64,000 bases of DNA from the NCBI RefSeq assembly GCF_002087085.1, contig NZ_MWQY01000020.1, positions 1 to 64,000 of the forward strand. The letters run 5' to 3'. Shown in pieces: positions 1 through 64,000 of the stretch. The notes beneath the pieces are model-generated. The model did not search any database. It saw only the letters and a program-made list of their open reading frames with translations, and was not told where the DNA came from. A program made the translations under genes and the position numbers. How positions within the stretch are numbered: position 1 is the first letter of the stretch; every line of letters begins with the position of its first letter.

Positions 1-113
1 TGTCCAAGTTTGATCACGATCTTTTCCGCCCCCTTCTCTTTCTGCCCGTCCGCGACAGCTCCAGTCACGAAGATAAGAGATACAAGAATAACAATTCCAA
101 CAATCTTTTTCAT
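1..113 (-). CDS. TRAP transporter substrate-binding protein (DctP family), N-terminus only; runs off the window
   Basis: Not in the ORF track. Reverse strand reads AAGGAGG-N5-ATG, then MKKIVGIVILVSLIFVTGAVADGQKEKGAEKIVIKLG: a signal peptide followed by the IKLG(H) start typical of DctP. Confidence 0.65.
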   Translation of the reverse strand, partial: MKKIVGIVILVSLIFVTGAVADGQKEKGAEKIVIKLG

Positions 114-138
114 TTTATCCTCCTTAAAAAAGCACAAC

Positions 139-172
139 GATACAGTGATGTATACGTATACATCACTGTATC
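139..172. promoter_or_regulatory. 34-bp perfect palindrome containing LacI-type operator copy 1 (148-163)
   Basis: GATACAGTGATGTATAC|GTATACATCACTGTATC. It overlaps the -10 of a minus-strand promoter TTGACG-N17-TACAGT upstream of dctP. Confidence 0.85.
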
Positions 173-268
173 ATCACATTTATGGTCCGTCAACTTTTTC
201 TTTTCTGACTTTTAAGTTCCTCGTAAATCCTGAAAATACATAACGAACTAGGCTCCTAAAAAATGGAA

Positions 269-1048
269 TCATGAAAAGCTCTCACGAAACATCCGGAGAC
301 GTTCTCGAGCCACGCTGCTAAGGGTAGTTGTATCGGAAAAGAAAAAGACCATACTGTAGCCACGTTCATACTTTTCCTTTGCATCCTCCCAAGTCCCCGC
401 CACAGTCGCAAGAGATTTTCCAGAGGAAATTACTTTCTCTTCTATTACACGGATAGACTTCTGTACTTCGTCGGCCTTCGGGTTGCCAAAATAGCCCATA
501 TTGGTAGCAAGATCCATGGGACCGATAAAAATACCGTCCAATCTGCCGACGGACAGGATTTCATCCAGATGACTGACCGCTTCGGGAGTTTCTACTGCTG
601 TCATAAGAAAAACTTCTTCATTTGAACTTTTAAGATAGTCCATAGAGTTATTTCCGTAGTGAGCAGCACGTGGGCTGCCGGCGACCCCTCGGATACCATC
701 GGAAGGATAGGATACAGCACTAACCGCCGCGAGCGTTTCTTCCTTGGAATTGACATAGGGAACCAAGAGACCGTAGACCCCAGCATCCAATATCCTTTTA
801 ATCTGAACAAAATCATTCCATGGGGCCCGGCAAAACGGTATCGCCACTTCTCCCTTCATTGCCTGAATCTGATGAATCGTAGCCATGATGTCTCCTGGTC
901 CGTGTTCCAGGTCGATCATTAAAGCGTCATAGCCTGCTTCAGCAAGGATCTCCGTGGTTATGGGACTTCCAGACTGGCACCAGGCACCGGAGACTTTTTT
1001 CCCTTGCTTCAGCATGGCTTTTACAATATTCTTGTTTTTTTCCAGCAT
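269..1048 (-). CDS. HpcH/HpaI aldolase family protein
   Basis: Motifs IDLEHG, RAPWND, RGVAG, AVET and FIGPMDL. Start moved to MLEKNK (1048), downstream of the transaldolase stop. Confidence 0.9.
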   Translation of the reverse strand: MLEKNKNIVKAMLKQGKKVSGAWCQSGSPITTEILAEAGYDALMIDLEHGPGDIMATIHQIQAMKGEVAIPFCRAPWNDFVQIKRILDAGVYGLLVPYVNSKEETLAAVSAVSYPSDGIRGVAGSPRAAHYGNNSMDYLKSSNEEVFLMTAVETPEAVSHLDEILSVGRLDGIFIGPMDLATNMGYFGNPKADEVQKSIRVIEEKVISSGKSLATVAGTWEDAKEKYERGYSMVFFFSDTTTLSSVARERLRMFRESFS

Positions 1049-1065
1049 CTTTTTTTCCTTTCCGC

Positions 1066-2112
1066 CTAGCGGTCTCGGCTTCGTTGCTCGATTATTCGGG
1101 AGGCTTCTGACCAGGCCTTCTCGAAGGATTCTCTGAACAGTACTACAGGACCGTACTCTTCGTACTCTGATGGTTTCAGTCCCGTTATTCTCCAAGCTCT
1201 TCCAAATTCACCGATCCGGTCAAGCAGTTCATCCAGAACACCTTCGGGGACCAATGCATGATATCTGTCCACCACCGGAGGATCCAATTCGATAAGTTCT
1301 TCTGCAGTTCCTTTCCAGTTGATGGTCACGCAACAATCAGCGCCTACCATCTCCGTAAAATGGTGAAGTCCACGGGCACCACCGCCGATAAACCCCACTT
1401 CGCTGCCCCGTTCGTCAAGCAATCTCCGTATTTTTCGCGCCACGATCATTCCCGCCTGCCATAGAGTGTCGGGGCTGATTTGGATAGAGTTTTCTGAAAC
1501 ATGATTCTGGAGATACTCATCAAATATGCCGGTAATATGGGAAAAGTAAACCGAAGGCATAGTCCTTCCTCCGGCGGCTACACGATCATAAATATCACAT
1601 ACATCCAGGGCTTGACGAACTCCCATAACTTCGGTTGCGTTAACAGGTATGCCTTCGGACAGGAGTATTTCAATTGCCTTCAGACCATCCTCGGTTACGG
1701 GAACCTTTGCCATAATATTAAGCCCCGCTTCTCGATTGAACCGCGCATTTCGAAGGATATTCTCTACATCCTCTTTGAAAGGATTTCCCTGAATGCTTAC
1801 ATATCCATATTTCCCATTACTTTTTTCCCAGAGAGGCAGGAATTTTTGAGCCACCGCCGCGACCAGATCCCGTTGAACAGTCTCCTGGACAAGGTCTATA
1901 TCCTCAACACTCTGCAGGATCTTATCCAGCCGTTCAAAAGCATAATCCTTTTCCTCGTCATTGGTTAACATCTTGTATACATAGGAGGGATTCTGGGTAC
2001 AACCCACAGCTCCGGCAGCGAGAGAAAGATCCGCTTCTTTTCGAGTAACATTATTTATCCAGAACCTAGTTGGAGTCTGTGTGACAACTCGGTGAAAATA
2101 TCCTTTCTTCAT
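1066..2112 (-). CDS. Transaldolase family protein
   Basis: GCTQNPS, GYVSIQ, Schiff-base Lys in IMAKVP, and VNAT. Divergent: WINN stands where the canonical motif is (W)xD. Confidence 0.85.
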   Translation of the reverse strand: MKKGYFHRVVTQTPTRFWINNVTRKEADLSLAAGAVGCTQNPSYVYKMLTNDEEKDYAFERLDKILQSVEDIDLVQETVQRDLVAAVAQKFLPLWEKSNGKYGYVSIQGNPFKEDVENILRNARFNREAGLNIMAKVPVTEDGLKAIEILLSEGIPVNATEVMGVRQALDVCDIYDRVAAGGRTMPSVYFSHITGIFDEYLQNHVSENSIQISPDTLWQAGMIVARKIRRLLDERGSEVGFIGGGARGLHHFTEMVGADCCVTINWKGTAEELIELDPPVVDRYHALVPEGVLDELLDRIGEFGRAWRITGLKPSEYEEYGPVVLFRESFEKAWSEASRIIEQRSRDR

Positions 2113-2123
2113 GTCCTTATCTC

Positions 2124-3554
2124 CTAGGCAAAGACTTCCGCTTCAATATCCAATATGCTACAAACTTCCAACAGCTCATTAAGATAGTTCCCTTCAACAC
2201 CGGATATGTGGTTTGATCCATATTCGTTTATAAAGGCATCCAGGTCAAAATCCACCTTAGCAAAAAGGGCGGGAAGCTGATGAGGACCCCGGGCTTCGAT
2301 AAATTCTTCAAGCATTTCTTTAGTAGGATCTTCAGCCTGACAGGGGATAATTGCCATTTTGTACTTACCGTTTTTGCGGTATAGTCGAGCCAACTGCATT
2401 GGTCCGGGAGCTGCATTAAAATAGGTAATCCCGCCGCCTCCCGGACGAACAGACTGCTTGATAACGATTTTCTTCAGATTCTCCCGAGTATCATTACTCC
2501 GGTTGGCATAATACACGCAAAGAGCACCGCAGTTTACACAATACATCTTCTTCCGGTCATTATCTATATGACTGACATCGGCAAAGAATGTGGGCTTGCC
2601 CCCGGATAGCAGCTTAAGGATCTGTTGGGTAAGGGCGCCGTCGGCATCGGCTTCACAAGCTATGGGAGTAGTCTCTTTTTCGCCCTCAGCATCATCATAG
2701 TTAGCCAGTAAAGCCTGGGTAATACACTGGGGAACATAGGAATTGGAGAGCTCGTGCATACACTTCAGTGCGACGAAATCCATACCGTACTCTTTTACCA
2801 GATCCTTTGTTGCCAGATAGCAGGCAATTTGAAAATCGAATTTCTCTTTTGTGAGCTTGGCATCATTGTAGACCACTTCGCTTACACCAGCTTCCAGCCA
2901 ATCCCGGTGTTTATCGATTCTGTCCTGGGGAATGGTTTCAGCAACTCGAATAATCTCCACTTGGTCCAGATGCTCCGAATCTACACCGAATTGGGTTTTC
3001 CACTGCATGGGATCGTAGGTGCTCGTATCAATACCGATTGACCGTCCTCCAAAAAGACCGAAAACGGATCCCTTGAGCTTCTCTCTGACCGCTGCCGCGT
3101 TGAGCAAAGGCAAGACTTTCCTTTGATAAATCTCTCCATCATAATTCTCTCGGATACATCGATGGGGAAATCCAATCTGAGAAAGAGCACCCGAAGCTCC
3201 CAGTAAACCGACGCATCCATGGGAGCCCGGATCCCGGTTACCCAAGATTACGGTAAAAATGCCCATGCGCTGGACACCGTGGACAACGAGGTTAGGGCTT
3301 GTCCAGCATGGAACATGTGCCACAAGAACGTCGACATTCTGTGACTTGAGATAATCAACAGCATCATTAATCTGATCCCGGGTGCGAGCCACTTCCTCGG
3401 CACAAACTAATTCGACAGGGAGTTTCTTCAGTTCCGCCATTGCTTTTTGATGAAGCGGAATGGCCAAGCGTGAGAAAACGTTTTTCCACATATCCGGACG
3501 ATGATCGCCGAATGTCATAAAACCGATTCTCGCTACATCACTTGTTATTCGCAT
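2124..3554 (-). CDS. L-fucose/L-arabinose isomerase family protein
   Basis: KCMHELS, ACEADADGALT, FFAD, NCG and C-terminal NHI motifs. Start moved to MRITSD, which has an AGGAGAG RBS. Confidence 0.85.
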   Translation of the reverse strand: MRITSDVARIGFMTFGDHRPDMWKNVFSRLAIPLHQKAMAELKKLPVELVCAEEVARTRDQINDAVDYLKSQNVDVLVAHVPCWTSPNLVVHGVQRMGIFTVILGNRDPGSHGCVGLLGASGALSQIGFPHRCIRENYDGEIYQRKVLPLLNAAAVREKLKGSVFGLFGGRSIGIDTSTYDPMQWKTQFGVDSEHLDQVEIIRVAETIPQDRIDKHRDWLEAGVSEVVYNDAKLTKEKFDFQIACYLATKDLVKEYGMDFVALKCMHELSNSYVPQCITQALLANYDDAEGEKETTPIACEADADGALTQQILKLLSGGKPTFFADVSHIDNDRKKMYCVNCGALCVYYANRSNDTRENLKKIVIKQSVRPGGGGITYFNAAPGPMQLARLYRKNGKYKMAIIPCQAEDPTKEMLEEFIEARGPHQLPALFAKVDFDLDAFINEYGSNHISGVEGNYLNELLEVCSILDIEAEVFA

Positions 3555-4389
3555 TGCTCTCTCCTTTCTTATACTCCTGGAGCAGGTTAAAATCCTGCTC
3601 TGTAACAGTCTTGAATCCTGGTACTGGAAACGCTTGGAAACTTCGACCGCCATCGTTATAAATTGATTGTCCAAAAATGAAATCCGAATCGTCTGACGCT
3701 AAAAATACCGCCAGACGACCGCATTCTTCAGGGGTTCCGATCCTGCCTATCGGAGTACGGGAAATCACGGTGTTATACAGCTGCTCATCCGATCCGACCC
3801 GTCGCATTAGTTCCGTATCAATCGGTCCCGGCGCCATGGCGTTTACCTTGATTCCGTACGGCGCCAGAGCGACTGCCTGTACTTTGGTTAGCTGCTGTAT
3901 TGCCCCCTTGGATGTTGTATAAACCATTTGGCTATCCAGAGCGAGATATGCATTTACAGAGGAAATATTTATGATAACCCCGCCCTCGCCCTGCCTTGCC
4001 ATACGCCTGGCTGCATACTGACCGCCAAAAAACAGCCCCCGGAGATTTACATCCATGATCCTGTCATACTGCTCAGGAGTGATATCAAGATAGCGCGTCT
4101 TGTCGGGATCATTGATCCCCGCATTGGCAACATAAATATCCAGGCGTCCGAACTTCTCTACCGTAAAATCCACCAGCATTTCCAGATCATCCAGAACAGA
4201 CACATCGCATTTCGTAAAGACGGCATCTCCATCAAGAGCCTTCAGCTCTCCGCAAGCTGCTTCACCCTGCTCCTCATTTCTCGAGCAGATGACGACCTTT
4301 GCTCCTTCACGGATAAATTCTTTCGCTATGCCCAGGCCTATTCCTTTTGATCCGCCGGTTACAATAGCAACCTTATCCTTAAGTCTCAC
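3538..4389 (-). CDS. SDR family oxidoreductase
   Basis: [11 protein letters not shown], YxxxK (YTTSK) and PGPIDT. GTG start with an AGGAGG RBS. Confidence 0.95.
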
Positions 4390-4403
4390 TCTTTCCTCCT
4401 GTT

Positions 4404-4439
4404 AAAAAACGACTTTCGGTCATCATGGCCGAAAGTCGT
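4404..4439 (-). terminator. Intrinsic terminator-like hairpin inside the operon
   Basis: Minus strand ACGACTTTCGGCCA-TGA-TGACCGAAAGTCGT followed by TTTTT. Confidence 0.65.
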
Positions 4440-4449
4440 CTAAGCGCTC

Positions 4450-5355
4450 TTATTTTTTTAGCCGCCCTTTTTCATCATGATCTTTATCATACTTAATCTG
4501 ATCAGTATAATTGTATCCAATGGGGTTTCTAAATCCTAGAGGATTGATGCCGCAGGCATATTTCTTCCGTATCTCCTCGACCAGACGTACATAATGATTC
4601 GCTACCCCTTCTACAAGCTTTTCACCTTTCTCTCGACTTGCACTTGTAGGATCGCCGATTGTGCCGTTGTCCAGATCATCTTTTTCCGGTAGAGCGAAAG
4701 TGCCTTCGAAGTGATAAAGCATACCCGGCGCCGCTGCTGCCCCCGGCGCGATCTTCCAGTCACCTTCAATCAGGCCTTGTCCACCACCTGGTTCGGCAAG
4801 ACTCATGTCGATCATTTCAGGATACAGGTACAGTCCAACCGAAGTCTCCGCTTCATCAGCATGCCACATATAGTCCTTCAGGACTGTTTTATTATCACGA
4901 AGAAAATCGTACCATGTTGAGGAAATGGTAAAATAACCTTCGATGCCCAGTTTGTGGACCGCCACAATCGTGGAGGACACCTGTCCATGAGCGGAAATAA
5001 TGATAAATTTGTTAAAACCGGATACTGCCGCACCGCGAACGATGTCCATAAGAAGTGCGATATGAGTCTCGAAAGTCAGAGGAATCGTTCCAGGCATTCC
5101 CCAATGGTGGTGAGGATGAGACCCGTACATGGGGCATGGCAAGAGCATGGCGCCCGTCTTTTCGGCAACTTTTTCTGCTATACCTATAGCGTTAAAAGTA
5201 TCCATTCCACAGGGGCAGTGTGCCGCATGCTGTTCGATCGCCCCGATGGGCAGAATGGCAACATCACAGACGTCTTTCGCATAGGCCGAATTGACCGGAG
5301 CGGAATTCTCGTGAAACCAAACAGACTTTCTTCCTTCTAGTCCTTCTTTTAGCAT
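4450..5355 (-). CDS. Creatininase family hydrolase
   Basis: PIGAIEQHAAH, D in GMDT, SAHG and WHADEAETS metal-binding motifs. Start MLKEG with an AAGGAG RBS. Confidence 0.9.
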   Translation of the reverse strand: MLKEGLEGRKSVWFHENSAPVNSAYAKDVCDVAILPIGAIEQHAAHCPCGMDTFNAIGIAEKVAEKTGAMLLPCPMYGSHPHHHWGMPGTIPLTFETHIALLMDIVRGAAVSGFNKFIIISAHGQVSSTIVAVHKLGIEGYFTISSTWYDFLRDNKTVLKDYMWHADEAETSVGLYLYPEMIDMSLAEPGGGQGLIEGDWKIAPGAAAAPGMLYHFEGTFALPEKDDLDNGTIGDPTSASREKGEKLVEGVANHYVRLVEEIRKKYACGINPLGFRNPIGYNYTDQIKYDKDHDEKGRLKK

Positions 5356-5409
5356 CTTATCTCTCCTTAATACGTGAAAAAAATATTCCAAAAACTCATA
5401 GAGTTCCTG

Positions 5410-6465
5410 TTACAAGGGAAACGATATTTTCAGTTGATGCGCTAATGCTTTCAACTCTTCAGAGAGGGTCACCGGCACGGGTATGCCCGAGACCTTCCTC
5501 TCCTGTTCGTTTTTACACTCAATCTCTCCCGGCACGATCTGATGTATATTCGGATCGTTCATTGGTGTATTACGGATCATACGGGCCCATTCAGTGATCC
5601 TCTCCTCATAATCCTGTTTCACGAGAAAAAAGGAAGGATTGATTGTCATGAAGAGGTGTGTCGTAAGACTGGTTTCGTCAGGATTCTTGTACATGCTTTT
5701 CAAATCATGAAGGAACGGACCTCCGCTCAATACCCCGGTAACGAGATCCACGAACAAGGACAATCCGAAACCTTTGTGCATCCCTACCGGCAACAGAAAA
5801 CCTTCAAAGCCCTTTTGAGGGTCATCGGTCTCATCCCCTTCCTTGGTAACCGCCCAATTGGTGGGTATTTTTTCTCCTTTTTTGGCCGCGAGCAGCAGCT
5901 TCCCGCCAGCCACTGCGGATAAGGAGATATCAAGAACGAAAGGATGATCGCCAGTCATAGGAGCAGCTACAGCAATAGGATTATTCCCGGTGGAAGGTTT
6001 CGTATTACCCTTCATGCCTATGTTGGGAATAACGTTGGTACTTGCTATCCCAATCAAACCGGCCTCGACGGCAAGACGTGCATACAGAGCCGCCGCCCCG
6101 AAGTGATTACTGTTTCGCACAAGAGTCATTCCTATTCCGAAGGTCTTCGCCTGCTCTATGGCTTTCTCCATCCCGGCCCTTCCAAGGACGAACCCCATTC
6201 CTCCATCGCCGTCCAGCAGGGCTACTGGACCGCTACTCGGCAAAAGTGACTTGATTTCCGGTGTCGGATTCACCGCACCTGAAATAACTCGTTTAAGATA
6301 GACAGGAACGCGAAGCACGCCGTGGGAATCGACTCCCCAAAGGTTGGTTTTTACTAAACAGTCGGCGGTAAAATCGGCATCCGGACCATTCATCCCGCCT
6401 TTGCGGAACAGATCAGCAATAAACCTGCGAAGCACATCCGGCTGAACCATTATGTCTTTATCCAT
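5410..6465 (-). CDS. Ldh_2 family (malate/L-lactate/sulfolactate/ureidoglycolate-type) dehydrogenase
   Basis: GVDSHG, NSNHFGAA, GNNPIA, HKGFGL and PGE motifs. Confidence 0.92.
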   Translation of the reverse strand: MDKDIMVQPDVLRRFIADLFRKGGMNGPDADFTADCLVKTNLWGVDSHGVLRVPVYLKRVISGAVNPTPEIKSLLPSSGPVALLDGDGGMGFVLGRAGMEKAIEQAKTFGIGMTLVRNSNHFGAAALYARLAVEAGLIGIASTNVIPNIGMKGNTKPSTGNNPIAVAAPMTGDHPFVLDISLSAVAGGKLLLAAKKGEKIPTNWAVTKEGDETDDPQKGFEGFLLPVGMHKGFGLSLFVDLVTGVLSGGPFLHDLKSMYKNPDETSLTTHLFMTINPSFFLVKQDYEERITEWARMIRNTPMNDPNIHQIVPGEIECKNEQERKVSGIPVPVTLSEELKALAHQLKISFPL

Positions 6466-6475
6466 ACCCTCTCCA

Positions 6476-6491
6476 ATGTATACGTATTCAT
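6476..6491. promoter_or_regulatory. LacI-type operator copy 2 (one mismatch)
   Basis: ATGTATACGTATTCAT in the 40-bp gap before the Ldh_2 RBS. Confidence 0.75.
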
Positions 6492-6505
6492 TTCTGACAA
6501 AACAA

Positions 6506-7396
6506 TTACCTGATTTTCATCCGGTAAACAGTAGACGTTGCGGTAATATACAGGGTTCTCTCGTCCTCTCCCCAGGTAAAATTTGCCGCTACTTCAGGAA
6601 TATTGATCCGTCCAAGACAATCACCGTCTTCATCGATTATGAATATACCCCCCGGCCCCGTACAGAAAATTGTGCCGCGGGAGGTACATTTCATACCATC
6701 AAGCACTCCGTCCCCGCTGCCCTGAGGAGACGAGAAGATGCGCTTGTTTTCCAGCATACCCTTCGTTCCGACATCGAAGGCAAAAATTATTCCCTGTGCG
6801 CTATCGTTTACATAGAGAATTTTTTCATCCGGGGAAAAGCAAAGTCCGTTGGGCAATTGCAGTCCATCTTCCAGCAAATAAAGAAAAGCGTTTCTCCGAT
6901 CATACATGTATACTCCCTGAAAAGAGAGTTCCGGCGGTCGAGGGATTCCAACACGCGGAAACCTGCCGGGCATGGGATCGGTGAAATATATATTCTTATC
7001 TGATTTAAGCACCACATCGTTCGGACTATTAAGACATCTTCCATTGTACGAATCGGCCAGAACCGTATAAGTCCCGGATCGTAAATCCGTTGCCGAAACA
7101 CGACTTGTACCGTGTTCGCAGGTAATGAGGATCCCGTCCTTGTCGTATGCGTTTCCGTTGGCGAGGTAGCTGTTTGGACGCAGCAGTGAAATTCCCTTAT
7201 TTTCATCCCAGCTATAGAGAGCATTGCCCGGAATGTCGCTAAAAATCAAACGATTTTGATCCTCTATCCAAACAGGACCTTCAAGAAAACGAAAACCCGT
7301 CGCCAACGTCTCCAGGAAAATCTGATTCTTTACAATCTGCCTAAACCTGTTATTAAAGGCTTCGACTTCAACCGGAATTTTGCTCGCTTCTTTCAT
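6506..7396 (-). CDS. SMP-30/gluconolactonase family protein
   Basis: FLEGPVW, FSDIP, ANGN, NSPND, PNGLCFSPD and DGM motifs. Confidence 0.93.
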   Translation of the reverse strand: MKEASKIPVEVEAFNNRFRQIVKNQIFLETLATGFRFLEGPVWIEDQNRLIFSDIPGNALYSWDENKGISLLRPNSYLANGNAYDKDGILITCEHGTSRVSATDLRSGTYTVLADSYNGRCLNSPNDVVLKSDKNIYFTDPMPGRFPRVGIPRPPELSFQGVYMYDRRNAFLYLLEDGLQLPNGLCFSPDEKILYVNDSAQGIIFAFDVGTKGMLENKRIFSSPQGSGDGVLDGMKCTSRGTIFCTGPGGIFIIDEDGDCLGRINIPEVAANFTWGEDERTLYITATSTVYRMKIR

Positions 7397-7408
7397 CCTG
7401 CTCCCCAA

Positions 7409-7449
7409 ATGTATACGTATACATTACCACGGGTTTTTTACCCTGTCAA
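7409..7449 (-). promoter_or_regulatory. Sigma70 promoter with overlapping LacI-type operator copy 3 (7409-7424)
   Basis: Minus strand TTGACA-N17-TAATGT. The -10 runs into the perfect ATGTATACGTATACAT. Confidence 0.85.
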
Positions 7450-7542
7450 GTTTTCTTTTTGATAAAAGTTACAATTTTATGCAAGGCACCTCAAAGAACT
7501 ACTGGTTTTCTCATATTCCAAGGCATCAAGATTTAGCCCGAT

Positions 7543-7581
7543 CCTCATCCTGCATCAAAGCATTATCAGTGCAGGATGAGG
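7543..7581. terminator. Hairpin downstream of lacI
   Basis: CCTCATCCTGCA-N15-TGCAGGATGAGG; no clear U-tract. Confidence 0.45.
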
Positions 7582-7635
7582 CGATACAAAATATTTCCTT
7601 CTTGACCATAGAAAAAATACTACAGAGGAACTGTC

Positions 7636-8658
7636 CTAGGTTCGATCAATCACGGATTCTCTTTCGATTATTTCCCCGGAAATCATCCTTAGAACGACTT
7701 CATCCTTGTCGGAATCTATTTTTTCCAGCAGTACCTGAATCGTTACTTCTACCATTTCTTTCACTGGCTGATTGATGGTAGTGAGCTTGTAATGGGGGCT
7801 TGCTGCCATAACGGAATTGTTGAATCCGATTATCGACATATCGGCCGGGATCTGCAGATTAAACTCGTCCTCAAGACAATCAATCAGGCCAAAGGCCATC
7901 TCATCGCTGGCACAAAACACTGCATCAGGCAGAATGTTCTGTTTCATCATCTTCTTCCCCGCCTTAATGCCCGATTCGTAGGTATAGTCCCCAACATACC
8001 GATCGAAGAGTGTTTTTCCACTATTAGCCAGATATTGCTTTAGTCCTTTTTCTCTATCCATGTTGGTAGAACTGTTAACATCGCCCGAGAGATATGCAAT
8101 TTTTGAATGACCTCGGTTCAGCAAGTATTCTGCAGCATTCTCTCCAGCGCGTTTATTGTCCAAACAGATAGCACTTACATCCAAACCTTTGGAATATCGG
8201 TTAAACTGAACAACAGGAACATTCAGATCCATGCAGCTTCGTATCAATTTTGGAGAAAGTGATACTGCGGTTGTTATCAGTCCATCGACCTGATACTGAA
8301 ATGCGATGGGAATCACATCTTCCAAAGCTGCCGTCCTGGGTATATTCAAGAGCATTACGGTATACCCCCTGCTCTGCAAACCCAGGGTGAAGAAATCCAA
8401 TGCACCCAAGTAAAAATACCCGCCAAAAGCAGGGTTTACAATTCCGATGATGTTGGTTTTTCTCATATTCAAACTGCGAGCCAGGTTGTTAGGCTGGTAA
8501 TTCAGCTCTTTTGCGGCAGCCAGGACTTTTTTCCTAAGAACATCAGAAACCTTTTCGGCCGGTGTAAATACTCGCGACACCGTCGCCTGGGAAACACCGG
8601 CCATTTTTGCAACATCTATGGATGATACTCTTTTAAGATTTTTTTTCCCGGTGCTCAT
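7636..8658 (-). CDS. LacI family transcriptional regulator
   Basis: HTH SSIDVAKMAGVSQATVSRVF, hinge YQPNNLARSL, and a periplasmic-binding-protein-like effector domain. Confidence 0.96.
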   Translation of the reverse strand: MSTGKKNLKRVSSIDVAKMAGVSQATVSRVFTPAEKVSDVLRKKVLAAAKELNYQPNNLARSLNMRKTNIIGIVNPAFGGYFYLGALDFFTLGLQSRGYTVMLLNIPRTAALEDVIPIAFQYQVDGLITTAVSLSPKLIRSCMDLNVPVVQFNRYSKGLDVSAICLDNKRAGENAAEYLLNRGHSKIAYLSGDVNSSTNMDREKGLKQYLANSGKTLFDRYVGDYTYESGIKAGKKMMKQNILPDAVFCASDEMAFGLIDCLEDEFNLQIPADMSIIGFNNSVMAASPHYKLTTINQPVKEMVEVTIQVLLEKIDSDKDEVVLRMISGEIIERESVIDRT

Positions 8659-8858
8659 GGTACCCCTGCCGATTTCTTAATTTAAGAATTCCTGAAAAGA
8701 ATATCGATGGATACCGTATAGCTTTTCGGGAATTCAGTACTGTTACATTATTTATATATGTCAAAGACCCTGGTTTCAATAGGATTGCGTAGTAAACCTG
8801 TAAACAAGCTTTTGAGGTGCCTCCTAATTTACCCGAGCGGATTCTGCCCCTGCCTTCT

Positions 8859-9995
8859 TCAAATTCTTTGGAAAGGTGCTGAATTGAACTCTTTTATTGC
8901 ATCATAAAGAGCCTTTATATTGACAGGCGGAATATCATGCCCGACATTGTGACAGGTACATATAATGTACCCCCCATTAACTGCCAGATCACAGATACGC
9001 GTGTTAACTTCTTTCCTGATCTCTGCCGGAGACATATTTACCAGGACTTTTTGAACATCGATTGCTCCGTGAAAGCAGATGTCGTCACCGAATTCTTTTT
9101 TCAAAAGCCCTGTATCCCTTAGTTCCTCAACCGATGTTTGTATGGGATTCAGAAAATCAATCCCCATTTTTTCAATCATCTTCCTGAGCAGCGGTTTGAC
9201 AGAACCATCCGTATGGAAAATAACCTTTACATGAGGAGCGCACGACTTTATATGTTGAATCAAATCCGCTTCATACGGCAGTATAAATTCTTCCCACATA
9301 TCCGGAGACATAAGAAGGGAATTCTGTGTACCAAAATCATCGGTAAGGTATATGACCTGGATAAAATCACTTACCTCGGCCATATACCGGGTGTACATCT
9401 CCTTATAGACTCCGGTTATCCGCCCTAATAAGGCATGTGCAAATTCCGGGTCCAGCACCAGATCCATAAAAAACTGATCATATCCGGCAAGTTCAAGAGA
9501 TGTCTGAAGGGGCCCCCCTTTTATTCCGTCTGCACCTATTACATAGTCGGTATTGTGATACCAGGACTCGGCCTGCTGACGGAGTCCCTCAAACTGCGAC
9601 GGGTCATCCGTTTCAGGCCATGCGTGCTTTTCGATCCCTTCAAGACCTTTCCCCTTAAGCGGTGCATCGGCAATCGCATAGTAATCCCCGGAATCCTTGA
9701 ATAGGGTCCCGAAGGTATTCCGGTAACTGACTTCACTGATCTCCTGTATATTTGTCCAGTGAGGGATGAGCCACCTGAAGTCAATTCCCCATATTTCCAG
9801 AAGATCTTCGTCGGTATGAACGCACTGACTCATTCGATCAAGTATTCGCAGCGGTTGCGGCTCAAGACCGTACTCCGCCCGAATCTTGTTATAGACAAAT
9901 TTATGAATCGAGCTGACCTGCTTTCCATGGTCAAGCAGTATTCTATCAGATTTCTGATGGTTCACTGTTCGCTTAAAAATCTCTCTTCTGTTCAC
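8859..9995 (-). CDS. Uroporphyrinogen decarboxylase / MtaA-CmuA-like family protein
   Basis: TDDFGTQNSLLMSP, IFHTDG, NPIQ, FHGAID and GGYII..CHN motifs. GTG start. Confidence 0.85.
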   Translation of the reverse strand: MNRREIFKRTVNHQKSDRILLDHGKQVSSIHKFVYNKIRAEYGLEPQPLRILDRMSQCVHTDEDLLEIWGIDFRWLIPHWTNIQEISEVSYRNTFGTLFKDSGDYYAIADAPLKGKGLEGIEKHAWPETDDPSQFEGLRQQAESWYHNTDYVIGADGIKGGPLQTSLELAGYDQFFMDLVLDPEFAHALLGRITGVYKEMYTRYMAEVSDFIQVIYLTDDFGTQNSLLMSPDMWEEFILPYEADLIQHIKSCAPHVKVIFHTDGSVKPLLRKMIEKMGIDFLNPIQTSVEELRDTGLLKKEFGDDICFHGAIDVQKVLVNMSPAEIRKEVNTRICDLAVNGGYIICTCHNVGHDIPPVNIKALYDAIKEFNSAPFQRI

Positions 9996-10040
9996 GATAT
10001 CCCCCTTATTATCAGTTCAAATGTTTCAGATACACGTTAA

Positions 10041-10080
10041 ATGTATACGTATACATTATCACACATCTGCAATATGTCAA
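10041..10080 (-). promoter_or_regulatory. Sigma70 promoter with overlapping LacI-type operator copy 4 (10041-10056)
   Basis: Minus strand TTGACA-N16-TAATGT overlapping the perfect ATGTATACGTATACAT. Confidence 0.85.
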
Positions 10081-10222
10081 GGAAAAAAACGTGCAGAACA
10101 CCGCAGCTACCACTGTCAGCAAGGATCGAAACGTCATACTGGACGGACTTTTGCGCCAAAAAAAGCCCGCCGCCTGCTTTTCAGTCTGCCGGGGAGCTTT
10201 CGTATAGCCGGGTTTCAGCCGG

Positions 10223-11455
10223 CTACTTCACCACCACCCGGAAAAACCGCTTTTTTCCTGCCTTGAGCATCATCTCGCCGTCGACCGCCCGGGAGGCATT
10301 GACCACCTCGTCGATGCTCTCGACCTTCACGTCATTGATTCTCGCTCCCCCCTGCTGAACCAGTCTGCGTGCCTCACCGTTGGAGGAGCAGAGATCGGTG
10401 CGGGAAAAGAGCTCCAGCACGCCGATGCCCTTTTCCAGTTCCGAGGCGGATAGCTCGAGGCTCGGGATGGAGCTTTTGTCGCCGCTTCCGCCGAAGGCGG
10501 CTTTCGCGGCGGCCAGAGCTTTGTCCGCCTCCTCTTTGCCGTGGACCAGACTGGTGTACTCCCAGGCCAGGCGCTCCTTGGCGGCGTTCAGGGCGGCCCC
10601 TTCACCGGCACAGAGCTCCCGGATCTCCTCCAGCTCCATAAAGGTAAAGAGCTTCAGGAACTTCTCCACGTCCGCGTCGGCAACGTTGCGCCAGTACTGG
10701 AAGAAATCGTAGACCGAGAAAAGCCCTGAATCGAGAAAGACCGCGCCCTTCTCGGACTTGCCCATCTTCTGGCCGTCCGCCCGGGTAACCAGGGGAAAGG
10801 TCAGGCCGTAGGTCTCGGCCCCTTCCATACGCCGGATAAGGTCGATACCGGCCACGATGTTGCCCCACTGATCGTCCCCGCCGATCTGAAGCCGGCAGCC
10901 TTTGCGGCGGTAAAGCTCCAGGTAATCGTAGGACTGGAGCAGCTGGTAGTTGAACTCCACGAAGGAGAGCCCGGTCTCCAGCCGCTTTTTATAGGACTCG
11001 AAGGTCAGCATCCGGTTTACTGAAAACTGGCTGCCGATCTCCCGTAAAAAATCGATGTAGTTAAGGTCGGCGAGCCAGTCGGCATTGTTCACCAGCCAGC
11101 CGTTCTCCCCGTCCAGGGTAACGAAGTTGGTCAGCTGCCCTGCAACGCTCTTTACATTGGCTTCGATCTCCTCGTAACTGAGCATCTTCCGCATTTCCGT
11201 CTTCCCCGAGGGGTCGCCGATGCGGGCGGTGCCGCCGCCCACAAGGAGGACGGGCTTATGGCCCGCCCGCTGCAGGTGAGAGAGAGCGAAAATCGGAACC
11301 ATGTGCCCCACATGCAGGGAGGGCCCCGTGGGATCGACTCCCACGTAGAAAGCCACCGGTCCCTTGTCCATCAGGGAGCTCAGGGTCTGCAGATCGGTAC
11401 ACTGTTGAATGAATCCCCTTTCCTGGAGGATCTGCAAGGCAGGATTCAGGTTCAT
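10223..11455 (-). CDS. tyrS: Tyrosine--tRNA ligase
   Basis: YVGVDPTG..LHVGH, QIGGDDQWGNI, KMGKS and a C-terminal S4 domain. Confidence 0.98.
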   Translation of the reverse strand: MNLNPALQILQERGFIQQCTDLQTLSSLMDKGPVAFYVGVDPTGPSLHVGHMVPIFALSHLQRAGHKPVLLVGGGTARIGDPSGKTEMRKMLSYEEIEANVKSVAGQLTNFVTLDGENGWLVNNADWLADLNYIDFLREIGSQFSVNRMLTFESYKKRLETGLSFVEFNYQLLQSYDYLELYRRKGCRLQIGGDDQWGNIVAGIDLIRRMEGAETYGLTFPLVTRADGQKMGKSEKGAVFLDSGLFSVYDFFQYWRNVADADVEKFLKLFTFMELEEIRELCAGEGAALNAAKERLAWEYTSLVHGKEEADKALAAAKAAFGGSGDKSSIPSLELSASELEKGIGVLELFSRTDLCSSNGEARRLVQQGGARINDVKVESIDEVVNASRAVDGEMMLKAGKKRFFRVVVK

Positions 11456-12789
11456 ACGCGCTTGTACTCCTTGATCTCTTTCCGGATACGTGCGGCAAGC
11501 TCGCTCCGGTGGACCCGGACCTGCTCCATGGAGTCCCGGAAGCGCAGGGTAACCGTGCCGTCTTCCTTGGAGTCATAATCCACGGTAACGCAGTAGGGGG
11601 TGCCCCCTTCGTCCTGACGGCGATACCGCCGGCCGATAGCCCCGGACTGGTCGTAGAATACGTTGAAGTCCTCCCGCAGCTCCGCCTCGATTTCCCGGGC
11701 GAGTTCTGCAATGCCGTCCTTCTTGACCAGGGGAAGAATCGCAACGGTTATGGGCGCCACGGCGGGGTGAAAACGCATCACCGTTCGCAGATCCCCGTCT
11801 TCCAGCTGTTCCTCCTCGTAGGCGTCGGAGAGGACCATCAGAACCGAACGGGTAAGTCCGGCGGAGGTTTCGATTACATAGGGCACGTAGCGTTCACGGG
11901 TCTCCTCGTCCAGGTAGGTCTGGTCCTTTCCGGAGAACTCCTGGTGGCGGCCCAGATCGAAATCAGTCCGGTTATGAACCCCTTCCAGCTCCTGCCATCC
12001 CATGGGGAAGAGATACTCGATGTCGTAGGCGTCTTTGGCGTAGTGGGCCAGTTCATCCGGCCCGTGCTGGTGCCAGCGGAGCCGGTCGCCGCGGATACCC
12101 AGCTTTTCGTAGTAGCCCATCCGCCGTTCCCGCCAGTAGTTGAACCATTCGTCATCGCTGCCGGGTTTAACGAAATACTGCATCTCCATCTGCTCGAACT
12201 CGCAGGTACGGAAGATAAAGTTCTTGGTGACGATCTCGTTGCGGAAGGCCTTTCCCACCTGGGCGATACCGAAGGGAATCTTGACCCGGCTGGTCTGAAC
12301 AACATTGCGGAAGTTGACGAAGATTCCCTGGGCGGTCTCCGGCCGCAGATAAACAATGTTCTTGTCGTCCTTCACCGGGCCCAGATGAGTCTGGAACATC
12401 AGGTTGAACTGCCGGGGTTCGGTAAAGGTCCCGGAGTTGCCGCAGACGGGACAGGGAGCGGAGAGGTCGATGTGGTCCGCCCGGAAGCGGTTTTTGCATT
12501 CCTTACAGTCCACCAGGGGGTCGGAAAAGTTGGCCACGTGGCCGGAAGCCTCCCAGACCCGGGGGTGCATCATGATGGCGGCATCCAGTCCCACGATGTT
12601 TTCGTGGAGCTGGGTCATCTCCTTCCACCAGAAATTCTGAATATTCTTTTTGAGCTCCACACCCATGGGGCCGTAGTCCCAGGCAGATGAGAGGCCTCCA
12701 TAGATTTCGGAAGACTGAAATACAAAGCCCCGGCGTTTGCAGAGGGAAACGAGTTTGTCCATGGTTACTTCGGCGGTTTTTTCTGCCAT
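11452..12789 (-). CDS. glyQS: Glycine--tRNA ligase (homodimeric class IIa type)
   Basis: KRRGFVFQSSEIYGG, YLRPETAQGIF, FRNE, EFEQME, VIETSAG and an anticodon-binding domain (IGRRYRRQDE). Confidence 0.97.
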   Translation of the reverse strand: MAEKTAEVTMDKLVSLCKRRGFVFQSSEIYGGLSSAWDYGPMGVELKKNIQNFWWKEMTQLHENIVGLDAAIMMHPRVWEASGHVANFSDPLVDCKECKNRFRADHIDLSAPCPVCGNSGTFTEPRQFNLMFQTHLGPVKDDKNIVYLRPETAQGIFVNFRNVVQTSRVKIPFGIAQVGKAFRNEIVTKNFIFRTCEFEQMEMQYFVKPGSDDEWFNYWRERRMGYYEKLGIRGDRLRWHQHGPDELAHYAKDAYDIEYLFPMGWQELEGVHNRTDFDLGRHQEFSGKDQTYLDEETRERYVPYVIETSAGLTRSVLMVLSDAYEEEQLEDGDLRTVMRFHPAVAPITVAILPLVKKDGIAELAREIEAELREDFNVFYDQSGAIGRRYRRQDEGGTPYCVTVDYDSKEDGTVTLRFRDSMEQVRVHRSELAARIRKEIKEYKRV

Positions 12790-12830
12790 ACTGTGCTCCT
12801 GACGTAAAAAATATATGGATTTGCTAAGCC

Positions 12831-14306
12831 CTAGAGGCGTTCTTTCAATGCTGCTATCAGGCGGTCGATGCGCCTGAGGGACTCATCGGTTCCGATCAAT
12901 CGGCAACTTTCGATAAGCGGCGGCGATACGGTGCTTCCGGTCAATCCGACTCTTACCGGCCCCATCATGTCTCCCAGTTTGACTTCCAGCTTTTCCGCTC
13001 CGGCACGGAATTGCTCTTCCATCTCCTCATCCCCGAGGGAATCCAGGCGGGAGATGAGTTCCCGGCCGGCTTCCAGGACCTCGATGGTTCCGGCAAGGTC
13101 CAGCTTTTTGGGCACGGCGATCTCGGGATCCTCGGGCTCGACATCCTGAAAAAGGAAGCGGACCAGAGGACCGATCTCACCAAGGGTCTTAAGCCGCGGT
13201 TTGACCAGGGGAATAAAGTTGTCAATGATGCGCCGTTCATCCTCCGTGGGAGGATCGGAGACGATGCCGTCCCGAACCAGGAAGGGAATCAGGGCTTCCT
13301 TGAGTTCGCCGTCCTCCGTCTGCCGTATATACTGACCGTTGAACCAGGCGAGTTTCTTGTAGTCGAAGACCCCCGGAGCCTTGTTCAGCTTTTCCAGACT
13401 GAAGAGCTCTTCCAGCTCCTCCCGGGTAAAGAACTCCCTGGAGTCATCGTAGCTCCAGCCCAGCAGGGAGACATAGTTGACCAGAGCCTCCGGCAGGTAG
13501 CCTTCAGTGCGGAACTCCCGCACGCTGGTGGATCCGTGGCGTTTGGAGAGCTTCTGTCCGTCCTTGCCCATGACCATGGGAAGATGGCAGTACTTCGGGG
13601 GCTCCCATCCGAAGGCTTCGTATAACAGAACATGCAAAGGTCCAGAGGGGATCCACTCCTGGGCCCGGAGAATGTGGGTAATCTCCATCAGATGGTCGTC
13701 CACCACGTTGGCAAGGTGATAGGTGGGAAAACCGTCTCCTTTAAGGATGACAGGGTCGGGATTTATGTCCTTGTTTTTGCGGGTGATGGTCCCCATGATT
13801 TCGTCGGAGAAACTGGTGGAACCCTCCAGGGGAATCTTGAAACGGATTACCGGCTCCTGCCCCCGGGATTTCAGTTCCGCCGCCAGGCGCTTCTCCTCTT
13901 CGGAAGAGAGCTCCCGGCAGCGCCGGTCGTAACCGGTGGCTTTTTTCTGGCTCTTTCTGAGCTCCTCCAGTCGTTCGGCCGTGCAGTAGCAGCGGTAGGC
14001 GTGGCCGCTTTCAAGGAGTTTGTTCGCGTATTCCCGGTACAGGTCGAAGCGTTCGGACTGTACGTAAGGACCGAAGTCGCCCCCCACGTCGGGGCCTTCG
14101 TCCCATAGGATTCCCAGCCACTGAAAGGTATCGTACAGGTCCTGCAGGGCTTCGTCGGAATAACGGGTACGATCGGTGTCTTCTACCCGCAGGATGAAGC
14201 TGCCCCCCTGACTCCTTGCAAAGAAATAGTTGAACAAGGCGGTCCTGACCCCGCCTATATGCTGAAGGCCCGTCGGTGACGGGGCGTAGCGTACGCGCAC
14301 GCTCAT
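12831..14306 (-). CDS. gltX: Glutamate--tRNA ligase
   Basis: RYAPSPTG.QHIGG, RVEDTD, PTYHLA and KLSKR. Confidence 0.98.
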   Translation of the reverse strand: MSVRVRYAPSPTGLQHIGGVRTALFNYFFARSQGGSFILRVEDTDRTRYSDEALQDLYDTFQWLGILWDEGPDVGGDFGPYVQSERFDLYREYANKLLESGHAYRCYCTAERLEELRKSQKKATGYDRRCRELSSEEEKRLAAELKSRGQEPVIRFKIPLEGSTSFSDEIMGTITRKNKDINPDPVILKGDGFPTYHLANVVDDHLMEITHILRAQEWIPSGPLHVLLYEAFGWEPPKYCHLPMVMGKDGQKLSKRHGSTSVREFRTEGYLPEALVNYVSLLGWSYDDSREFFTREELEELFSLEKLNKAPGVFDYKKLAWFNGQYIRQTEDGELKEALIPFLVRDGIVSDPPTEDERRIIDNFIPLVKPRLKTLGEIGPLVRFLFQDVEPEDPEIAVPKKLDLAGTIEVLEAGRELISRLDSLGDEEMEEQFRAGAEKLEVKLGDMMGPVRVGLTGSTVSPPLIESCRLIGTDESLRRIDRLIAALKERL

Positions 14307-14401
14307 AATAATCCTCGTTAATCCTAGTTTTTTTCTAAGCGACTGGTGAGTGATTATAGCGGGGGCAAGCGGGTACCGTCAACGGGCCCGAACCGGGGGG
14401 A

Positions 14402-14710
14402 TCAGGGTATGTCCTGGCGGTAAAACTCGAGAGCCTCCTCCACCAGGGTCCGCCACTCTTCATCCAGGGAACCGGCAAAAAGCGGACGTCCGGCATGGCT
14501 GTACCAGTAGCGGGCGTTCCACTCCTCCCCTTCCCTGCGGTGGAGATAGGCGTGTACCGCGCTTCCCAGAACCGTGGGTGTGGACTGGGCTATGGAATGA
14601 GCAAAATCCCAGTCGCCTTTTTTATCCCACCACAGGGCCTTTAGGACCTGATCCGGGACGGAGTCGGGTGATGAGGCTTCAAGACTTGCCAGAAACTCGT
14701 TAAAGGTCAT
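14402..14710 (-). CDS. Conserved hypothetical protein
   Basis: Motif-like WDFAH..Q and HAYLHRREG..WNARYWY; fits the gene spacing. Confidence 0.75.
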   Translation of the reverse strand: MTFNEFLASLEASSPDSVPDQVLKALWWDKKGDWDFAHSIAQSTPTVLGSAVHAYLHRREGEEWNARYWYSHAGRPLFAGSLDEEWRTLVEEALEFYRQDIP

Positions 14711-14763
14711 ACTGCGTGTAAAATGTACATACAGACGGCCCCGGGGTCGAGATAAAAGGAGAA

Positions 14764-15147
14764 TTAGTTCAGGATGGCGGAATCCTTTTCAAACTGGCCG
14801 GTGGAGAGAAGAACCAGGGTGCAGGCTTCCATGTAGGGAATCCCTGCGGAATCCAGGGCCGCTTTCAGCTCCTCCGACTCGGTTCCCGGATTGAAGATGA
14901 CCCTCCCGGGGTTCAGCTTGACGATTGCATCTATCTCGCTTCCGATATGCCGGGGACCTACATAAAGGGTAAGGGTGTGGATCTTTTCCTTAACCTCGGA
15001 AAGAGAATTGTGGACCGGTACCCCCTCAATTTCTTTCAGGGTGGGATGCACGGGAACAACCTTGTAACCATGATTGCGAAGCATGTTGAGAGCCTTATAT
15101 GAGTATCGTTCCGGATTACGGCTTGCGCCGAGAATGGCAACCTGCAT
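14764..15147 (-). CDS. CoA-binding protein (YccU-like)
   Basis: VAILGAS.NPERYS, PVHP, FNPGTE and ACTLV. Confidence 0.9.
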   Translation of the reverse strand: MQVAILGASRNPERYSYKALNMLRNHGYKVVPVHPTLKEIEGVPVHNSLSEVKEKIHTLTLYVGPRHIGSEIDAIVKLNPGRVIFNPGTESEELKAALDSAGIPYMEACTLVLLSTGQFEKDSAILN

Positions 15148-15259
15148 GTGTTCCTCCAGTATATGCTTTATAATATATAATAATTATCGCAAAGACAAGC
15201 TCCGGCATTTTCCCGTCTTTTATTGACCGGAAGGTTTTTTCCTCCTATTGTGGTGAGCA

Positions 15260-16549
15260 ATGAGCACAACAGGTCTTGCACCCCGGGTAACCCAGAAAAG
15301 CATCTTCCTCGCATGGCTTCCCCTGGCGGCCATGTGGATTTTCATGGCTGTAGAGCAGCCCGGTATTGCCGCGATAATAGCACGAATGCCGGAGGTAAAA
15401 AAACAGCTTGCCATTTTCGGGGTGGTTTTTTCCTTTTCCCTGATAATAGAGAGCCCCATAATCCAGATGCTCTCTGCCGGGGCCGCCCTGGGAACAGACC
15501 GCAGCAATTACAAAAAACTGCTGCATTCCATGCACCTTATGGGTGTCGTGCTTACCCTGATACATGTTCTCGTGGGGGTAACTCCTCTTTTCGATTTCCT
15601 CATCCTGAAAGTTATCGGTATGCCAGAGGACTTTCTTGCCGACAGCCGGACGGCCTTTCTGTTCATGTCTCCCTTTACCGCCTCCGTGGGATACCGCAGG
15701 CTCTGGCAGGGGGTGCTCATCCGGCAGGGACAGTCCAGGGTAATCCCCGCTGTCATGCTGACCCGGCTGCTGACCTCCGCCTGCGTCCTTCTCCTGGGGA
15801 TGTTTTTCCGTTTCCTTCCCGGAGCCGCCGTCGGGAGCCTTGCCCTGACCCTGGGGGTCATAGTCGGAGCCCTGGGTTCCTATGCCTTCGTCCGCCGGGA
15901 GCTTCCCCGAATGCGCCGGGGGGAGGGGGATTTCTCCTATGTATCCCTTTTTCATTTTTATTATCCCCTGGCCCTCACCTCCTTTATTGATCTTGCCGCG
16001 CGGCCGATCCTTTCGGTGGGTGTTGCCCGGGCGGCCAGACCCATCGAGTCCCTGGCCATATGGCCGGTGGTGATGGGCTTCATGTTTCTGTTCAACTCCT
16101 TTGCAAAGTCCTACCAGGAGATTGTAATAACCCTGAACGACAAACCCGGTGGACAGCGGGAGCTGAAACGCTTTGCCCTCCGCATGGGTCTCACCGTTTT
16201 CATCTCCTTCCAGCTGGTGGTGTTCACCCCCTTGAGGGACCTCTGGTTCCGCTACGTCTCGGGGCTCGATGCGGAACTGATGGAACTTCTGCCCATGTCG
16301 GTATTATTCGCTTCCTTTGTCCCGGCAATCTTTTCCTCCATATCCTATAACCGGGGGGTTCTGATAACCAGTAAACGGACCGGTTTGGTCAGCCTGGGGG
16401 TGTTTATCAATTTTATATCCATGGTGACCTTCATGTTCACCCTGCTGCTTGTCCCGGGGATTACCGGTGCAACCCTGGCCGCCGCTTCATTCTTCGGTGC
16501 CATGGCGGTGGAAGCCGTCTTCCTGGCATGGAAAAGGAGCAGGGGATAG
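15260..16549 (+). CDS. MOP-superfamily (MATE/ANKH-like) membrane transporter
   Basis: About 12 hydrophobic segments with a two-fold internal repeat (WLPLA.. / YYPLA..). Confidence 0.7.
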
Positions 16550-16587
16550 CTTTTCCATGGCCCGGAAAATCTGCTATTCTTGAAACC

Positions 16588-17340
16588 ATGAGCAGTCATG
16601 AGCAATATATCCCCATCACTCAGGATTACAGCCCGGCCAGGGAATTTGCTAGGGGCGCCCGGGACACCATTCCCCTGCTTCTGGGGGCCCTGCCCTTCGG
16701 CATGATCTACGGGACCCTGGCGGTAACCGCGGGCTTGAGCAGAGCAGCTGCCATAGGCATGTCCGCCCTGGTTTTCGCAGGTTCCGCCCAGTTCATCGCC
16801 GTAGGTTTGATTGCCGCGGGAACTCCGGTACTGGTCATTATCGGAACGACTTTTATCGTAAACCTGCGTCACCTGCTCTACAGTACAACCCTGCTGCCCC
16901 ACCTGAAAAAGCTCCCCCTTTTCTGGCGCATGCCCCTGGCTTTCTGGCTGACCGACGAAACCTTCGCCGTGTCGGTCCATCGCTGGATGGCGGAGGACCC
17001 TTCCCCCAACAAGCACTGGTACCAGCTGGGATCATCCCTTGCCATGTACCTGAACTGGCAGTTCTGGTGCTTCATGGGCCTCGTCCTGGGCGAGAGTCTG
17101 CCCCGGGCCGCCGAATGGGGACTCGATGTAGCCATGCCGGTTACCTTTATAGGGATGACCATTCCCTTTGTAAAAAACCTGCCCATGCTGGTCTGTGTTT
17201 TGACCGCTTCTTTCTGTGCACTGGTCTTTAACGGGCTCCCCTACAAGGCAGGACTGATGATCGCCTGTACCCTGGGGATTCTTGCCGGGCTAATCAGTGA
17301 ACGGCTGCGCAGGACCGCGGGAAACGGAGGGCCGACATGA
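16588..17340 (+). CDS. azlC: AzlC family branched-chain amino acid exporter subunit
   Basis: [18 protein letters not shown] and LTDETFA. Confidence 0.9.
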
Positions 17341-17666
17341 ATGGAACAGAGCTGAGCATCATCCTCGGCATGACCCTGGTCACCTTCGGTATTCGGGGGC
17401 TGGTTCTTCTCTTTTCAGGGAGAATCGAAATTTCCGGTCCCTGGGAGAGAGCCCTTGTCTTTGTTCCGCCGGCGGTGCTGAGCGCCATAATCGCTCCCTC
17501 GGTGCTGATGCCCCGGGGAAGCCTTGAACTCAGCTTCGGGAACTTCTACCTGATCAGCGGATGCGCCGCCCTGATGGCCGGAATCATTTTCCGCCGTTAT
17601 GCCCTGTGGGCGGCCATCGTTACGGGGCTTGCGGTCTTCGGGATCTACCGCTTTTTCTTGCTCTAG
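17337..17666 (+). CDS. azlD: AzlD family protein
   Basis: GM.LVTF.IR and [15 protein letters not shown] overlap with azlC. Confidence 0.88.
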
Positions 17667-17696
17667 TCCTGAACCTGTTGTAGGGTATAGCAAACA

Positions 17697-18707
17697 GTGA
17701 GAGTCATCGACAGCATAGAAAACAGAGAGAAAACAGGCTTCCTGGGCTCCGCTCCGATTTTTTCCTCCCTGGGGGCGGAGGAACTGGATTTTATCGCCGA
17801 ACACTGTGCACTGTACGAGTTCGATGGCGGAGAGCTCATTTATGAGGCCGGTTCCAGACGGGCGGAACTTTTTGTTCTTGCCGAGGGAAAGGTCGGCATA
17901 TACCGTCACGCTGAGAATAAGGAAACAGACGAAGCCGTGGCCCGCTTTCTCCCCGGAGAATGCTTCGGGGAACTCGGTCTCCTGGCCGATGAGCCCCGGG
18001 AGGAACTCGCAAAAGCGGAGGAAAAATCCCGCATTCTTGTCTTTCCTCAGCGAAGCACGGACTTCCGGGAGATTCTTGCCGCCCGTCCCGCCCTTTCTTC
18101 CCGTCTGCTCCGTAAACTCATGGAGTCAACCGCTTCCAGGCTGCGCCAGGCCAACCGGCTCATCAAGCAGAACTCCCCATGGATACGGGAATTGCGGCGC
18201 CAGGTATATACCGATCCTCTGACGGGGCTTCCAAACCGGACCTACCTGGAGGAAAACCTGATCAGCTTTTTTTCCTCCCCTCCCTGCGCTCTGCTGATGT
18301 TCAAACCGGATAACTTTAAACAGATCAACGACAGCTTCGGGCACGAGGCCGGGGATGCGGCGATTCAAAAGATCGGCCGCTTTTTATCAGGAATAGCCCT
18401 GCCGGAGGAGAAGGTCGTACGTTTCATGGGTAACGAATACGCCCTGATCTGTCCCCAGACCGATATTGAAGAAGCCGTAGAACGCGCCAGAGAAATACAG
18501 GAACGCCAGGGGAACCTCAGCTACGAATACCAGGGTCGACCGAACGACCTCGTGGTTACCGTCAGTGCCGGCATCGCCGTCTATCCCAGGCACGGGGGAA
18601 GTGCCGCCGGGCTTATCGCCGAAGCCCACAGACTCGCCATGCGGGGCAGGACCCTGGGGGGGCGGCAGCTTCTGATCGCCTCCCCGGAAAACGGTGAAGC
18701 ACCATGA
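17697..18707 (+). CDS. cNMP-binding domain + degenerate GGDEF domain protein
   Basis: FGELGLL..EPR cNMP cassette, TDPLTGLPNR and FKQINDSFGHEAGD. The signature reads MGNEY. Confidence 0.9.
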   Translation: MRVIDSIENREKTGFLGSAPIFSSLGAEELDFIAEHCALYEFDGGELIYEAGSRRAELFVLAEGKVGIYRHAENKETDEAVARFLPGECFGELGLLADEPREELAKAEEKSRILVFPQRSTDFREILAARPALSSRLLRKLMESTASRLRQANRLIKQNSPWIRELRRQVYTDPLTGLPNRTYLEENLISFFSSPPCALLMFKPDNFKQINDSFGHEAGDAAIQKIGRFLSGIALPEEKVVRFMGNEYALICPQTDIEEAVERAREIQERQGNLSYEYQGRPNDLVVTVSAGIAVYPRHGGSAAGLIAEAHRLAMRGRTLGGRQLLIASPENGEAP

Positions 18708-20866
18708 CGGAGAGGGTCTTTCTCCGAGGCGTGGATATCTTTTCTACCCTTTGTGCCGAAGAACTGGAGATCCTTGCAGGCCTGCTGAAGCGTCGTCTTT
18801 TACGGAGGGGTGAACTCCTTTTTTCGGAAGGTGATGACGGGGAAGAGATGTTCATCGTCGAAAGCGGCAGGATGGGAGTAAGCGTAGCCCTTGAAAAGGG
18901 GGGAGACCTGGAGGTCGCGGAGTTCGGCCCCCGGGAGTTCTTCGGAGAAATGTCGATCTTTGAAGGCGAACCCCGCTCCGCCAGCTGCAAGGCAAAAGAG
19001 GACTGCTCTCTCTTCAGTCTGAAAGCCGGGGATTTCTTCAGCCTGGCGGAGCGGTATCCTGAAACTTCAAACAGAATAATGCATCGTATGCTGAACATAA
19101 CCGCCCGGAGGCTCCGGAATACGAACCGCTTTCTGACGGAAATGGTAAGCTGGGGAGAATCCGCCCGGAAACGTGCTGTAACCGACGAGCTGACCGGCCT
19201 GTACAACCGGGGCTTCTTTGATGTCAGCCTCAAGCGCACGATTTCCGAAGCCCTCAGTGCGGGAGAGCCCCTGTGCCTTGCCATGGCGGACCTCGACGGC
19301 TTCGGCAGGCTGAACAGCCTCCACGGAGAGGAAACATGCAACCTGGTAATCCGGAAGGCGGCGGAGGTTTTCCGTCAGGGTTTCTCCGACGGGGATATCC
19401 TGACCCGTTACGGAGGGGATGAGTTCGCCTTTATTCTGCCGGGACGAAACTTGCGGGAAGCAAAGGAGTTATGCGATGATATATGCAGAAGAATGCAATC
19501 CCTCAGAATCGAGACGAATCGGAACCGGGAGTCTATACTGTTAAGTACGAGCATCGGTATAGCGGCCCTTTCCGACAGGACCTCCTTCGATGAGGACCTG
19601 GTAAAGATGGCGGATGAAGCATTGTACAGAGCCAAGGAAACAGGCCGCGGCCGGGCTCTCAGTTACAGCGGGGGACAAGGGGTGATGAGAAAAAGTGACA
19701 TTCCGAGCATTGCCGCAAAAAACAGAATAGTCCTGCGGATCATTGAGGCGCTGCTTCAAAGCCGCAACGTCCTGGTACTGGGACACAGGAACAGCGATGA
19801 AGACTGCATTGCTTCCATGGTGGCAATATCCCTTCTGGTAAAAAAGCTCAACAGAAACGTCTCCATTCTGCTGACCGAACAGATACATGAGCGATTTCAC
19901 TACCTTCTGAATATCTGCCGCTACAACGCCATCCATGTTATACCGGACTGTTCCGGCGGGGCGGATGAAATCGATACCATCTGCGTTGTGGATACCCCAA
20001 AACCGGAAATGCTCCAGATCTGCGAAGGAGCGCAGAAACTGCTTGCTTCTCCCAGGGTAAGGGTAATCGAATTTGATCATCACCTGGCAGCGGATTCCGC
20101 CTATATCGCCCCCAGGGAAACGGCCCTGGTGACGACAGCATCGTCGACCTGCGAGCTGATCGGCTTTCTGGCCCTGAAGATGCGATGTCTTCGGGATCGT
20201 TTCGAGGAGATCGACGGGGAAGACCTCTTCAGCCGGAACTTTGTTCTGGCCGTTCTCACCGGAATTGTCGGGGACTCGAAGATGGGGAAGTTCATAAAAA
20301 ACCACCGGGAGCGCTGGTTTTACAAACTCTTCTCCTCCCGTTTTTCCCGCATGCTCAGCGAGAAGACCCATCAGACCTCATCGAACCTCTCCTCCATGGA
20401 GGACATCTTCAAGGAGATCACCAGGCTCTCCCAGCTGGAAGAGCGATGTTTCAAGTACTTCATGAAATACAGACAGAGCCGGGGCTGTATTGCCTACACC
20501 GTCCTCGATGAAGAGATGACAAGTCCCCTCCCGGAGGAGACCGATATTGATCTCTTCGTCGCCACCGCCCGTTCGGTGGCGGATGCCCTGGCGGAAGAGA
20601 GCGGCTGCCTGGGAATGGTGGCCTACCACGACCCTCCGGAGGTTTCGGATCTTATCCAGTTTCGTATACGTCGCAGCCACTCCTTCCAGAATTTCGACCT
20701 GCGGGAAATTCTCTCCGCCGCCGGAATCGAGAACGGCGGCGGCCACGAAGGAGCCATCGGATTCCGGATTCCCAAAAAGGAGATATCGGACATCCGGGAA
20801 TACTGCAGTCACCTTACAGATATCATCATCGGTTTATTTACACCCCCTCAGGGCAAAGTAAAATAG
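18704..20866 (+). CDS. cNMP-binding + GGDEF + DHH/DHHA1 phosphoesterase fusion
   Basis: FFGEMSIF..EPRSA; TDELTGLYNR; YGGDEF. DHH motifs GHRNSDED, VVDT, FDHH, SSTCE and GIVGD; DHHA1 motif GGGHEGA. Confidence 0.92.
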   Translation: MTERVFLRGVDIFSTLCAEELEILAGLLKRRLLRRGELLFSEGDDGEEMFIVESGRMGVSVALEKGGDLEVAEFGPREFFGEMSIFEGEPRSASCKAKEDCSLFSLKAGDFFSLAERYPETSNRIMHRMLNITARRLRNTNRFLTEMVSWGESARKRAVTDELTGLYNRGFFDVSLKRTISEALSAGEPLCLAMADLDGFGRLNSLHGEETCNLVIRKAAEVFRQGFSDGDILTRYGGDEFAFILPGRNLREAKELCDDICRRMQSLRIETNRNRESILLSTSIGIAALSDRTSFDEDLVKMADEALYRAKETGRGRALSYSGGQGVMRKSDIPSIAAKNRIVLRIIEALLQSRNVLVLGHRNSDEDCIASMVAISLLVKKLNRNVSILLTEQIHERFHYLLNICRYNAIHVIPDCSGGADEIDTICVVDTPKPEMLQICEGAQKLLASPRVRVIEFDHHLAADSAYIAPRETALVTTASSTCELIGFLALKMRCLRDRFEEIDGEDLFSRNFVLAVLTGIVGDSKMGKFIKNHRERWFYKLFSSRFSRMLSEKTHQTSSNLSSMEDIFKEITRLSQLEERCFKYFMKYRQSRGCIAYTVLDEEMTSPLPEETDIDLFVATARSVADALAEESGCLGMVAYHDPPEVSDLIQFRIRRSHSFQNFDLREILSAAGIENGGGHEGAIGFRIPKKEISDIREYCSHLTDIIIGLFTPPQGKVK

Positions 20867-20892
20867 CCCGGAAGGCTGTGGTATACTGGGGT

Positions 20893-22161
20893 ATGAGCAC
20901 CGGACAGATCCCTCATGCATTTCCCTCCCCCAGACACAGACCACCGGAAGCAGGCAGCCTGTATGAGGCACCTGAACGGCTTCTGTCGACGATATCCTCC
21001 AGGACAGGGCAGATTCCCGCGGTACTGAACATTGTCGCCCCCATTGGATACGGAAAAACAAATCTGGCCGCCGCGGTCTGCCGTTCCCTTTTTTCCAGGA
21101 GTATATGGCTCAGCCTGACAGAAGGATGTGCCGATGAGCTGACCTTTAATTCCGACCTGCTCCTGTCAATCAGGGAGGCCGGACTTCCTGTTACGGGACA
21201 TCAGGACCTTAGCGACGTTTTTCAACAACAAAGCCCGGTCTGCCTGGTCCTGGACAATCTGCATCTGCTGCCCCGGGGGACCTCCGGATTTGTTCTGGAG
21301 TTTTTCGCGTCCCTGCCGGAGAACAGCCTGATGGTTCTCTGTGCCGACGAGGACCACAGTCTTCCGCTTTCCCGCCTCAGGATCGACGATCGTGTTCTGG
21401 AAATTCGTATTGAAGATTTAACAGCCACAAAGGATGAACTCGCGGCGTTCTTTGTCCGCCTCGGATCTTCTCCGTCGGAGGAGGACCTGGAGCTTATTCT
21501 GCAGAAGACCGGGGGATGGTGGGCCTGTATCCGTCTTTGTGCGATCAGCTGGCGCCAGCTCGATGCGGCAGGCAGAAAGGCGTTTCTGAACCAGTTCAGG
21601 GCCACGGACCGCTTTATCCGGGAGTTCCTGACCGAAAACATCGATACCCATCTTGCTCCGGAACACCTGGATTTTTTACGGACCATTTCAGTCTGCACCC
21701 ATATCAGAACCGAACTTGCATCCCGGCTTTGCGGGATCCCGGAGGATCGTATCCGGACTCTTGTACAGGAACTTGCGTCCCGCTTCATTCTGCTTCCCAT
21801 CGGTCACGGCTGGTACCGACTTCCGGTCATTCTCAAGCAGCACTACTGTGCGGAACTCGACAGAAGCAGCCGGGAGAATCTGCACCGCAGGGCATCCGGG
21901 TGGTTCCAGTTACAGCATATGCCGAAACTGGCCTCCCATCATCTTCAGAAAGCCGGAATACAGTCTCCCCTGGCTCCCAGGGAAACGGAGATCCTCCTCC
22001 AGGCAGCTCAGGGTCTGAGCAATGCGGAGATCGGTGAACGCCTCTTTATCAGCCAGGGTACGGTAAAGTGGCACATGAACAGGATCCTGGAAAAACTCGA
22101 CTGCAGCAACCGGACCGCTGCAGTTGAAACCGCAAGAAGAAACGGTTTTATCTCCGGCTGA
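20893..22161 (+). CDS. MalT-like ATPase-LuxR transcriptional regulator (short form)
   Basis: Walker A APIGYGKT, Walker B LVLDN, TGGW, and a C-terminal LuxR HTH (PRETEIL..GLSNAEIGERLFISQGTVKWH). Confidence 0.88.
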   Translation: MSTGQIPHAFPSPRHRPPEAGSLYEAPERLLSTISSRTGQIPAVLNIVAPIGYGKTNLAAAVCRSLFSRSIWLSLTEGCADELTFNSDLLLSIREAGLPVTGHQDLSDVFQQQSPVCLVLDNLHLLPRGTSGFVLEFFASLPENSLMVLCADEDHSLPLSRLRIDDRVLEIRIEDLTATKDELAAFFVRLGSSPSEEDLELILQKTGGWWACIRLCAISWRQLDAAGRKAFLNQFRATDRFIREFLTENIDTHLAPEHLDFLRTISVCTHIRTELASRLCGIPEDRIRTLVQELASRFILLPIGHGWYRLPVILKQHYCAELDRSSRENLHRRASGWFQLQHMPKLASHHLQKAGIQSPLAPRETEILLQAAQGLSNAEIGERLFISQGTVKWHMNRILEKLDCSNRTAAVETARRNGFISG

Positions 22162-22252
22162 AACAAACATAAATCCTAACCGTACTCCTGCCTTTGGATA
22201 GGTGCCCTCCTCATCCCCGGAGAAGTACACTCCCATACAGGGAGACGCGGGA

Positions 22253-22498
22253 ATGAACGCCAGTCGTAAACGGTCCTATCAGATTCTCGCAGAGGGAACA
22301 ATAACCCGGATAGAAGATGAACGGCTTTCGTCATGGATATTCCAGTCCCTGGAGGATGGAAAAACCCTCATGACCGGGCCGCAAATCGACAGTTCCGGCC
22401 TCTACGGAATTCTGTCGGCCCTGCGGGACAGCGGAATCGTGCTCCTGGGAATCAGAGAAGTCAAACCACCCCACAGAACAGGAGGAGACAGAAAATGA
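22253..22498 (+). CDS. Small conserved hypothetical protein of the type often found next to MalT-like regulators
   Basis: GGAG RBS; pattern Y.I...G..T.LTGP.ID.S.LYGIL..LRD.G; ATGA overlap with the next gene. Confidence 0.65.
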   Translation: MNASRKRSYQILAEGTITRIEDERLSSWIFQSLEDGKTLMTGPQIDSSGLYGILSALRDSGIVLLGIREVKPPHRTGGDRK

Positions 22499-24939
22499 AG
22501 CATTCAATTTTCATCGCTGCATGTATTGCAGCCGTATCACTGATGGCAGGCTGCGCCAGCTTTACAGGGACCATCCCCATAGAAAGCGATGCACCAGAGG
22601 CGTTCTATATCTCACCCAAAAACGCCGACGGAATCAAGGACAGCCTGGCAATAGCGCTGGATTTCCCGGAAATAAAGGGACTGACAATCTCTTTCTATGA
22701 GTATTCGATTCAGCGTGACGACGGATCTTCGTTCTACAGTTATTCCGAGCGGGCGGAACGCCCTCCGTGGTATAAACGGATTATCGGCGCAAAGGCGGCG
22801 GTAAAACTGCCCCGGGAAATCGTCTGGGACGGCCGGGGAGACACGGGCGTTTTTGCCCCGGACGGGAAATACTACATGCTTGTACGTGCGGAAGATGCAA
22901 AGGGCAACCGGGGAGAAGCCGGGCCTTTTACGGTCATCGTGGACGATACCCCCCCGGCGGTACATGTAATGCTTCCCTATACCGTGTTTTCTCCCAACGG
23001 TGATAATAACCGTGATACCCTGGATATCTATTTTCGCGACGCTTCTCTGGAAGAAACCTGGGAAGCCCGGATTCGAAAAAGCGACAATACCCCGGTTCTG
23101 GACTACAGCTGGCAGAAGTTCCCCATGGACACCCGCTGGGACGGCAGGACTGAAACCGGAGAACTTATGGCAGATGGCGAATACATCTTCTCGCTAAGCT
23201 CCACAGACCTGGCGGGCAACAGCTTCAGCTGGGACAGCGGCCCCCTCTTGAAGGAATCCGCCCTCCCCCCGATCTCCGCCAGGCTTTCGGATACAATACT
23301 GTCCCCCAACGGAGACGGAATAAAGGATTCAGTAATTCTGTATCTTGACGCCGAAACGCCGGACAGGATTGTCAAGGCCGGGATATCTGTGATCGGGAAA
23401 AACGGTGCAAGTCTGGCCAGTCTTCCGGCGCCTTCGAGTTACCCGACAAGCATAACAATAAACGGTATAATGGATAACGGGCGCCCGATTCCTGACGGTA
23501 TATATTATATCCGGTTCAACGTGGAATACCGCAACGGGGCTGTTCCCTCCACCGTGACACCTCCTCTTCTCATTGATACAGCTCCCCCGTCAGCAGTAGT
23601 CAGCGTCGATTACCGGCTCTTTTCTCCCGACGGCGACGGTCGCAGGGATGAGCTGAGCTTTTACCAGAGCAGCGAAGAAGCCTCTGCCTGGAGCGGATCC
23701 ATAACCGACCAGAGCGGCCGCACGGTTTTTCGCCGCGATTTCGGTCCCCGGGCCCCCGGTTTCGTCTGGAACGGCCGGGACTCCCAGGGCAGGGCTGTTC
23801 CTGACGGCGTTTATACATACAGCCTTCAGGGTTCCGACGAGGCCGGCAACAGAGCCCTCCGGCGGATTGACGGTATTCGTGTCGATACCCGGCCCACCCC
23901 GGTGGCGCTGCGCTCCATGGATACCAGCTTCAGTCCCAACGGGGACGGGATCACCGAAACAGCCCGTTTTACCCCGGTTATAGAGATTACCGAAGGAATC
24001 AGCTCATGGCTCTTCGAGATCACCGACAGCAGGGAAACTGCAGTCTTCGCCCTTTCCGGAAGGAGCTATAACGATCTTCCCCGCACCCTTCTGTGGACCG
24101 GAGAAGGGGCTCCCGAAGGACTCTACGGCGGACGCCTTACCGCGGAATATGAAAAGGGAAATGTCGCTGTCAGCGTCAGTCCTGAACAGGTTGCCCTGGA
24201 TATCAGCGGACCTGGAATCAATGTTCAGGTATCGTCACTTCCCTTCGGACCCGATGGAGACGGGGTAAACGACAGGCTGATGATCAAAATCGCTGTGGAT
24301 GATCCCTCGGGAATCATCCTTCGGGAAGCCGAGATTCTCGATCCCGCGGGGAACGCCTTCCTTCGTCTGCCTGCCGCTGCTTTTACATCCGCAGGCTGGT
24401 CCTGGGATGGAAAATCCGCCTCGGGGGAGCTGGTACAGTCCGCTTCCGACTACACCCTCGTTGTCCGGTCCAGGGATACCGTGGGAAACGAAAGCCGCTA
24501 CAATCTGGCAATCCCGGTGGATATTCTGGTAATCCGTGACGGAGACCGTCTGAAAATCAGTATCTCCAGCATTTACTTCAAACCGAACACTCCCGACTAC
24601 ATCAATGTGGAGCCGGAGACCGCCAAACGGAACCTTGCAACCCTGGACAGACTGGCTGAGATTCTCAAAAAGTATGCCGACTACCGGATCAGACTCGAAG
24701 GTCATGGCGTACGAATCTACTGGGACCAGCCGCAGCGCTGGCTGACTGAGGAAACCGAGGTACTGGTGCCCCTCTCCAGGGCCCGGGCAGAGGCCATCCG
24801 ATCCGCCCTCAGCTCCCGGGGAGTCAAACCCGAACGCATGAGTATAGAAGGTTTCGGAGGTTATCGGCCGGTGGTTCCCCACGGAGATCTGGATAACCGC
24901 TGGAAGAACAGGCGGGTGGAATTTATCCTGGTTAAATAA
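22495..24939 (+). CDS. OmpA-family lipoprotein with six FlgD-Ig-like repeats
   Basis: AGGAGG RBS and lipobox LMAGC; six SPxxDGxxD...W(D/N/T)G repeats; C-terminal LEGH..LSRARAEA..NRRVEF. Confidence 0.9.
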   Translation: MKHSIFIAACIAAVSLMAGCASFTGTIPIESDAPEAFYISPKNADGIKDSLAIALDFPEIKGLTISFYEYSIQRDDGSSFYSYSERAERPPWYKRIIGAKAAVKLPREIVWDGRGDTGVFAPDGKYYMLVRAEDAKGNRGEAGPFTVIVDDTPPAVHVMLPYTVFSPNGDNNRDTLDIYFRDASLEETWEARIRKSDNTPVLDYSWQKFPMDTRWDGRTETGELMADGEYIFSLSSTDLAGNSFSWDSGPLLKESALPPISARLSDTILSPNGDGIKDSVILYLDAETPDRIVKAGISVIGKNGASLASLPAPSSYPTSITINGIMDNGRPIPDGIYYIRFNVEYRNGAVPSTVTPPLLIDTAPPSAVVSVDYRLFSPDGDGRRDELSFYQSSEEASAWSGSITDQSGRTVFRRDFGPRAPGFVWNGRDSQGRAVPDGVYTYSLQGSDEAGNRALRRIDGIRVDTRPTPVALRSMDTSFSPNGDGITETARFTPVIEITEGISSWLFEITDSRETAVFALSGRSYNDLPRTLLWTGEGAPEGLYGGRLTAEYEKGNVAVSVSPEQVALDISGPGINVQVSSLPFGPDGDGVNDRLMIKIAVDDPSGIILREAEILDPAGNAFLRLPAAAFTSAGWSWDGKSASGELVQSASDYTLVVRSRDTVGNESRYNLAIPVDILVIRDGDRLKISISSIYFKPNTPDYINVEPETAKRNLATLDRLAEILKKYADYRIRLEGHGVRIYWDQPQRWLTEETEVLVPLSRARAEAIRSALSSRGVKPERMSIEGFGGYRPVVPHGDLDNRWKNRRVEFILVK

Positions 24940-25099
24940 GGGCGTCTCTAAAAACGTGGTATTTTTGCCATAGTCAAGGAGGAAAGATTTTGTAGCGCCC
25001 GCACCCAGCCACGAAATCCTCGATTTAGTGGCTGGGGAGGACCGCGGGAAATCTTGACGACGCAGGATAAGGGAAAAAGAGTAGTTTTTAGAGGCGCCC
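24940..25099. mobile_element. 160-bp MITE-like element with 16-bp terminal inverted repeats
   Basis: GGGCGTCTCTAAAAAC (24940-24955) and GTTTTTAGAGGCGCCC (25084-25099) match at 15/16. It is non-coding and carries an internal hairpin. Confidence 0.7.
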
Positions 25100-25166
25100 G
25101 GAAAAATATGCCGGGGGAGCTTCCGTCCCGTAGACAGAGCCTCCCCCCGGCCCTACAATACCCGCC

Positions 25167-26387
25167 ATGGCAGACATCGCTGTAATCGGCGGCGGACCGG
25201 CGGGACTGTTTGCCGCCCTCAGGGCGGTACAGCGGGGGAACCGGGTGCGCATCCTGGAAAAGATGAAAAGCCCCGGCCGCAAGCTGCTCCTGAGCGGTTC
25301 CGGCCAGTGCAATATTACCCACGCGGGAGAGGTAAGGGACTTCCTTTCCCGCTACGGCGAGGCCGGCCGTTTTCTGCGCCCCGCCCTATTTCATCTGAGC
25401 CCCCGGGACCTCCTGAATTTCTTTGAACAGAGGGGTATCGGTTTCGAGACGGAAGAAGAGGGCAAGATCTTTCCCGCAAGCCGCCGCGCCCGGGACATTC
25501 TCGATGTGCTGATCCGGGAGCTCGAGGCATCCGGAGTTGAGCTTGTAAGCGGCATGGCTGTATCGTCCATACAAGCAGACAGGGACGGATTCACTCTCAT
25601 GAGCAGAGGAGAAGTGATCGGTCCCGTGGACAGGGTCATACTGGCAGCCGGGGGGGCCTCGTATCCCTCCACCGGTTCCGACGGTTCGGGCTTTGCCCTG
25701 GCACAGCAGCTGGGACACGATATCGTGAGCCCCCGACCGGCCCTTACGGACGCGGTAATCCGGGACTTCGATATGGAGGAGCTGGCAGGCATATCCTTAA
25801 GGAACTGCAGGGTACTCCAGTACAGAAACGAACAGCTCCAGGCCCGCCTTACAGGGGATTTCCTTATCACCCATACGGGTTTTTCCGGCCCCGTCATCAT
25901 GGATGCCTCCCGGAACATCTATCCCGGGGATGTCCTGGTTCCCGATTTCGGCGGCCACGGGGAAGATACGGAAGAGATAGTCCGGCGTTTTGCAGAGGAA
26001 AACGGGAAAAAACAGATAAAATCCTTATCCCGGATTCTCAGCTGTCCCGAAGCACTCCTTGAGAAGCTGCTTATCCGGGCCGGTATAGCCGGGGAACAGC
26101 GCCTGGGGGAACTCTCCAGAAAGATGCGGCGCCTGCTGGCCCGGATAATCGCCGAGACCCCCTACCTGGTTGACCGCACCGGGGGTTTCCAAAGAGCCAG
26201 AGTCACCGCAGGCGGCGTGAACCGCCGGGAAATCAGTCCCGGCAGTATGGAGAGCAGAATCGTACCCGGACTCTTCTTTGCCGGGGAGCTCATCGACATT
26301 GACGGTGATACCGGGGGCTTCAACCTGCAGGCGGCCTTCTCCACCGGGGCCCTGGCGGGGGACAGCTGCGACCAAAAAGACCAATAA
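25167..26387 (+). CDS. HI0933/BaiN-family NAD(P)/FAD-dependent oxidoreductase
   Basis: GGGPAG, GRKLLLSGSGQCNITH, GGASYP.TGSDG, LITHTGFSGP and GELIDIDGDTGGFNLQAA. Confidence 0.95.
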   Translation: MADIAVIGGGPAGLFAALRAVQRGNRVRILEKMKSPGRKLLLSGSGQCNITHAGEVRDFLSRYGEAGRFLRPALFHLSPRDLLNFFEQRGIGFETEEEGKIFPASRRARDILDVLIRELEASGVELVSGMAVSSIQADRDGFTLMSRGEVIGPVDRVILAAGGASYPSTGSDGSGFALAQQLGHDIVSPRPALTDAVIRDFDMEELAGISLRNCRVLQYRNEQLQARLTGDFLITHTGFSGPVIMDASRNIYPGDVLVPDFGGHGEDTEEIVRRFAEENGKKQIKSLSRILSCPEALLEKLLIRAGIAGEQRLGELSRKMRRLLARIIAETPYLVDRTGGFQRARVTAGGVNRREISPGSMESRIVPGLFFAGELIDIDGDTGGFNLQAAFSTGALAGDSCDQKDQ

Positions 26388-26397
26388 AAACAATACG
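26371..26397 (+). promoter_or_regulatory. Three A-rich direct repeats with a 9-bp period; candidate CitB/DcuR-type binding site
   Basis: ACCAAAAAG ACCAATAAA AACAATACG upstream of the flavoprotein and two-component operon. Confidence 0.4.
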
Positions 26398-26488
26398 GTG
26401 TAAAACCTTGTTCCTTGGCAGCTTCTGCCGTACCCTCCTAATCGTTAATAATTTATCTATAGGAATATAGATCATGAAGGAGTCAAGG

Positions 26489-28207
26489 ATGAGAAAGATC
26501 CGTATTGCATCGACCGTTTGTACTGTAGTTCTGATTGCCCTTCTCGCCTCCTGCGGGAGCGCTGTCTATACGGCAGGCACCTACACCGGAGAGGGAGAAG
26601 GTCACGGCGGAACGATTCGTCTTGAAGTTTCGGTGGACGACAAATCCATTACCGATATCACAATCACTGAGAACCCGGAATCGGATTTCAGTCTTCCCGC
26701 CATCAACAAGCTTATCGATACCGCCATCGAGAAGAACAGCGGTGAAATTGACAGCATCAGCGGCGCAACGGAGACCTCCGCCGGCGTAATCACCGCCATT
26801 CAGGCAGCCCTTGCCAAGGCCCGCACCGGCGAAGCGGCACCCCAGGGGGCAGAAAAAGAGCGCACAGGCGCCCGGGACATCAGCGTGGACGTGGCTGTTG
26901 TCGGTTCCGGCGGAGCGGGGCTCTCCGCGGCCATCGAGGCAAAGAATGCCGGCGCTACCGTGATAATCATTGAAAAGATGGCCGTTGCCGGGGGTAACAC
27001 CAATTACGCCACCGGAGGACTCAACGCCGCTGAAACCAGCTTTCAGAAGGAGCAGGGAATCGAGGATTCGGCGGAGCTCTTCTTTGAAGACACCATGAAG
27101 GGCGGAAAGAACATCAACAATCCCGACCTGGTAAAAGTCCTGACCTCCCGCTCGGCAGACACAGTCGCATGGCTCACCGACCTGGGAGCGGATCTGAGCG
27201 ACGTTGGACGCCTGGGAGGCGCCTCGGTTAACCGCGCCCACCGGCCCAAGGGCGGTAAAGCCGTTGGAGCCCACATTGCGGGTACCCTGCAGAAGGTTGC
27301 CGAAGCCGCAGGCGTCGAAATACTGCTGGATAACAGGGCAGTCGCCCTGGTAAGTCAGAACGGCAGCGTTACCGGAGTAAAGGTCGAATCCCCCGAGGGA
27401 AGCTATACCATAAACGCGAAGGCGGTAATTCTGGCAACCGGCGGTTTCGGCGCCAGCCCCGAAAAGATCGTCCGGTACAAACCCGAACTGGAAGGCTTTG
27501 GCACCACCAACCATCCCGGCGCCACCGGTGATGCCCTGGATCTGGTAAAGGACCTGAATGTCGCCCTGGTGGATATCGAACAGATCCAGACCCATCCCAC
27601 GGTTGTCCCGGTCAAGAACACCATGATCACCGAGGCGGTCCGGGGTAACGGAGCCATCCTGGTCAACCGTGACGGAGTGCGCTTTGTCTCCGAGCTTGAA
27701 ACCCGGGATGTCGTATCCGACGCCGAGCTGGCCCAGAAGGGAGGAACAGCCTTCCTGCTCTTCGACCAGGGCGTACGGGAGTCCCTGGCGGCCATCGAGA
27801 AATACGCCAGGAGCGGACTTCTTACCGAAGGAGCAAGCCTTGAGGAACTGGCGGCAAGCATGGACATTGATGCCACAGTTCTGGCGGAGACAGTTGAAAC
27901 CTACAACTCCTATGTAGCCTCCGGTACGGATGCCGATTTCGGCAGAGCCAGCATGGCCCGGCAGCTGACCCAGGCGCCCTATTACATGGTAGAGGTGGGG
28001 CCCGCGGTCCACCACACCATGGGCGGAATCAAGATCGATACCGAAGCCCGGGTCATCAATAAGGACGGAAAGGCCGTTCCCGGACTCTACGCCGCCGGTG
28101 AGGTTACAGGAGGAGTCCACGGCGCCAACCGTCTCGGCGGCAACGCCATGGCGGACATTACAATCTTCGGACGCATCGCAGGCAAAAGCGCTGCTGAAGG
28201 TAAATAA
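26489..28207 (+). CDS. Lipoprotein flavocytochrome-c-family (fumarate-reductase-like) flavoprotein with N-terminal FMN-binding domain
   Basis: Lipobox LLASC; flavinylation motif DSISGAT; GSGGAG, IQTHPT, TEAVRG, TRD, HHTMGG and HGANRLGGN. Confidence 0.92.
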   Translation: MRKIRIASTVCTVVLIALLASCGSAVYTAGTYTGEGEGHGGTIRLEVSVDDKSITDITITENPESDFSLPAINKLIDTAIEKNSGEIDSISGATETSAGVITAIQAALAKARTGEAAPQGAEKERTGARDISVDVAVVGSGGAGLSAAIEAKNAGATVIIIEKMAVAGGNTNYATGGLNAAETSFQKEQGIEDSAELFFEDTMKGGKNINNPDLVKVLTSRSADTVAWLTDLGADLSDVGRLGGASVNRAHRPKGGKAVGAHIAGTLQKVAEAAGVEILLDNRAVALVSQNGSVTGVKVESPEGSYTINAKAVILATGGFGASPEKIVRYKPELEGFGTTNHPGATGDALDLVKDLNVALVDIEQIQTHPTVVPVKNTMITEAVRGNGAILVNRDGVRFVSELETRDVVSDAELAQKGGTAFLLFDQGVRESLAAIEKYARSGLLTEGASLEELAASMDIDATVLAETVETYNSYVASGTDADFGRASMARQLTQAPYYMVEVGPAVHHTMGGIKIDTEARVINKDGKAVPGLYAAGEVTGGVHGANRLGGNAMADITIFGRIAGKSAAEGK

Positions 28208-28234
28208 TACCTGCCGGAAAACAGGATAAACACG

Positions 28235-28258
28235 GGCCGGGGCCCCGGGGCCCCGGTC
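28235..28258. terminator. GC-rich palindrome after the flavoprotein gene
   Basis: GGCCGGGGCCCC|GGGGCCCCGGTC. Confidence 0.4.
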
Positions 28259-28272
28259 ATCTATTTTCTATT

Positions 28273-29835
28273 ATGGCAGTTTTAAGTACACTGGCGGGGA
28301 ACATGAAACTCAGCCGGAAGATCTCCCTCTTTATCATCCTCATACTGATTTGTACGGTTTTTATAACCTCCTTCTTTTTTCTCAGCCAGTGGCTCGATTC
28401 CCTCCGCTTTCAGATGAGCAGCCAGGCCATGGACCTGGCGGAAACCCTGAGCAGGGCGGCGCAGATCCGGGAGAACATCAGCAGCCCCAATGGGGATATA
28501 ATCATTCAGCGGGAGATGGAACGGATCCGGCTGCATACCCGCATTCAGTCCATCCAGATTGCAAACGTCGAGGGGCTCATCTACGCCCATTCCCTGGAGT
28601 CGGAAATCGGCAAAAGAACAGGGAATCCTCTGCTTCGGATGGTTCTGGAATCAGGCGAGGCGGCCCGGCGTGAGGAACGAAGCCTTACCTCCCCCTCCTT
28701 CCAGGCGGCAGCCCCGATCTACCACCGGGGTATTCTGTCGGGGGCCGTACTGGTTGAGCTTTCCTATGGACGGATCTACCAGGAAAACCGACGGAACATC
28801 ATGATAATCGCTGCGGTGGCCCTGATTACCCTGGGCTGCGGAATTGTCCTGGCCCGGCTGCTGTCGACAAACATCAAGAAGAGCATCTTCGGTCTTGAAC
28901 CGGTGGAGATCGCCCGCCTCCTTACCCAGCAGGATCTTATCCTCTCCACCTTTGACCTGGGAGTCGTCTTTTCCGACCAGGACGGCTCGACGAGCATGAT
29001 CAATCCCGCTGCGCGGAAACTCCTGGGGCTCTCGCCGGAGGATAAGGACATCCGCATCGGGCCCTTTGAAGAAGGACCCCGGGAGTACCAGAGCAGGAAC
29101 GGACGGGTTCTCCTCTGCCGCAGCTATCCGGTAATCGATCACCACAAGGAGGAGGCGGGACGGGTTACCGTTTTTGAAGACCTGACGGAGGCCCGACGTC
29201 GGGCCGAGGAGCTTACCGGAATGCGGCAGCTGACCAGCGCCCTCAGGGCCCAGAATCATGAATTTCTGAACAAGCTCCACAGCATTTCTGGCCTGATTCA
29301 GCTGAAGGAGTACGACGAGGCCCTGCGTTTTATCTCCGATGCCGCCGGGCACCGGGGAGAGCTTACAGCGGTGTTGACCCACAGGATACGGGAACCCGCC
29401 ATAGCGGGGCTTCTGCTGTCAAAGTACAACCGCGCTGCAGAGGCCCGCATCTCCGTTACCATCGACGAAGAATCCTGCCTCTCCTCATCCTCCCCCTTTA
29501 TTACTCCCCAGGATCTCTCCACCATCCTTGGGAATCTGCTGGAAAATGCCTACGAAGAGCTCAGGGGAAAAGAGGGAGGAGAGATCTTCGTCGGCATCTA
29601 CGAGGGGGAACATTCCCTGCAGTGCTGCGTGGAAGATAATGGACGGGGAATCCCCGACCATATCCGGGAAAGCCTCTTCCGGCGGGGAGTCTCCACCAAG
29701 GGGGATTCCCGCGGAATAGGACTCGCCCTGGTAAAGGAGATAATCGACCGCCTGGGCGGAACAATTCAGATAGACGGAGTCCACGGTACCTCGGTGGATC
29801 TGGACATTCCCGGCTCGAAGGAGAGGCAGGCATAA
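28273..29835 (+). CDS. CitA/DcuS-family sensor histidine kinase
   Basis: Two TM helices around a sensor domain; FGLEP.EI; LRAQNHEFLNKLH; GNLLENA; DNGRG; STKG..RGIGL. Confidence 0.93.
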   Translation: MAVLSTLAGNMKLSRKISLFIILILICTVFITSFFFLSQWLDSLRFQMSSQAMDLAETLSRAAQIRENISSPNGDIIIQREMERIRLHTRIQSIQIANVEGLIYAHSLESEIGKRTGNPLLRMVLESGEAARREERSLTSPSFQAAAPIYHRGILSGAVLVELSYGRIYQENRRNIMIIAAVALITLGCGIVLARLLSTNIKKSIFGLEPVEIARLLTQQDLILSTFDLGVVFSDQDGSTSMINPAARKLLGLSPEDKDIRIGPFEEGPREYQSRNGRVLLCRSYPVIDHHKEEAGRVTVFEDLTEARRRAEELTGMRQLTSALRAQNHEFLNKLHSISGLIQLKEYDEALRFISDAAGHRGELTAVLTHRIREPAIAGLLLSKYNRAAEARISVTIDEESCLSSSSPFITPQDLSTILGNLLENAYEELRGKEGGEIFVGIYEGEHSLQCCVEDNGRGIPDHIRESLFRRGVSTKGDSRGIGLALVKEIIDRLGGTIQIDGVHGTSVDLDIPGSKERQA

Positions 29836-30515
29836 TGAAGATTCTCATCCTGGAAGATGACCCCATGGTCAGCTCGATAACCAGCCGCTTTCTGAAACAG
29901 ATATCCCCAGATTTCCATGTCCTATGCGCCGGAACCATCGATGAGGCCCACAGGCTCTGCCGGGAAAACGACTTCGAACTTATGCTGGTGGACGTCTATT
30001 TCCCCGATAAGACGGGGGTGGATTTTCTCCAGGAGGAACGGGCCAGGGGAAACGCGGCTGCAGCGATCATGATAACCGCAGACAAAACTCCCCGTACGGT
30101 GGAACAGACCCTGGCACTGGGGGCGGTGGACTACCTGATCAAGCCCTTTGAGTTTGACCGCTTCAGCGAAGCCGTCCTCCGGGCCCGGGAGCGTATATCA
30201 AAAATACAGGACTCCGGAAGCTCGGATCTTGACCAGAGCCAGCTGGACAGTCTTATCCGTTCCGGCGGCCGCGTACAGGCAGAGCCCCTTCCTGAAAAAG
30301 GAATGGGGGCCCAGACCTACAGCATGGTAAAGGAGATCATTGAAAAACACGAAGACGACTTCAGCGCCCGGGACATTGCCGAAGAGGCGGGCCTTGCCCG
30401 GGTGACAGTGCGCCGTTACCTTGAAAGCATGCTCGCCGACGGCCTGCTTGAAATGTCGCCGGTTTACGGTCACGTTGGAAGACCCATGCACCGATACCGA
30501 AGGAGCCGGAAATAA
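29835..30515 (+). CDS. CitB/DcuR-family response regulator
   Basis: LEDD, VDVYFPD, DYLIKPF, and an HTH with RVTVRRYL..YG.VGRP. Confidence 0.93.
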   Translation: MKILILEDDPMVSSITSRFLKQISPDFHVLCAGTIDEAHRLCRENDFELMLVDVYFPDKTGVDFLQEERARGNAAAAIMITADKTPRTVEQTLALGAVDYLIKPFEFDRFSEAVLRARERISKIQDSGSSDLDQSQLDSLIRSGGRVQAEPLPEKGMGAQTYSMVKEIIEKHEDDFSARDIAEEAGLARVTVRRYLESMLADGLLEMSPVYGHVGRPMHRYRRSRK

Positions 30516-31924
30516 TGAACAAAAGAAAGCTTCTCACTAGCCTGGTGGCAGGTCTCCTTCTGGCGGGGATCTTCTTTCTTCTGGGCAGGCCGGAAAAGTA
30601 TGACGTCCTGGTGGTCGGGGCCGGTGCCGCCGGCCTTTTTGCCGCCCTCGAGGCCGAGGCTGAAGGGGCTTCGGTCCTGGTTATCGAAAAGATGCCCACC
30701 ATCGGGGGAAACACCATCCGGGCAACCGGCGGAATGAACGCCGCGGAATCTGAGGTACAGGAAAAGCTCGGAATTTCAGACAGCCTTGAATCCCACCTGG
30801 AAGATACCCTTCAGGCGGGACACAGGACCAACAATCCGGTTCTGGCGGAGATACTCGTGGAGCAGGCGAAGGAGGCGGTCAGCCGGCTCCGGGCCCTGGG
30901 GGCGGATCTGGAAGATGTGGGCTACCTCGCCGGCCACAGCGCGCCCAGGACCCACCGGCCCACCGGAGGAGCCCCCGTGGGAACTGAAATTGTACGGGTG
31001 CTGGAAGAAGCCCTGAAGGAACGGGGGATACCGATCCGGCTGGAGACACGCATTACAGGCCTTATCCGCAAAGGAGACGGCGTAAAAGGGGCCCTGGTGC
31101 GGGACAAGACCGGCAGGGAATACCGGATACTCAGTTCCGCCCTGGTTCTGGCCACAGGCGGCTACGGCGGCAGTCCCCGCACCTTCGTTCGCTACAATCC
31201 CGCCCTGGCGGGATTCAATACGACCAACCATCCCGGGGCTACCGGGGACTACATTCCCCTGGCAGAAGATATAGGCGCCCGAATGGTGGACATGGACCAG
31301 ATCCAGGCCCATCCCACGGTGGAACCGGACCACGGAATCCTGATAACCGAGGCCCTGCGGGGAAACGGAGGAATCCTCGTGGACCTTATGGGCCGCCGCT
31401 TTACCGACGAACTGGCCTTCCGGGACATCTTGAGTGCCAGGATCCTGGAGCGGCGTAACGGAACAGCCTATCTTGTTTTTGACGACAGGGTCCGCAGGTC
31501 CCTGTCGGCGGCGGAGAATTATATCCAACGCAACCTGGTAAAAAGCGCAGATACCCCTGAAGAACTCGCCGGTAAGCTGGGGATCGACCCTCCCCTCTTT
31601 TCCGGGGAGCTGGAAAACTACAACAGGATACACCACTCCGGTCTGGATGACCCCTACGGCAGGAGCGGGCTCAGTATTCCCCTTGATACACCACCCTACT
31701 ACGGCATCAAGGTATCGCCGGGAGTACACTACTGTATGGGAGGTCTTGCAATCGACGATCACACCCGGGTGCTGCGGGACTCCGACGGAAAAGCGATCCC
31801 CGGTTTGTATGCCGCCGGAGAGGCGACGGGGGGAATCCACGGAAACAACCGCCTGGGGGGAAACTCCCTGGCAGACGCGGTGATCTTCGGCCGCATCGCC
31901 GGTCGCGAGGCGGCGAGAAAATAA
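30515..31924 (+). CDS. Second flavocytochrome-c-family flavoprotein (N-terminal membrane anchor, no FMN-binding domain)
   Basis: GAGAAG, IQAHPT, TEALRG, FRD, HYCMGG and HGNNRLGGN. Confidence 0.92.
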   Translation: MNKRKLLTSLVAGLLLAGIFFLLGRPEKYDVLVVGAGAAGLFAALEAEAEGASVLVIEKMPTIGGNTIRATGGMNAAESEVQEKLGISDSLESHLEDTLQAGHRTNNPVLAEILVEQAKEAVSRLRALGADLEDVGYLAGHSAPRTHRPTGGAPVGTEIVRVLEEALKERGIPIRLETRITGLIRKGDGVKGALVRDKTGREYRILSSALVLATGGYGGSPRTFVRYNPALAGFNTTNHPGATGDYIPLAEDIGARMVDMDQIQAHPTVEPDHGILITEALRGNGGILVDLMGRRFTDELAFRDILSARILERRNGTAYLVFDDRVRRSLSAAENYIQRNLVKSADTPEELAGKLGIDPPLFSGELENYNRIHHSGLDDPYGRSGLSIPLDTPPYYGIKVSPGVHYCMGGLAIDDHTRVLRDSDGKAIPGLYAAGEATGGIHGNNRLGGNSLADAVIFGRIAGREAARK

Positions 31925-31928
31925 AAGC

Positions 31929-33425
31929 CTACTCTTCCGAGGTGGCGTAATCGAGGATGATCTCCTTGGTCGCCTCTTCCCGGGGCAGGTCACAGGCGAT
32001 CCGCCCGCCTGCGAGCACCAGAACCCGGTCGCACATTCCGAGGATCTCTTCGATCTCCGAGGAGATCAGAATCACCGAGGCCCCCTTGCCGATAAGATCG
32101 TTTATTGAGTTGTATATATCCACTTTGGCCGCGGCATCCACACCCCGGGTCGGTTCGTCCATTATGTAAATCCCCGCCCTGCACATGAAGGAACGGGACA
32201 GAAGAACCTTCTGCTGGTTACCCCCGGAATAGAAACGCAGGATGTCCTTGAACTGCCCCGGGAGGATACCCAGACGCCGGATATATTCCCCCGTCAGCTG
32301 GCGCATGTACAGCTCGTTCAGAGCCAGGCTGTTCAGAAAGCGCGACAGGGTGGCGATGGTCAGGTTGGTTATCAGGTTCAGGGGCGGGAATATGCCGTTC
32401 TCCGACCGGTTTTCCGGAACCAGGATTACTCCGCTCTGCATGGCATCAAGGGGATGATTGAACCGGACCTGCCTTCCGTGGAGAATTATCTCACCCCCGT
32501 CATAGGGAGCCAGGCCGAATAGGCAGTTGCTCAAGAGAGTCCTCCCGGAGCCCATGAGACCGGTAATTCCCAAAATCTCCTGTCTGCGCAGGGAAAAGGA
32601 GACGGAATGGAGTATCGGTTCGCTGGAGAGTTCCCTCACCTCCATAATCGTCCCCCCGGGACGCAGGGAGAGACGGGGATAGCGCTCCCGGTGGGGGTCC
32701 TCTATCATCATGCCCACCAGGGTAGTCTTGTCGATCTCGTGGACCCGGTTTGTCGAAACAACCCGGCCCTTGTGAATCACCGTTACCCGGTCACCCACCC
32801 GTCTGATCTCGTCCATTCTGTGGGAGATGTAGAAAATTCCCTCCACCCTCTCCTTGAGCTCCTCGAGGATCTTGAAAAAGAGGTTGCGCTCGATCTCTCC
32901 CATGGCGGCAGTGGGTTCATCAAAGATCACCACCTCCGCTCCGGAGACATAGGCCTTTACCGCAGAAAGAAGCTGCCGTTCCGCGTAGCCCAGGCGGCTT
33001 ACCCGCAGGGCGGGGTTGAAATCGATGCCGAAGTACCTCAGAAGCTCCGCGCATTCAAGCTCGGTACGGGACCGGCTGAAGTAGCGGCACAGGCGGCCTT
33101 CCCTGGCATAGCGGTCAAAGAAGACATTCTCCGCAACACTCAGGTTTCCGAAGAGCTGATTGTCCTGGTGCTGATAGAAGATTCCCCCCTTGCGGGCGGC
33201 GTGGAAGGAATCGAACTCTATCTCCTCACCCTTCAGACGGATGGAACCTGAATCCCTGGAATAGAGGCCGCTGACAATCTTCATGAGGGCTGATTTACCG
33301 GATCCGTTCTCACCGATTATTACGTGGACTTCCCCCGGTAACAGATCGAGATCGATGGAGTCCAGAAGAAACTCATTGTCGAAGTTCTTACTGATATTTT
33401 CCAGTACCAGCAGCGGAGAACTCAC
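31929..33425 (-). CDS. Sugar ABC transporter ATP-binding protein (CUT2, two NBDs), orphan
   Basis: [25 protein letters not shown] and DEPTRGVD. Confidence 0.92.
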   Translation of the reverse strand: MSSPLLVLENISKNFDNEFLLDSIDLDLLPGEVHVIIGENGSGKSALMKIVSGLYSRDSGSIRLKGEEIEFDSFHAARKGGIFYQHQDNQLFGNLSVAENVFFDRYAREGRLCRYFSRSRTELECAELLRYFGIDFNPALRVSRLGYAERQLLSAVKAYVSGAEVVIFDEPTAAMGEIERNLFFKILEELKERVEGIFYISHRMDEIRRVGDRVTVIHKGRVVSTNRVHEIDKTTLVGMMIEDPHRERYPRLSLRPGGTIMEVRELSSEPILHSVSFSLRRQEILGITGLMGSGRTLLSNCLFGLAPYDGGEIILHGRQVRFNHPLDAMQSGVILVPENRSENGIFPPLNLITNLTIATLSRFLNSLALNELYMRQLTGEYIRRLGILPGQFKDILRFYSGGNQQKVLLSRSFMCRAGIYIMDEPTRGVDAAAKVDIYNSINDLIGKGASVILISSEIEEILGMCDRVLVLAGGRIACDLPREEATKEIILDYATSEE

Positions 33426-33428
33426 CGT

Positions 33429-34208
33429 CTATACCCTACCCTCAAAAACATTGATGGAAGTATGCAGCTGGATGTTTCGCACAAAAATCTGATGCTTATA
33501 CTCATCGGAAATGGATGGATTCGTTATAACCTTGTCCGCAAGCTTCAGGCTCCCCAGGCGAAAAAAGGCATTCCGGTTGAAATTATCCCCCAGGCAGAGG
33601 AGAATCTTCTCTTCCGCCGACTCCATGGCCGCCTCTATAAGCTCCGCCTTTTCATGGCTTGCTACGCTTACCTCCAGGTTCTCATCGATGCCTTCGACCT
33701 CGGCAAACAGCCGGTTCACATGAAAGCGGCGCAGGTTGGCCACCGAGAGGGAGCCGTAAAGGGACCTGCCGTCATCCGCCACGTCTCCTCCCAGGAGGAC
33801 CACCCGGTTGGCGGGCTGCCGGGCGATTTCCGTGGCCACGGGGATATAGTTTGTGAGGACTGTAATCCCGTTCTTTTCGACTATGCGCCGGGCGATACAG
33901 TCGCAGATATCGCCCCCTGTGAGCATTATGACGTCCCCGTCTTCTATCATGTTGAGGGCAACCGAAGCGATTTCCCGGGAGTCCTGGGATACATCAGGAT
34001 TTTTCTCGACCTGAACAGATTCCTCGATCTCCCGCAGAACAGCGCCGCCGTGGGTACGGGTCAGGATACCGTCCCGCTCCAGTTTTTCCAGGTCCCGTCG
34101 GATGGTCACCTCCGAAACATTGAGCATGGAGCTCAGGGCGTGGACCTCCACCTGTCGGTTTTCCCTGAGAAAGTTCTTTATAATCCGGTTTCGTTCAACT
34201 GCAAACAT
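33429..34208 (-). CDS. DeoR/GlpR family transcriptional regulator
   Basis: MFAVER..VSEVTIRRDL..RTHGGA. Start moved to 34208. Confidence 0.93.
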   Translation of the reverse strand: MFAVERNRIIKNFLRENRQVEVHALSSMLNVSEVTIRRDLEKLERDGILTRTHGGAVLREIEESVQVEKNPDVSQDSREIASVALNMIEDGDVIMLTGGDICDCIARRIVEKNGITVLTNYIPVATEIARQPANRVVLLGGDVADDGRSLYGSLSVANLRRFHVNRLFAEVEGIDENLEVSVASHEKAELIEAAMESAEEKILLCLGDNFNRNAFFRLGSLKLADKVITNPSISDEYKHQIFVRNIQLHTSINVFEGRV

Positions 34209-34310
34209 GACAAACTGGTCATTACTATACGGGATTGCAGCTCTCTTGACAATCAAAAACTCCGTGTTCCCCGGGAAATGAAAATAAACGATAAGAAACA
34301 AAACTTTTTG

Positions 34311-34374
34311 TTGACGGCTGAGGTAACCAATGATAGGATTTATTCATATTCGTAAGCAAACGAACATCGTTTGC
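34311..34374 (+). promoter_or_regulatory. chvE promoter and downstream palindrome (candidate operator)
   Basis: TTGACG-N17-TAGGAT (34311-34339); GCAAACGA-ACA-TCGTTTGC (34356-34374). Confidence 0.6.
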
Positions 34375-34477
34375 GAGCGTTTTTTTATTACACGCGTGCG
34401 TGAACGTACACACGAGATCATACTGTCGGTCCTGTGATCGATGGATTATGATACTATCTTTCTTAAAAGGAGTTTTT

Positions 34478-35548
34478 ATGAAGCGAATTGTACAAGCACT
34501 GGCAATTCTCGTCATCATCGGCCTTGCAGCTTCAATGCTGGTGGCTGAAGGTCAGAAGGAAGGGGATCAGAAGGTTGTAGGTATCGCCATGCCTACCCAG
34601 TCCTCCCAGCGTTGGATCCAGGACGGCGGCAACATGAAGGACATCCTCGAGGAACGGGGCTACAAAGTCGACCTGCAGTACGCCGAAGACAACATCGACG
34701 CTCAGGTAAACCAGCTTGAGAACATGATCGTCAAGGGCGCGGATGTACTGGTAATAGCCTCCATCGATGGCGAATCCCTTACCAACGTACTGGAAAAAGC
34801 AGCGGCCCAGGATATTCCCGTTATCGCCTACGACCGCCTTATCCGCAACTCCCCCCATGTAAGCTACTACGCCACCTTCGACAACTTTCTGGTGGGCGTG
34901 CTTCAGGGAGACTACATTGTCGAAAGTCTGGGACTCAAAGAGGGCAAGGGCCCCTACAACATCGAGATCTTCGCAGGATCCCCCGACGACAACAATGCAT
35001 ACTTCTTCTTCAACGGCGCCATGTCCAAGCTCCAGCCCTACATCGACAAGGGCCAGCTGGTAATCCGCAGCGGACAGACTGAATTCGACCAGGTTGCAAC
35101 TCTGCGCTGGGACGGTGCCACTGCTCAGCAGCGCATGGACAACATCCTTACCGCCCACTACTCCGGCGCCAATGTGGATGCAGTCCTCAGCCCCTACGAC
35201 GGAATATCCATCGGTATTCTCTCTTCCCTGAAGAGCGTCGGTTACGGCAGCTCCAAACCGATGCCCGTTGTAACCGGACAGGATGCGGAGCTTCCTTCCG
35301 TAAAATCCATCCTGGCGGGGGAACAGGCCCAGACAGTCTTCAAGGACACCCGGGTTCTGGCACAGCGCGCTGCCGACATGGTCGATGCCGTACTGCAGGG
35401 TAAAAAGGCAGAAGTCAACGACACCAAAACCTACGATAACGGTGTAAAGGTCGTTCCTTCTTACCTGGAACAGCCGGTCTCTGTAGACAAGAGCAACTGG
35501 GAAGAAGCCCTTATTGCTACCGGATACTATACCAAGGACATGTTCTAA
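34478..35548 (+). CDS. chvE: Multiple-monosaccharide ABC transporter substrate-binding protein (ChvE/SbpA)
   Basis: [44 protein letters not shown] and [12 protein letters not shown]. Confidence 0.93.
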
Positions 35549-35566
35549 AAAGAATCCGATAAAACG

Positions 35567-35590
35567 ACCGGCGGCACTGGTGCCGCCGGT
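35567..35590 (+). other. Stem-loop after the binding-protein gene (mRNA stabiliser or attenuator)
   Basis: ACCGGCGGCAC-TG-GTGCCGCCGGT. Confidence 0.6.
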
Positions 35591-35638
35591 TTCACTGTAT
35601 ATTCTTCCGGTATATTCCGGAATCACGAAGGCAAGAGT

Positions 35639-37210
35639 ATGGCAGATATTCATCTGGAAATGCGCCGGATAACCAAGAGGTTTCCCGGTATAACCGCCCT
35701 GGACCAGGTAACAATGCAGGTCAACAACAGAGAGATACACGCCCTGGTGGGAGAAAACGGAGCCGGCAAATCCACCCTCATGAAGGTCCTGAGCGGGGTG
35801 TATCCCTACGGCAGCTATGAGGGAGAGATTTTCCTGAACGGGGAGGAGTGCCGTTTCAGGGATATCAGGGAAAGCGAACGCCTGGGCATTGTAATAATTC
35901 ATCAGGAGCTGGCCCTTATTCCCTACCTCTCCATTGCGGAAAATATCTTTCTCGGAAACGAACAGGCAAAAAACAATATAATAGACTGGTTCAAAACATC
36001 CTCCCGGGCCCGGGAACTCCTTGCAACCGTCGGGCTGGATGAGAACCCGGCGACCCTTGTGGGAAATATCGGCGTGGGAAAACAGCAGCTGGTGGAGATT
36101 GCCAAGGCCCTGGCCAAGAATGTAAAGCTGCTGATTCTGGACGAGCCCACCGCCGCCCTGAATGATAAAGAGAGCAACCAGCTCCTGGATCTTCTCATTC
36201 AGCTTAAAAGCGAAGGTATCACCTCCATTCTGATCTCCCATAAACTCAAGGAGGTCGAAAAGGTCGCCGACGCAATCACGGTAATCCGGGACGGCAGGGT
36301 CATCGATAATCTCATAAAAGGTAACGACGAGATCGACGAAGACCGTATAATCAAAAGCATGGTTGGCCGGGAACTGACGAACCGCTTTCCCGAACGGGAA
36401 ACGCAAGTCGGTCAAACCGTCTTTGAAGTCCGGAACTGGAGTTTCTATCATCCCCAGCACGAAAACCGGCTGGTCATAAACAAGGCGAACTTCAATGTCA
36501 GAAAGGGAGAGGTTGTAGGTTTCGCGGGACTCATGGGAGCCGGACGTACCGAACTGGTGATGAGCCTCTTCGGAAAATCCTATGGAAAGCGACACAGCGG
36601 GCAGATCCTTTTAAACGGGAGTGAGATTGTCATGAACAGCGTCAGCGACGCCATTGACAACGGCATCGCCTACGTTACCGAAGACCGGAAGGGTTACGGG
36701 CTCATTCTTATCGACGATATACGCCATAATCTGTCCCTCCCATCCCTGAAGAATCTGAGCAACAGCGGCATGGTCAACTCCTCGGAAGAGGTCCTTTCGG
36801 CGGAAAAATACCGGAAAAAGATCAGCATAAAATGCTCAGGGATTGATCAGAACGTCGACAACCTCTCGGGGGGAAACCAGCAGAAGGTTGTCCTGGGTAA
36901 ATGGATAATGCTGGAGCCGGAAGTGCTCATACTGGATGAACCTACCCGGGGAATCGACGTGGGCGCCAAATACGAGATATACCAGATAATCAACCAGCTG
37001 GCTGCGGAAGGAAAATCGATCATCATGATCTCCTCGGAAATGCCCGAGCTCCTGGGTATGTGCGACCGTATATATGTTGTCGCCGGCGGAGAAATTGCGG
37101 GAGAACTTGACAGGCAGAAAGCCAGCCAGGAAAGTATCATGAAGATAATCATGAGCCATCAAAACCAGAGCAAGGAAATCAGCCATGGACAGCCTCAAAC
37201 AGTACTTTAA
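35639..37210 (+). CDS. gguA: Multiple-monosaccharide ABC transporter ATP-binding protein
   Basis: [34 protein letters not shown] and [12 protein letters not shown]. Confidence 0.92.
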
Positions 37211-38357
37211 ATCAAATATTCGCCAGTACGGTATGGTGCTGGCCCTTGTCGTTATCATGTTCTTCTTTCAGATTGTTACCGGCGGGATTCTTCTGAAACC
37301 GGCCAACGTTACCAATCTTATACTGCAGAACAGCTATGTACTCATTCTCGCCGTGGGGATGCTGCTGTGTATCCTCACCGGAAACATCGACCTCTCGGTC
37401 GGGTCCGTCGTTGCCTTCGTTGGTGCCGTCTCTGCCGTAATGATGGTCGACTGGAACATGCCCGTGCTCCCTGCAATTCTGATAGCCCTTTTAATAGGAA
37501 TCGCCGTCGGGGCTTTTCACGGGGTCTTCATTGCCTACCTGCGGATACCCCCTTTTATCGTAACCCTGGCGGGCATGCTTATTTTCCGGGGCCTGACCAT
37601 GGTTATCCTGAAGGGACAGACAAAGGCACCCTTTGAGAAATCCTTCCAGGCCATTGCCGCGGGCTATATCTCGGGAGAGGGCTTAAGCATCGGCGGATTC
37701 AATATGATTGCCGTTCTAACGGGAATTGTACTGTCCGCCCTGTTCATACTGGGAATCGCCGTTAATCGCCGCAACCAGAAAAAGTACGGCTTTGAGGTTC
37801 TTCCCACCGGCTTCGAGACGATCCGCGCCCTTATCGTGGTGGCCGCCATCAACTGGCTGACCCTCAGTCTGGCCCTCTACAACGGGATTCCCGTCGTAAT
37901 GGTTGTACTTTTCGGCCTTGTACTTATCTATACCTTTATTACCCAGAAAACCATCTTCGGCCGGCACATCTACGCCCTGGGAGGAAACGAGAAGGCCGCA
38001 AAACTGTCGGGAGTCAAGACAAAGAGGGTCATGTTTCTGGTTTATACGAACATGGGACTGCTCTCCGCTGTTGCCGGAATGGTAGTCGCCGGCCGTCTGA
38101 ACGCCGCAACCCCCAAAGCGGGAACCATGTTTGAGCTCGATGCCATTGCAGCCTGCTTTATCGGCGGTGCTTCAGCATCGGGAGGTATCGGGACTGTAGT
38201 GGGAGCTATAGTCGGAGGCCTTGTTATGGGTGTTCTGAATAACGGTATGTCCATTATGGGAGTGAGCGTCGACTGGCAGCAGGCAATCAAGGGAATGGTT
38301 CTTCTGGGTGCCGTATGTTTTGATGTGTACACGAAATCAAAGTCTCAGGCGGACTGA
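37185..38357 (+). CDS. gguB: Multiple-monosaccharide ABC transporter permease
   Basis: [31 protein letters not shown] and ELDAIAA. Confidence 0.92.
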
Positions 38358-38385
38358 TTCTCGTTCACATACCACCTCCTTTTCT

Positions 38386-38426
38386 GGTGCTGTCCGGGAT
38401 AAGCCACGGACAGCACCTCTTTTTTT
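38386..38426 (+). terminator. Rho-independent terminator of chvE-gguAB
   Basis: GGTGCTGTCCG-N10-CGGACAGCACC-TCTTTTTTT. Confidence 0.85.
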
Positions 38427-38844
38427 ACCCTTTTCTCTTTTTCCCGGGAGGAACGAAAATAAGGGTCACCAGAACAAGTCCTCCGAATCCCACATAGAGC
38501 AGGGTAAAAAACCAGGGGGGAAAATCGTAGAAAAGTACCGTCCGTATCAGCCTGCCCACAAAGGAGATCTCCTCTTCCGCCGACTGCCCCGCCGCCTGCC
38601 GCAGGCGATACTCCCACAGGGTGAGGGGGCACCAGATACCCATTACCGCTTCAAAAGCAACCAGAAGAACCGAAAGAAGGTGGATGATCCTGAACACCCG
38701 GTTGCGCACCCAGTTCCAGCCCAGGAGCCATCCGACGAGTATGGATGCCTCTCCGCCGACTGTGAAAACCAGGTAGCAAAGGTGTATGAAGACGATAAAA
38801 TCCGCAAAGAGGGACAGCAGATCGGCGTTAAAGATTGCCGGCAT
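38425..38844 (-). CDS. DUF2784-like membrane protein
   Basis: AD.IVFIH, W.WVRN..FR..HL and CPLT.WE..LR. Confidence 0.8.
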   Translation of the reverse strand: MPAIFNADLLSLFADFIVFIHLCYLVFTVGGEASILVGWLLGWNWVRNRVFRIIHLLSVLLVAFEAVMGIWCPLTLWEYRLRQAAGQSAEEEISFVGRLIRTVLFYDFPPWFFTLLYVGFGGLVLVTLIFVPPGKKRKG

Positions 38845-38877
38845 ACTGTAATGATACACCCGGAAAGACCTCCGGAC

Positions 38878-38916
38878 AAAAAAAACCGTGGGGGGATCTA
38901 CCTTCCCCCCACGGTT
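38878..38916 (-). terminator. Rho-independent terminator of the cupredoxin gene
   Basis: AACCGTGGGGGGA / TCCCCCCACGGTT stem with a T-tract on the minus strand. Confidence 0.8.
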
Positions 38917-38937
38917 CACACACAAGAGATGAAGAGG

Positions 38938-39306
38938 CTACTCAACTACAATAAACTTTCCCCACATGCCCCTGGCACGGTGGTTACCAACGCTGCAGTA
39001 GAACTCGAACTCACCGCTCCGGTCAGCAACGAACTCAATAGTTTCGCTTCTGCCTCCAGGAATCTGTTTGGTCGCGGCATCGAACTCATCGAGAACCCAG
39101 TCGTGGAAACCTCCCCCGTTGGTATAGGTCAGCCGGATGGTATCACCCTTTTTGACCCTGATCTCTTTCGGCATATAGTCAAAGCCTTCGTTGGTGACGC
39201 TGATCTCCTTTACACCGGGGCCCTGACCGGAGAGATCAACAACTTCCTGGGCCGCGAGGGGTAAGAACGCTGCACTCAACAGCGCGATAAATAAAATCTT
39301 TTTCAT
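38938..39306 (-). CDS. Secreted cupredoxin (type-1 copper) domain protein
   Basis: GAGG RBS and signal peptide MKKILFIALLSAAFLPLAA; ligands H (FHDW) and C-x4-H-x4-M (YCSVGNHRARGM). Confidence 0.88.
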   Translation of the reverse strand: MKKILFIALLSAAFLPLAAQEVVDLSGQGPGVKEISVTNEGFDYMPKEIRVKKGDTIRLTYTNGGGFHDWVLDEFDAATKQIPGGRSETIEFVADRSGEFEFYCSVGNHRARGMWGKFIVVE

Positions 39307-39344
39307 GTCTATAACCTCACTATTCTGATCATTATTGTCAAGTA

Positions 39345-39830
39345 TTATTTGTTCGGCACCAGGATAAGCATGCCTCCGCTGCCTGCAGCGGCGGCTATCA
39401 GGTACTGATAATAGAGCAACCCGGGAATGAAAAGCGGCAGCAGCCCCGCTGCAATCTGCACAACACCGCCGATAATAAAAAGCCGAGGAGTCCACCAGCG
39501 GGCATTCACCAGAAAAGCGACTCCCATCAGCAGCAGCCAGAATACCCCCAGGTAGGATATCAGCCACATGATTCGGGGTACCATGAATACAAGAAAAGAG
39601 ACGACCATACCGAAACCCACCGCGACTATCCAGAGGACCATGATCTTCCGCAGTTTTACCGACTTCATGGGCATATAGAGGACCATGGGGATAAATCCGA
39701 TTATCGTAAGAACCAGCCACACCCAGTTTACCCGCGGATCAGGCCAGTAATGTGTAGCAAGCCAGCCGACAAGCTCCACAATAGCCCAGGTTACGAAAAC
39801 GATACGTGGTTTATTCCAGACACCTTTCAT
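39345..39830 (-). CDS. Hypothetical integral membrane protein (~6 TM)
   Basis: Almost entirely hydrophobic segments; co-oriented with the cupredoxin gene, 38 bp upstream of it. Confidence 0.7.
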   Translation of the reverse strand: MKGVWNKPRIVFVTWAIVELVGWLATHYWPDPRVNWVWLVLTIIGFIPMVLYMPMKSVKLRKIMVLWIVAVGFGMVVSFLVFMVPRIMWLISYLGVFWLLLMGVAFLVNARWWTPRLFIIGGVVQIAAGLLPLFIPGLLYYQYLIAAAAGSGGMLILVPNK

Positions 39831-39926
39831 GGGAATAATATAACTAATTTTGTAATATAAAGAAACTTTCCCTTTTTTTTGTAAATAAACCAAAGCTGTC
39901 ATATAATGATACCGGGGGTAGTTATC

Positions 39927-40457
39927 ATGAAAACTATTGTTTTTCTAATGATCTGCTGCACCCTGTTTATTTCATCATGTGAAACCCTTAGCGACATTGA
40001 ACAGGGTGCATCGAAAATCTCAGGGACCATGTCAAAAGGTGAAGCTGCAGGAGGAAGCGCAACAAGCCTTGGCTCTGTTGACTTCCGCAAGGATGAGGTT
40101 TTGTGTTCCGTCAGCGGCAACGAAGCGCGGGAAAAAGCCCGCTATCTTCCGGCGCTGATCCTTACCGCGCCCACGGCGGCAACCGGCAATCAGGCGGAGG
40201 TAATGTATCCCGACGGTAAAAAGGACTGGACATACATTGTTTTGCCCTCCCGCAAGGCAAATGAGGCTGACCTGAAGATTGGTGAATCCGTACTGTATAT
40301 GTATTACCAGAGCGACGACGAAGACATGACCCAGGAGAAGTACCGCAACAGCAGCTGGAGCTTTGGTACGGTAACCTCCACGGACGAACTCTTTAAAGGG
40401 GTGGTGGAGATCGACGGCCGCCCCATGCTGGTTCAATGGATCAGGATTGCCCAGTAG
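39927..40457 (+). CDS. Hypothetical lipoprotein
   Basis: Signal peptide with lipobox FISSC. Confidence 0.7.
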   Translation: MKTIVFLMICCTLFISSCETLSDIEQGASKISGTMSKGEAAGGSATSLGSVDFRKDEVLCSVSGNEAREKARYLPALILTAPTAATGNQAEVMYPDGKKDWTYIVLPSRKANEADLKIGESVLYMYYQSDDEDMTQEKYRNSSWSFGTVTSTDELFKGVVEIDGRPMLVQWIRIAQ

Positions 40458-40484
40458 CCTCAAGGGATTGCAGTCTCCCGGGGA

Positions 40485-41360
40485 ATGCACTATATTCAGC
40501 CCATGATCCCCTTAGGTGTCCCAGTCAACGCTGTTATTAAGTCCATAGGTTCCGGCCGCTGTATGCTGCTGGTCGAAGGGCGGGAGGTCCCGATGAATAT
40601 CTGGGAACTCCCCCCTAAAAGCAAACCCGGCGGAGAACTGGAAGTTACCGTTTACAACGATGCAAAAGAGAGCCTCAAGGCAACTGTACTCAAACCCTTC
40701 GCCGGTCTGGATGAGTTCGCAGCTCTGAAGGTCAAGACTGTCAACGACTGGGGTGCCTTTCTTGAGTGGGGGCTGCCCAAGGACCTGTTCCTTCCCAAAA
40801 GGGAACAGACCCGCCCGGTACACCCTGGGGAGAAAATCGTTGTGCGGGTCATTCTGGACCACGAAAAAAAGGGCCTCATTGCAACGAGCAAGCTTGACTC
40901 CTGTTTCAACTACCGCCCGGCAGAAATTAATCCGGGAGACCAGGTTGACCTGCTCATTTTTGAGGAGATCAAGATCGGCTTCGGGGTCGTTGTCTCCGGA
41001 CGGTATCGGGGAATGATCTATAAAAACGAAATATTCCAGGATATTGAAACAGGTCAGCACCTGAAGGGAACAGTAAAGAAGATCAGAGAAGACGGAAGAA
41101 TCGACTGCAGCCTGAACCCGGTGGGCTTCAATGCCGCCATGGAAGCTGCCAAGGAGACCATCCTCACTGCCCTGGAAGAACAGCGGGGGTTTCTTCCCCT
41201 TCACGACAAGAGCTCCCCGGAAGATATAGCCTCCGCCCTGAACATGAGCAAGAAGAACTTCAAGAAGGCATCGGGGATTCTCTTCAGGGAAGGAAAAATC
41301 AGTATCGAGGATCAGGGTATCAGGCGGAAAAAGCTATTCCCAAGGGAAAGACGAGGGTAA
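40485..41360 (+). CDS. CvfB-family S1 RNA-binding protein
   Basis: GAFLEWGLPKDLFLP..EQ, G.IYKNE, IREDGRID, DKSSPEDI and MSKKNFKKA.G.L. Start may be 40503. Confidence 0.9.
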   Translation: MHYIQPMIPLGVPVNAVIKSIGSGRCMLLVEGREVPMNIWELPPKSKPGGELEVTVYNDAKESLKATVLKPFAGLDEFAALKVKTVNDWGAFLEWGLPKDLFLPKREQTRPVHPGEKIVVRVILDHEKKGLIATSKLDSCFNYRPAEINPGDQVDLLIFEEIKIGFGVVVSGRYRGMIYKNEIFQDIETGQHLKGTVKKIREDGRIDCSLNPVGFNAAMEAAKETILTALEEQRGFLPLHDKSSPEDIASALNMSKKNFKKASGILFREGKISIEDQGIRRKKLFPRERRG

Positions 41361-42195
41361 AGCGGGTCCCCTGCGGACCGGTCTGGATGCTGATTTCGCC
41401 CTTCAGCTGTTGGGCGAGGATTTCTATGAGCTGCAGGCCGAAGGATTGACGCTCCTTTTGCGGATCGAAACCCACACCGTCATCCCGGATTTCCAGCAGC
41501 TTTTTATCGCCCTCCCTCAGAAAGCTTACCCAGATATTTCCCGTTCCGCTGTCCGGAAAGGCATACTTGAAACAATTGGTCAGTATTTCATTAATGATTA
41601 TGCCGCAGGGAATAACTTCGTCATGTTCCAGAGGGATGGGGTCAATCTCGGAATGTATGGTAATGCCGCTGAAGAAACTGACGCCGTGAATATTGCTTAT
41701 CAGCTCATTCAGGTAATCCTCGATTGAGAATTTCCCGGGATCCCCGGCTTTATACATCTGTTCGTGAATCAGGGCCATGGAGTAAATCCGCTCGTTCAGC
41801 TCTTCCATCAATTCAGAGGGGTCGGTATGGTCCTTCTGCAGATTAAGCTGGATCATGCTTTGAATCATCTGCATGTTGTTCTTTACCCGATGGTGAACCT
41901 CCCGGACAAGAAGTTCCTTCTCTGCCAGTCGTGCCCTGGCTTCCCGTTCCCGTTCTCCCAGACTCACGACAAGCCGCTCCTTGTAGACGGCATAGGCCCG
42001 AACCAGGGCGTAGACAAGAACGGTGGTAAGCACCACATAAAGCCAACCCTTCAGGGTTTGAAACCTCATGTAGAGTCTGATATCCGGGAACAGTATGCTC
42101 AGAAGAGAATCCGAAAGAAGAATCCAGAGAAAACCGAACAGGAAGTAGATACCCGCGATCAGAACCGGGGCTCTGAAGAATCGTTTACCCGACAC
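41320..42195 (-). CDS. Membrane sensor histidine kinase (HisKA_2/HWE type)
   Basis: WILLSD..QTLKGWLYV TM pair; REVHHRVKNNMQ; NEILTN..KYA; DDGVG. Confidence 0.9.
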   Translation of the reverse strand: MSGKRFFRAPVLIAGIYFLFGFLWILLSDSLLSILFPDIRLYMRFQTLKGWLYVVLTTVLVYALVRAYAVYKERLVVSLGEREREARARLAEKELLVREVHHRVKNNMQMIQSMIQLNLQKDHTDPSELMEELNERIYSMALIHEQMYKAGDPGKFSIEDYLNELISNIHGVSFFSGITIHSEIDPIPLEHDEVIPCGIIINEILTNCFKYAFPDSGTGNIWVSFLREGDKKLLEIRDDGVGFDPQKERQSFGLQLIEILAQQLKGEISIQTGPQGTRFTLVFPLGIAFSA

Positions 42196-42353
42196 TATTT
42201 TACCTCATTAAAAGACCCGCTCCCGAGATGATATGATCGGCTGCTCTTTCCGGAGGTCCCGATACCGTCGATGGCTATAACGAAGGGCCGCCTGGTCCTG
42301 GGGCCGACAGGAGAAGGCAGCAGGTTTCGCGGTATGCCGGCAAAGTCATCCAT
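42195..42353 (-). pseudogene. 52-codon ORF resembling the N-terminus of a uridine-kinase-like P-loop kinase (remnant)
   Basis: Not in the ORF track. Reads MDDFAGIPRNLLPSPVGPRTRRPFVIAIDGIGTSGKSSRSYHLGSGSFNEVK*; the TAG overlaps the kinase GTG start. Confidence 0.5.
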
Positions 42354-42449
42354 GGAACCTGTATACTCCGGTAAAAAGCGTCTTGTAAAGCCTTATGAAT
42401 TGTATATACTACAGCCAGGGAATGCAAATTCTCCCTTCCAGGAGCAGAT

Positions 42450-44102
42450 ATGGAACGCAGGTGGTGGAAAGAGGCTGTTGTCTACCAGATATATCCCAGA
42501 AGCTTTAAAGATACCAATGGCGACGGGATCGGAGATCTTCAGGGAATAATCGAAAAGCTGGATTACCTTTCCTATCTGGGAGTGGATACCATCTGGCTGA
42601 ATCCGGTTTACCGGTCTCCCAATGACGACAACGGATACGACATCAGCGACTACCGGAACATAATGGATGAGTTCGGCAGCATGGAGGATTTCGACGAGCT
42701 GCTTTCGGCGGTCCATCAGCGGGGCATGCGGCTCATAATGGACCTGGTGGTGAACCATACCTCCGACGAACATTCCTGGTTCATCCGGAGCCGGGAGTCC
42801 CTGGATAATCCCTACCGGGATTACTATTTCTGGCGACCCGGGAATGCCGGGGCCCCGCCTAATAACTGGCGCTCCTTTTTTGAAGGTCCCGCGTGGGAGT
42901 ATGATGAGAAGACCGCCCAGTGGTATCTGCACCTCTTTACCCGCAAACAGCCTGATCTTAACTGGGACAACCCGAAAGTCCGCGACGAGGTGCGGGGAAT
43001 AATCCGATTCTGGCTTGAAAAGGGAGTGGACGGCTTTCGCATGGACGTCATTAACCTGATCTCGAAACATCCGGGACTTCTCGACGGAAAGGACAGCTCA
43101 AATCTTTCGGGACATGAATACTTTGCCAACGGCCCGAAAATCCATGAATACCTCCGTTTTGTACAGGAGAGCCTGGGAGACCGGGACGTAATGACCGTGG
43201 GCGAAACCGTCATCGCCGATCTGGACACTGTGGCAGAATATGTTGACAGAGAAACGGGCAGCCTGGATATGGCCATCAATTTCGAGCATGTTACCCTGGA
43301 TCGGGGCGTGGATTCCTTTGACCCCCTGCCCCTGGACCTGAAGGCTCTGAAGGACTGCTTCTCCCGCTGGCAGAAGAAACTCGACGGCCGGGGCTGGAAC
43401 TGCCTTTACATGAGCAACCACGATCAGCCCCGGCAGGTCTCCCGCTTCGGTGACGACAGGGATTATCACCGGGAATCCGCCACCATGCTGGCTACGCTGC
43501 TTCATACGATGCAGGGGACACCGTTTATCATGCAGGGAGAAGAGATCGGCATGACAAACGTCGACTTCCCCTCCATCGAGGACTACCGGGATGTGGCAAC
43601 CCTCAACTACTACCGCGAACGACTGGCCGCAGGGGACAACCCGGAATCCATCCTGAAAAGAATCCGTCAGTGCAGCCGGGACAACGCCAGGACGCCGATG
43701 CAGTGGAACAACCAGGACAATGCCGGTTTCAGCGAGGCCGGGCCCTGGATCAGCATAAACCCGAATTTTCACTCCATCAATGTTAAACGGGAGGTCGAAG
43801 ACCCCGACTCGATACTGAATTATTATCGCAGGCTGATCTCCCTGAGACGGGAATACCCGGTTTTTGTTTACGGCAGTTTTTCGGAAATTCAGCCGGAGCA
43901 CCCCCTGGTATTTGCCTACAAGAGAGAGTTCGAAGGATCAAGGCTGCTTGTCGTCCTGAACCTGAGCGGCAAAGAGTGCAGTTTTGAACTCCCCGAGGAA
44001 AGATCAGGAAGGCTGCTTATAGGCAATTACGACGGCAGACAGCATATTACCGGAACCCTCGCACTGCGCCCCTACGAGGCTATGGTCCTTATATCCGAAT
44101 AA
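42450..44102 (+). CDS. GH13 alpha-glucosidase / oligo-1,6-glucosidase
   Basis: WWKEAVVYQIYPRSF, DLVVNHTS, QPDLNW, DGFRMDV, TVGE, NHD and SRDNARTPMQW. Confidence 0.95.
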   Translation: MERRWWKEAVVYQIYPRSFKDTNGDGIGDLQGIIEKLDYLSYLGVDTIWLNPVYRSPNDDNGYDISDYRNIMDEFGSMEDFDELLSAVHQRGMRLIMDLVVNHTSDEHSWFIRSRESLDNPYRDYYFWRPGNAGAPPNNWRSFFEGPAWEYDEKTAQWYLHLFTRKQPDLNWDNPKVRDEVRGIIRFWLEKGVDGFRMDVINLISKHPGLLDGKDSSNLSGHEYFANGPKIHEYLRFVQESLGDRDVMTVGETVIADLDTVAEYVDRETGSLDMAINFEHVTLDRGVDSFDPLPLDLKALKDCFSRWQKKLDGRGWNCLYMSNHDQPRQVSRFGDDRDYHRESATMLATLLHTMQGTPFIMQGEEIGMTNVDFPSIEDYRDVATLNYYRERLAAGDNPESILKRIRQCSRDNARTPMQWNNQDNAGFSEAGPWISINPNFHSINVKREVEDPDSILNYYRRLISLRREYPVFVYGSFSEIQPEHPLVFAYKREFEGSRLLVVLNLSGKECSFELPEERSGRLLIGNYDGRQHITGTLALRPYEAMVLISE

Positions 44103-44120
44103 GCGCCCCGGAGGTCGGGA

Positions 44121-44453
44121 CTATTCCCAGGTGGCAATATCCAGGGGATTGAAATCCTCCAGAGCTTTGGACTCTTTCCGGGAAAATACCCTGCAGGAGG
44201 GGGGCGACAAAGAGATCAGGTGATAATACCTGCGGCTGTCTTCACCGTAGATCCAGTAGTCACCGGGTCCGGGATTCAGCTGCAGCGGCCGGAAGGTAAA
44301 AACCGATGACTCTTCGGGAATAAAATAGGACTCTTCCGTAAGCAGGAACCAGAGGTTCGTTCCAAGGGGGGCAAAGAGAATCAGGCCCAGGAAAAGAAAG
44401 ACCAGAATCCCCAGGGTCCTGAGGGCTGTACGCAGAAGTCTCTTCATTATCAT
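44121..44453 (-). CDS. Hypothetical membrane-anchored protein
   Basis: One N-terminal hydrophobic helix; fills the gap between genes. Confidence 0.6.
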   Translation of the reverse strand: MIMKRLLRTALRTLGILVFLFLGLILFAPLGTNLWFLLTEESYFIPEESSVFTFRPLQLNPGPGDYWIYGEDSRRYYHLISLSPPSCRVFSRKESKALEDFNPLDIATWE

Positions 44454-44503
44454 GGCAGGCATCTTAGCCGGAAAACTTCAAATATGCTACAATCCTGTAT
44501 CAG

Positions 44504-45262
44504 ATGAGGCGGAAAAGACGGGTCTCCCCGAAAAGCTATTCCCTTGCCCGGCTGTTGTCAAAACAACCTAAAAGCCTGGCCAGACACCCCCTGTATCCCC
44601 GGATGTTTCAGTTCTACAGGCTTTCGACAAGTCTTAAGTCCCTGCGATTCAGCCGCCGCTGCTACTCCCTTCTGGATCGGGCGGTTATTGCCCCTGAACA
44701 CCTCGGAAACTTCTATAAGACCTATCGTCTGCCGAAGGATCCTTTTTTTCCCCTGTTTTTTGCCATCAAGCGGGACTACCTGAACCACCGGAAGGATCTT
44801 AAACGACGTCGTGAGAGCTATATTCTGGCCCGGGTGCGGGAGCTTGACCCGCAGATACTAAGGTTTATCCGCTACCTGGGAAAATTGGAGCAGAAACTCA
44901 ACGCCGCCGGCAAAACCCCGGTATGGGAAAAAACCGTCTACCCGGGGAGCAAGAAACGGGCAGACGAGTATCTGCGCTGCAGCCTCGATCAGTGGATCCA
45001 AATATTCAGGTCCTTTGGCGATGGACTGCAGAAACGCTACCCCCGTAAAGCGGGAATTGCAGACTGGGAGCGGGTCTTTGCCGCCTTTATTCTCGAGTGT
45101 CCCCCCGGAGAAGATTCTGCTCATTACCCCGATGAGGCGCTGGTACGACGCCAGTACCGGAAGCTGTCCAAGCTTTACCATCCCGATTCGGGGGGTAATC
45201 CGGAACATTTCCGTCTCATCAAACAGGCCCGGGATATCCTGACCGAGGGCTTCAGAGAGTAA
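44504..45262 (+). CDS. Protein with a C-terminal J-domain (DnaJ-like)
   Basis: YRKLSKLYHPDSGG..F..IKQARDIL at the C-terminus. Confidence 0.8.
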   Translation: MRRKRRVSPKSYSLARLLSKQPKSLARHPLYPRMFQFYRLSTSLKSLRFSRRCYSLLDRAVIAPEHLGNFYKTYRLPKDPFFPLFFAIKRDYLNHRKDLKRRRESYILARVRELDPQILRFIRYLGKLEQKLNAAGKTPVWEKTVYPGSKKRADEYLRCSLDQWIQIFRSFGDGLQKRYPRKAGIADWERVFAAFILECPPGEDSAHYPDEALVRRQYRKLSKLYHPDSGGNPEHFRLIKQARDILTEGFRE

Positions 45263-45935
45263 AGAGCATCAGCGGGGACGGGCAGAAAGCTCTAATTACC
45301 GGAAGGTCCTTGGCTGAACAGTAGCCCCGGGAAAGAAAACCCTCATCCAGGCCTTTTTCCGTAAGTACCTGCAGATGGGTATGATGAAACCAGTTGCCGT
45401 TTTCATCGAAGTCCCCCACCACAGCAAAGCGCTCTCCTGCCCTGAACTCCCTGTTCCGGGGAGGCAGGGATGCGAGGGACAGATGTCCGTAGAGACTGTA
45501 GAAGGTCCGAAAATGGACAGAGGAGTGCCGGAGCAGTACGAAGGCGCCGTAGTTGCCCTCCCCTTCCTCGTAGCCCTGGAACTCAACCACTGAATCCAGA
45601 GGGGCATGCAGGCCCGTTCCGGCGGGAACGATTATGTCCAGTCCAAGATGAAAGAAGCGCTCCTCCCGCTGCATCTGAGGACAGGAGGAGAGGAGCTTTC
45701 TCCGGTCCTCCATATAGGATGCGAATCCCCAGGTACAGCGTCCCGACATCTGCTCATCGATGATGTGCTGGTACCGCCGCTGGTCCCTGGGATCGATTCC
45801 GTCGAAGAGGCTGCTTTCGGGAGAAAGATCAAGAATATAGGGGTCTCCCCGGAGGTCAGGAACAAGAGGGGCCCGTCTGGTATTTTCACCATAGAAGATA
45901 TAGGGGTATCTCAGCTCACCCGATAAGCCTGTCAT
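45252..45935 (-). CDS. Cytoplasmic M23-family metallopeptidase-like protein
   Basis: HxxxD (HLGLD), YG, YSLYGHL and HxH (HTHLQ); no signal peptide. Confidence 0.85.
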   Translation of the reverse strand: MTGLSGELRYPYIFYGENTRRAPLVPDLRGDPYILDLSPESSLFDGIDPRDQRRYQHIIDEQMSGRCTWGFASYMEDRRKLLSSCPQMQREERFFHLGLDIIVPAGTGLHAPLDSVVEFQGYEEGEGNYGAFVLLRHSSVHFRTFYSLYGHLSLASLPPRNREFRAGERFAVVGDFDENGNWFHHTHLQVLTEKGLDEGFLSRGYCSAKDLPVIRAFCPSPLMLFTL

Positions 45936-48388
45936 ATGGGGAACTCCGTGGAACTGACAAGGCCGGAAACGGGAATTACTGGTTTTCCGTCCTTTCCGAT
46001 TTCAACATTTTCCGGGAGCTGATAATCCGGATACATTTCCCTGAAATAGGGCAGGCTGTAGCTGTCGAGCTTTACCCGGATTCCGTCTTCACCGTGAATA
46101 AACGACGAGGTAAGGCCGTAGTAAACCTCTCCCAGGGGAGTCTGCAGGATGTAGCGGGGACCTTCGCGACCGCTTCCCTCCCGGCGGATTTTGGAAGCGA
46201 TATCGATGACATCATACATGTCCACGGGATGCTCCCGGTTCCACTCCCGTTGAACGGGATGACCGGCCACATAAAGGTGATGAAACTCGATTCCCGCTTT
46301 ACGGTAGGCAAAGGTGAGCTGACAGATCTCATCGGGAAAGTCGTTTATACCCCCCAGAAGCGGGGTATTGGCATACACGGTGATTCCCCGGTTTGTCAGA
46401 CGGCGGGTGAGCCGACGATGTTCCCCGGTAAGCTGAGAGGCGTTCAGGAACCATGTTTCAATTTCCAGGCGAAGGGGGCCGGAAACACTCAGATGGTTCA
46501 TGTCCGCCAGGGCAGTAACGAGGGGGCGGGAGAATACTTCCGGAGCGCAGGTGAATTCACTGCTCCGAATCCGCATTGCGTTTATATGACCGATTTTTCC
46601 AAGTTCCCCTGCTATTCTCTTCAGTCGGTACAGGGACTCGCCGACACCCGATTCCGGACGGACAATCACATCGCTTATGACGGGGTTTTCACGGAGATAC
46701 TCGAACACCTCTTCTCCGGCACGGCAGTCCATCTCCACTCTGGTTTCGTGGACCCGGTCCAGCCCGGGGATACCGGTTGGAACGATGGACTCACATCTGA
46801 GAAGGGGCCGGAGAGAAAGCCCTTTGAGGGTTTCCGGGACATCCATGGGAACAGGAACATGCTGGATCCTTAAAGGGCGAGACCCCAGAAAGTAGGCGTC
46901 CTTGCCCATCTTTGCCATATACTGAATATCCAGGGTGCCCTCCGGATTTACCCGGATATTCGGCAGCTCCGTCGCCAGGGGGGCGAAGGACTTGAAGTAA
47001 TCCGGAGTATAGGGGGTCCTGATCCAGATAAAGTTTTCCTCCCCCTCCACGGGCTCCACCGCCCATCCGCTGGTGTACCACTCCATCTTGCCGATGGGGG
47101 TAGCGGTACAGATTTTCGGTACGCTTCTGTCGGAGAGGTGCGCCCTCAGGTACTCGGCAATATCGATACCATCGGAAAGGGGCGACCAGTAGACGCTGTT
47201 TCCGTGGATGGGACTGCAGGGAATGTAGATATAATGCATCTCGGCGCCGGCACCCCGCAGAAGCTTGAAGAGCCTTGCCAGTTCCGGTCCCCGGTCGTTG
47301 CAGTCCTTCAGGAAAGGAGTCTGGATGTAAACGGCGATACCCGATTTTACAAGTTCCGTTATGATCTCCAGGCTGACCGGAGAGACCTCGTCGGGATGAA
47401 TAAAATGGGTGGCGATTTCCATCCGTTTGCCGTGAAGCTGAAGCTCGTAGTTCTTGTGCTTCAGGAATTTCATCCAGGATTCATCCTTCCGGAGGAACAG
47501 ATCGGGATAATAGGCCACCGAGCGGGTGGCAAGGCGCAGGGTCTGTACATGATCGATGGTCATAAGTCCGTCGATGGTGGCCTCCATGTTTCGACGGCTC
47601 AGAAAAGGGTCTCCCCCGGTAATGACAATCTCCTTTATGTCGGGAGAACTTCGCACATGCTCTATGGCTTTTTCGACATCCTCCACCGTGGGGTTCTCTT
47701 CGTTTCTCGACTCCTTGTGCTTGCGGAAACAGAAGCGGCAGTAGACCGGGCAGCTCATGTTCAGCAGATAAATAACCCTGTTCTGGTACATCTGTTCCAG
47801 AAGTCCCTGGTGAAACTGGCCTATCCAGGTGTTGGCATGACCCACCGGATCAAGCTCCTCCACGAAGGGCATGTACTGATAGGCGACATCCGGTGAGAGC
47901 ATCATCTGACGCACTGTATGATAGGACAAACGCACCGGGTACATCTCCATAACCTTCTGCAGGTCCTCACGCTGACTGTCGGGGACCTCGAGGTTGGTCA
48001 GGTCCACCAGGCTTTCCACATCCTTCACCGAAACATAACCATGCTGAGGGATTACAAGTTCAAGCAGGGAGAGGAGATACAGATAGGGAAGCCTGATACC
48101 CCGGACTGTTGCGTCTGCCGGCCCGGTACCGTCAAGGAGGGGAACCAGGGCAGAAAAGAACCCCGCGGAATCATCCTCGAAACCGCAGGCCCTGAGCAGT
48201 CCGGTGAAGCGCTCCGTCCCGTCTCCTTCGCCCAGGAGGGCTCTGAACTCCGGCCCCACCAGGTCAAAGGTGGCGTAGTTCTCCAGAAACTCCCTGCTCT
48301 TGTCTTCCAGTAGGGAGAGCGGGACGCTCAGTTCCCTGCCCGAGTTCTTCAATACGATTCTGACTGCATCTGTTCCGCTGTTCGTCAT
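45932..48388 (-). CDS. KamA-family radical SAM protein with a duplicated, degenerate second barrel
   Basis: CPVYCRFC, ITGGDP, THFIHPDE, QTPFLKDCND and TPIGK. The C-terminal copy lacks the Cys motif and the Lys. Start moved to MTNSG (48388). Confidence 0.9.
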   Translation of the reverse strand: MTNSGTDAVRIVLKNSGRELSVPLSLLEDKSREFLENYATFDLVGPEFRALLGEGDGTERFTGLLRACGFEDDSAGFFSALVPLLDGTGPADATVRGIRLPYLYLLSLLELVIPQHGYVSVKDVESLVDLTNLEVPDSQREDLQKVMEMYPVRLSYHTVRQMMLSPDVAYQYMPFVEELDPVGHANTWIGQFHQGLLEQMYQNRVIYLLNMSCPVYCRFCFRKHKESRNEENPTVEDVEKAIEHVRSSPDIKEIVITGGDPFLSRRNMEATIDGLMTIDHVQTLRLATRSVAYYPDLFLRKDESWMKFLKHKNYELQLHGKRMEIATHFIHPDEVSPVSLEIITELVKSGIAVYIQTPFLKDCNDRGPELARLFKLLRGAGAEMHYIYIPCSPIHGNSVYWSPLSDGIDIAEYLRAHLSDRSVPKICTATPIGKMEWYTSGWAVEPVEGEENFIWIRTPYTPDYFKSFAPLATELPNIRVNPEGTLDIQYMAKMGKDAYFLGSRPLRIQHVPVPMDVPETLKGLSLRPLLRCESIVPTGIPGLDRVHETRVEMDCRAGEEVFEYLRENPVISDVIVRPESGVGESLYRLKRIAGELGKIGHINAMRIRSSEFTCAPEVFSRPLVTALADMNHLSVSGPLRLEIETWFLNASQLTGEHRRLTRRLTNRGITVYANTPLLGGINDFPDEICQLTFAYRKAGIEFHHLYVAGHPVQREWNREHPVDMYDVIDIASKIRREGSGREGPRYILQTPLGEVYYGLTSSFIHGEDGIRVKLDSYSLPYFREMYPDYQLPENVEIGKDGKPVIPVSGLVSSTEFPI

Positions 48389-48522
48389 TGGCCGTAATCC
48401 TTGTGTTGTTGTCGAAACCCAGTATAGGGGATGTCCGGGCGGATAACAAGGAAAGGGAGCTTCAGGCGAAGGTATTTCTGTTTCCCCCATAAACGGAAAA
48501 CATGTTATTCTGAAGAGGAAAA

Positions 48523-49788
48523 ATGGTTCATGTCATAAAATCGTACTCCGAAGATCCTCTTCGTTCTGCGGCACTGGCCATATCTCTGCTGCTTCACGCT
48601 TCCACGGCCCTGCTCTTCCATTACGCATATATCGATTCAGGACAGCAGCATCTGATTCTGCAGGAGTTTGCCTGGCATTTCCGCATTCTGCTGGCCCTAT
48701 CCGCTGCCCTTTCGGTACTGCTGCGATTATTCCGGAAGAATGCTTCCCTGCTTCTCATTTTTAAAATAGGCCTCTTTTTCCTGATTACCTACCCCCTCGG
48801 ACTGGAGGTCGGTCTGTTCCTTGTTCTCCTGCTTACGGTTCTTACGGAGATTTTCGCTTATCTCCCGGTAAAAACAGCAGTTCTATACTGCGTGCTCTGT
48901 CTGGGAACGGCCGGAACCCTGGGCAAACCCGGGTCTGCATTCAACTACCCCCGGGACAGCGCCGAAATCCAGGAGCTGATCACAGTAGGGCTTACAAGCC
49001 TTCTCTGCTCCTTTCTTCTTCTGATATACCGGCAGACAAGGATAAACCTCTCCACGGAGAAACATAAAACCGGGCATCTGAATTCGGTCATTTCCCAGCT
49101 TTCGGACGCCAATCTCGACTTTCAGCGTTATGTACACAGCGTGGAATACTCGGCGGTTCAATCCGAGCGGCGAAGAATAAGCAGTGAGATTCATGACACC
49201 GTCGGTTACTCCCTGACAAATATTCTGATGACCCTGGAGGCCGTCAGCGACCTGATCGACAGGGATAGCCGGAGGGCACATGAGGCCCTCGAACGTTCCA
49301 TACGGGAAGCCCAGAACTGCCTGGAGGAGACCCGCCGTTCAATGCAGGAACTCAGGTCGAAGGAACAGAATGAGGCGGTGGGGCTTCAGGCCCTGGCCCA
49401 CCTGGTCCGTTCCTTCAGCGAAGCCACGGGAATCAGGGTGAAAATGGAGTTCGGCAACGCCCCCAACAGCTTCGGCAGCAGGATTGACCTTGTGCTTTTC
49501 AGGATAATACAGGAAGGCCTTACCAACGCTTTTCGCCACGGCCAGGCGGATACGGTCAGAATCGCATTATGGATCGAAAACAGTGAGCTGCTTGTTTCAA
49601 TACTGGATAACGGCCGGGGAACAAGCCAGATCGTCGAAGGAATAGGCATCAGCGGAATGCGGGAACGGGTGGAAAACATAAAGGGTACAATCAGTTTCAA
49701 AAACTATCCCGACGGTTTCAGTGTAAAGGCTGTACTGCCGCTTACGGAGGATGATAATGGACAGAATACGGGTAGTCCTCGTGGATGA
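48523..49788 (+). CDS. Membrane sensor histidine kinase (HisKA_3, NarX/DesK type)
   Basis: ERRRISSEIHDTVG, QEGLTNAFRHG, DNGRG and GIGISGMRER. Confidence 0.92.
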   Translation: MVHVIKSYSEDPLRSAALAISLLLHASTALLFHYAYIDSGQQHLILQEFAWHFRILLALSAALSVLLRLFRKNASLLLIFKIGLFFLITYPLGLEVGLFLVLLLTVLTEIFAYLPVKTAVLYCVLCLGTAGTLGKPGSAFNYPRDSAEIQELITVGLTSLLCSFLLLIYRQTRINLSTEKHKTGHLNSVISQLSDANLDFQRYVHSVEYSAVQSERRRISSEIHDTVGYSLTNILMTLEAVSDLIDRDSRRAHEALERSIREAQNCLEETRRSMQELRSKEQNEAVGLQALAHLVRSFSEATGIRVKMEFGNAPNSFGSRIDLVLFRIIQEGLTNAFRHGQADTVRIALWIENSELLVSILDNGRGTSQIVEGIGISGMRERVENIKGTISFKNYPDGFSVKAVLPLTEDDNGQNTGSPRG

Positions 49789-50446
49789 CCAGGTTTTATT
49801 TGTAGAAAGCCTGCAGACCGTTCTGGAGCTCAGGTCCGACGACATCGAGGTCGTGGGGACTGCCCATAACGGAGAAGAAGGGCTGGAGGTCATCCGGGCT
49901 GCCAGACCGGACATAGTCCTGATGGACGTACGGATGCCCGGGATGGACGGCGTAGAAGCCACCCGCAGGCTGCACCAGGAACACCCGGAAATCAAGGTTG
50001 TCATGCTGACAACCTTTGATGATGACGTCTACGTTCGCGAGGCCATGCAGTACAGCGCTGTAGGATACATTCTCAAGAATATCCCCGCCACCAACCTGAT
50101 CAATTCGATCCGGGCTGTCATGGACGGAACGATCCAGCTTTCTCCCAGCGTCATGCACAAGATAGTCAGCCCTGAAATCGACCCTGAACCTGCTGTGAAT
50201 GTCGGAAAAAAATCCCGGACTGAACTCCATGCCTCGGATTTCAGCCGCAGGGAGCGGGAGGTCCTCTACTTCCTGTCCAGGGGGCTGGATAACAGAACCA
50301 TAGGAGAAAAACTCTTTATTGCAGAGCAGACCGTGAAGAACCAGATTTCAAGGATATATGGAAAGATCGGCAGCCACGACCGCTTCAAAGCAGCGGAAAT
50401 CGCCCGGGAACTCGATATAGGCAGGTATATCTCCCGGGAGGACTAG
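49757..50446 (+). CDS. NarL/LuxR-family response regulator
   Basis: VDDQ, LMDVRMP, LTTFDD and a LuxR HTH. Confidence 0.93.
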   Translation: MDRIRVVLVDDQVLFVESLQTVLELRSDDIEVVGTAHNGEEGLEVIRAARPDIVLMDVRMPGMDGVEATRRLHQEHPEIKVVMLTTFDDDVYVREAMQYSAVGYILKNIPATNLINSIRAVMDGTIQLSPSVMHKIVSPEIDPEPAVNVGKKSRTELHASDFSRREREVLYFLSRGLDNRTIGEKLFIAEQTVKNQISRIYGKIGSHDRFKAAEIARELDIGRYISRED

Positions 50447-51435
50447 ATCCGTACAAGGGCCTCATTTTCAAGGGACTGAAGAAGCCGGTGAATGCAATTC
50501 TGAGCTTCCCGGGCTTCCCGTATCGGGACCTTCGCGGCCTTCCCTTCCCTCACGGAATCGAGAAAATCCATCAGGGCCATCCTGCGAAGGTCGGTTTCCG
50601 GCGGGAACTCTTCCACGCCCCTCTCCTCACCTGCAGTCCGGCGAAGTGTTCCGGTTTTCAGAGATGAGTACTCAGCCATAAGACGGGAGCAGACAAGACG
50701 GAATCCCGCCTCCCACCTGCCGGGAACGGCACAGTTGGAGGCAGCCAGGGAGACCAGGGCCCCGGATTTCATTACCAGGCAGGCTGTCGAGGTATCCTCG
50801 ATGGTATAACCCGGTACCTCACGATGACAGATGTTGTCCCGGAACCCGACGACCCCGGCGGCCGGACCGAGAAGGTGCAGAACCAGGTCGAAAAGATGGA
50901 TCACCTGTTCAAGAAGCTGTCCGCCGGAGATCTCCTCCCTTCGCCACCAGGAGGAATGAAGGGAATTGCACAGGTAAAAGCCCTGAAGCAGAGAAGCCGT
51001 ACCGGCCTCCCCGGAGCGCAGCAGTTCCTTGATCCTGACAACCAGGGGATGAAAACGGTGCTGAAAATCAACCTGGGTAATCACCCCGGCAGCCTCCGCC
51101 GCCCTGACCATATTCTCCGCTTCATTCTCTTTGAGAGCCAGGGGCTTCTCCAGAAAAAGGTGGATGCCCCGCCCCGCGGCCTCCTCCACTTCTCCCTGAT
51201 GCCCCCCGGGGGGCAGACAGACAAAGAGGGCATCGGGTTGTATCTGACCGAGCATTTTTCGGTGGTCCGTATACAGCGCTACCTTCCTGCCCAGCCGGGA
51301 GGCCAGGGCTTCGGCGCTTTCGATACGGCGGGAACAGAGGGCGACGATGCGAGCCTTGCCGCTGGCTTCGGCATTGAGGGCATGGGTCTGCCCCATGGAA
51401 CCGGTGCCGATGACAGCGCATCGCAGTCTATTCAT
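50443..51435 (-). CDS. Gfo/Idh/MocA family oxidoreductase
   Basis: GTGSMG, LEKPLA and GG.LLEQVIH..D. Start moved to MNRLRC. Confidence 0.92.
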   Translation of the reverse strand: MNRLRCAVIGTGSMGQTHALNAEASGKARIVALCSRRIESAEALASRLGRKVALYTDHRKMLGQIQPDALFVCLPPGGHQGEVEEAAGRGIHLFLEKPLALKENEAENMVRAAEAAGVITQVDFQHRFHPLVVRIKELLRSGEAGTASLLQGFYLCNSLHSSWWRREEISGGQLLEQVIHLFDLVLHLLGPAAGVVGFRDNICHREVPGYTIEDTSTACLVMKSGALVSLAASNCAVPGRWEAGFRLVCSRLMAEYSSLKTGTLRRTAGEERGVEEFPPETDLRRMALMDFLDSVREGKAAKVPIREAREAQNCIHRLLQSLENEALVRI

Positions 51436-52507
51436 CCTGTTCTCCCTCTGTTCCTGATTCCGCTGCAGGGAATACCACCCCAAGCTTTATTGCCCGGGCC
51501 GGATTCTCCATGCACATCCGGTACTCCTCCTTTAGCTCCGCGTAGGGAACAAGCCGGTCGATTATATGATGCCCCGGTATGAGCCCCCGCCCTGTCAGAT
51601 GCAGGCATTCGGCCTCTATGCGTTCGGCCCTCCAGCGGGGATGTTCCCTGTTGGGATCACTGGTGGCCCGGGAAAAGAGGATCTGCGGGCAGTTCATGTG
51701 GGCTTCGGCTCCCAGGTCCAGGCCGCCCCCCCAGGGGGGAGGAAAAGCTCCACAGACGACTCTTCCTCCGAAGGCAACACCGCGGAGGGCCTCCTGGAGG
51801 GCCTGCCGGGAGCCGGACATCTCAATAACCGCATCCGCGCCCATACCACCGGTACAAAGCTTCAACTCCCGTCCCACGTCAGAAGAACCCGGGTCCAGCA
51901 CCCCGGTGGCACCCAGTCGCAGGGCCGCAGCCAGGCGCTCCTTCAAGGGATCGACAGCCACGACCTGCGCCGCTCCGGAGAGCAGAGCCATACGGATACA
52001 GAGAAGCCCGATGGCCCCCATACCGAATACGGCCACCCTGTCCCCCAGGCGGACCTGACTGTCCCGTAGGGCCGCCAGGGCAAAACGGGCCGGGTCAAGA
52101 CACAGAGCGGAGCGCCAGTCAATCTTCGGCAGATGCCAGAGCCGGTCTGCGGGAACAAGCACATGTTCCGCAAAAGAGGAGAAGCCGAAAACACGCTCCC
52201 CTGCTGAAAAGTCCGTCACCCCCGAGCCGATGGCGGCAACCCTTCCTGCCACCATATTGCCGGCTAAAAAGAAGGATTCTCCACCCTCTTCCTTAATGTC
52301 CCCCGGTACTTTTTCATGGATTCGAAGTTCTTCGTTCCAGGTTCCCCTACGGGAAGGATACCCACGGGCCATGGAAAACTCGGTGCCATGTTTAATGGCC
52401 CCGTACTGAACTTTCACCAGAACCTCCCGCGGACCTGGATCCCGGCGGGGAATCTCCTTCCATTCCAGTCTTCCCGTCCCCTCCCCGACCTGCAGCACCC
52501 TGTTCAC
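51428..52507 (-). CDS. ycjQ: YcjQ-like zinc-type dehydrogenase (D-guloside 3-dehydrogenase homologue)
   Basis: GAIKHGTE, GNMVAG, LDPARFA..RD..VR.GD, GMGAIG, LG.EAH.N and FSRA.SDPN..HPRW match E. coli YcjQ as I recall it. Confidence 0.8.
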   Translation of the reverse strand: MNRVLQVGEGTGRLEWKEIPRRDPGPREVLVKVQYGAIKHGTEFSMARGYPSRRGTWNEELRIHEKVPGDIKEEGGESFFLAGNMVAGRVAAIGSGVTDFSAGERVFGFSSFAEHVLVPADRLWHLPKIDWRSALCLDPARFALAALRDSQVRLGDRVAVFGMGAIGLLCIRMALLSGAAQVVAVDPLKERLAAALRLGATGVLDPGSSDVGRELKLCTGGMGADAVIEMSGSRQALQEALRGVAFGGRVVCGAFPPPWGGGLDLGAEAHMNCPQILFSRATSDPNREHPRWRAERIEAECLHLTGRGLIPGHHIIDRLVPYAELKEEYRMCMENPARAIKLGVVFPAAESGTEGEQDE

Positions 52508-53811
52508 GGGATAATCCTGCAGTAGTCGCCGTGGGCCTCGAGCATGTCGTCGCAGAGGGAAACAATCTCGTCGATACTGAGCTCCGCCGCGGTATGGGGG
52601 TCAAGAAAGGCAGCCTGGTAGAGGGCCTCCCGGCTTCCCTTAAGGGCAGCCTCGATGGTCATGAGCTGCACATGCACTGCCGCACTGTTGAGGGCGGCAC
52701 ACTGGGTTGGGAGTTCCCCCGCATACACCCCCTGAACGCCGTTACGGTCAACCAGACAGGGAAGCTCCACCAGGGCTTTTGCCGGCAGGTTGGGAATGAG
52801 ACCCCTGTTCGGCACATTCCCGTGGACCCGCCGGGGAGTTCCGCAAACGACTGAGTCCATTATGCCGGCGGCATACTCGTAGGATAGGCCCCCAGCCTCT
52901 GCGCGGGAATCCAGGTCCTTACCTTTCTCCTGTTCCCACTCCCGGATCTGTTCCCTGCAGCGGCGGGGATATTCGTCCAGGGGGATATGGTATTCCTCGA
53001 TCAGCCCGGGATGCGTGCGCTTTATCCAGTAGGGAGTATACTCCGCATTGTGCTCCGAAGATTCAGTTACATAATAGCCGAAGCGCCTCATCATCTCGAA
53101 GCGCAGCCGGTCTTTATGCTCCCTGAGTCCTTGAGCCCTCCGCTTTATTTCCGGGTAGAGATCCCTGGCCTTGTGCTGTATTTCCAGCAGCCAGGCCATG
53201 TGATTTATCCCGGCAATCTTCCAACGGACTTCCTGCGGGTCGATGTCGATTCCGGTGTACTGCAGAAGCCGGGGGACGCAGATCTGTACGGAGTGGCACA
53301 GCCCGACGGTCCGGATCCCTGAAGCAGCCAGAATACCTCCGGTTACAATGGAGAGAGGATTTACATAATTAAGCAGAAGGGCATCGGGGCACTCCTTTTC
53401 CATCTCCTTAACGATCTCGAACATCACCTGCAGGGTCCGAATTCCCCGGAAGATCCCCCCGATCCCCAGGGTATCCCCGATGGTCTGCCTCAGCCCGTAG
53501 CGGGCGGGAATTTCAAAATCAATCACCGTTGCCGGTTCGTAGCCCCCCACCTGTATCGCATTTATGACAAAGTCCGCACTCCGCAGGGCAGCCCGCCTCT
53601 CATGATCACCGCAGAATCCCCGGACCCGGGCCAATCCGGCATTCAGTTTCTGGTTCATCCTGCCGATGATCGCCAGGGATTCCTCCAGCCGGACTCCGTC
53701 GATATCGTACAGGTGTATCTCGACATCCTGCAGAGCGGGAGTCTGAAAAACATCCCCCAGAATATTACGCACAAAAACCGTACTTCCTGCACCCAGAAAA
53801 GTAATGATCAT
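52504..53811 (-). CDS. melA: GH4 alpha-galactosidase
   Basis: GAGSTVF, IQVGG..DFEIP.RYGLRQTIGDTLGIGG, NYVNP, GLCHSV and TESSEHNAEY. Confidence 0.9.
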   Translation of the reverse strand: MIITFLGAGSTVFVRNILGDVFQTPALQDVEIHLYDIDGVRLEESLAIIGRMNQKLNAGLARVRGFCGDHERRAALRSADFVINAIQVGGYEPATVIDFEIPARYGLRQTIGDTLGIGGIFRGIRTLQVMFEIVKEMEKECPDALLLNYVNPLSIVTGGILAASGIRTVGLCHSVQICVPRLLQYTGIDIDPQEVRWKIAGINHMAWLLEIQHKARDLYPEIKRRAQGLREHKDRLRFEMMRRFGYYVTESSEHNAEYTPYWIKRTHPGLIEEYHIPLDEYPRRCREQIREWEQEKGKDLDSRAEAGGLSYEYAAGIMDSVVCGTPRRVHGNVPNRGLIPNLPAKALVELPCLVDRNGVQGVYAGELPTQCAALNSAAVHVQLMTIEAALKGSREALYQAAFLDPHTAAELSIDEIVSLCDDMLEAHGDYCRIIP

Positions 53812-53897
53812 ATCCTTGTCCTCATACCCGCCATGCTAAAACAGCAGATTCCCGGGGTATATAGCAAAATGTGGAGTCCCATTGTAAAATGTGGAGA

Positions 53898-54749
53898 ATG
53901 AAGTCCGGCGCTGAGTTTTTCAACACCATTGTTCCCTCCGCCGATATAAACCTTCTGTTCACAGGGTACGAACAGTGTCCTCCGGAAAAAGCCTGCGGCG
54001 GCATTCGTGCCCATTTTCTTCTGCATTATGTACTGTCCGGCGGCGGAACGGTACTCACCGGAAAAACGACCTCCCGTATCTCCGCGGGGGATCTGTTCTG
54101 CTATTATCCGGAACAGCCCCTCTGCTACACGGCGGATCCTTTGCGGCCATGGAAGTTCGCCTGGGTGGGATTCACCGGAACACGAGCCGGAGAAATTCTC
54201 AGGTCATCCTCCGGGGGAGCTCCTCTGACCATCCATACCCATCCCTCTCCGTCACGAATGGAGTCTCTCTTTGAATCACTCTTCCGGCAGCAGGAGAAAC
54301 GACACGAGGGTTTTAACCTGGTTTCGGAAGGTATTCTCCTCGAGATTCTGGGAGAACTGTGCCGGGCTCGCCGCAGCTATCCCGAATCTGTTCCGGATCA
54401 CGCCACTCCTGCCGATCCCGGAGCTGCTGACCTTCGGTCCTTTTATGTGGAAAAGATGAAGCAGTTCATCCAATCCAATTATCAGAACGCCATTACCGTA
54501 CAGCATGTGGTGGACTACATCGGGATTGACCGCTCCTACGCCTCCCGGATATTTCATCGCATCGAGAAGCGGACGATACAGCGCTACCTCATCGATCTCC
54601 GGATGACCCAGGCCAGAAGGCTGCTTGCGGAAAAGAGACTGTCCATTGTAAACGTCGCCCGTTCGGTGGGGTATCAGGATTATGCCACCTTCGAACGGCG
54701 TTTCAGGCAGGAGCACGGAAGATCTCCCGGTTCCTTTCCGGATGTGTAA
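53898..54749 (+). CDS. AraC family regulator (MsmR/MelR-like)
   Basis: Cupin G.E.C.P..H.LLHYV.SG.G and Y.AD...PW..WVGF.G, plus a double HTH; divergent from melA. Confidence 0.92.
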   Translation: MKSGAEFFNTIVPSADINLLFTGYEQCPPEKACGGIRAHFLLHYVLSGGGTVLTGKTTSRISAGDLFCYYPEQPLCYTADPLRPWKFAWVGFTGTRAGEILRSSSGGAPLTIHTHPSPSRMESLFESLFRQQEKRHEGFNLVSEGILLEILGELCRARRSYPESVPDHATPADPGAADLRSFYVEKMKQFIQSNYQNAITVQHVVDYIGIDRSYASRIFHRIEKRTIQRYLIDLRMTQARRLLAEKRLSIVNVARSVGYQDYATFERRFRQEHGRSPGSFPDV

Positions 54750-54753
54750 AACA

Positions 54754-54779
54754 GGTACGAAATCGGTACTTTCGTACTA
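54754..54779. promoter_or_regulatory. Candidate NarL-type operator upstream of the ABC binding-protein gene
   Basis: GGTACGAAATCGGTACTTTCGTACTA: GTACGAAA/TTTCGTAC inverted repeat, with GGTAC repeated 11 bp apart. Confidence 0.5.
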
Positions 54780-54848
54780 TTGTTGCCCCGGAATACCGGC
54801 TTTATGCTGATGTATGGAACTCAACTATTTCAAGGAGGTAGTGACGTG

Positions 54849-56231
54849 ATGAAAAAGTTGACAGTTTTTATGATGCTTTTGATCCTGCTCGGCACTTTCA
54901 TGTGGGCCGGCGGCCAGTCCGAACCCGCCGCGGAGGCGGCAGAGGTATCCGGACCGGTTTCCATCGATTTCTGGACCACCCAGACCCAGTCGGACCGGAT
55001 GGCCACCATCCAGGTACTGATTGATACCTTTGAAGCCCTTAACCCGGATATTTCGATCAACCTGGTGGCGGTCGACGAAAATGACATGGCCACCCAGCTG
55101 AACACCTCAGCAGCCGCCAATACCCTTCCGGCCATGATTGAGTGTGCTGCGGAAAACGCCGTAGCCTTCGGCTCAGAGGGACTTCTCAATGCGGAGGCGA
55201 TTACCGAAGTAATCAGGGACATCGGAAAGGAGAGGTTCTATGCCGGCACCCTGCGGCTGAACGAGACTGCCCGGAAAGGGATGTACTATGCTGTTCCCTA
55301 CCACGGCTGGGTGCAGGGAATCTGGTACCGGGCTGACTGGTTCGAAGAAGCGGGACTGAATCCTCCTTCCTCCTGGGATGACATTCTGAAGGCCGCACAG
55401 TATTTCTACAAACCGGCAGAAAACCAGTATGGAATCCTCGTTGGTACCAAGGCGGAGGCCTATGCGGAACAGTGCTTTACCCAGATTGCCATGGCCAACG
55501 GTGCCCAGCTCTTCGACGCCGAAGGAAACCTCATCTTCAATTCACCGAAGATGCGCGAAGCCGTCGAGTATTACGCTGAACTGGCAAAATACAATCCTCC
55601 GGGACCCCAGACCTGGCGTGCACGGGACTATTACCTGCAGGGTAAAATGGCCATGTTCTTCTACTCCACCTATATTATGGACGATCTGGCAATAGAGGCG
55701 GCGGCAAAGGACTCCCTGACAAACGAGAACTTCGAGGATCTGGCGGGCAGGAATTTTGATCCCGAACTCGTCCAGAATACCCGGCTATCCCCGATCATCA
55801 GAAACACCCAGAATGCCGGATACGGAACCATTGTAAGCTTCGGAATCCCCGATCATGGCGACCAGGCAAAAATCGCAGCAGTCCAGAAGTTCATCAAGTA
55901 CCTCTTCACCCCCAATGCCTATATTACCTGGCTGCACATGGCCCCTGGGGGTATGAATCCAGTTCTTAAGGAGATCGCCACCAATGCCCGTTTCCAGAAT
56001 GATCCCAAGGGCCTTTTCCAGCACTACGGAAAAGACAAAATGGCGGAGATCATCCAGGGCCTGGACAGTATCGAAACCTTCAGCATTGTCGAAGGCAAGC
56101 GTATGGCCGCAGCGAGCACAATATACTCCAAGCAGATAATCCCGCAAATGCTCTACAAAATTACCCAGGAGGGGATGGATATCGACGCAGCCATGGAATG
56201 GGCCGAGGCCGAGATGAAAAAACTCATGTAA
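54849..56231 (+). CDS. Sugar ABC transporter substrate-binding protein (YcjN-like)
   Basis: AGGAGG RBS and signal peptide; WVQGIWYR, EQ.FTQ.A..NGA, YSTYI and W..M.PGG. Confidence 0.88.
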   Translation: MKKLTVFMMLLILLGTFMWAGGQSEPAAEAAEVSGPVSIDFWTTQTQSDRMATIQVLIDTFEALNPDISINLVAVDENDMATQLNTSAAANTLPAMIECAAENAVAFGSEGLLNAEAITEVIRDIGKERFYAGTLRLNETARKGMYYAVPYHGWVQGIWYRADWFEEAGLNPPSSWDDILKAAQYFYKPAENQYGILVGTKAEAYAEQCFTQIAMANGAQLFDAEGNLIFNSPKMREAVEYYAELAKYNPPGPQTWRARDYYLQGKMAMFFYSTYIMDDLAIEAAAKDSLTNENFEDLAGRNFDPELVQNTRLSPIIRNTQNAGYGTIVSFGIPDHGDQAKIAAVQKFIKYLFTPNAYITWLHMAPGGMNPVLKEIATNARFQNDPKGLFQHYGKDKMAEIIQGLDSIETFSIVEGKRMAAASTIYSKQIIPQMLYKITQEGMDIDAAMEWAEAEMKKLM

Positions 56232-56255
56232 TACGCTTTGCGCAGGGGAAACAGT

Positions 56256-57149
56256 ATGAACATGCAGCATACGCTACAGGCAAAAGGACTGGATCTCAGA
56301 CAGCGCGAAATCGTGCTGGGATGGTCGCTTGTTCTACCATCGGTTCTGATCATCCTGGCACTTATTCTGTATCCGATTCTCTACAATATTTATCTCAGTT
56401 TTTTCGATGTGGAACCTCTGGCGGCCAATACCTATATCGGGCTGGAAAACCACAAGAATGTCGTTCTCGATCCCGGTTTCTGGAACGCTATTGCCCTGAC
56501 TGTCATCTATGTGCTCTTTACTACCCTGGGAACGACCCTGATGGGACTCTTTGTGGCCCTGGTCATGAACAAGGAGTTCCCCTTCCGGGGACTTGTACGC
56601 AGTCTCATACTGTTTCCCTATGTTGCGCCCGTAATCTCGGTGGTTTTTGCCTGGCAATTCATCTTTGATCCGGTAAACGGCATATTCATGGACCTTGCCT
56701 ACGAAAAGCTGGGGCTTTTCTCCAGCCGCTTCAATCTCATCGGCTCCCCCTCCACCGCCGTGTGGGTGGCGGTTATCTTCAGTATCTGGAAGAATTTCCC
56801 CTTTTCCTACCTGATGATTCTTTCACGGCTGCAGGCCATCGACCAGAACCTGTACGAAGCCGCGGAGATAGACGGGGCTTCCGGCTGGCAGAAGTTCCGC
56901 TACATAACCCTGCCGGAGGTATATTTTGTAATGGGAGCTATCGTCCTTCTCCGGATGATATGGAACTTCAACAAGTTTGAGGAGATCTACCTGCTCACGG
57001 ATAACGTGCGGGTGCTTTCGGTATACACCTACTTCAAAGCCTTCGTGGGAACCATGGAACTCGGACAAGGTGCGTCCCTTGCGGTGATCCAGTTTCTGCT
57101 GCTCATCGGTTTTATCCTCTTCTACGTAAAACGGGTACTCAAATGGTAA
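56256..57149 (+). CDS. Sugar ABC transporter permease (YcjO-like)
   Basis: RSLILFPYVAP.IS.VFAWQ; EAA loop LYEAAEIDGA..WQKFRYITLP. Confidence 0.92.
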   Translation: MNMQHTLQAKGLDLRQREIVLGWSLVLPSVLIILALILYPILYNIYLSFFDVEPLAANTYIGLENHKNVVLDPGFWNAIALTVIYVLFTTLGTTLMGLFVALVMNKEFPFRGLVRSLILFPYVAPVISVVFAWQFIFDPVNGIFMDLAYEKLGLFSSRFNLIGSPSTAVWVAVIFSIWKNFPFSYLMILSRLQAIDQNLYEAAEIDGASGWQKFRYITLPEVYFVMGAIVLLRMIWNFNKFEEIYLLTDNVRVLSVYTYFKAFVGTMELGQGASLAVIQFLLLIGFILFYVKRVLKW

Positions 57150-58105
57150 GACGTAACACTTTTTTGAGACGAAGCGGTTTTGCCCTTCTGGTGCTGGCAA
57201 TAGTCCTTTTCAGCATATTCCCTTTTATTCAGATGCTCTCGATCTCCCTCAAGTATCCCGGGGAATGGGGCAATCCGAGCCTGATCCCGGAAAAGATAAA
57301 TCTGGAAGCCTACATGGAGCTTCTGAACATCGGCCAGAGTACAAAAAACGTTCCCGAATCCGTTCTGAACCTTCTGAATGAGACCCCTGACCTGACGAAG
57401 GAGCAAAGAGACGCGATACTGAGCAAATACAAAAGTACGGGAGACGTATTTCCCTTTCTCCGGTATTTTGGGAACTCCTTCATGCTCTCCTTTTCAGCGG
57501 CCTTTTTTACCGTAATATTCGCCATCTTCGGCGCCTACTCCTTCAGCCGTCTGAGGTTCCCGGGGCGCTCATTTATTCAACGGGGGGTCCTTTTTGTCTA
57601 CATGTTCGGAGGAATACTTCTTTTGATTCCCCTCTACAAGATGTTCGTCAGTATAGGCTGGATCAGCGTCCCCCCGGGAGCCTTCCTGAGCCTGCTGATA
57701 ATCTATGTTGTCCAGACACTGCCGGTCTCCCTCTACATGCTGGGCAACTACTTCCGGACCATACCCTTCTCCATAGAAGAGGCAGCCATGATCGAAGGGG
57801 CTTCACGGTTCGGGACAATCTGGCGAATTATAATTCCCCTTTCCATTGCGGCAATCGTTACTGTCTTCATCTACTGCTTCATGATTGCCTGGAACGAGTA
57901 CCTCTTTGCCTCGGTATTCCTGAAAAACTTCAAGGACCTCTACACCCTGCCCATGGGACTCAAGGCGCTTTTCACCTCCAAGAATGCAATATGGGACCGT
58001 ATCATGGCCGCATCGGTACTGACTGCGACGCCGGTAATTATTCTGTTTATCTCGATTCAGAGAAACCTGGCGGGAGGAATGGCCGCGGGGGGCGTAAAAG
58101 AGTAA
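57143..58105 (+). CDS. Sugar ABC transporter permease (YcjP-like)
   Basis: GAYSFSRLRF.GR, VYMF.GILL..PL, IEEAAMIEG and YCFMIAWNEYLFAS. Confidence 0.92.
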   Translation: MVRRNTFLRRSGFALLVLAIVLFSIFPFIQMLSISLKYPGEWGNPSLIPEKINLEAYMELLNIGQSTKNVPESVLNLLNETPDLTKEQRDAILSKYKSTGDVFPFLRYFGNSFMLSFSAAFFTVIFAIFGAYSFSRLRFPGRSFIQRGVLFVYMFGGILLLIPLYKMFVSIGWISVPPGAFLSLLIIYVVQTLPVSLYMLGNYFRTIPFSIEEAAMIEGASRFGTIWRIIIPLSIAAIVTVFIYCFMIAWNEYLFASVFLKNFKDLYTLPMGLKALFTSKNAIWDRIMAASVLTATPVIILFISIQRNLAGGMAAGGVKE

Positions 58106-58129
58106 GGGCTGCCCGTATACGGACAGCCC
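58106..58129. terminator. Hairpin between convergent genes
   Basis: GGGCTGCCCGT-AT-ACGGACAGCCC. Confidence 0.55.
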
Positions 58130-58162
58130 CCGTGTTGACGATGGGAAACTATCTCTGAGGAA

Positions 58163-58939
58163 TCAGCGTTTTGCTCCTGCAAGGGCCTCTTCCACCAGGG
58201 AATAGAAGGTGTCATAGGAGATGGTTGCTCCGGTGACTGCATCAGGAACTGCAGTTTCCTGGCTCTCCAGGAAGGCCTTCTCTACGGCCTGGGCCTGCTC
58301 GTGCCACTCCCTGGTTGCATTGGAATTGGCCACCATGCCGTATTCCCCGTCCATGGAACGCTGAACCTTGTTGGTTCCGCCGTCTTCGGCCACGGCATCC
58401 CAGTGGGCGGATACCACATACCCGGAAGTTACCGTAAAATCTACAAAGTACTTCCATCCATTATGGAACTCGTCATCCGAAGCGGAGTAGGTACCGTCCT
58501 TGTAGGGACCATAGCCCACAGGACCTTTGGCCAGAGCTTCGGCGGCGAGTTCGTAGAACTCATTGTAGTGTATGGTAGCTCCGCTTATGGCATCGGGCAT
58601 CTCCGTGGAAGGATTTTCCCTGAAATACTCCTCCACCGCAGCGGCCTGAACATGCCAGTCTGCCTGGGCGCCCCCCTGGGCAACCATGGGATAATTACCT
58701 GCTTTGGAAACGGAAACCTTGTCGGGTCCGGCATTGATATTGGAGCCGTTCCACACAACCTCGGTGAACTCTCCGTCCTCAACCTTGAGGGTTACGTTAT
58801 ATTTCCATCCGCTTTTGGGGAATTCCGTCTGCTGGGCAAAGTAGATCCCGTCTTCGTAGCCTGTCCCCTTCGAACTGCAGCTTACAAAAAGAGCGGCAGC
58901 GAGGGCCAGTACAACGGTAATTCTTACAATGTGTTTCAT
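58163..58939 (-). CDS. Lipoprotein with two FMN-binding (flavinylation) domains, PplA/Tpp15-like
   Basis: GGAGG RBS; lipobox FVSC; two repeats Y.DG.Y..GWKY..Y.MVA..WH.QA ending in DAISGAT and DAVTGAT. Confidence 0.88.
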   Translation of the reverse strand: MKHIVRITVVLALAAALFVSCSSKGTGYEDGIYFAQQTEFPKSGWKYNVTLKVEDGEFTEVVWNGSNINAGPDKVSVSKAGNYPMVAQGGAQADWHVQAAAVEEYFRENPSTEMPDAISGATIHYNEFYELAAEALAKGPVGYGPYKDGTYSASDDEFHNGWKYFVDFTVTSGYVVSAHWDAVAEDGGTNKVQRSMDGEYGMVANSNATREWHEQAQAVEKAFLESQETAVPDAVTGATISYDTFYSLVEEALAGAKR

Positions 58940-59127
58940 AGAAACCTCCAATCCTCTTATATTGGCCTTTTAATATAGTGTGAATAATATACTATCTTAT
59001 ACCGACTTTGAATATATATTTCAATATATTTAAAGCATATTATAGAGAAAATTCAGCATTATAAAGGTTGAGACTTCTTTATCGCCCACAATATTCACAA
59101 TTTACGATATTTAATCACATTAAATTA

Positions 59128-59156
59128 TTGACAGTATCTTATTTTACGTATACTGT
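59128..59156 (+). promoter_or_regulatory. Sigma70 promoter in an AT-rich divergent intergenic region
   Basis: TTGACA-N17-TACTGT. Confidence 0.6.
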
Positions 59157-59226
59157 AATCATGTTATATAAATTTTCCTTGATGTTTTGTCCGCACAGAA
59201 CAGAAACAGGGAAAAAGGAGTATTGC

Positions 59227-59829
59227 ATGAAGACTATCCGTTTGATGGCAGGAGCACTGGTTCTGATTATGGTATTGGGCGCCTGCGGGGGCAATGCCGG
59301 GGCCGCAAAAGAGGAAGCCACCGCTGAAGCAGCCGAGCCTGCAAAGGGTATTACCCTGGAAAACGCCTTCTACTATACCCATGTTGACGGGCACAAGAAG
59401 GAGACACAGATTCCCGCGGTTGTTCTTTTCGAGTATGAGCAGCTGAAAACAGTCCGCTACCAGGTGGCATATATTGCCTGTACCTGCAGGGGACCGGAAG
59501 TAAACTACTGGTCCGTGGCGAATGTGGAAATCAATAAATCCAACCTCACCGTAGACCACATCTCCTATCACGAGGATTCCACCGACCATTACGTAGCCGG
59601 GATGTACGGCGACAGTACCGAATCCTGGGACGGTACGCCCGTGCGGGAGCTCTTTGACGGTTTTATCCAGGACAGCATCCTTGGAAAATCGGAAAGCGAG
59701 ATCGATGCCTATGTACCCATGCACGGGGAAGTTGATACCTACACCGGTGCAACAGTTACCCCCAACAACGCAATGCGCATGCTCCAGGGGCTCTTTGAGT
59801 ATCACAAAGAACACTACGGCAGCAACTAG
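59227..59829 (+). CDS. Lipoprotein with a CxC motif and a C-terminal flavinylation motif
   Basis: AAGGAG RBS; lipobox LGAC; YIACTCR; VDTYTGATVT. Confidence 0.8.
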   Translation: MKTIRLMAGALVLIMVLGACGGNAGAAKEEATAEAAEPAKGITLENAFYYTHVDGHKKETQIPAVVLFEYEQLKTVRYQVAYIACTCRGPEVNYWSVANVEINKSNLTVDHISYHEDSTDHYVAGMYGDSTESWDGTPVRELFDGFIQDSILGKSESEIDAYVPMHGEVDTYTGATVTPNNAMRMLQGLFEYHKEHYGSN

Positions 59830-59862
59830 GGTTTCTGCCAAAAAAAATAGAGGAATAGAACT

Positions 59863-60759
59863 ATGATCAAGAAGACGACAATTATTCTGTTAACCTTAAT
59901 GCTGGCTCTCTCCATTGTCTCCTGCGGCAAGTCCGGCGCAGATGCGGGTCTTACGGGAACCGAAGAGATCACCATGGAGAATATCGACCAGTATATCGAC
60001 AAAGACGCCAGATTCATCGATCTGCGGAATTTCGCCGACATGTTCAATGGCGGCTACATCGCCGGTTTCGAGGTAGTGCCCTTTTTCCAGTATCTGGAAG
60101 GCCGCGCCCTTGTCCGGAACAACGGATGGGAGTTCTCCGAGGCTGACGTGGTTGAACCGGCAATCCTGGAGAACATCTTCGGTTCCAAGGAAGATGTAAT
60201 CGTCCTGATGTGCGGTTCCGGAACCCGGGCCGGATACGTAAAGGACGCCCTGAACAGTCTGGGCTACACCAAGGTTATCAATGCCGGAGGGATTCGGGAT
60301 TATAAGGGTGAAAACAAGGTCCTCGGGGACGGCAGCTACGCCGGCCAGATGGTCCTCCCCGCGGAGGTCACCATGGAGAACATCGACCAGTACCTTTACC
60401 GGGACGGAGCCAAATACGTTGATCTGCGCAATGTCGCCGATAAATACGTGGGCGGATACATCGACAGTTTCGAGCTCGTCTCCTTCTTTGAATACCTTGA
60501 AAACAATGCCCTTGTCCGGAACAACGGATGGGAGTTTTCCGAGGCTGACGTGGTTGAACCGGCAATCCTGGAGAACATCTTCGGCTCCAAGGACCGGGAA
60601 GTATTCCTGATGTGCGGCTCCGGAACACGGGCCGGATACGTAAAAGATGCCCTTGAAAGCATCGGTTACACAAACGTGTACAACGTCGGCGGGATTCGGG
60701 ACTATAAGGGAGATCACAAGATCTTCGGCGATGAATCCTTCAGCCTGAACCTTCAGTAG
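59863..60759 (+). CDS. Tandem rhodanese-domain lipoprotein
   Basis: Lipobox IVSC; two 134-aa repeats, each with (I/V)DLR..GGYI, MCGSGTRA and N.GG. Confidence 0.9.
   Translation: MIKKTTIILLTLMLALSIVSCGKSGADAGLTGTEEITMENIDQYIDKDARFIDLRNFADMFNGGYIAGFEVVPFFQYLEGRALVRNNGWEFSEADVVEPAILENIFGSKEDVIVLMCGSGTRAGYVKDALNSLGYTKVINAGGIRDYKGENKVLGDGSYAGQMVLPAEVTMENIDQYLYRDGAKYVDLRNVADKYVGGYIDSFELVSFFEYLENNALVRNNGWEFSEADVVEPAILENIFGSKDREVFLMCGSGTRAGYVKDALESIGYTNVYNVGGIRDYKGDHKIFGDESFSLNLQ
60106..60652 (+). repeat. Intragenic direct repeat (offset 402 bp)
   Basis: 60106-60190 vs 60508-60592 differ at only 2 of 85 positions by eye; the similarity continues through the CGSGTRAGYVKDAL codons. Confidence 0.9.
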
Positions 60760-60779
60760 TATTCAGTTTATCCACCCCG

Positions 60780-60816
60780 GCCCGGGTCCTTTCTCAAAGA
60801 GGATCCGGGCTTCTTT
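60780..60816 (+). terminator. Rho-independent terminator
   Basis: GCCCGGGTCCT-N9-AGGATCCGGGC-TTCTTT. Confidence 0.75.
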
Positions 60817-61885
60817 ATGGAATCAGCTGAATTCCCGCCATAAGCTGGTGTCCATACGTCCTTATCAAGCCCGGATAATCCATGTGGTCAGACCCCAGGC
60901 CGTAGATTCCGAAACTCGCTATCCTGGGGCTGTAACGATACTCCAGGAAGAGGTTCAAGGAATCTCCAAGCCCCATGCTGTATCCCCCCAGAGCGGAAGC
61001 CCTAAGTCCGAAGCTTGTATAACAGTCACCTTCCCCCTCGGTGACAGAGAGTTCTCCGGCACCCGCCAGACCGAGGTATGCATGGCTGAGCTGAGGAAGG
61101 ACTTCGAAATAGCGCCACAGGGGAAGCCGCATAAGGAAACGCTGCCCCAGGGAGAAGGTATGGACTGTAAGATGAATCTGATCGTCGGTCTGTGACTGAA
61201 GGTTGTAGAGGAATTCCCATCCGCCGGAAAAAAAGCCTTCGCCCCCCTCAAGATACGATATCCCTGCCAGAAATCCCGGTCCGTCGGTCTTTTCAGCGTC
61301 TTCATGATCGAAATCATCATCGTAGCGGACAGTCTGAAAGCTTCCTCCCAGCTTGAATTCAAGAAAATCCGGGTATTCCGCTCTGCGGGAATATTCACGC
61401 CGTTGATAGGGAGATGTCATGTCGCTCTCCTCCACCTCTGCTGAAGCCGAGGCGATTACATTCCCCTGCTGAACATCAACAAGCTGCAGCAGAATTCTCA
61501 TTCCCCTGTTAGTGTATCCGGGTCTGGAAAAACCCCGTACGGAACCGAACACCAGGTACTCCGCTCCCAGGGCATTCCCGATGCTCACCGCTGTTTCGCT
61601 GTCCACAGCACCTGAAAGCTGGTATTCCAGCTCCTCCGTTATCCGGTCAATATTCTCGCGCTCAACGACCGCGATGCCGGCGCGTATAAATGCCCGGGTT
61701 ATTTCGTCGGCTACAAAACGCCCATTCTCCGGTTTCCCGTCAGTATCCATCTCGGCTACTGCAACGGTGGAAGTCCGCTGAAAACCGCTGATACATAGAT
61801 CCTGTACCAGAGTGTCGTAGGTATCACTGTAAAGCAGAATTGATGATACCATTGCAAGCATCATAATAACGAATTTCCTGGACAT
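60815..61885 (-). CDS. Secreted CsgG/FlgO-like domain protein with a putative C-terminal beta-barrel
   Basis: Signal peptide; VVERENID.I.EEL.YQLSG.VD..TAV.IG..LGA..LV.GS; alternating beta-strand pattern in the C-terminal half. Confidence 0.75.
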   Translation of the reverse strand: MSRKFVIMMLAMVSSILLYSDTYDTLVQDLCISGFQRTSTVAVAEMDTDGKPENGRFVADEITRAFIRAGIAVVERENIDRITEELEYQLSGAVDSETAVSIGNALGAEYLVFGSVRGFSRPGYTNRGMRILLQLVDVQQGNVIASASAEVEESDMTSPYQRREYSRRAEYPDFLEFKLGGSFQTVRYDDDFDHEDAEKTDGPGFLAGISYLEGGEGFFSGGWEFLYNLQSQTDDQIHLTVHTFSLGQRFLMRLPLWRYFEVLPQLSHAYLGLAGAGELSVTEGEGDCYTSFGLRASALGGYSMGLGDSLNLFLEYRYSPRIASFGIYGLGSDHMDYPGLIRTYGHQLMAGIQLIP

Positions 61886-62040
61886 TTTTTCCCTCTTTTC
61901 TATCGCTTTTTGGGCATTATAATACCATATATACAGCCCTTATATACCGGATTTTTACTTCTCCATGAACTATATTGTACGAAAACGGGACAGGATATCA
62001 GGCCGGTCCCCGTTCAATGCAGTTCGACAAGGAGGAAGAA

Positions 62041-62346
62041 ATGGCGGAATATACCTTCGACGGAACAACCCTGCGGGACGGCAAGGGAACAAAGATGGGC
62101 GAGATTGACAGGAGCTACATTCGCGGATGGAACGCAGCCCTGCTGGGGCAGCTTGACCGGAAGAATATACGGGATCCCAGGGGAAAGAAACTGCTGGAGT
62201 TTGACGGAAAAACCGTAAAGGATGATCTTGGAAAGAAGGTCACTACCATAAAGGAAATTCAGGAGCTGATAGACGGCGAAGCGGACATTTCCCTGGTGGC
62301 GGCCTGGTATTTTCTAATTAAAAAACAGCAGGCCAACATGACATAA
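62041..62346 (+). CDS. Small beta-hairpin repeat protein (beta-flower-like)
   Basis: AGGAGG RBS; four 16-aa repeats LRDGKGTKMGEID / IRGWNAALLGQLD / IRDPRGKKLLEFD / VKDDLGKKVTTI. Confidence 0.7.
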   Translation: MAEYTFDGTTLRDGKGTKMGEIDRSYIRGWNAALLGQLDRKNIRDPRGKKLLEFDGKTVKDDLGKKVTTIKEIQELIDGEADISLVAAWYFLIKKQQANMT

Positions 62347-62347
62347 T

Positions 62348-62815
62348 TCAGATCTCGCTCTCTTCCTCGTCGGGAACAACCAGCACCGGGCAATGGGCCT
62401 TTCGTATAACCTTCTCGGTAAAATTTCCGAGCATTCGGTTAATTACATTCGAGCCCGCTCCCCTCCCGATAACAACCAGGCTGACCGATTCTTCCCGGGC
62501 CTTCCGCAGGATCTCCTCTCCGACATTGCCGACGGAAAAATCCGAGGACCATTGTACCCCCTCAGGTATGGCGGGAATATAGACTTCGGCGATCTTGCGG
62601 TCGATGTCCTGCCTGGCCTTGGCATCGACATCCTCCACCTCGTATATATAGGACTTCCAGAACTGCGCGTCCGGCTCCGGTATGGCGTGAAAGATAATAA
62701 GTTCGCTCCCCTCATTGGCGGCGGCAATATTCAAGGCGTAGCGAAAGGCTCTCAGGGCGTCGGTGTTGAAATCGGTACAAAAGAGAATCTTTTTAAAAAT
62801 ATTCCTGTGGGGCAT
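62348..62815 (-). CDS. Universal stress protein
   Basis: FKKILFCTDF, LVVIG.G and LG..TEKVIRKAHCPVLVVP. Confidence 0.92.
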   Translation of the reverse strand: MPHRNIFKKILFCTDFNTDALRAFRYALNIAAANEGSELIIFHAIPEPDAQFWKSYIYEVEDVDAKARQDIDRKIAEVYIPAIPEGVQWSSDFSVGNVGEEILRKAREESVSLVVIGRGAGSNVINRMLGNFTEKVIRKAHCPVLVVPDEEESEI

Positions 62816-62827
62816 CCTGTTCCTCCT

Positions 62828-64000
62828 TTACCGAAGCAGTCCGGGCAGAAAAAGAGAGAGCTGGGGAAACACAATCAGAATAAGTGCGGAAATCAGCAGC
62901 ATCAGAAGATACGGCAGGGCACCTTTGAAGATGACCGTAAGCGGAATATCCCGTTCTATACCGCTGACCACGTAGACATTCACCCCCACGGGAGGTGTAA
63001 TTACCCCCATCTGAGTGATGACCACCACGATCACGCCGAACCATACAGGATCGAAACCGAGTTCCAGAATTACCGGATAAAAGATCGGTATCGTCAGCAG
63101 AATAAGCGCCAGGGCGTCGATAAAACAGCCCGCGAACAGAAAAAAGAGTATGATTATGATCATGACCCCCCAGCCCGGCAAAGGCAGGGAGACAAAGAAA
63201 CCCGCCACAGCAAAGGGAATCCGGGACACGGCAAGAAACCTGCCGAAGATAACCGCCCCGGCCACGATAAAGAAGATCATGCTCGAGGTCCGCACGGTCT
63301 CGAAGATTATCATCTTCAGTTTATGCAGGGACATCTCCTTCTGAAAGATGGCAATGGCAAAACTGCCGGCTGTTCCCACGGCCGCGGCCTCGATGGGGGT
63401 GAAAATCCCGAAGAACATCCCTCCCATGACCAGGAAAAAGAGAATCAGGGTCTCGATAACTCCGGTGAGGGACTGGAAACGCTCCTTCCAGCTGTGCCGG
63501 GGCCCCGCGGGACCGAGCCTGCTGTTGCCGATGCAGCTGAAATAGATGGACAGGCAGAAGAGCAGGGCAATCAGTATTCCCGGAATGATGCCTGCCAGAA
63601 AGAGATCTCCGATGGACTGCTCTGTCATAAGGGCGTACACGATAAAGACAACCGAGGGGGGAATCAGCATACCCAGGGAGCCTCCTGCTGCAACGGTCCC
63701 GGAGGCCAGGGAGTCCGCATAGCCGTAGCGCTTCATCTCCGGCAGGGCTACAGCGGACATGGTTGCCGCGGTAGCGGGTCCCGAACCGCAGATTGCACCG
63801 AATCCTGCGCAGGCGCCCACCGTGGCCATGGCAAGACCTCCCCTGAGATGGCCGATCCACACATAGGCGGTACGGAACATGCGCCTGCTTATTCCGGCAT
63901 GAAAGGCGATCTGCCCCATCATTACGAAGAGGGGAATCACCGTCAGGCTGTAGGAAGAAAAGGTCTCATACAGATCGGCGCTGACCATGCTGAAGGCCGC
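62828..64000 (-). CDS. TRAP transporter large permease (DctM); 5' end outside the window
   Basis: IPLF, GAICGSG.ATAA, GGSLGMLIPPS, FTPIEAAAVG and ITPPVGVN; the frame is open to the window edge. Confidence 0.93.
   Translation of the reverse strand, partial: AAFSMVSADLYETFSSYSLTVIPLFVMMGQIAFHAGISRRMFRTAYVWIGHLRGGLAMATVGACAGFGAICGSGPATAATMSAVALPEMKRYGYADSLASGTVAAGGSLGMLIPPSVVFIVYALMTEQSIGDLFLAGIIPGILIALLFCLSIYFSCIGNSRLGPAGPRHSWKERFQSLTGVIETLILFFLVMGGMFFGIFTPIEAAAVGTAGSFAIAIFQKEMSLHKLKMIIFETVRTSSMIFFIVAGAVIFGRFLAVSRIPFAVAGFFVSLPLPGWGVMIIIILFFLFAGCFIDALALILLTIPIFYPVILELGFDPVWFGVIVVVITQMGVITPPVGVNVYVVSGIERDIPLTVIFKGALPYLLMLLISALILIVFPQLSLFLPGLLR

Follow-up and report, generated by a model that had tools for sequence, protein, structure and literature searches.

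Two linked cNMP-GGDEF proteins, one with a dead GGDEF signature and one tied to a DHH/DHHA1 hydrolase, point to a possible two-protein enzyme of an unusual kind in Spirochaetota

GGDEF cyclases have been described as enzymes built from two identical half-sites in a homodimer. In the 64,000-nucleotide stretch of DNA analysed here (the window), two adjacent genes, A and B, each encode a cNMP-binding domain followed by a GGDEF domain, but the GGDEF domain of A has a conserved, catalytically dead signature, while that of B is intact and continues into a DHH/DHHA1 hydrolase part (Table 1). Do the two proteins make up one enzyme, or does an ordinary cyclase lie beside an inactive copy of itself? Many spirochaetes carry such a pair, usually with the hydrolase behind or fused to B, which points to a possible two-protein enzyme of an unusual kind.

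Table 1. Features of the A-B locus, with positions in the window
Feature	Positions	Strand	Basis
Gene A: cNMP-binding + conserved catalytically dead GGDEF	17697..18707	+	ORF, GTG start, 336 aa
A cNMP-binding domain, residues 41-127	17817..18077	+	Pfam PF00027, E 5e-15
A degenerate GGDEF domain, residues 171-315	18207..18641	+	Pfam PF00990, E 8e-29
A/B stop/start overlap ATGA	18704..18707	+	Read from sequence
Gene B: cNMP-binding + intact GGDEF + DHH/DHHA1	18704..20866	+	ORF, ATG start, 720 aa
B cNMP-binding domain, residues 31-118	18794..19057	+	Pfam, E 3e-22
B GGDEF domain, residues 158-316	19175..19651	+	Pfam, E 1e-35; alignments; codons
B-DHH fusion junction, G326-V-M328-R	19679..19690	+	In closest relatives B ends here and the DHH gene begins at this Met
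B DHH domain, residues 355-521	19766..20266	+	Pfam PF01368, E 6e-12
B DHHA1 domain, residues 622-699	20567..20800	+	Pfam PF02272, 20.3 bits, below the 25.9-bit cut-off

A and B are two genes overlapping by ATGA, as the original prediction had it. The four-base overlap is common to seven of 15 relatives' loci measured; in the remaining eight, with the first in-frame start codon taken as the start of each ORF, the spacing lay between a gap of 10 bases and an apparent overlap of 23. The genes around the locus vary from genus to genus: AzlCD lies upstream within the genus, a LuxR-type gene downstream is shared only with the two closest relatives, and a search among the neighbours found no effector gene. 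A promoter and terminator scan of positions 16400-22400 gave counts near the shuffle expectation. Membership of an anti-phage defence system was considered and rejected, since the matches to PADLOC models (only 18-35 bits) were limited to a sensor domain shared with Pycsar TIR effectors, their cNMP-binding part, and the flanking genes are unrelated across genera.

Residues of both proteins were assigned by alignment to solved cyclases and orthologues and then located on their codons. Cyclase positions are named below by PleD numbering, which is consistent with the aligned ranges to solved cyclases and with the residue roles in the papers quoted. All of the residue changes first listed for A and B were present. 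Protein A has K203-P-D-N-F-K208, N211, H216, D220, R242, M244-G-N246-E247-Y, R318 and G322. It thus keeps the guanine-reading N335 and D344 (N211 and D220) together with K332 (K208), and has neither the metal ligands D327 and E370 (K203 and N246) nor an intact GG(D/E)EF motif, MGNEY standing in place of GGEEF. The AKxxGR phosphate-binding motif had been thought lost; its canonical form is indeed gone, but it was altered to GRxxGG (R318 at K442, G322 at R446) rather than simply lost. There is no RxxD I-site in A.

These features are conserved. Among 60 homologues of A, Lys is found at D327 in 60 and Asn at E370 in 59, K332, N335, H340 and D344 are retained in all 60, and Arg at K442 and Gly at R446 occur in 58 and 56, respectively. 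Glu is also kept at E371 in 58 of the 60, a residue for which the one-bond scheme set out below has no need. There are 25 invariant columns across 54 aligned A sequences and the reading frame is intact in every locus read. Judged by its sequence, A is not decaying: its substitutions form a conserved signature, in which the guanine-reading and neighbouring residues are kept and Lys and Asn replace both metal ligands.

The GGDEF domain of B carries D196, D198, G201 (at the K332 position), N204, N213 (at the D344 position), R235, GGDEF at 237-241, K311 and R315. The metal ligands, signature motif, R366, K442 and R446 of an active cyclase are therefore present (D196, D239, E240, R235, K311 and R315), and in the window only K332 and D344 are replaced. 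D327, D329, N335, R366, GGDEF, K442 and R446 were all found in each of 120 B homologues, the motif being strictly GGDEF, not GGEEF, in 120/120 and in 71/71 of a second count. From these alignments, B has lost none of the residues by which a GGDEF domain binds an NTP together with two metals and supplies the general base, the metal and base roles being those described in PMC12943098 and PMC7288161.

The degeneracy of A and B was originally described as a mirror image, a claim that should show in substitutions conserved across orthologous pairs. The A half of it stands, while the B half is not supported in the form given: K332 is never Lys in B (0 of 120 and 0 of 71), but the change to Gly is not family-wide (Arg 67, Gly 44, Thr 4, Asn 3 and Ser 2 of the 120), and Asn at the D344 position is a minority trait of few lineages (19 of 120, the other 101 having Asp, and 5 of 71). 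An RxxD I-site, which lies five residues before GGDEF in product-inhibited cyclases, is present in 67 of the 120, which points to c-di-GMP for the B family. In the window its position is occupied by S228xxD231 (SDGD), with no I-site Arg. In the lineage of the window B lacks an I-site and also has Gly at K332 and Asn at D344, so it may have changed its choice of nucleotide or its product.

The sensor of B holds a canonical cNMP cassette, FGEMSIFEGEPRSAS (FGEM...PRSAS), which has the FGE ... R[ST]A pattern of a working PF00027 domain; R91, S92 and A93 do not vary among 76 homologues. In the phosphate-binding cassette of A, FGELGLLADEPREE (FGEL...PREE), the Arg is less conserved than in B (17 of 18 locus rows retain it, as do < 90% of 54 aligned homologues) and the residue after it is variable.

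The DHH/DHHA1 part of B is joined in frame. Contigs of four runs from four studies, one run perhaps the window's own source, span the junction without gaps or indels, so the fusion is real in this species. H361, D365, D367, D430 and D458-H-H460 are invariant in 75 aligned homologues, as are R654, R656, R657 and GGGH (678-681) among the homologues aligned over the DHHA1 domain, which itself scores below the Pfam cut-off. Counted from the start of the hydrolase part, the invariant residues are H36, D40, D42, D105, D133-H-H135, R329, R331, R332 and GGGH 353-356, with D199 kept in > 90%. Matches to the sequences of solved structures were weak (E 2e-4 to 4e-3), so the family was placed by fold. Foldseek matched NrnA-type phosphodiesterases (E 7e-17), and NrnA, Rv2837c, TM1595 and DhhP were recovered at Z 20.6-22.3 and GdpP at Z 18.7-19.2. 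The hydrolase has all the catalytic motifs of the NrnA/DhhP/TM1595 group (DxD, D, DHH and D; GGGH with an Arg cluster) and the two-lobed fold of dinucleotide/nanoRNA phosphodiesterases.

The original prediction that A and B belong together and are linked to the hydrolase was borne out by comparison of loci. In 78 of 80 species-level loci the next gene after A is B, and the pair is present in at least 21 of 41 class-level genomes. At least 22 of 401 genomes sampled across the phylum carry A and B as one continuous frame, all ten fetched fusion loci being a single ORF of A then B, and further fusions were found in a representative library (P0306 and P0307). Adjacent or fused, the dead and live GGDEF pair occurs in roughly one in four of the sampled Spirochaetota genomes; among the loci examined, the A-then-B module, which is old, was found only in this phylum. 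On a tree of 46 pairs, A sequences and B sequences each fell into a clade of their own, with a single label change. Within-group identity was 0.40 for A and 0.44 for B, indicating similar constraint on both.

The hydrolase follows B, as a separate gene or fused, in 59 of the 80 loci, and 12 more end at a contig edge. Fusion to B is optional: it was seen in at least 23 of the 80, and in most relatives the two are separate genes. Among the 401 genomes, 87 have A and the hydrolase, 24 the hydrolase without A and 17 A without the hydrolase. None of the ten fetched A-B fusions has an adjoining hydrolase, and one complete genome with two A-B pairs gave no hydrolase orthologue at E 1e-40. We read A, B and the DHH/DHHA1 enzyme as one old signalling module. 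Residues at A position 368 and B position 332 covary (in 100 rows, Met with Gly 45, Arg with Arg 23, Arg with Asn 8 and Arg with His 5), but the pattern was rejected as evidence because it reflects shared descent: on a tree of the 93 distinct rows, the two traits change only three and two times, with two independent pairs. About seven of the 100 rows are genomes fetched twice.

The residue changes of A and B are unusual within their own genome. Among the 28 GGDEF domains that it encodes, Lys is absent from the K332 position only in B and in a degenerate NSDTF domain (26 have it), B alone lacks Asp at the D344 position (27 have it), and A alone has Lys at the D327 position. One further candidate for a cNMP-GGDEF protein in this genome (C12) proved by sequence to be a receiver-type GGDEF protein and was dropped as an internal control. 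The genome also encodes seven class III cyclase domains, a supply of cNMP, as well as eight EAL domains, which would yield pGpG, two DAC domains and four other DHH loci (frames of 332-561 aa, beside one of 719 aa). A search for c-di-GMP-I riboswitches gave no match here, but control genomes were equally silent, which makes the negative uninformative.

The reading that we prefer, although we would put it slightly below an even chance, is that A and B form a hetero-pair, gated by cNMP and offering a single catalytic half-site, with a dedicated NrnA/TM1595-like hydrolase. A and B would each contribute a cNMP sensor and a long linker helix, and the pair would have only the one half-site. A would bind a guanine nucleotide without metal and present its 3'-OH, Glu240 of B would deprotonate this 3'-OH, and the metal site of B would activate the alpha-phosphate of B's own NTP. 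With a single half-site, one 3'-5' bond would be made per encounter, giving pppGpN. This linear product might be the output or might be closed to c-di-GMP upon rebinding, as in Cas10 with its one GGDD site, and the DHH/DHHA1 enzyme would set the lifetime of the signal by removing the linear or cyclic product. The comparison with class III cyclases in the original prediction is loose, since each GGDEF monomer holds a whole nucleotide. A one-bond scheme fits a general base acting in trans: the fourth residue of GGDEF is described as being in place to act on the 3'-OH of the other monomer's nucleotide (PMC6456294). An AlphaFold2 model of a natural A-B fusion, built on a 13-sequence alignment, had a pLDDT of 80.8 and a pTM of 0.47; domain packing in it is undefined and it is silent on an intramolecular pair.

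A bolder form of this scheme is unlikely. It would make A:B an obligate asymmetric heterodimer with a single metal site, a two-protein counterpart of Cas10 Palm1/Palm2, whose product would be something other than plain c-di-GMP (pppGpG, pppGpA in lineages with Asn at 344, or a longer or mixed cyclic oligonucleotide). Such a product would be a spirochaete second messenger in its own right, switched on by cAMP or cGMP and off by the DHH/DHHA1 enzyme.

The alternative that survives best, possible but rather doubtful, is that B is an ordinary cNMP-activated diguanylate cyclase acting as a B:B homodimer, that A is a non-catalytic regulatory paralogue and that the DHH/DHHA1 enzyme degrades pGpG (or c-di-GMP) as the phosphodiesterase within the circuit. 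A could then trap B in unproductive heterodimers, or could sense GTP or c-di-GMP and relay the signal. The catalytic residues common to all B homologues agree with this and, given that the I-site and Arg at the K332 position each occur in 67 of 120, most B proteins look able to be homodimeric, product-inhibited cyclases. Its parts have precedents: XC_0249 is reported as a cNMP-GGDEF cyclase enhanced by cGMP (PMC3770947), heteromers of degenerate and intact GGDEF proteins in E. coli are proposed to compete with homodimerisation (PMC5635695), CC_3396 is described as a GTP-sensing degenerate GGDEF protein, and PggH is reported as a pGpG-specific phosphodiesterase (PMC8861645). The eight EAL domains of the window's genome would supply pGpG. 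However, a decoy or sensor needs neither adjacency, overlap nor fusion with its target in nearly every genome, and a 1:1 covalent fusion would, under a pure decoy model, inhibit B permanently. The complete absence of Lys at the K332 position of B also argues against an ordinary cyclase. Moreover, as A lacks an I-site, it is unlikely to sense c-di-GMP by the usual route.

Very improbable is a GdpP-like enzyme, in which both GGDEF domains bind nucleotides for regulation only and cNMP controls a DHH/DHHA1 phosphodiesterase acting on c-di-AMP or nanoRNA. The domain order GGDEF-DHH-DHHA1, as described for YybT/GdpP, the presence of the GdpP catalytic domain among the fold matches and the two DAC domains of the genome are in its favour. 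Yet the GGDEF domain of B is intact and invariant at its catalytic positions, Pfam detects neither the TM nor the PAS part that accompanies the degenerate GGDEF and DHH/DHHA1 of GdpP/YybT, and all GdpP family models fall below cut-off (the best GdpP-like NCBIfam match has 26 bits against 707). Many genomes have the A-B pair without the hydrolase, and the four other DHH loci might cover c-di-AMP or nanoRNA turnover. Finally, decay of A into a functionless duplicate of B by random loss, which the missing metal ligands and GGDEF residues might suggest, has almost no probability and is already contradicted by the conservation data, for the substitutions do not vary randomly among orthologues, as the original prediction had allowed they might, but recur identically in 56-60 of 60 homologues, alongside 25 invariant columns, intact frames in all loci read, and a within-group identity close to that of B, each protein forming its own clade.

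Were the preferred hetero-pair correct, A:B would be the first GGDEF enzyme to work as a fixed heterodimer, showing a route from symmetric to asymmetric cyclase as with class III cyclases and Cas10, and would tie cAMP or cGMP sensing directly to dinucleotide signalling in a phylum where such links have had little study. The tied hydrolase offers a handle on the product, as the preferred substrate of the DHH part is likely to be what the pair makes. Even on a conservative reading, the locus is a clean natural case of an active enzyme with a pseudoenzyme paralogue locked to it.

Among open-access papers and preprints, none was found that describes a DHH partner for a cNMP-GGDEF pair, although parts of the module resemble known systems. 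XC_0249 of Xanthomonas campestris, as described in PMC3770947, resembles A and the N-terminal half of B in joining a cNMP-binding domain to a GGDEF domain controlled by a cyclic mononucleotide. It differs in being a single protein, with neither a dead paralogue as partner nor DHH/DHHA1 in that description; the likeness is one of layout. In E. coli CdgI, PdeK and PdeR, a degenerate GGDEF domain engages an intact one, as is proposed for A and B, but their genes do not form conserved adjacent or fused pairs, and the contacts reported in PMC5635695 come from two-hybrid data and have a proposed inhibitory role.

Hypr GGDEF enzymes, the cGAMP synthases GacA and Bd0367, share with B a change at the D344 position and a strict GGDEF motif. 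However, they are described as homodimers with Ser or Thr at that position (PMC6456294), whereas B has Asn, in a minority of lineages only, and so is not of this type.

In its conserved motifs the hydrolase part resembles the stand-alone DHH/DHHA1 dinucleotide/nanoRNA phosphodiesterases NrnA, Pde2, Rv2837c/CnpB, TM1595 and DhhP of Borrelia; PggH of Vibrio cholerae, absent among the fold matches listed, is a putative relative. Identity to this group is only 14-19%, and the hydrolase part is longer (about 390 aa, compared with 314-340 aa for the chains listed), for which extra helices in a low-confidence stretch at about residues 201-250 may account. Unlike these enzymes, it has a genetic link to a GGDEF pair. 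The closest precedent for the layout, absent from the original prediction, is GdpP/YybT, with GGDEF and then DHH/DHHA1 in one chain and a related hydrolase fold (identity about 19-20%). Nevertheless, GdpP, a PAS-GGDEF-DHH-DHHA1 c-di-AMP phosphodiesterase, has TM and PAS parts where B has a cNMP domain, and its GGDEF domain is described as degenerate and an ATPase (PMC12943098), in contrast to the intact domain of B.

For the proposed way of working, the nearest analogy is Cas10 of type III CRISPR, whose palm domains are homologous to GGDEF (PMC2904730). As described in PMC11734703, its two homologous palms, Palm1 and Palm2, form a pseudosymmetric site with a metal-binding GGDD-type motif on one palm only, while Lys, Ser and Asp of the other, Palm1, hold the second ATP. 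According to the same source, both palms lie in one large protein within a ribonucleoprotein complex, the substrate is ATP and the products are cA3-cA6. We infer this likeness from the proposed mechanism, and it implies no sequence-level membership of A or B in the Cas10 family; what A and B may share with the two palms is a site to which one partner brings the metals and the other a nucleotide.

The two reading frames of A and B share an ATGA overlap. Pfam assigns cNMP_binding and GGDEF domains to A, and cNMP_binding, GGDEF and DHH domains to B, in which the DHHA1 match scored under the cut-off. NCBIfam gave only generic GGDEF-domain matches, with no equivalog above cut-off for either protein. 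Residues were assigned by alignment to solved cyclases and orthologues, and their codons then located. Positions are given in PleD numbering. This numbering agrees with the ranges aligned to the solved cyclases and with the residue roles in passages of PMC12943098 and PMC7288161, which name D327 and E370 as metal ligands, N335 and D344 as guanine readers, K442, R446 and the F330-K332 backbone as phosphate contacts, and K332 as the residue that stabilizes the transition state.

Genes of the A-B cassette and its neighbours in the window
Feature	Coordinates	Strand	Size	Remarks
Membrane protein	15260-16549		429 aa	Upstream of azlC/azlD; weak ANKH match (E 1.3e-8)
A	17697-18707	+	336 aa	ORF call; GTG start
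B	18704-20866	+	720 aa	ORF call
MalT/LuxR-type regulator	20878-22161			Directly after the cassette; GerE domain, weak AAA_16
FlgD_ig/CHU_C/Big_13 protein	22333-24939		868 aa	After the MalT/LuxR-type regulator; OmpA-like C-terminus

In the alignment, A has K203 at D327, MGNEY in place of GGEEF (N246 at E370, E247 at E371), R318 at K442 and G322 at R446, and retains K208, N211 and D220 at the K332, N335 and D344 positions. In the window's B all metal and phosphate residues are present; K332 is replaced by G201 and D344 by N213, and the I-site (RxxD) lacks its Arg, the sequence there being SDGD. Of the 28 GGDEF domains that this genome encodes, Lys at K332 is missing only from B and one degenerate domain, Asn at D344 occurs in B alone and Lys at D327 in A alone. 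The substitutions listed in the original prediction are thus present and unusual, and the pattern is not due to chance.

The replacements in A recur throughout its family. All 60 homologues have Lys at D327 and retain D329, K332, N335, H340 and D344, and most share Asn at E370 (59/60), Arg at K442 (58/60) and Gly at R446 (56/60), with E371 and R366 kept in 58 and 55, respectively. An alignment of 54 sequences has 25 invariant columns. A has no I-site, and the Arg of the cNMP cassette, present in 17 of 18 locus rows, falls below 90% in the 54 homologues. By these alignments A is a pseudoenzyme that has been conserved and is not decaying. A tree built from 46 pairs picked at random separates A from B as two clades, with one label change. 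Identity averages 0.40 among A proteins, 0.44 among B proteins and 0.27 between the two partners of a pair. These figures mark an old duplication with similar constraint on both copies.

Across 120 homologues of B, D327, D329, N335, R366, GGDEF (the middle acidic residue always Asp), K442 and R446 are invariant, as is the R-S-A of the cNMP cassette across 76 homologues. The GGDEF domain of B looks like an active one of the cyclase type, anomalous at a single position. At K332 the 120 proteins have R (67), G (44), T (4), N (3) or S (2) and never K; the 71 species loci have G (46), N (8), R (8), H (5), A (2) or S (2), again never K. Loss of this Lys is general in B, often as a swap to Arg. D344 is Asp in 101 and Asn in 19 of the 120, and Asp in 66 and Asn in 5 of the 71 loci (from the best 80 of 327). 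An RxxD I-site occurs in 67 of the 120, and the presence of such sites in half of the B proteins is an argument for at least c-di-GMP binding in this family. In counts in which about 7 of 100 rows are duplicates, Asn-344 and RxxD never occur in the same B (0/11 loci compared), 60 of 71 DHH-linked B proteins have a residue other than Arg at 332, and A-B fusions combine Arg-332 with Asp-344 in 11 of 11. D344N together with I-site loss marks a few lineages, the window's included. Of the predicted mirror image, then, only the A side holds; in B, K332 is often Arg and D344N is a minority state. The proposed complementarity and the weight laid on D344 thus have partial support.

At least 21 of the 41 genomes from the window's class carry the A-B pair. 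Among 401 genomes sampled across the phylum, a DHH orthologue occurs in 111 and A in at least 104 (a lower bound, with five candidates scored per genome); both were detected in 87 genomes, DHH alone in 24, A alone in 17 and neither of them in 273. A profile scan of species-representative genomes gave 327 A loci, the best 80 of which are all from Spirochaetota by title, bar one titled only 'bacterium'. The names carried by two protein clusters and two loci assign the window's genus to Marispirochaeta. Among these 80 loci, B is the next gene after A in 78 (one contig end, one without B) and a DHH gene follows B in 59, in one frame with B in at least 23; a contig end interrupts 12, and DHH is absent despite room in 9. 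Since B nearly always follows A, and the hydrolase often but not always follows B, A and B are the constant core and the hydrolase a frequent third member. Of the 401 genomes, at least 22 have the two genes fused in the order A then B, with more such fusions in the representative library; the ten fetched are all single ORFs (647-677 aa), with no DHH beside them and unrelated neighbouring genes. This adjacency and fusion give good support to the core idea of an A/B partnership. One complete genome has two separate A|B pairs (L052 and L053); the phylum scan, at E 1e-40, found no DHH orthologue there, and one of its two B proteins has Asn at D344 with Arg at K332.

In the nearest relatives B stops and a separate DHH gene begins at a Met matching residue 328 of the window's B, with an ATGA overlap at the boundary in one and a stop a few bases ahead of the ATG in another. 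Four runs, each belonging to a different study, gave contigs that span the window's junction with zero gaps or indels; one of these runs may be the source sample. The in-frame fusion is therefore a property of this species and not an assembly slip. Of 21 loci tallied, the window's and 20 from relatives, 6 have B-DHH in a single ORF and 12 in two, with single cases of a split DHH part, an A-B fusion without DHH and DHH alone. The B-DHH fusion is genuine yet optional. At L039 (3974-6189, minus strand), in a complete genome, the B-DHH gene appears as ORFs of 471 and 259 aa that part within DHH; either this copy is disrupted or there is a frameshift.

Across 75 homologues, every DHH and DHHA1 motif is invariant. 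Sequence matches of the DHH part to solved structures were weak; its predicted model (pLDDT 83, pTM 0.77) matched TM1595, GdpP, Borrelia DhhP, NrnA and Rv2837c in Foldseek (E 7e-17 to 1e-12). With a second aligner NrnA, Pde2, Rv2837c, TM1595 and DhhP tied at Z 20.6-22.3, GdpP reached 18.7-19.2, family II pyrophosphatases scored near 15 and RecJ 12-14. Motifs and fold matches together make it a divergent member of the dinucleotide/nanoRNA phosphodiesterase group. The same genome codes for other DHH proteins, 8 EAL domains, 7 class III cyclases and 2 DAC domains.

Genes flanking the three-part cassette are unrelated outside the genus, and conservation of the MalT/LuxR-type and 868-aa genes is limited to the two closest relatives. 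ANKH, matched weakly by the upstream membrane protein, is a pyrophosphate-export-like family. In one relative only, a gene just past the cassette on the opposite strand (L031, 7982-9634, minus strand) fuses an ODP metallo-beta-lactamase domain to a class III nucleotide cyclase, possibly a local source of cNMP signal. Positions 1-10000 of the window have a G+C of 0.44-0.47 (0.50-0.60 elsewhere in the window) and a minus-strand cluster for HpcH-type aldolase, transaldolase-like, fucose-isomerase-like, SDR, creatininase-like, Ldh_2 and SMP-30 gluconolactonase proteins and a LacI-type regulator; the stretch is possibly an acquired island for the catabolism of sugar acids. The PADLOC matches of A and B (18-35 bits) are all to Pycsar TIR effectors, and there to the cNMP-binding part alone; they reflect the common sensor domain and not a defence system.

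We tentatively prefer, with a little less than even confidence, a reading in which A and B work as a hetero-pair that has a single catalytic half-site and a dedicated hydrolase. In a GGDEF enzyme structure, E371, the fourth motif residue, lies next to the 3'-OH of the opposite monomer's nucleotide (passage of PMC6456294), and the metals for each nucleotide come from its own monomer (passages of PMC12943098 and PMC7288161). [quoted passage not shown] A model of a natural A-B fusion had no defined domain packing. An apparent covariation between the partners is accounted for by descent. It is rather unlikely, if well short of negligible, that B is an ordinary homodimeric cNMP-gated cyclase regulated by A, for which XC_0249, which works as a cNMP-gated cyclase (passage of PMC3770947), is a precedent. 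GdpP-like readings of the module are improbable. Decay of A is scarcely credible, as its replacements stand in 56-60 of 60 homologues, under constraint close to that on B. A minor share of the probability is given to none of these readings.

The A-B module is real and conserved. A search of open-access papers and preprints found none on an A-B-DHH cassette, which is apparently undescribed. Its hydrolase part, at about 390 aa, is longer than the 314-340 aa chains of the dinucleotide/nanoRNA phosphodiesterase group. For the proposed hetero-pair, Cas10 offers a comparison: its asymmetric palm pair still builds linear, then cyclic products (passage of PMC11734703), so a linear product is not forced.

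Follow-up and report, generated by a model that had tools for sequence, protein, structure and literature searches.

A marine spirochete melA operon with two dehydrogenase genes and no epimerase gene: a candidate gulo-to-galacto variant of the ycj pathway

In the ycj cluster of Escherichia coli, as described in two papers, the products of ycjQ, ycjR and ycjS are, respectively, a D-guloside 3-dehydrogenase, a 3-dehydro-D-guloside 4-epimerase and a D-glucoside 3-dehydrogenase (PMC11116085, PMC13053599), and a third gives D-galactose and D-gulose as C3 epimers (PMC4011222). RefSeq names the three enzymes identically, so that the premises of an earlier, sequence-only note on the DNA analyzed here, namely these activities and the epimer relationship, agree with the sources.

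Alpha-galactoside operons of the msmR/melREDCA type in Firmicutes combine an AraC-family regulator with melA and a sugar importer. Catalysis by GH4 enzymes proceeds through transient oxidation of the substrate at C3 by bound NAD+ and requires an equatorial C3 hydroxyl; MelA itself thus passes through a 3-keto-galactoside. The Gfo-type sugar 3-dehydrogenases that are known to have been characterized, YcjS included, handle an equatorial C3 hydroxyl, and the axial C3 hydroxyl of gulose is handled by YcjQ.

Here, we describe a locus of a marine spirochete in which melA and the genes for a YcjQ-family and a Gfo/Idh/MocA dehydrogenase form one operon, with no epimerase gene within it. The locus occupies positions 50443-58105 of the 64,000-nt stretch of DNA that was analyzed (hereafter, the window), and the operon is divergent from genes for an AraC-family regulator and a YcjNOP-like importer.

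Locus layout and predicted enzymes

The features of the locus, with the MDR-fold YcjQ-family dehydrogenase denoted Q', the Gfo/Idh/MocA dehydrogenase Gfo' and the solute-binding protein SBP, are the following:

48523..49788, plus strand: histidine kinase (HK), from Pfam
49751..50446, plus strand: LuxR-type response regulator (RR), from Pfam
50443..51435, minus strand: Gfo', Gfo/Idh/MocA dehydrogenase, reading frame open to 51483, from Pfam and its orthologue group
51428..52507, minus strand: Q', YcjQ-family MDR dehydrogenase, from similarity to E. coli YcjQ and family alignment A1
52504..53811, minus strand: melA, GH4 alpha-galactosidase of the NAD/Mn type, first gene of the operon, from Pfam, NCBIfam and similarity to E. 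coli MelA
53856..53876, minus strand: conserved element upstream of melA, from comparison with relatives by eye
53898..54749, plus strand: AraC-family regulator, reading frame open from 53871, from Pfam
54849..56231, plus strand: YcjN-like SBP of a CUT1-type ABC importer, reading frame open from 54780, from Pfam and similarity to YcjN
56238..57149, plus strand: YcjO-like ABC permease, from Pfam and similarity to YcjO
57143..58105, plus strand: YcjP-like ABC permease, from Pfam and similarity to YcjP

The stop codon of the GH4 gene and the start codon of Q' overlap in GTGA, and the Q' stop codon is overlapped by 8 nt, in ATGAATAG, by the Gfo' start codon (ATG at 51435). All seven genes of the operon, regulator and importer are where the earlier note had placed them, with the overlaps it had described, but its start codons need revision, the likely true starts being ATG 51435 for Gfo', ATG 53898 for AraC (kept in relatives) and ATG 54849 for the SBP.

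The melA product is a predicted GH4 alpha-galactosidase (MelA), with the N- and C-terminal family domains (PF02056, 188 bits; PF11975, 197 bits), a score above the cut-off of the NCBIfam alpha-galactosidase model NF011657 (570 vs 486 bits) and 46% full-length identity to E. coli MelA (384 bits). In the pairwise alignment, GAGS, NYVNP, GLCHSVQ and AGINHMA, which we take to be cofactor (nucleotide) and metal motifs, are identical between the two proteins. The genome has no second GH4 gene, and galK (253 bits, cut-off 227) and galT lie elsewhere in it.

Judged by alignment, Q' is a member of the YcjQ family, with similarity to E. coli YcjQ (41% identity over 326 residues, 223 bits) that far exceeds its similarity to other members of the MDR fold, the next-best MDR paralogue of the genome scoring 71 bits against Q' and the best solved MDR structure 74 bits. 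All 54 invariant columns of alignment A1 (22 sequences) are kept in Q', including KHGTE and GNM, a signature derived from this alignment in the present analysis, rather than from the literature, in which all 22 sequences share K39, G41, T42, E43, G83, N84 and M85, and at least 90% have H40. All eight signature residues are present in both Q' and E. coli YcjQ, where they presumably replace the Cys and His-Glu zinc ligands of classical Zn-ADHs. The specificity of Q' may differ from that of E. coli YcjQ, because its 41% identity compares with 55% for the bona fide orthologue of another spirochete of the same class (genome G288). That genome has a complete ycjQRSTM/NOP cluster of the canonical kind, with identities to the E. 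coli proteins of 55% (Q), 47% (R), 43% (S), 37% (T), 42% (M) and 38/55/55% (N/O/P), and its genes served as the yardstick for YcjR and YcjS orthology.

Gfo' combines a Rossmann N-domain and the family C-domain (PF01408, PF22725, PF02894), and its translation contains FLEKPLA, with the EKP motif of the Gfo/Idh/MocA family. It is not a YcjS orthologue (30% over 198 residues, 81 bits, vs 43% over 341 residues and 281 bits in G288), and another Gfo gene of the genome, on contig C3, is slightly nearer YcjS (87 bits). No NCBIfam equivalog model matched Gfo' above its cut-off, the best being IolG, inositol 2-dehydrogenase (107 vs 355 bits). Its scores with C3-acting models, UDP-GlcNAc 3-dehydrogenase (70 bits) and levoglucosan dehydrogenase (58 bits), were below cut-off as well, and those with solved chains were weak (3q2k, 71 bits; DgpA 7xr9, 61 bits), as was that with BT_2158 (44 bits). 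Similarity to inositol dehydrogenases at least equals that to C3-acting members, all of it weak, and nothing in the Gfo' sequence settles C3 or the galacto configuration.

The proposed C3 inversion and a possible ordinary alpha-galactoside operon

We propose that the operon serves the catabolism of an imported alpha-linked hexopyranoside and that the glycone of this compound would be converted from gulo to galacto before hydrolysis. The glycoside would be taken up by the YcjNOP-like ABC system; Q', with NAD+, would oxidize the axial C3 hydroxyl to give a 3-keto-guloside, which is one and the same molecule as the 3-keto-galactoside; Gfo' would return hydride from the opposite face, yielding an equatorial C3 hydroxyl and hence an alpha-D-galactoside; MelA would hydrolyze the latter, and the released galactose would enter the Leloir pathway. 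Together, Q' and Gfo' would amount to a redox-neutral C3 epimerase, making a C4 epimerase (YcjR) unnecessary. The core claim, that Q' would act on gulosides and Gfo' would then turn the keto product into a galactoside, is inferred, as are the substrates, the carbon and the face at which each redox step would occur, the order of the steps and regulation by AraC. We tentatively consider C3 inversion from gulo to galacto the best reading of the cluster.

A somewhat less likely explanation, in our assessment, is that melibiose, raffinose or galactosyl-polyol-type substrates are handled by an ordinary alpha-galactoside operon: MelA would cleave the galactoside as imported, and the dehydrogenases would act afterwards, on the aglycone or free sugar, instead of preparing the substrate. 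A sugar ABC importer together with an AraC-type regulator divergent from melA follows the classic arrangement exemplified by E. coli melR-melAB; genome G402 has a lone AraC-melA pair (58% identical) with no dehydrogenase; and the best match of Gfo' is an inositol dehydrogenase, with Q' also matching the scyllo-inosose 3-dehydrogenase IolM model (71 bits, below cut-off). Q', however, is far nearer YcjQ (223 bits) than polyol or inositol models, all below cut-off, and an inositol aglycone would be a dead end in this genome, with no onward path because neither IolD nor IolG was found there above cut-off (best 232 vs 715 bits and 125 vs 355 bits). To our knowledge, the aglycones galactose, glycerol, glucose and sucrose require neither dehydrogenase. 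Such an operon also leaves the YcjQ-family partner, the YcjNOP-like importer and the consistent absence of an epimerase unexplained.

Epimerases, importer and regulators across loci and genomes

The order melA-Q'-Gfo' recurs in 10 of the 86 fetched loci with a YcjQ homologue, with intergene gaps of -15 to +16 nt, and because of this identical gene order the operon architecture is more than chance. All 10 loci are spirochete-like, with Q' 49-76% identical to that of the window and Gfo genes that form, with Gfo', a separate orthologue group (45-78% identity); several are near-copies, leaving about 7 lineages. The earlier note had proposed a check across genomes of whether ycjQ+melA clusters lack ycjR, with the following outcome: none of the 10 melA-linked loci contains a match to the xylose-isomerase fold (E<=1e-3) in any part of the DNA fetched, whereas such a gene lies within 1.5 kb in 32 of the 75 other YcjQ-family loci, in 28 of the 32 directly downstream on the same strand. 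The same search gave no match in the window or in loci L014, L119, L121 and L123. The cleaving enzyme changes in step with the epimerase, from the canonical YcjT/YcjM alpha-glucoside phosphorylases to an alpha-galactosidase here. This comparative test favors the C3-inversion reading. In further support of it, an unrelated YcjQ homologue (L094) is followed by a GH36 alpha-galactosidase-family gene, and a GH36 gene 56% identical to that one is located 7 kb from the YcjQ homologue of L055.

The lack of YcjR is not special to the melA cluster, given that at least 23 YcjQ-family loci in unrelated contexts have no adjacent epimerase: 43 non-melA loci are without a nearby xylose-isomerase-fold gene, 23 of them with at least 1 kb of downstream sequence, and their neighbors include sulfatases, GH95, gluconolactonase-like, aldo-keto reductase and other genes. 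Another explanation, which we regard as quite unlikely, is a two-dehydrogenase inversion with a different substrate or direction: for example, the substrate could be a (6-deoxy, uronic or amino) analogue of the gulo/galacto pair, oxidation could take place at a different carbon from C3, or the enzymes could recover extracellular 3-keto-alpha-galactosides that the glycoside 3-dehydrogenases of other bacteria have produced. Such an inversion would accord with the divergence of Q' (41% to YcjQ) and with the many glycan-degrading contexts of the family (sulfatases, GH95, GH36). Two loci (L062 and L087) also have adjacent Q-Gfo pairs without an epimerase beside a ribose-type ABC system, and 3-keto-glycosides are known products outside cells (PMC11116085). 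Nevertheless, the orthology of MelA (46% identity; NF011657 above cut-off) points to a plain alpha-D-galactoside as the product, and one reductase would suffice for keto-glycoside salvage, where two dehydrogenases are present.

It seems highly improbable that the three genes do not share a pathway and that those for the dehydrogenases only travel with melA within one spirochete lineage. All 10 melA-linked loci apparently belong to one related spirochete group, in which ancestry alone could preserve the order, but the order persists at Q' identities as low as 49%, with frames overlapping or near-touching throughout, and the flanks vary between lineages, one locus (L016) being without adjacent YcjNOP-like genes and HK/RR pair. 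In two lineages, genome G404 of the same genus and locus L014, the three genes have also decayed jointly: melA is deleted, Q' truncated and Gfo' broken into frames, with the SBP and permeases intact (81-92% identical). This joint decay indicates that the three enzymes stand or fall together, and it fits an ordinary alpha-galactoside operon equally well. The trait is dispensable, since Q' (E<=1e-50) is absent from 3 of the 5 other genomes of the genus.

Within the 64-kb window, a xylose-isomerase-fold gene and a YcjM- or YcjT-like gene were looked for and none was found, so that the absence of YcjR and YcjT/YcjM reported in the earlier note stands for the window; elsewhere in the genome, however, there are a YcjM-like gene (contig C7, 39%, 452 bits) and a YcjT-like gene (contig C65, 30%, 303 bits). 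A co-regulated ycjR elsewhere, which the note had named as evidence against its reading, did not emerge: genome-wide there is no YcjR orthologue, the best of the nine PF01261 proteins reaching 26-29% and 70-87 bits, compared with 47% and 264 bits in G288. None of the nine genes is on the window contig, and the three that were inspected have unrelated neighborhoods. The genomic tests for a YcjR orthologue, a YcjS orthologue and an epimerase in melA-linked loci did not refute the C3-inversion reading, and the interpretation of the earlier note is partly supported.

The importer comprises the SBP (PF01547; 28% identical to YcjN over 425 residues, 196 bits; closest solved relatives 8ula, at 228 bits, 7v09 and YcjN 8vqk) and two PF00528 permeases, 39% identical to YcjO (204 bits) and YcjP (216 bits), respectively. 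A metatranscriptome contig (run X17) spans the SBP into the YcjO-like permease gene, and a hairpin with a 12-bp stem follows the YcjP-like permease gene at 58104-58131. The HK and RR genes (48523-50446, plus strand) are convergent on Gfo' and are a conserved neighbor, in that L012-L015 and L028-L032 likewise carry such a pair downstream of Gfo'; in genome G402, the SBP and permease genes come straight after HK and RR, the interval containing neither AraC nor the enzyme genes, and the HK/RR pair is possibly the transporter's own regulator. The importer is not dedicated to the melA/Q'/Gfo' pathway alone: it persists with HK/RR, without the enzymes, in G402, G404 and L014, and its substrate is evidently useful without the pathway. 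The AraC-family regulator (PF02311, PF12833, PF00165) scores below cut-off with both the AraC (68 bits) and MelR (62 bits) models. Upstream of melA, TCCACATTTTGCTATATAC (53856-53876, minus strand), with the extended -10-like TGCTATATA, is a putative promoter or operator; inspection by eye of the 140 nt that precede melA showed it in the window and in L012, L013 and L015, with a weaker form in L016, and a consensus scan did not pick it up. Its first half recurs at 53886-53896, in the window only among the loci compared.

Meaning and comparison with known pathways

The melA/Q'/Gfo' cluster is a real, conserved and undescribed variant of the ycj pathway. That marine spirochetes possess a dedicated route for a natural alpha-D-guloside, or close analogue, with a C3 epimerase pair of two fold types feeding GH4, is a more doubtful proposition. 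In titles and abstracts on D-gulose and gulopyranosides, a literature search gave only synthetic, rare-sugar and metabolomics papers and no natural alpha-D-guloside, which also counts against the C3-inversion reading itself. If the dedicated route is real, glycosides of gulo configuration would be genuine nutrients in the environment, the orphan YcjQ and YcjN family would gain a physiological substrate class, and YcjQ-type enzymes would be general glycone-tailoring modules, coupled to whichever glycosidase or phosphorylase suits the product.

With the E. coli ycjMNOPQRSTUV-ompG cluster, the locus shares a YcjQ-family enzyme (41%), a YcjN/O/P-like importer (28/39/39%), a Gfo/Idh/MocA-fold NAD dehydrogenase and, as proposed here, the logic of C3 redox tailoring of the glycone followed by alpha-glycoside cleavage. 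Unlike that cluster, it has no YcjR and no phosphorylase, beta-phosphoglucomutase, ATPase or porin genes, its Gfo' is not a YcjS orthologue, its regulator is AraC-type rather than the LacI-type YcjW, and a GH4 alpha-galactosidase is added; the E. coli route ends in a glucoside cut by phosphorylases, whereas the route proposed here would end in a galactoside. In E. coli melR-melAB, a GH4 melA (46%) is likewise transcribed divergently from the gene of an AraC-family regulator and coupled to a dedicated sugar importer, but that importer is MelB instead of a YcjNOP-like system, and the window adds two dehydrogenase genes translationally coupled to melA. Glycoside oxidation by Gfo/Idh/MocA enzymes is common to the LgdA/B/C levoglucosan, DgpA/B/C C-glycoside, broad-specificity Bacteroides BT_2156-2160-type and Agrobacterium O-glycoside beta-eliminase pathways. 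In these 3-keto-glycoside routes, a xylose-isomerase-fold or other lyase cuts after oxidation, whereas the window encodes a conventional GH4 enzyme and no such gene. In the GH4 cycle itself, a single enzyme carries out the oxidation internally; the present locus adds two free-standing dehydrogenases.

Seven genes in two divergent units

The segment 50443-58105 holds seven genes arranged as two divergent units.

Genes of the melA-linked cluster
50443-51435, minus strand: Gfo/Idh/MocA dehydrogenase (Gfo'), downstream of Q'
51428-52507, minus strand: YcjQ-family dehydrogenase of the MDR fold (Q'), 41% identity, 223 bits to E. coli YcjQ
52504-53811, minus strand: melA, with both GH4 Pfam domains; NF011657 (NCBIfam alpha-galactosidase) at 570 bits, cut-off 486
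likely start ATG at 53898, plus strand: AraC-family regulator, the ATG kept in relatives
within 50443-58105, plus strand: YcjN-like solute-binding protein (SBP), 28% identity to YcjN
within 50443-58105, plus strand: two permeases, about 39% identity to YcjO and YcjP

The product of melA, the sole GH4 gene found in a search of the 4.2-Mb genome, shares 46% of its residues with E. coli MelA across the full length. Because GTGA is common to the melA stop and the Q' start, and eight bases are common to the Q' stop and the Gfo' ATG, the three genes are almost certainly translated from one message. The operon of melA, a ycjQ-like gene and a Gfo/Idh/MocA gene described in the earlier note, divergent from AraC and a YcjNOP-like importer, is thus confirmed in its seven genes, overlaps and identities, as is the lack of YcjR and of a YcjT/YcjM phosphorylase: Pfam, sequence and HMM searches of the cluster found no xylose-isomerase-fold, phosphorylase or ABC ATPase gene. 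With galK (253 bits, cut-off 227) and galT both present in the genome, released galactose is usable. We found no solved structure of YcjQ or MelA to anchor a comparison of substrate pockets. A ligand clue was sought from the nearest solved relatives of the SBP (8ula, 7v09 and 8vqk) and dropped: no paper mentioning 8ula was found in the literature excerpts available, and a 2024 screen of YcjN, in the portion of the article available, found no ligand (PMC11543891).

Upstream of melA, a 19-nt element (53856-53876), a putative promoter or operator with an extended -10-like TGCTATATA inside, is conserved in the window and in three related loci (L012, L013 and L015). The melA-araC intergenic region and araC start also carry an 11-nt direct repeat, AAAATGTGGAG, with a 19-nt period (53866-53876 and 53885-53895, plus strand), which may be a regulator half-site; its melA-proximal copy belongs to the conserved element, and the second copy occurs only in the window. 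A consensus promoter scan was uninformative (6 sites vs 4.4 expected). Metatranscriptome contigs from three studies cover the SBP and permease genes in all four runs, one contig bridging SBP and the first permease, and short contigs lie on Gfo', melA and AraC in run X18 only. Gaps in contig cover prove nothing and DNA carry-over is possible, so the contigs are at most a weak hint of expression, and no conclusion is drawn from them for the enzyme genes. The loose contig ends at 54850 and 56541 seem to stem from sequencing adapters and not to be transcript ends.

Around the cluster, an FMN-binding lipoprotein-like gene (58163-58951, minus strand), with a weak resemblance (61 bits) to PplA, a flavoprotein of extracellular electron transfer, converges on the last permease gene, with which it shares a hairpin at 58104-58131. 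On the other side, 45252-48490 (minus strand) encodes a KamA-type radical SAM aminomutase-like protein of unusual length (852 aa), kept at 83% identity in a genome of the same genus (G404), and then a small M23 peptidase-like protein. Positions 1-10000 have a G+C content of 0.44-0.48, against 0.50-0.60 in 10001-64000. The GC skew of these first 10 kb is also strongly negative, and they may be of foreign origin or set apart in some other way.

Distribution of the cluster and absence of the epimerase

Q' is 96% identical to a protein named by NCBI from Marispirochaeta aestuarii, and the closest loci in public genomes belong to uncultured Spirochaetaceae and Sediminispirochaeta. Marine sediments are among the settings in which the cluster occurs. 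The gene is rare in the phylum, with a match at E ≤ 1e-40 in 2 of 401 evenly sampled genomes, the window's own included. Within the order, 3 of 7 genomes have a match at E ≤ 1e-50, and the trait is dispensable within the genus. For comparison, 86 YcjQ-family loci (80 from metagenomes, 5 from close relatives among reference genomes and 1 from the spirochaete G288) were scanned in six frames with purpose-built HMMs and a codon-score gene caller. Gene calling by longest non-overlapping ORFs was rejected, having missed 25 of the 86 YcjQ genes, in GC-rich contigs. The xylose-isomerase-fold HMM was rebuilt after its first version under-scored one clade that Pfam assigns to PF01261, and all counts use the rebuilt model.

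In ten loci (L012, L013, L015, L016, L028-L032 and L042), Q' is flanked immediately by melA on its upstream side and Gfo' on its downstream side, and an AraC gene diverges from melA. Because some of these loci are almost copies of one another, they amount to about seven lineages, in which Q' is 49-76% identical to the window's. In the YcjQ-family tree (89 rows; the 48-residue L059 left out; labels from an older split, XI 27 and other 30), the melA-linked rows need two label changes, one also being possible, so that the tree speaks neither for nor against a single origin. The two outgroup paralogues have branch lengths of 10 and one falls inside the ingroup, so no rooted claim is drawn from the tree.

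A six-frame HMM search gave no xylose-isomerase-fold match at E ≤ 1e-3 in the 64-kb window or in any of the ten melA-linked loci, covered for up to 10 kb on each side, compared with 32 of the 75 other loci, where one lies no more than 1.5 kb away (in 28 of these immediately downstream and on the same strand); as the loci are related to one another, this contrast is not a clean statistic. The earlier note had asked whether ycjQ-melA clusters systematically lack ycjR, and among the ten fetched there is no exception. For 23 of the remaining 43 loci, the sequence reaches 1 kb or more downstream and contains no xylose-isomerase-fold gene there, and absence of ycjR is common across the YcjQ family at large.

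A yardstick of orthology is provided by G288, a spirochaete of the same class with a complete canonical ycj cluster.

Proteins of the G288 cluster compared with E. coli
YcjQ: 55%, 405 bits
YcjR: 47%, 264 bits
YcjS: 43%, 281 bits
YcjT: 37%, 464 bits
YcjM: 42%, 398 bits
YcjN, YcjO, YcjP: 38%, 55%, 55%; 323, 285, 293 bits

In this locus (L118; G288:C29 3467-14698, in a spirochaete of 66% GC), one strand carries YcjM, T, S, R and Q and the opposite strand YcjN, O and P; a LacI-type regulator belongs to the cluster, and the YcjQ match contains one in-frame TGA. By comparison, the best YcjR match of the window genome reaches 26-29% identity and 70-87 bits, against 264 bits for G288. By this yardstick the genome has no YcjR orthologue, and the co-regulated ycjR elsewhere that, according to the earlier note, would have overturned its proposal was not found. 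All nine PF01261 proteins of the genome are encoded on contigs other than the window's, and the three genes examined lie among TRAP transporters, short-chain dehydrogenases or a transaldolase-like gene, with no glycoside genes around. At G000:C12:55333-57467 in the window genome, a Gfo/Idh/MocA gene adjoins a xylose-isomerase-fold gene; by score unrelated to YcjR/YcjS, the two are possibly an oxidise-then-isomerise or lyase pair. Gfo' matches YcjS at 30% identity over the N-terminal 198 residues (81 bits), and a different Gfo paralogue encoded in the genome scores slightly higher. In the ten melA-linked loci, Gfo' has 45-78% identity to its counterpart in the window, and these proteins form a group separate from the Gfo proteins of Q-epimerase-Gfo loci.

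Other YcjQ-family loci have different neighbours. On GC-rich metagenome contigs (L094 624-3811, L055 825-2894 and 7169-9742, and L107 242-2937), an unrelated YcjQ homologue has a GH36-family gene directly downstream (L094), and a GH36 gene 56% identical to it lies 7 kb from a YcjQ homologue (L055); a tblastn search of all 86 loci gave no match to the L094 GH36 protein in L093 and L074, whose YcjQ homologues are the closest relatives of that in L094. These GH36 neighbours favour, as a lead, a wider link between the YcjQ family and alpha-galactosidases. GH95 genes adjoin YcjQ homologues in L107 and L055, the latter also with sulfatase genes, and tailoring glycones for glycosidases may be a general role of the family. 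A second type of epimerase-less pair (L062 488-2509 and L087 2076-6136) consists of a YcjQ homologue and, directly after it, a Gfo gene with 29% identity to Gfo'. Next in L087 come the permease and binding protein of a ribose-type ABC system, which suggests a free monosaccharide as substrate.

Decay of the enzyme genes beside a retained transporter

In G404, with conserved flanks, melA is gone, Q' survives only as residues 189-351, Gfo' is split between two frames and the first 56 residues of AraC are missing; SBP and the permeases are intact (89-92% identical). L014, from Sediminispirochaeta, likewise retains an intact transporter beside a 46-residue melA remnant and a fragmented Gfo'. The two decays are independent events.

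Decayed enzyme modules
L121 (G404:C4) 8879-10786 and L014 9068-11579: melA deleted, Q' truncated, Gfo' frame-broken, AraC 5'-truncated

Since the dehydrogenase genes are not kept once melA is lost, the two enzymes are predicted to serve the same pathway as MelA; mere co-inheritance of the dehydrogenase genes with melA is, by our estimate, very improbable. A histidine kinase and LuxR-type response regulator (window 48523-50446), next to Gfo' in the window, also accompany the cluster in L012-L015 and L028-L032. In G402 (L123, G402:C497 6926-12101) this pair is followed directly by SBP and the permeases, with no AraC or enzyme genes between, and a lone AraC-melA pair (58% identical) lies at another site; the case carries less weight because the genome is 12% contaminated. 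From the G402 arrangement and the transporter's retention in the loss variants, AraC and the three enzyme genes look like a cassette that an older kinase-regulator-transporter unit has gained or lost, and the importer is useful beyond their pathway rather than dedicated to it.

A candidate C3 inversion and the canonical ycj pathway

In E. coli, according to RefSeq and the available portions of two papers (PMC11116085, PMC13053599), D-gulosides are first oxidised at C3 by YcjQ; YcjR then epimerises the keto-sugar at C4, and YcjS reduces the product to a D-glucoside. D-gulose is the C3 epimer of D-galactose, as stated in the available part of PMC4011222, so that the YcjQ product is already a 3-keto-galactoside. 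The earlier note accordingly proposed conversion of a guloside to a galactoside by C3 inversion, without YcjR. Under this scheme, Q' would oxidise a guloside at C3, and Gfo', provided that it accepts an axial hydroxyl at C4, would reduce the resulting 3-keto-galactoside to a galactoside with an equatorial C3 hydroxyl, which MelA would cleave, so pulling the equilibrium. In the Gfo-type sugar 3-dehydrogenases known from characterisation, including YcjS, the C3 hydroxyl formed or consumed is equatorial.

C3 inversion followed by MelA cleavage is the best single account, held tentatively and at less than even odds. It would explain together why the epimerase is missing, why the Gfo enzyme is not YcjS, why a galactosidase stands where glucoside phosphorylases would be expected and why the three genes are lost jointly. 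It is weakened by the distance of Q' from E. coli YcjQ (41%, compared with 55% for the true orthologue in G288), by the importer not being dedicated, by the dispensability of the trait and by the failure of a literature search, within the excerpts it returned, to find a natural alpha-D-guloside. Also counting against it, the functions of the YcjQ family extend beyond the QRS pathway, and neighbours of its members elsewhere include sulfatase, GH95, gluconolactonase-like and aldo-keto reductase genes. Action of the dehydrogenases after MelA, on the aglycone or the free sugar, is somewhat less likely than inversion; an aglycone reading with galactinol or inositol was rejected as the main one because searches of the genome for an inositol pathway left IolD and IolG below cut-off. 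That the same inversion logic serves for a modified sugar, acts at a different carbon or deals with keto-glycosides that are scavenged is improbable.

The melA-linked, epimerase-less ycj-type cluster itself is real and conserved, and full-text searches found neither a melA-ycjQ cluster nor a guloside-to-galactoside route described in the literature. If C3 inversion is correct, a two-enzyme C3 epimerisation of glycosides would join the known bacterial preparations of unusual sugars for hydrolysis and offer a biocatalytic route linking galactosides and rare gulosides. With the E. coli cluster biochemically characterised, a differently wired second version narrows the possible substrate class: the same importer family and first dehydrogenase, no epimerase and an alpha-galactosidase as the last step point to an alpha-linked pyranoside whose C3 and C4 hydroxyls are both axial. 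The window cluster thus has in common with the canonical ycj pathway the first dehydrogenase, of the YcjQ family, and the importer family, whereas, by the G288 yardstick scores and the grouping of Gfo', YcjR, YcjS and the phosphorylases are replaced by one different Gfo enzyme and an alpha-galactosidase.
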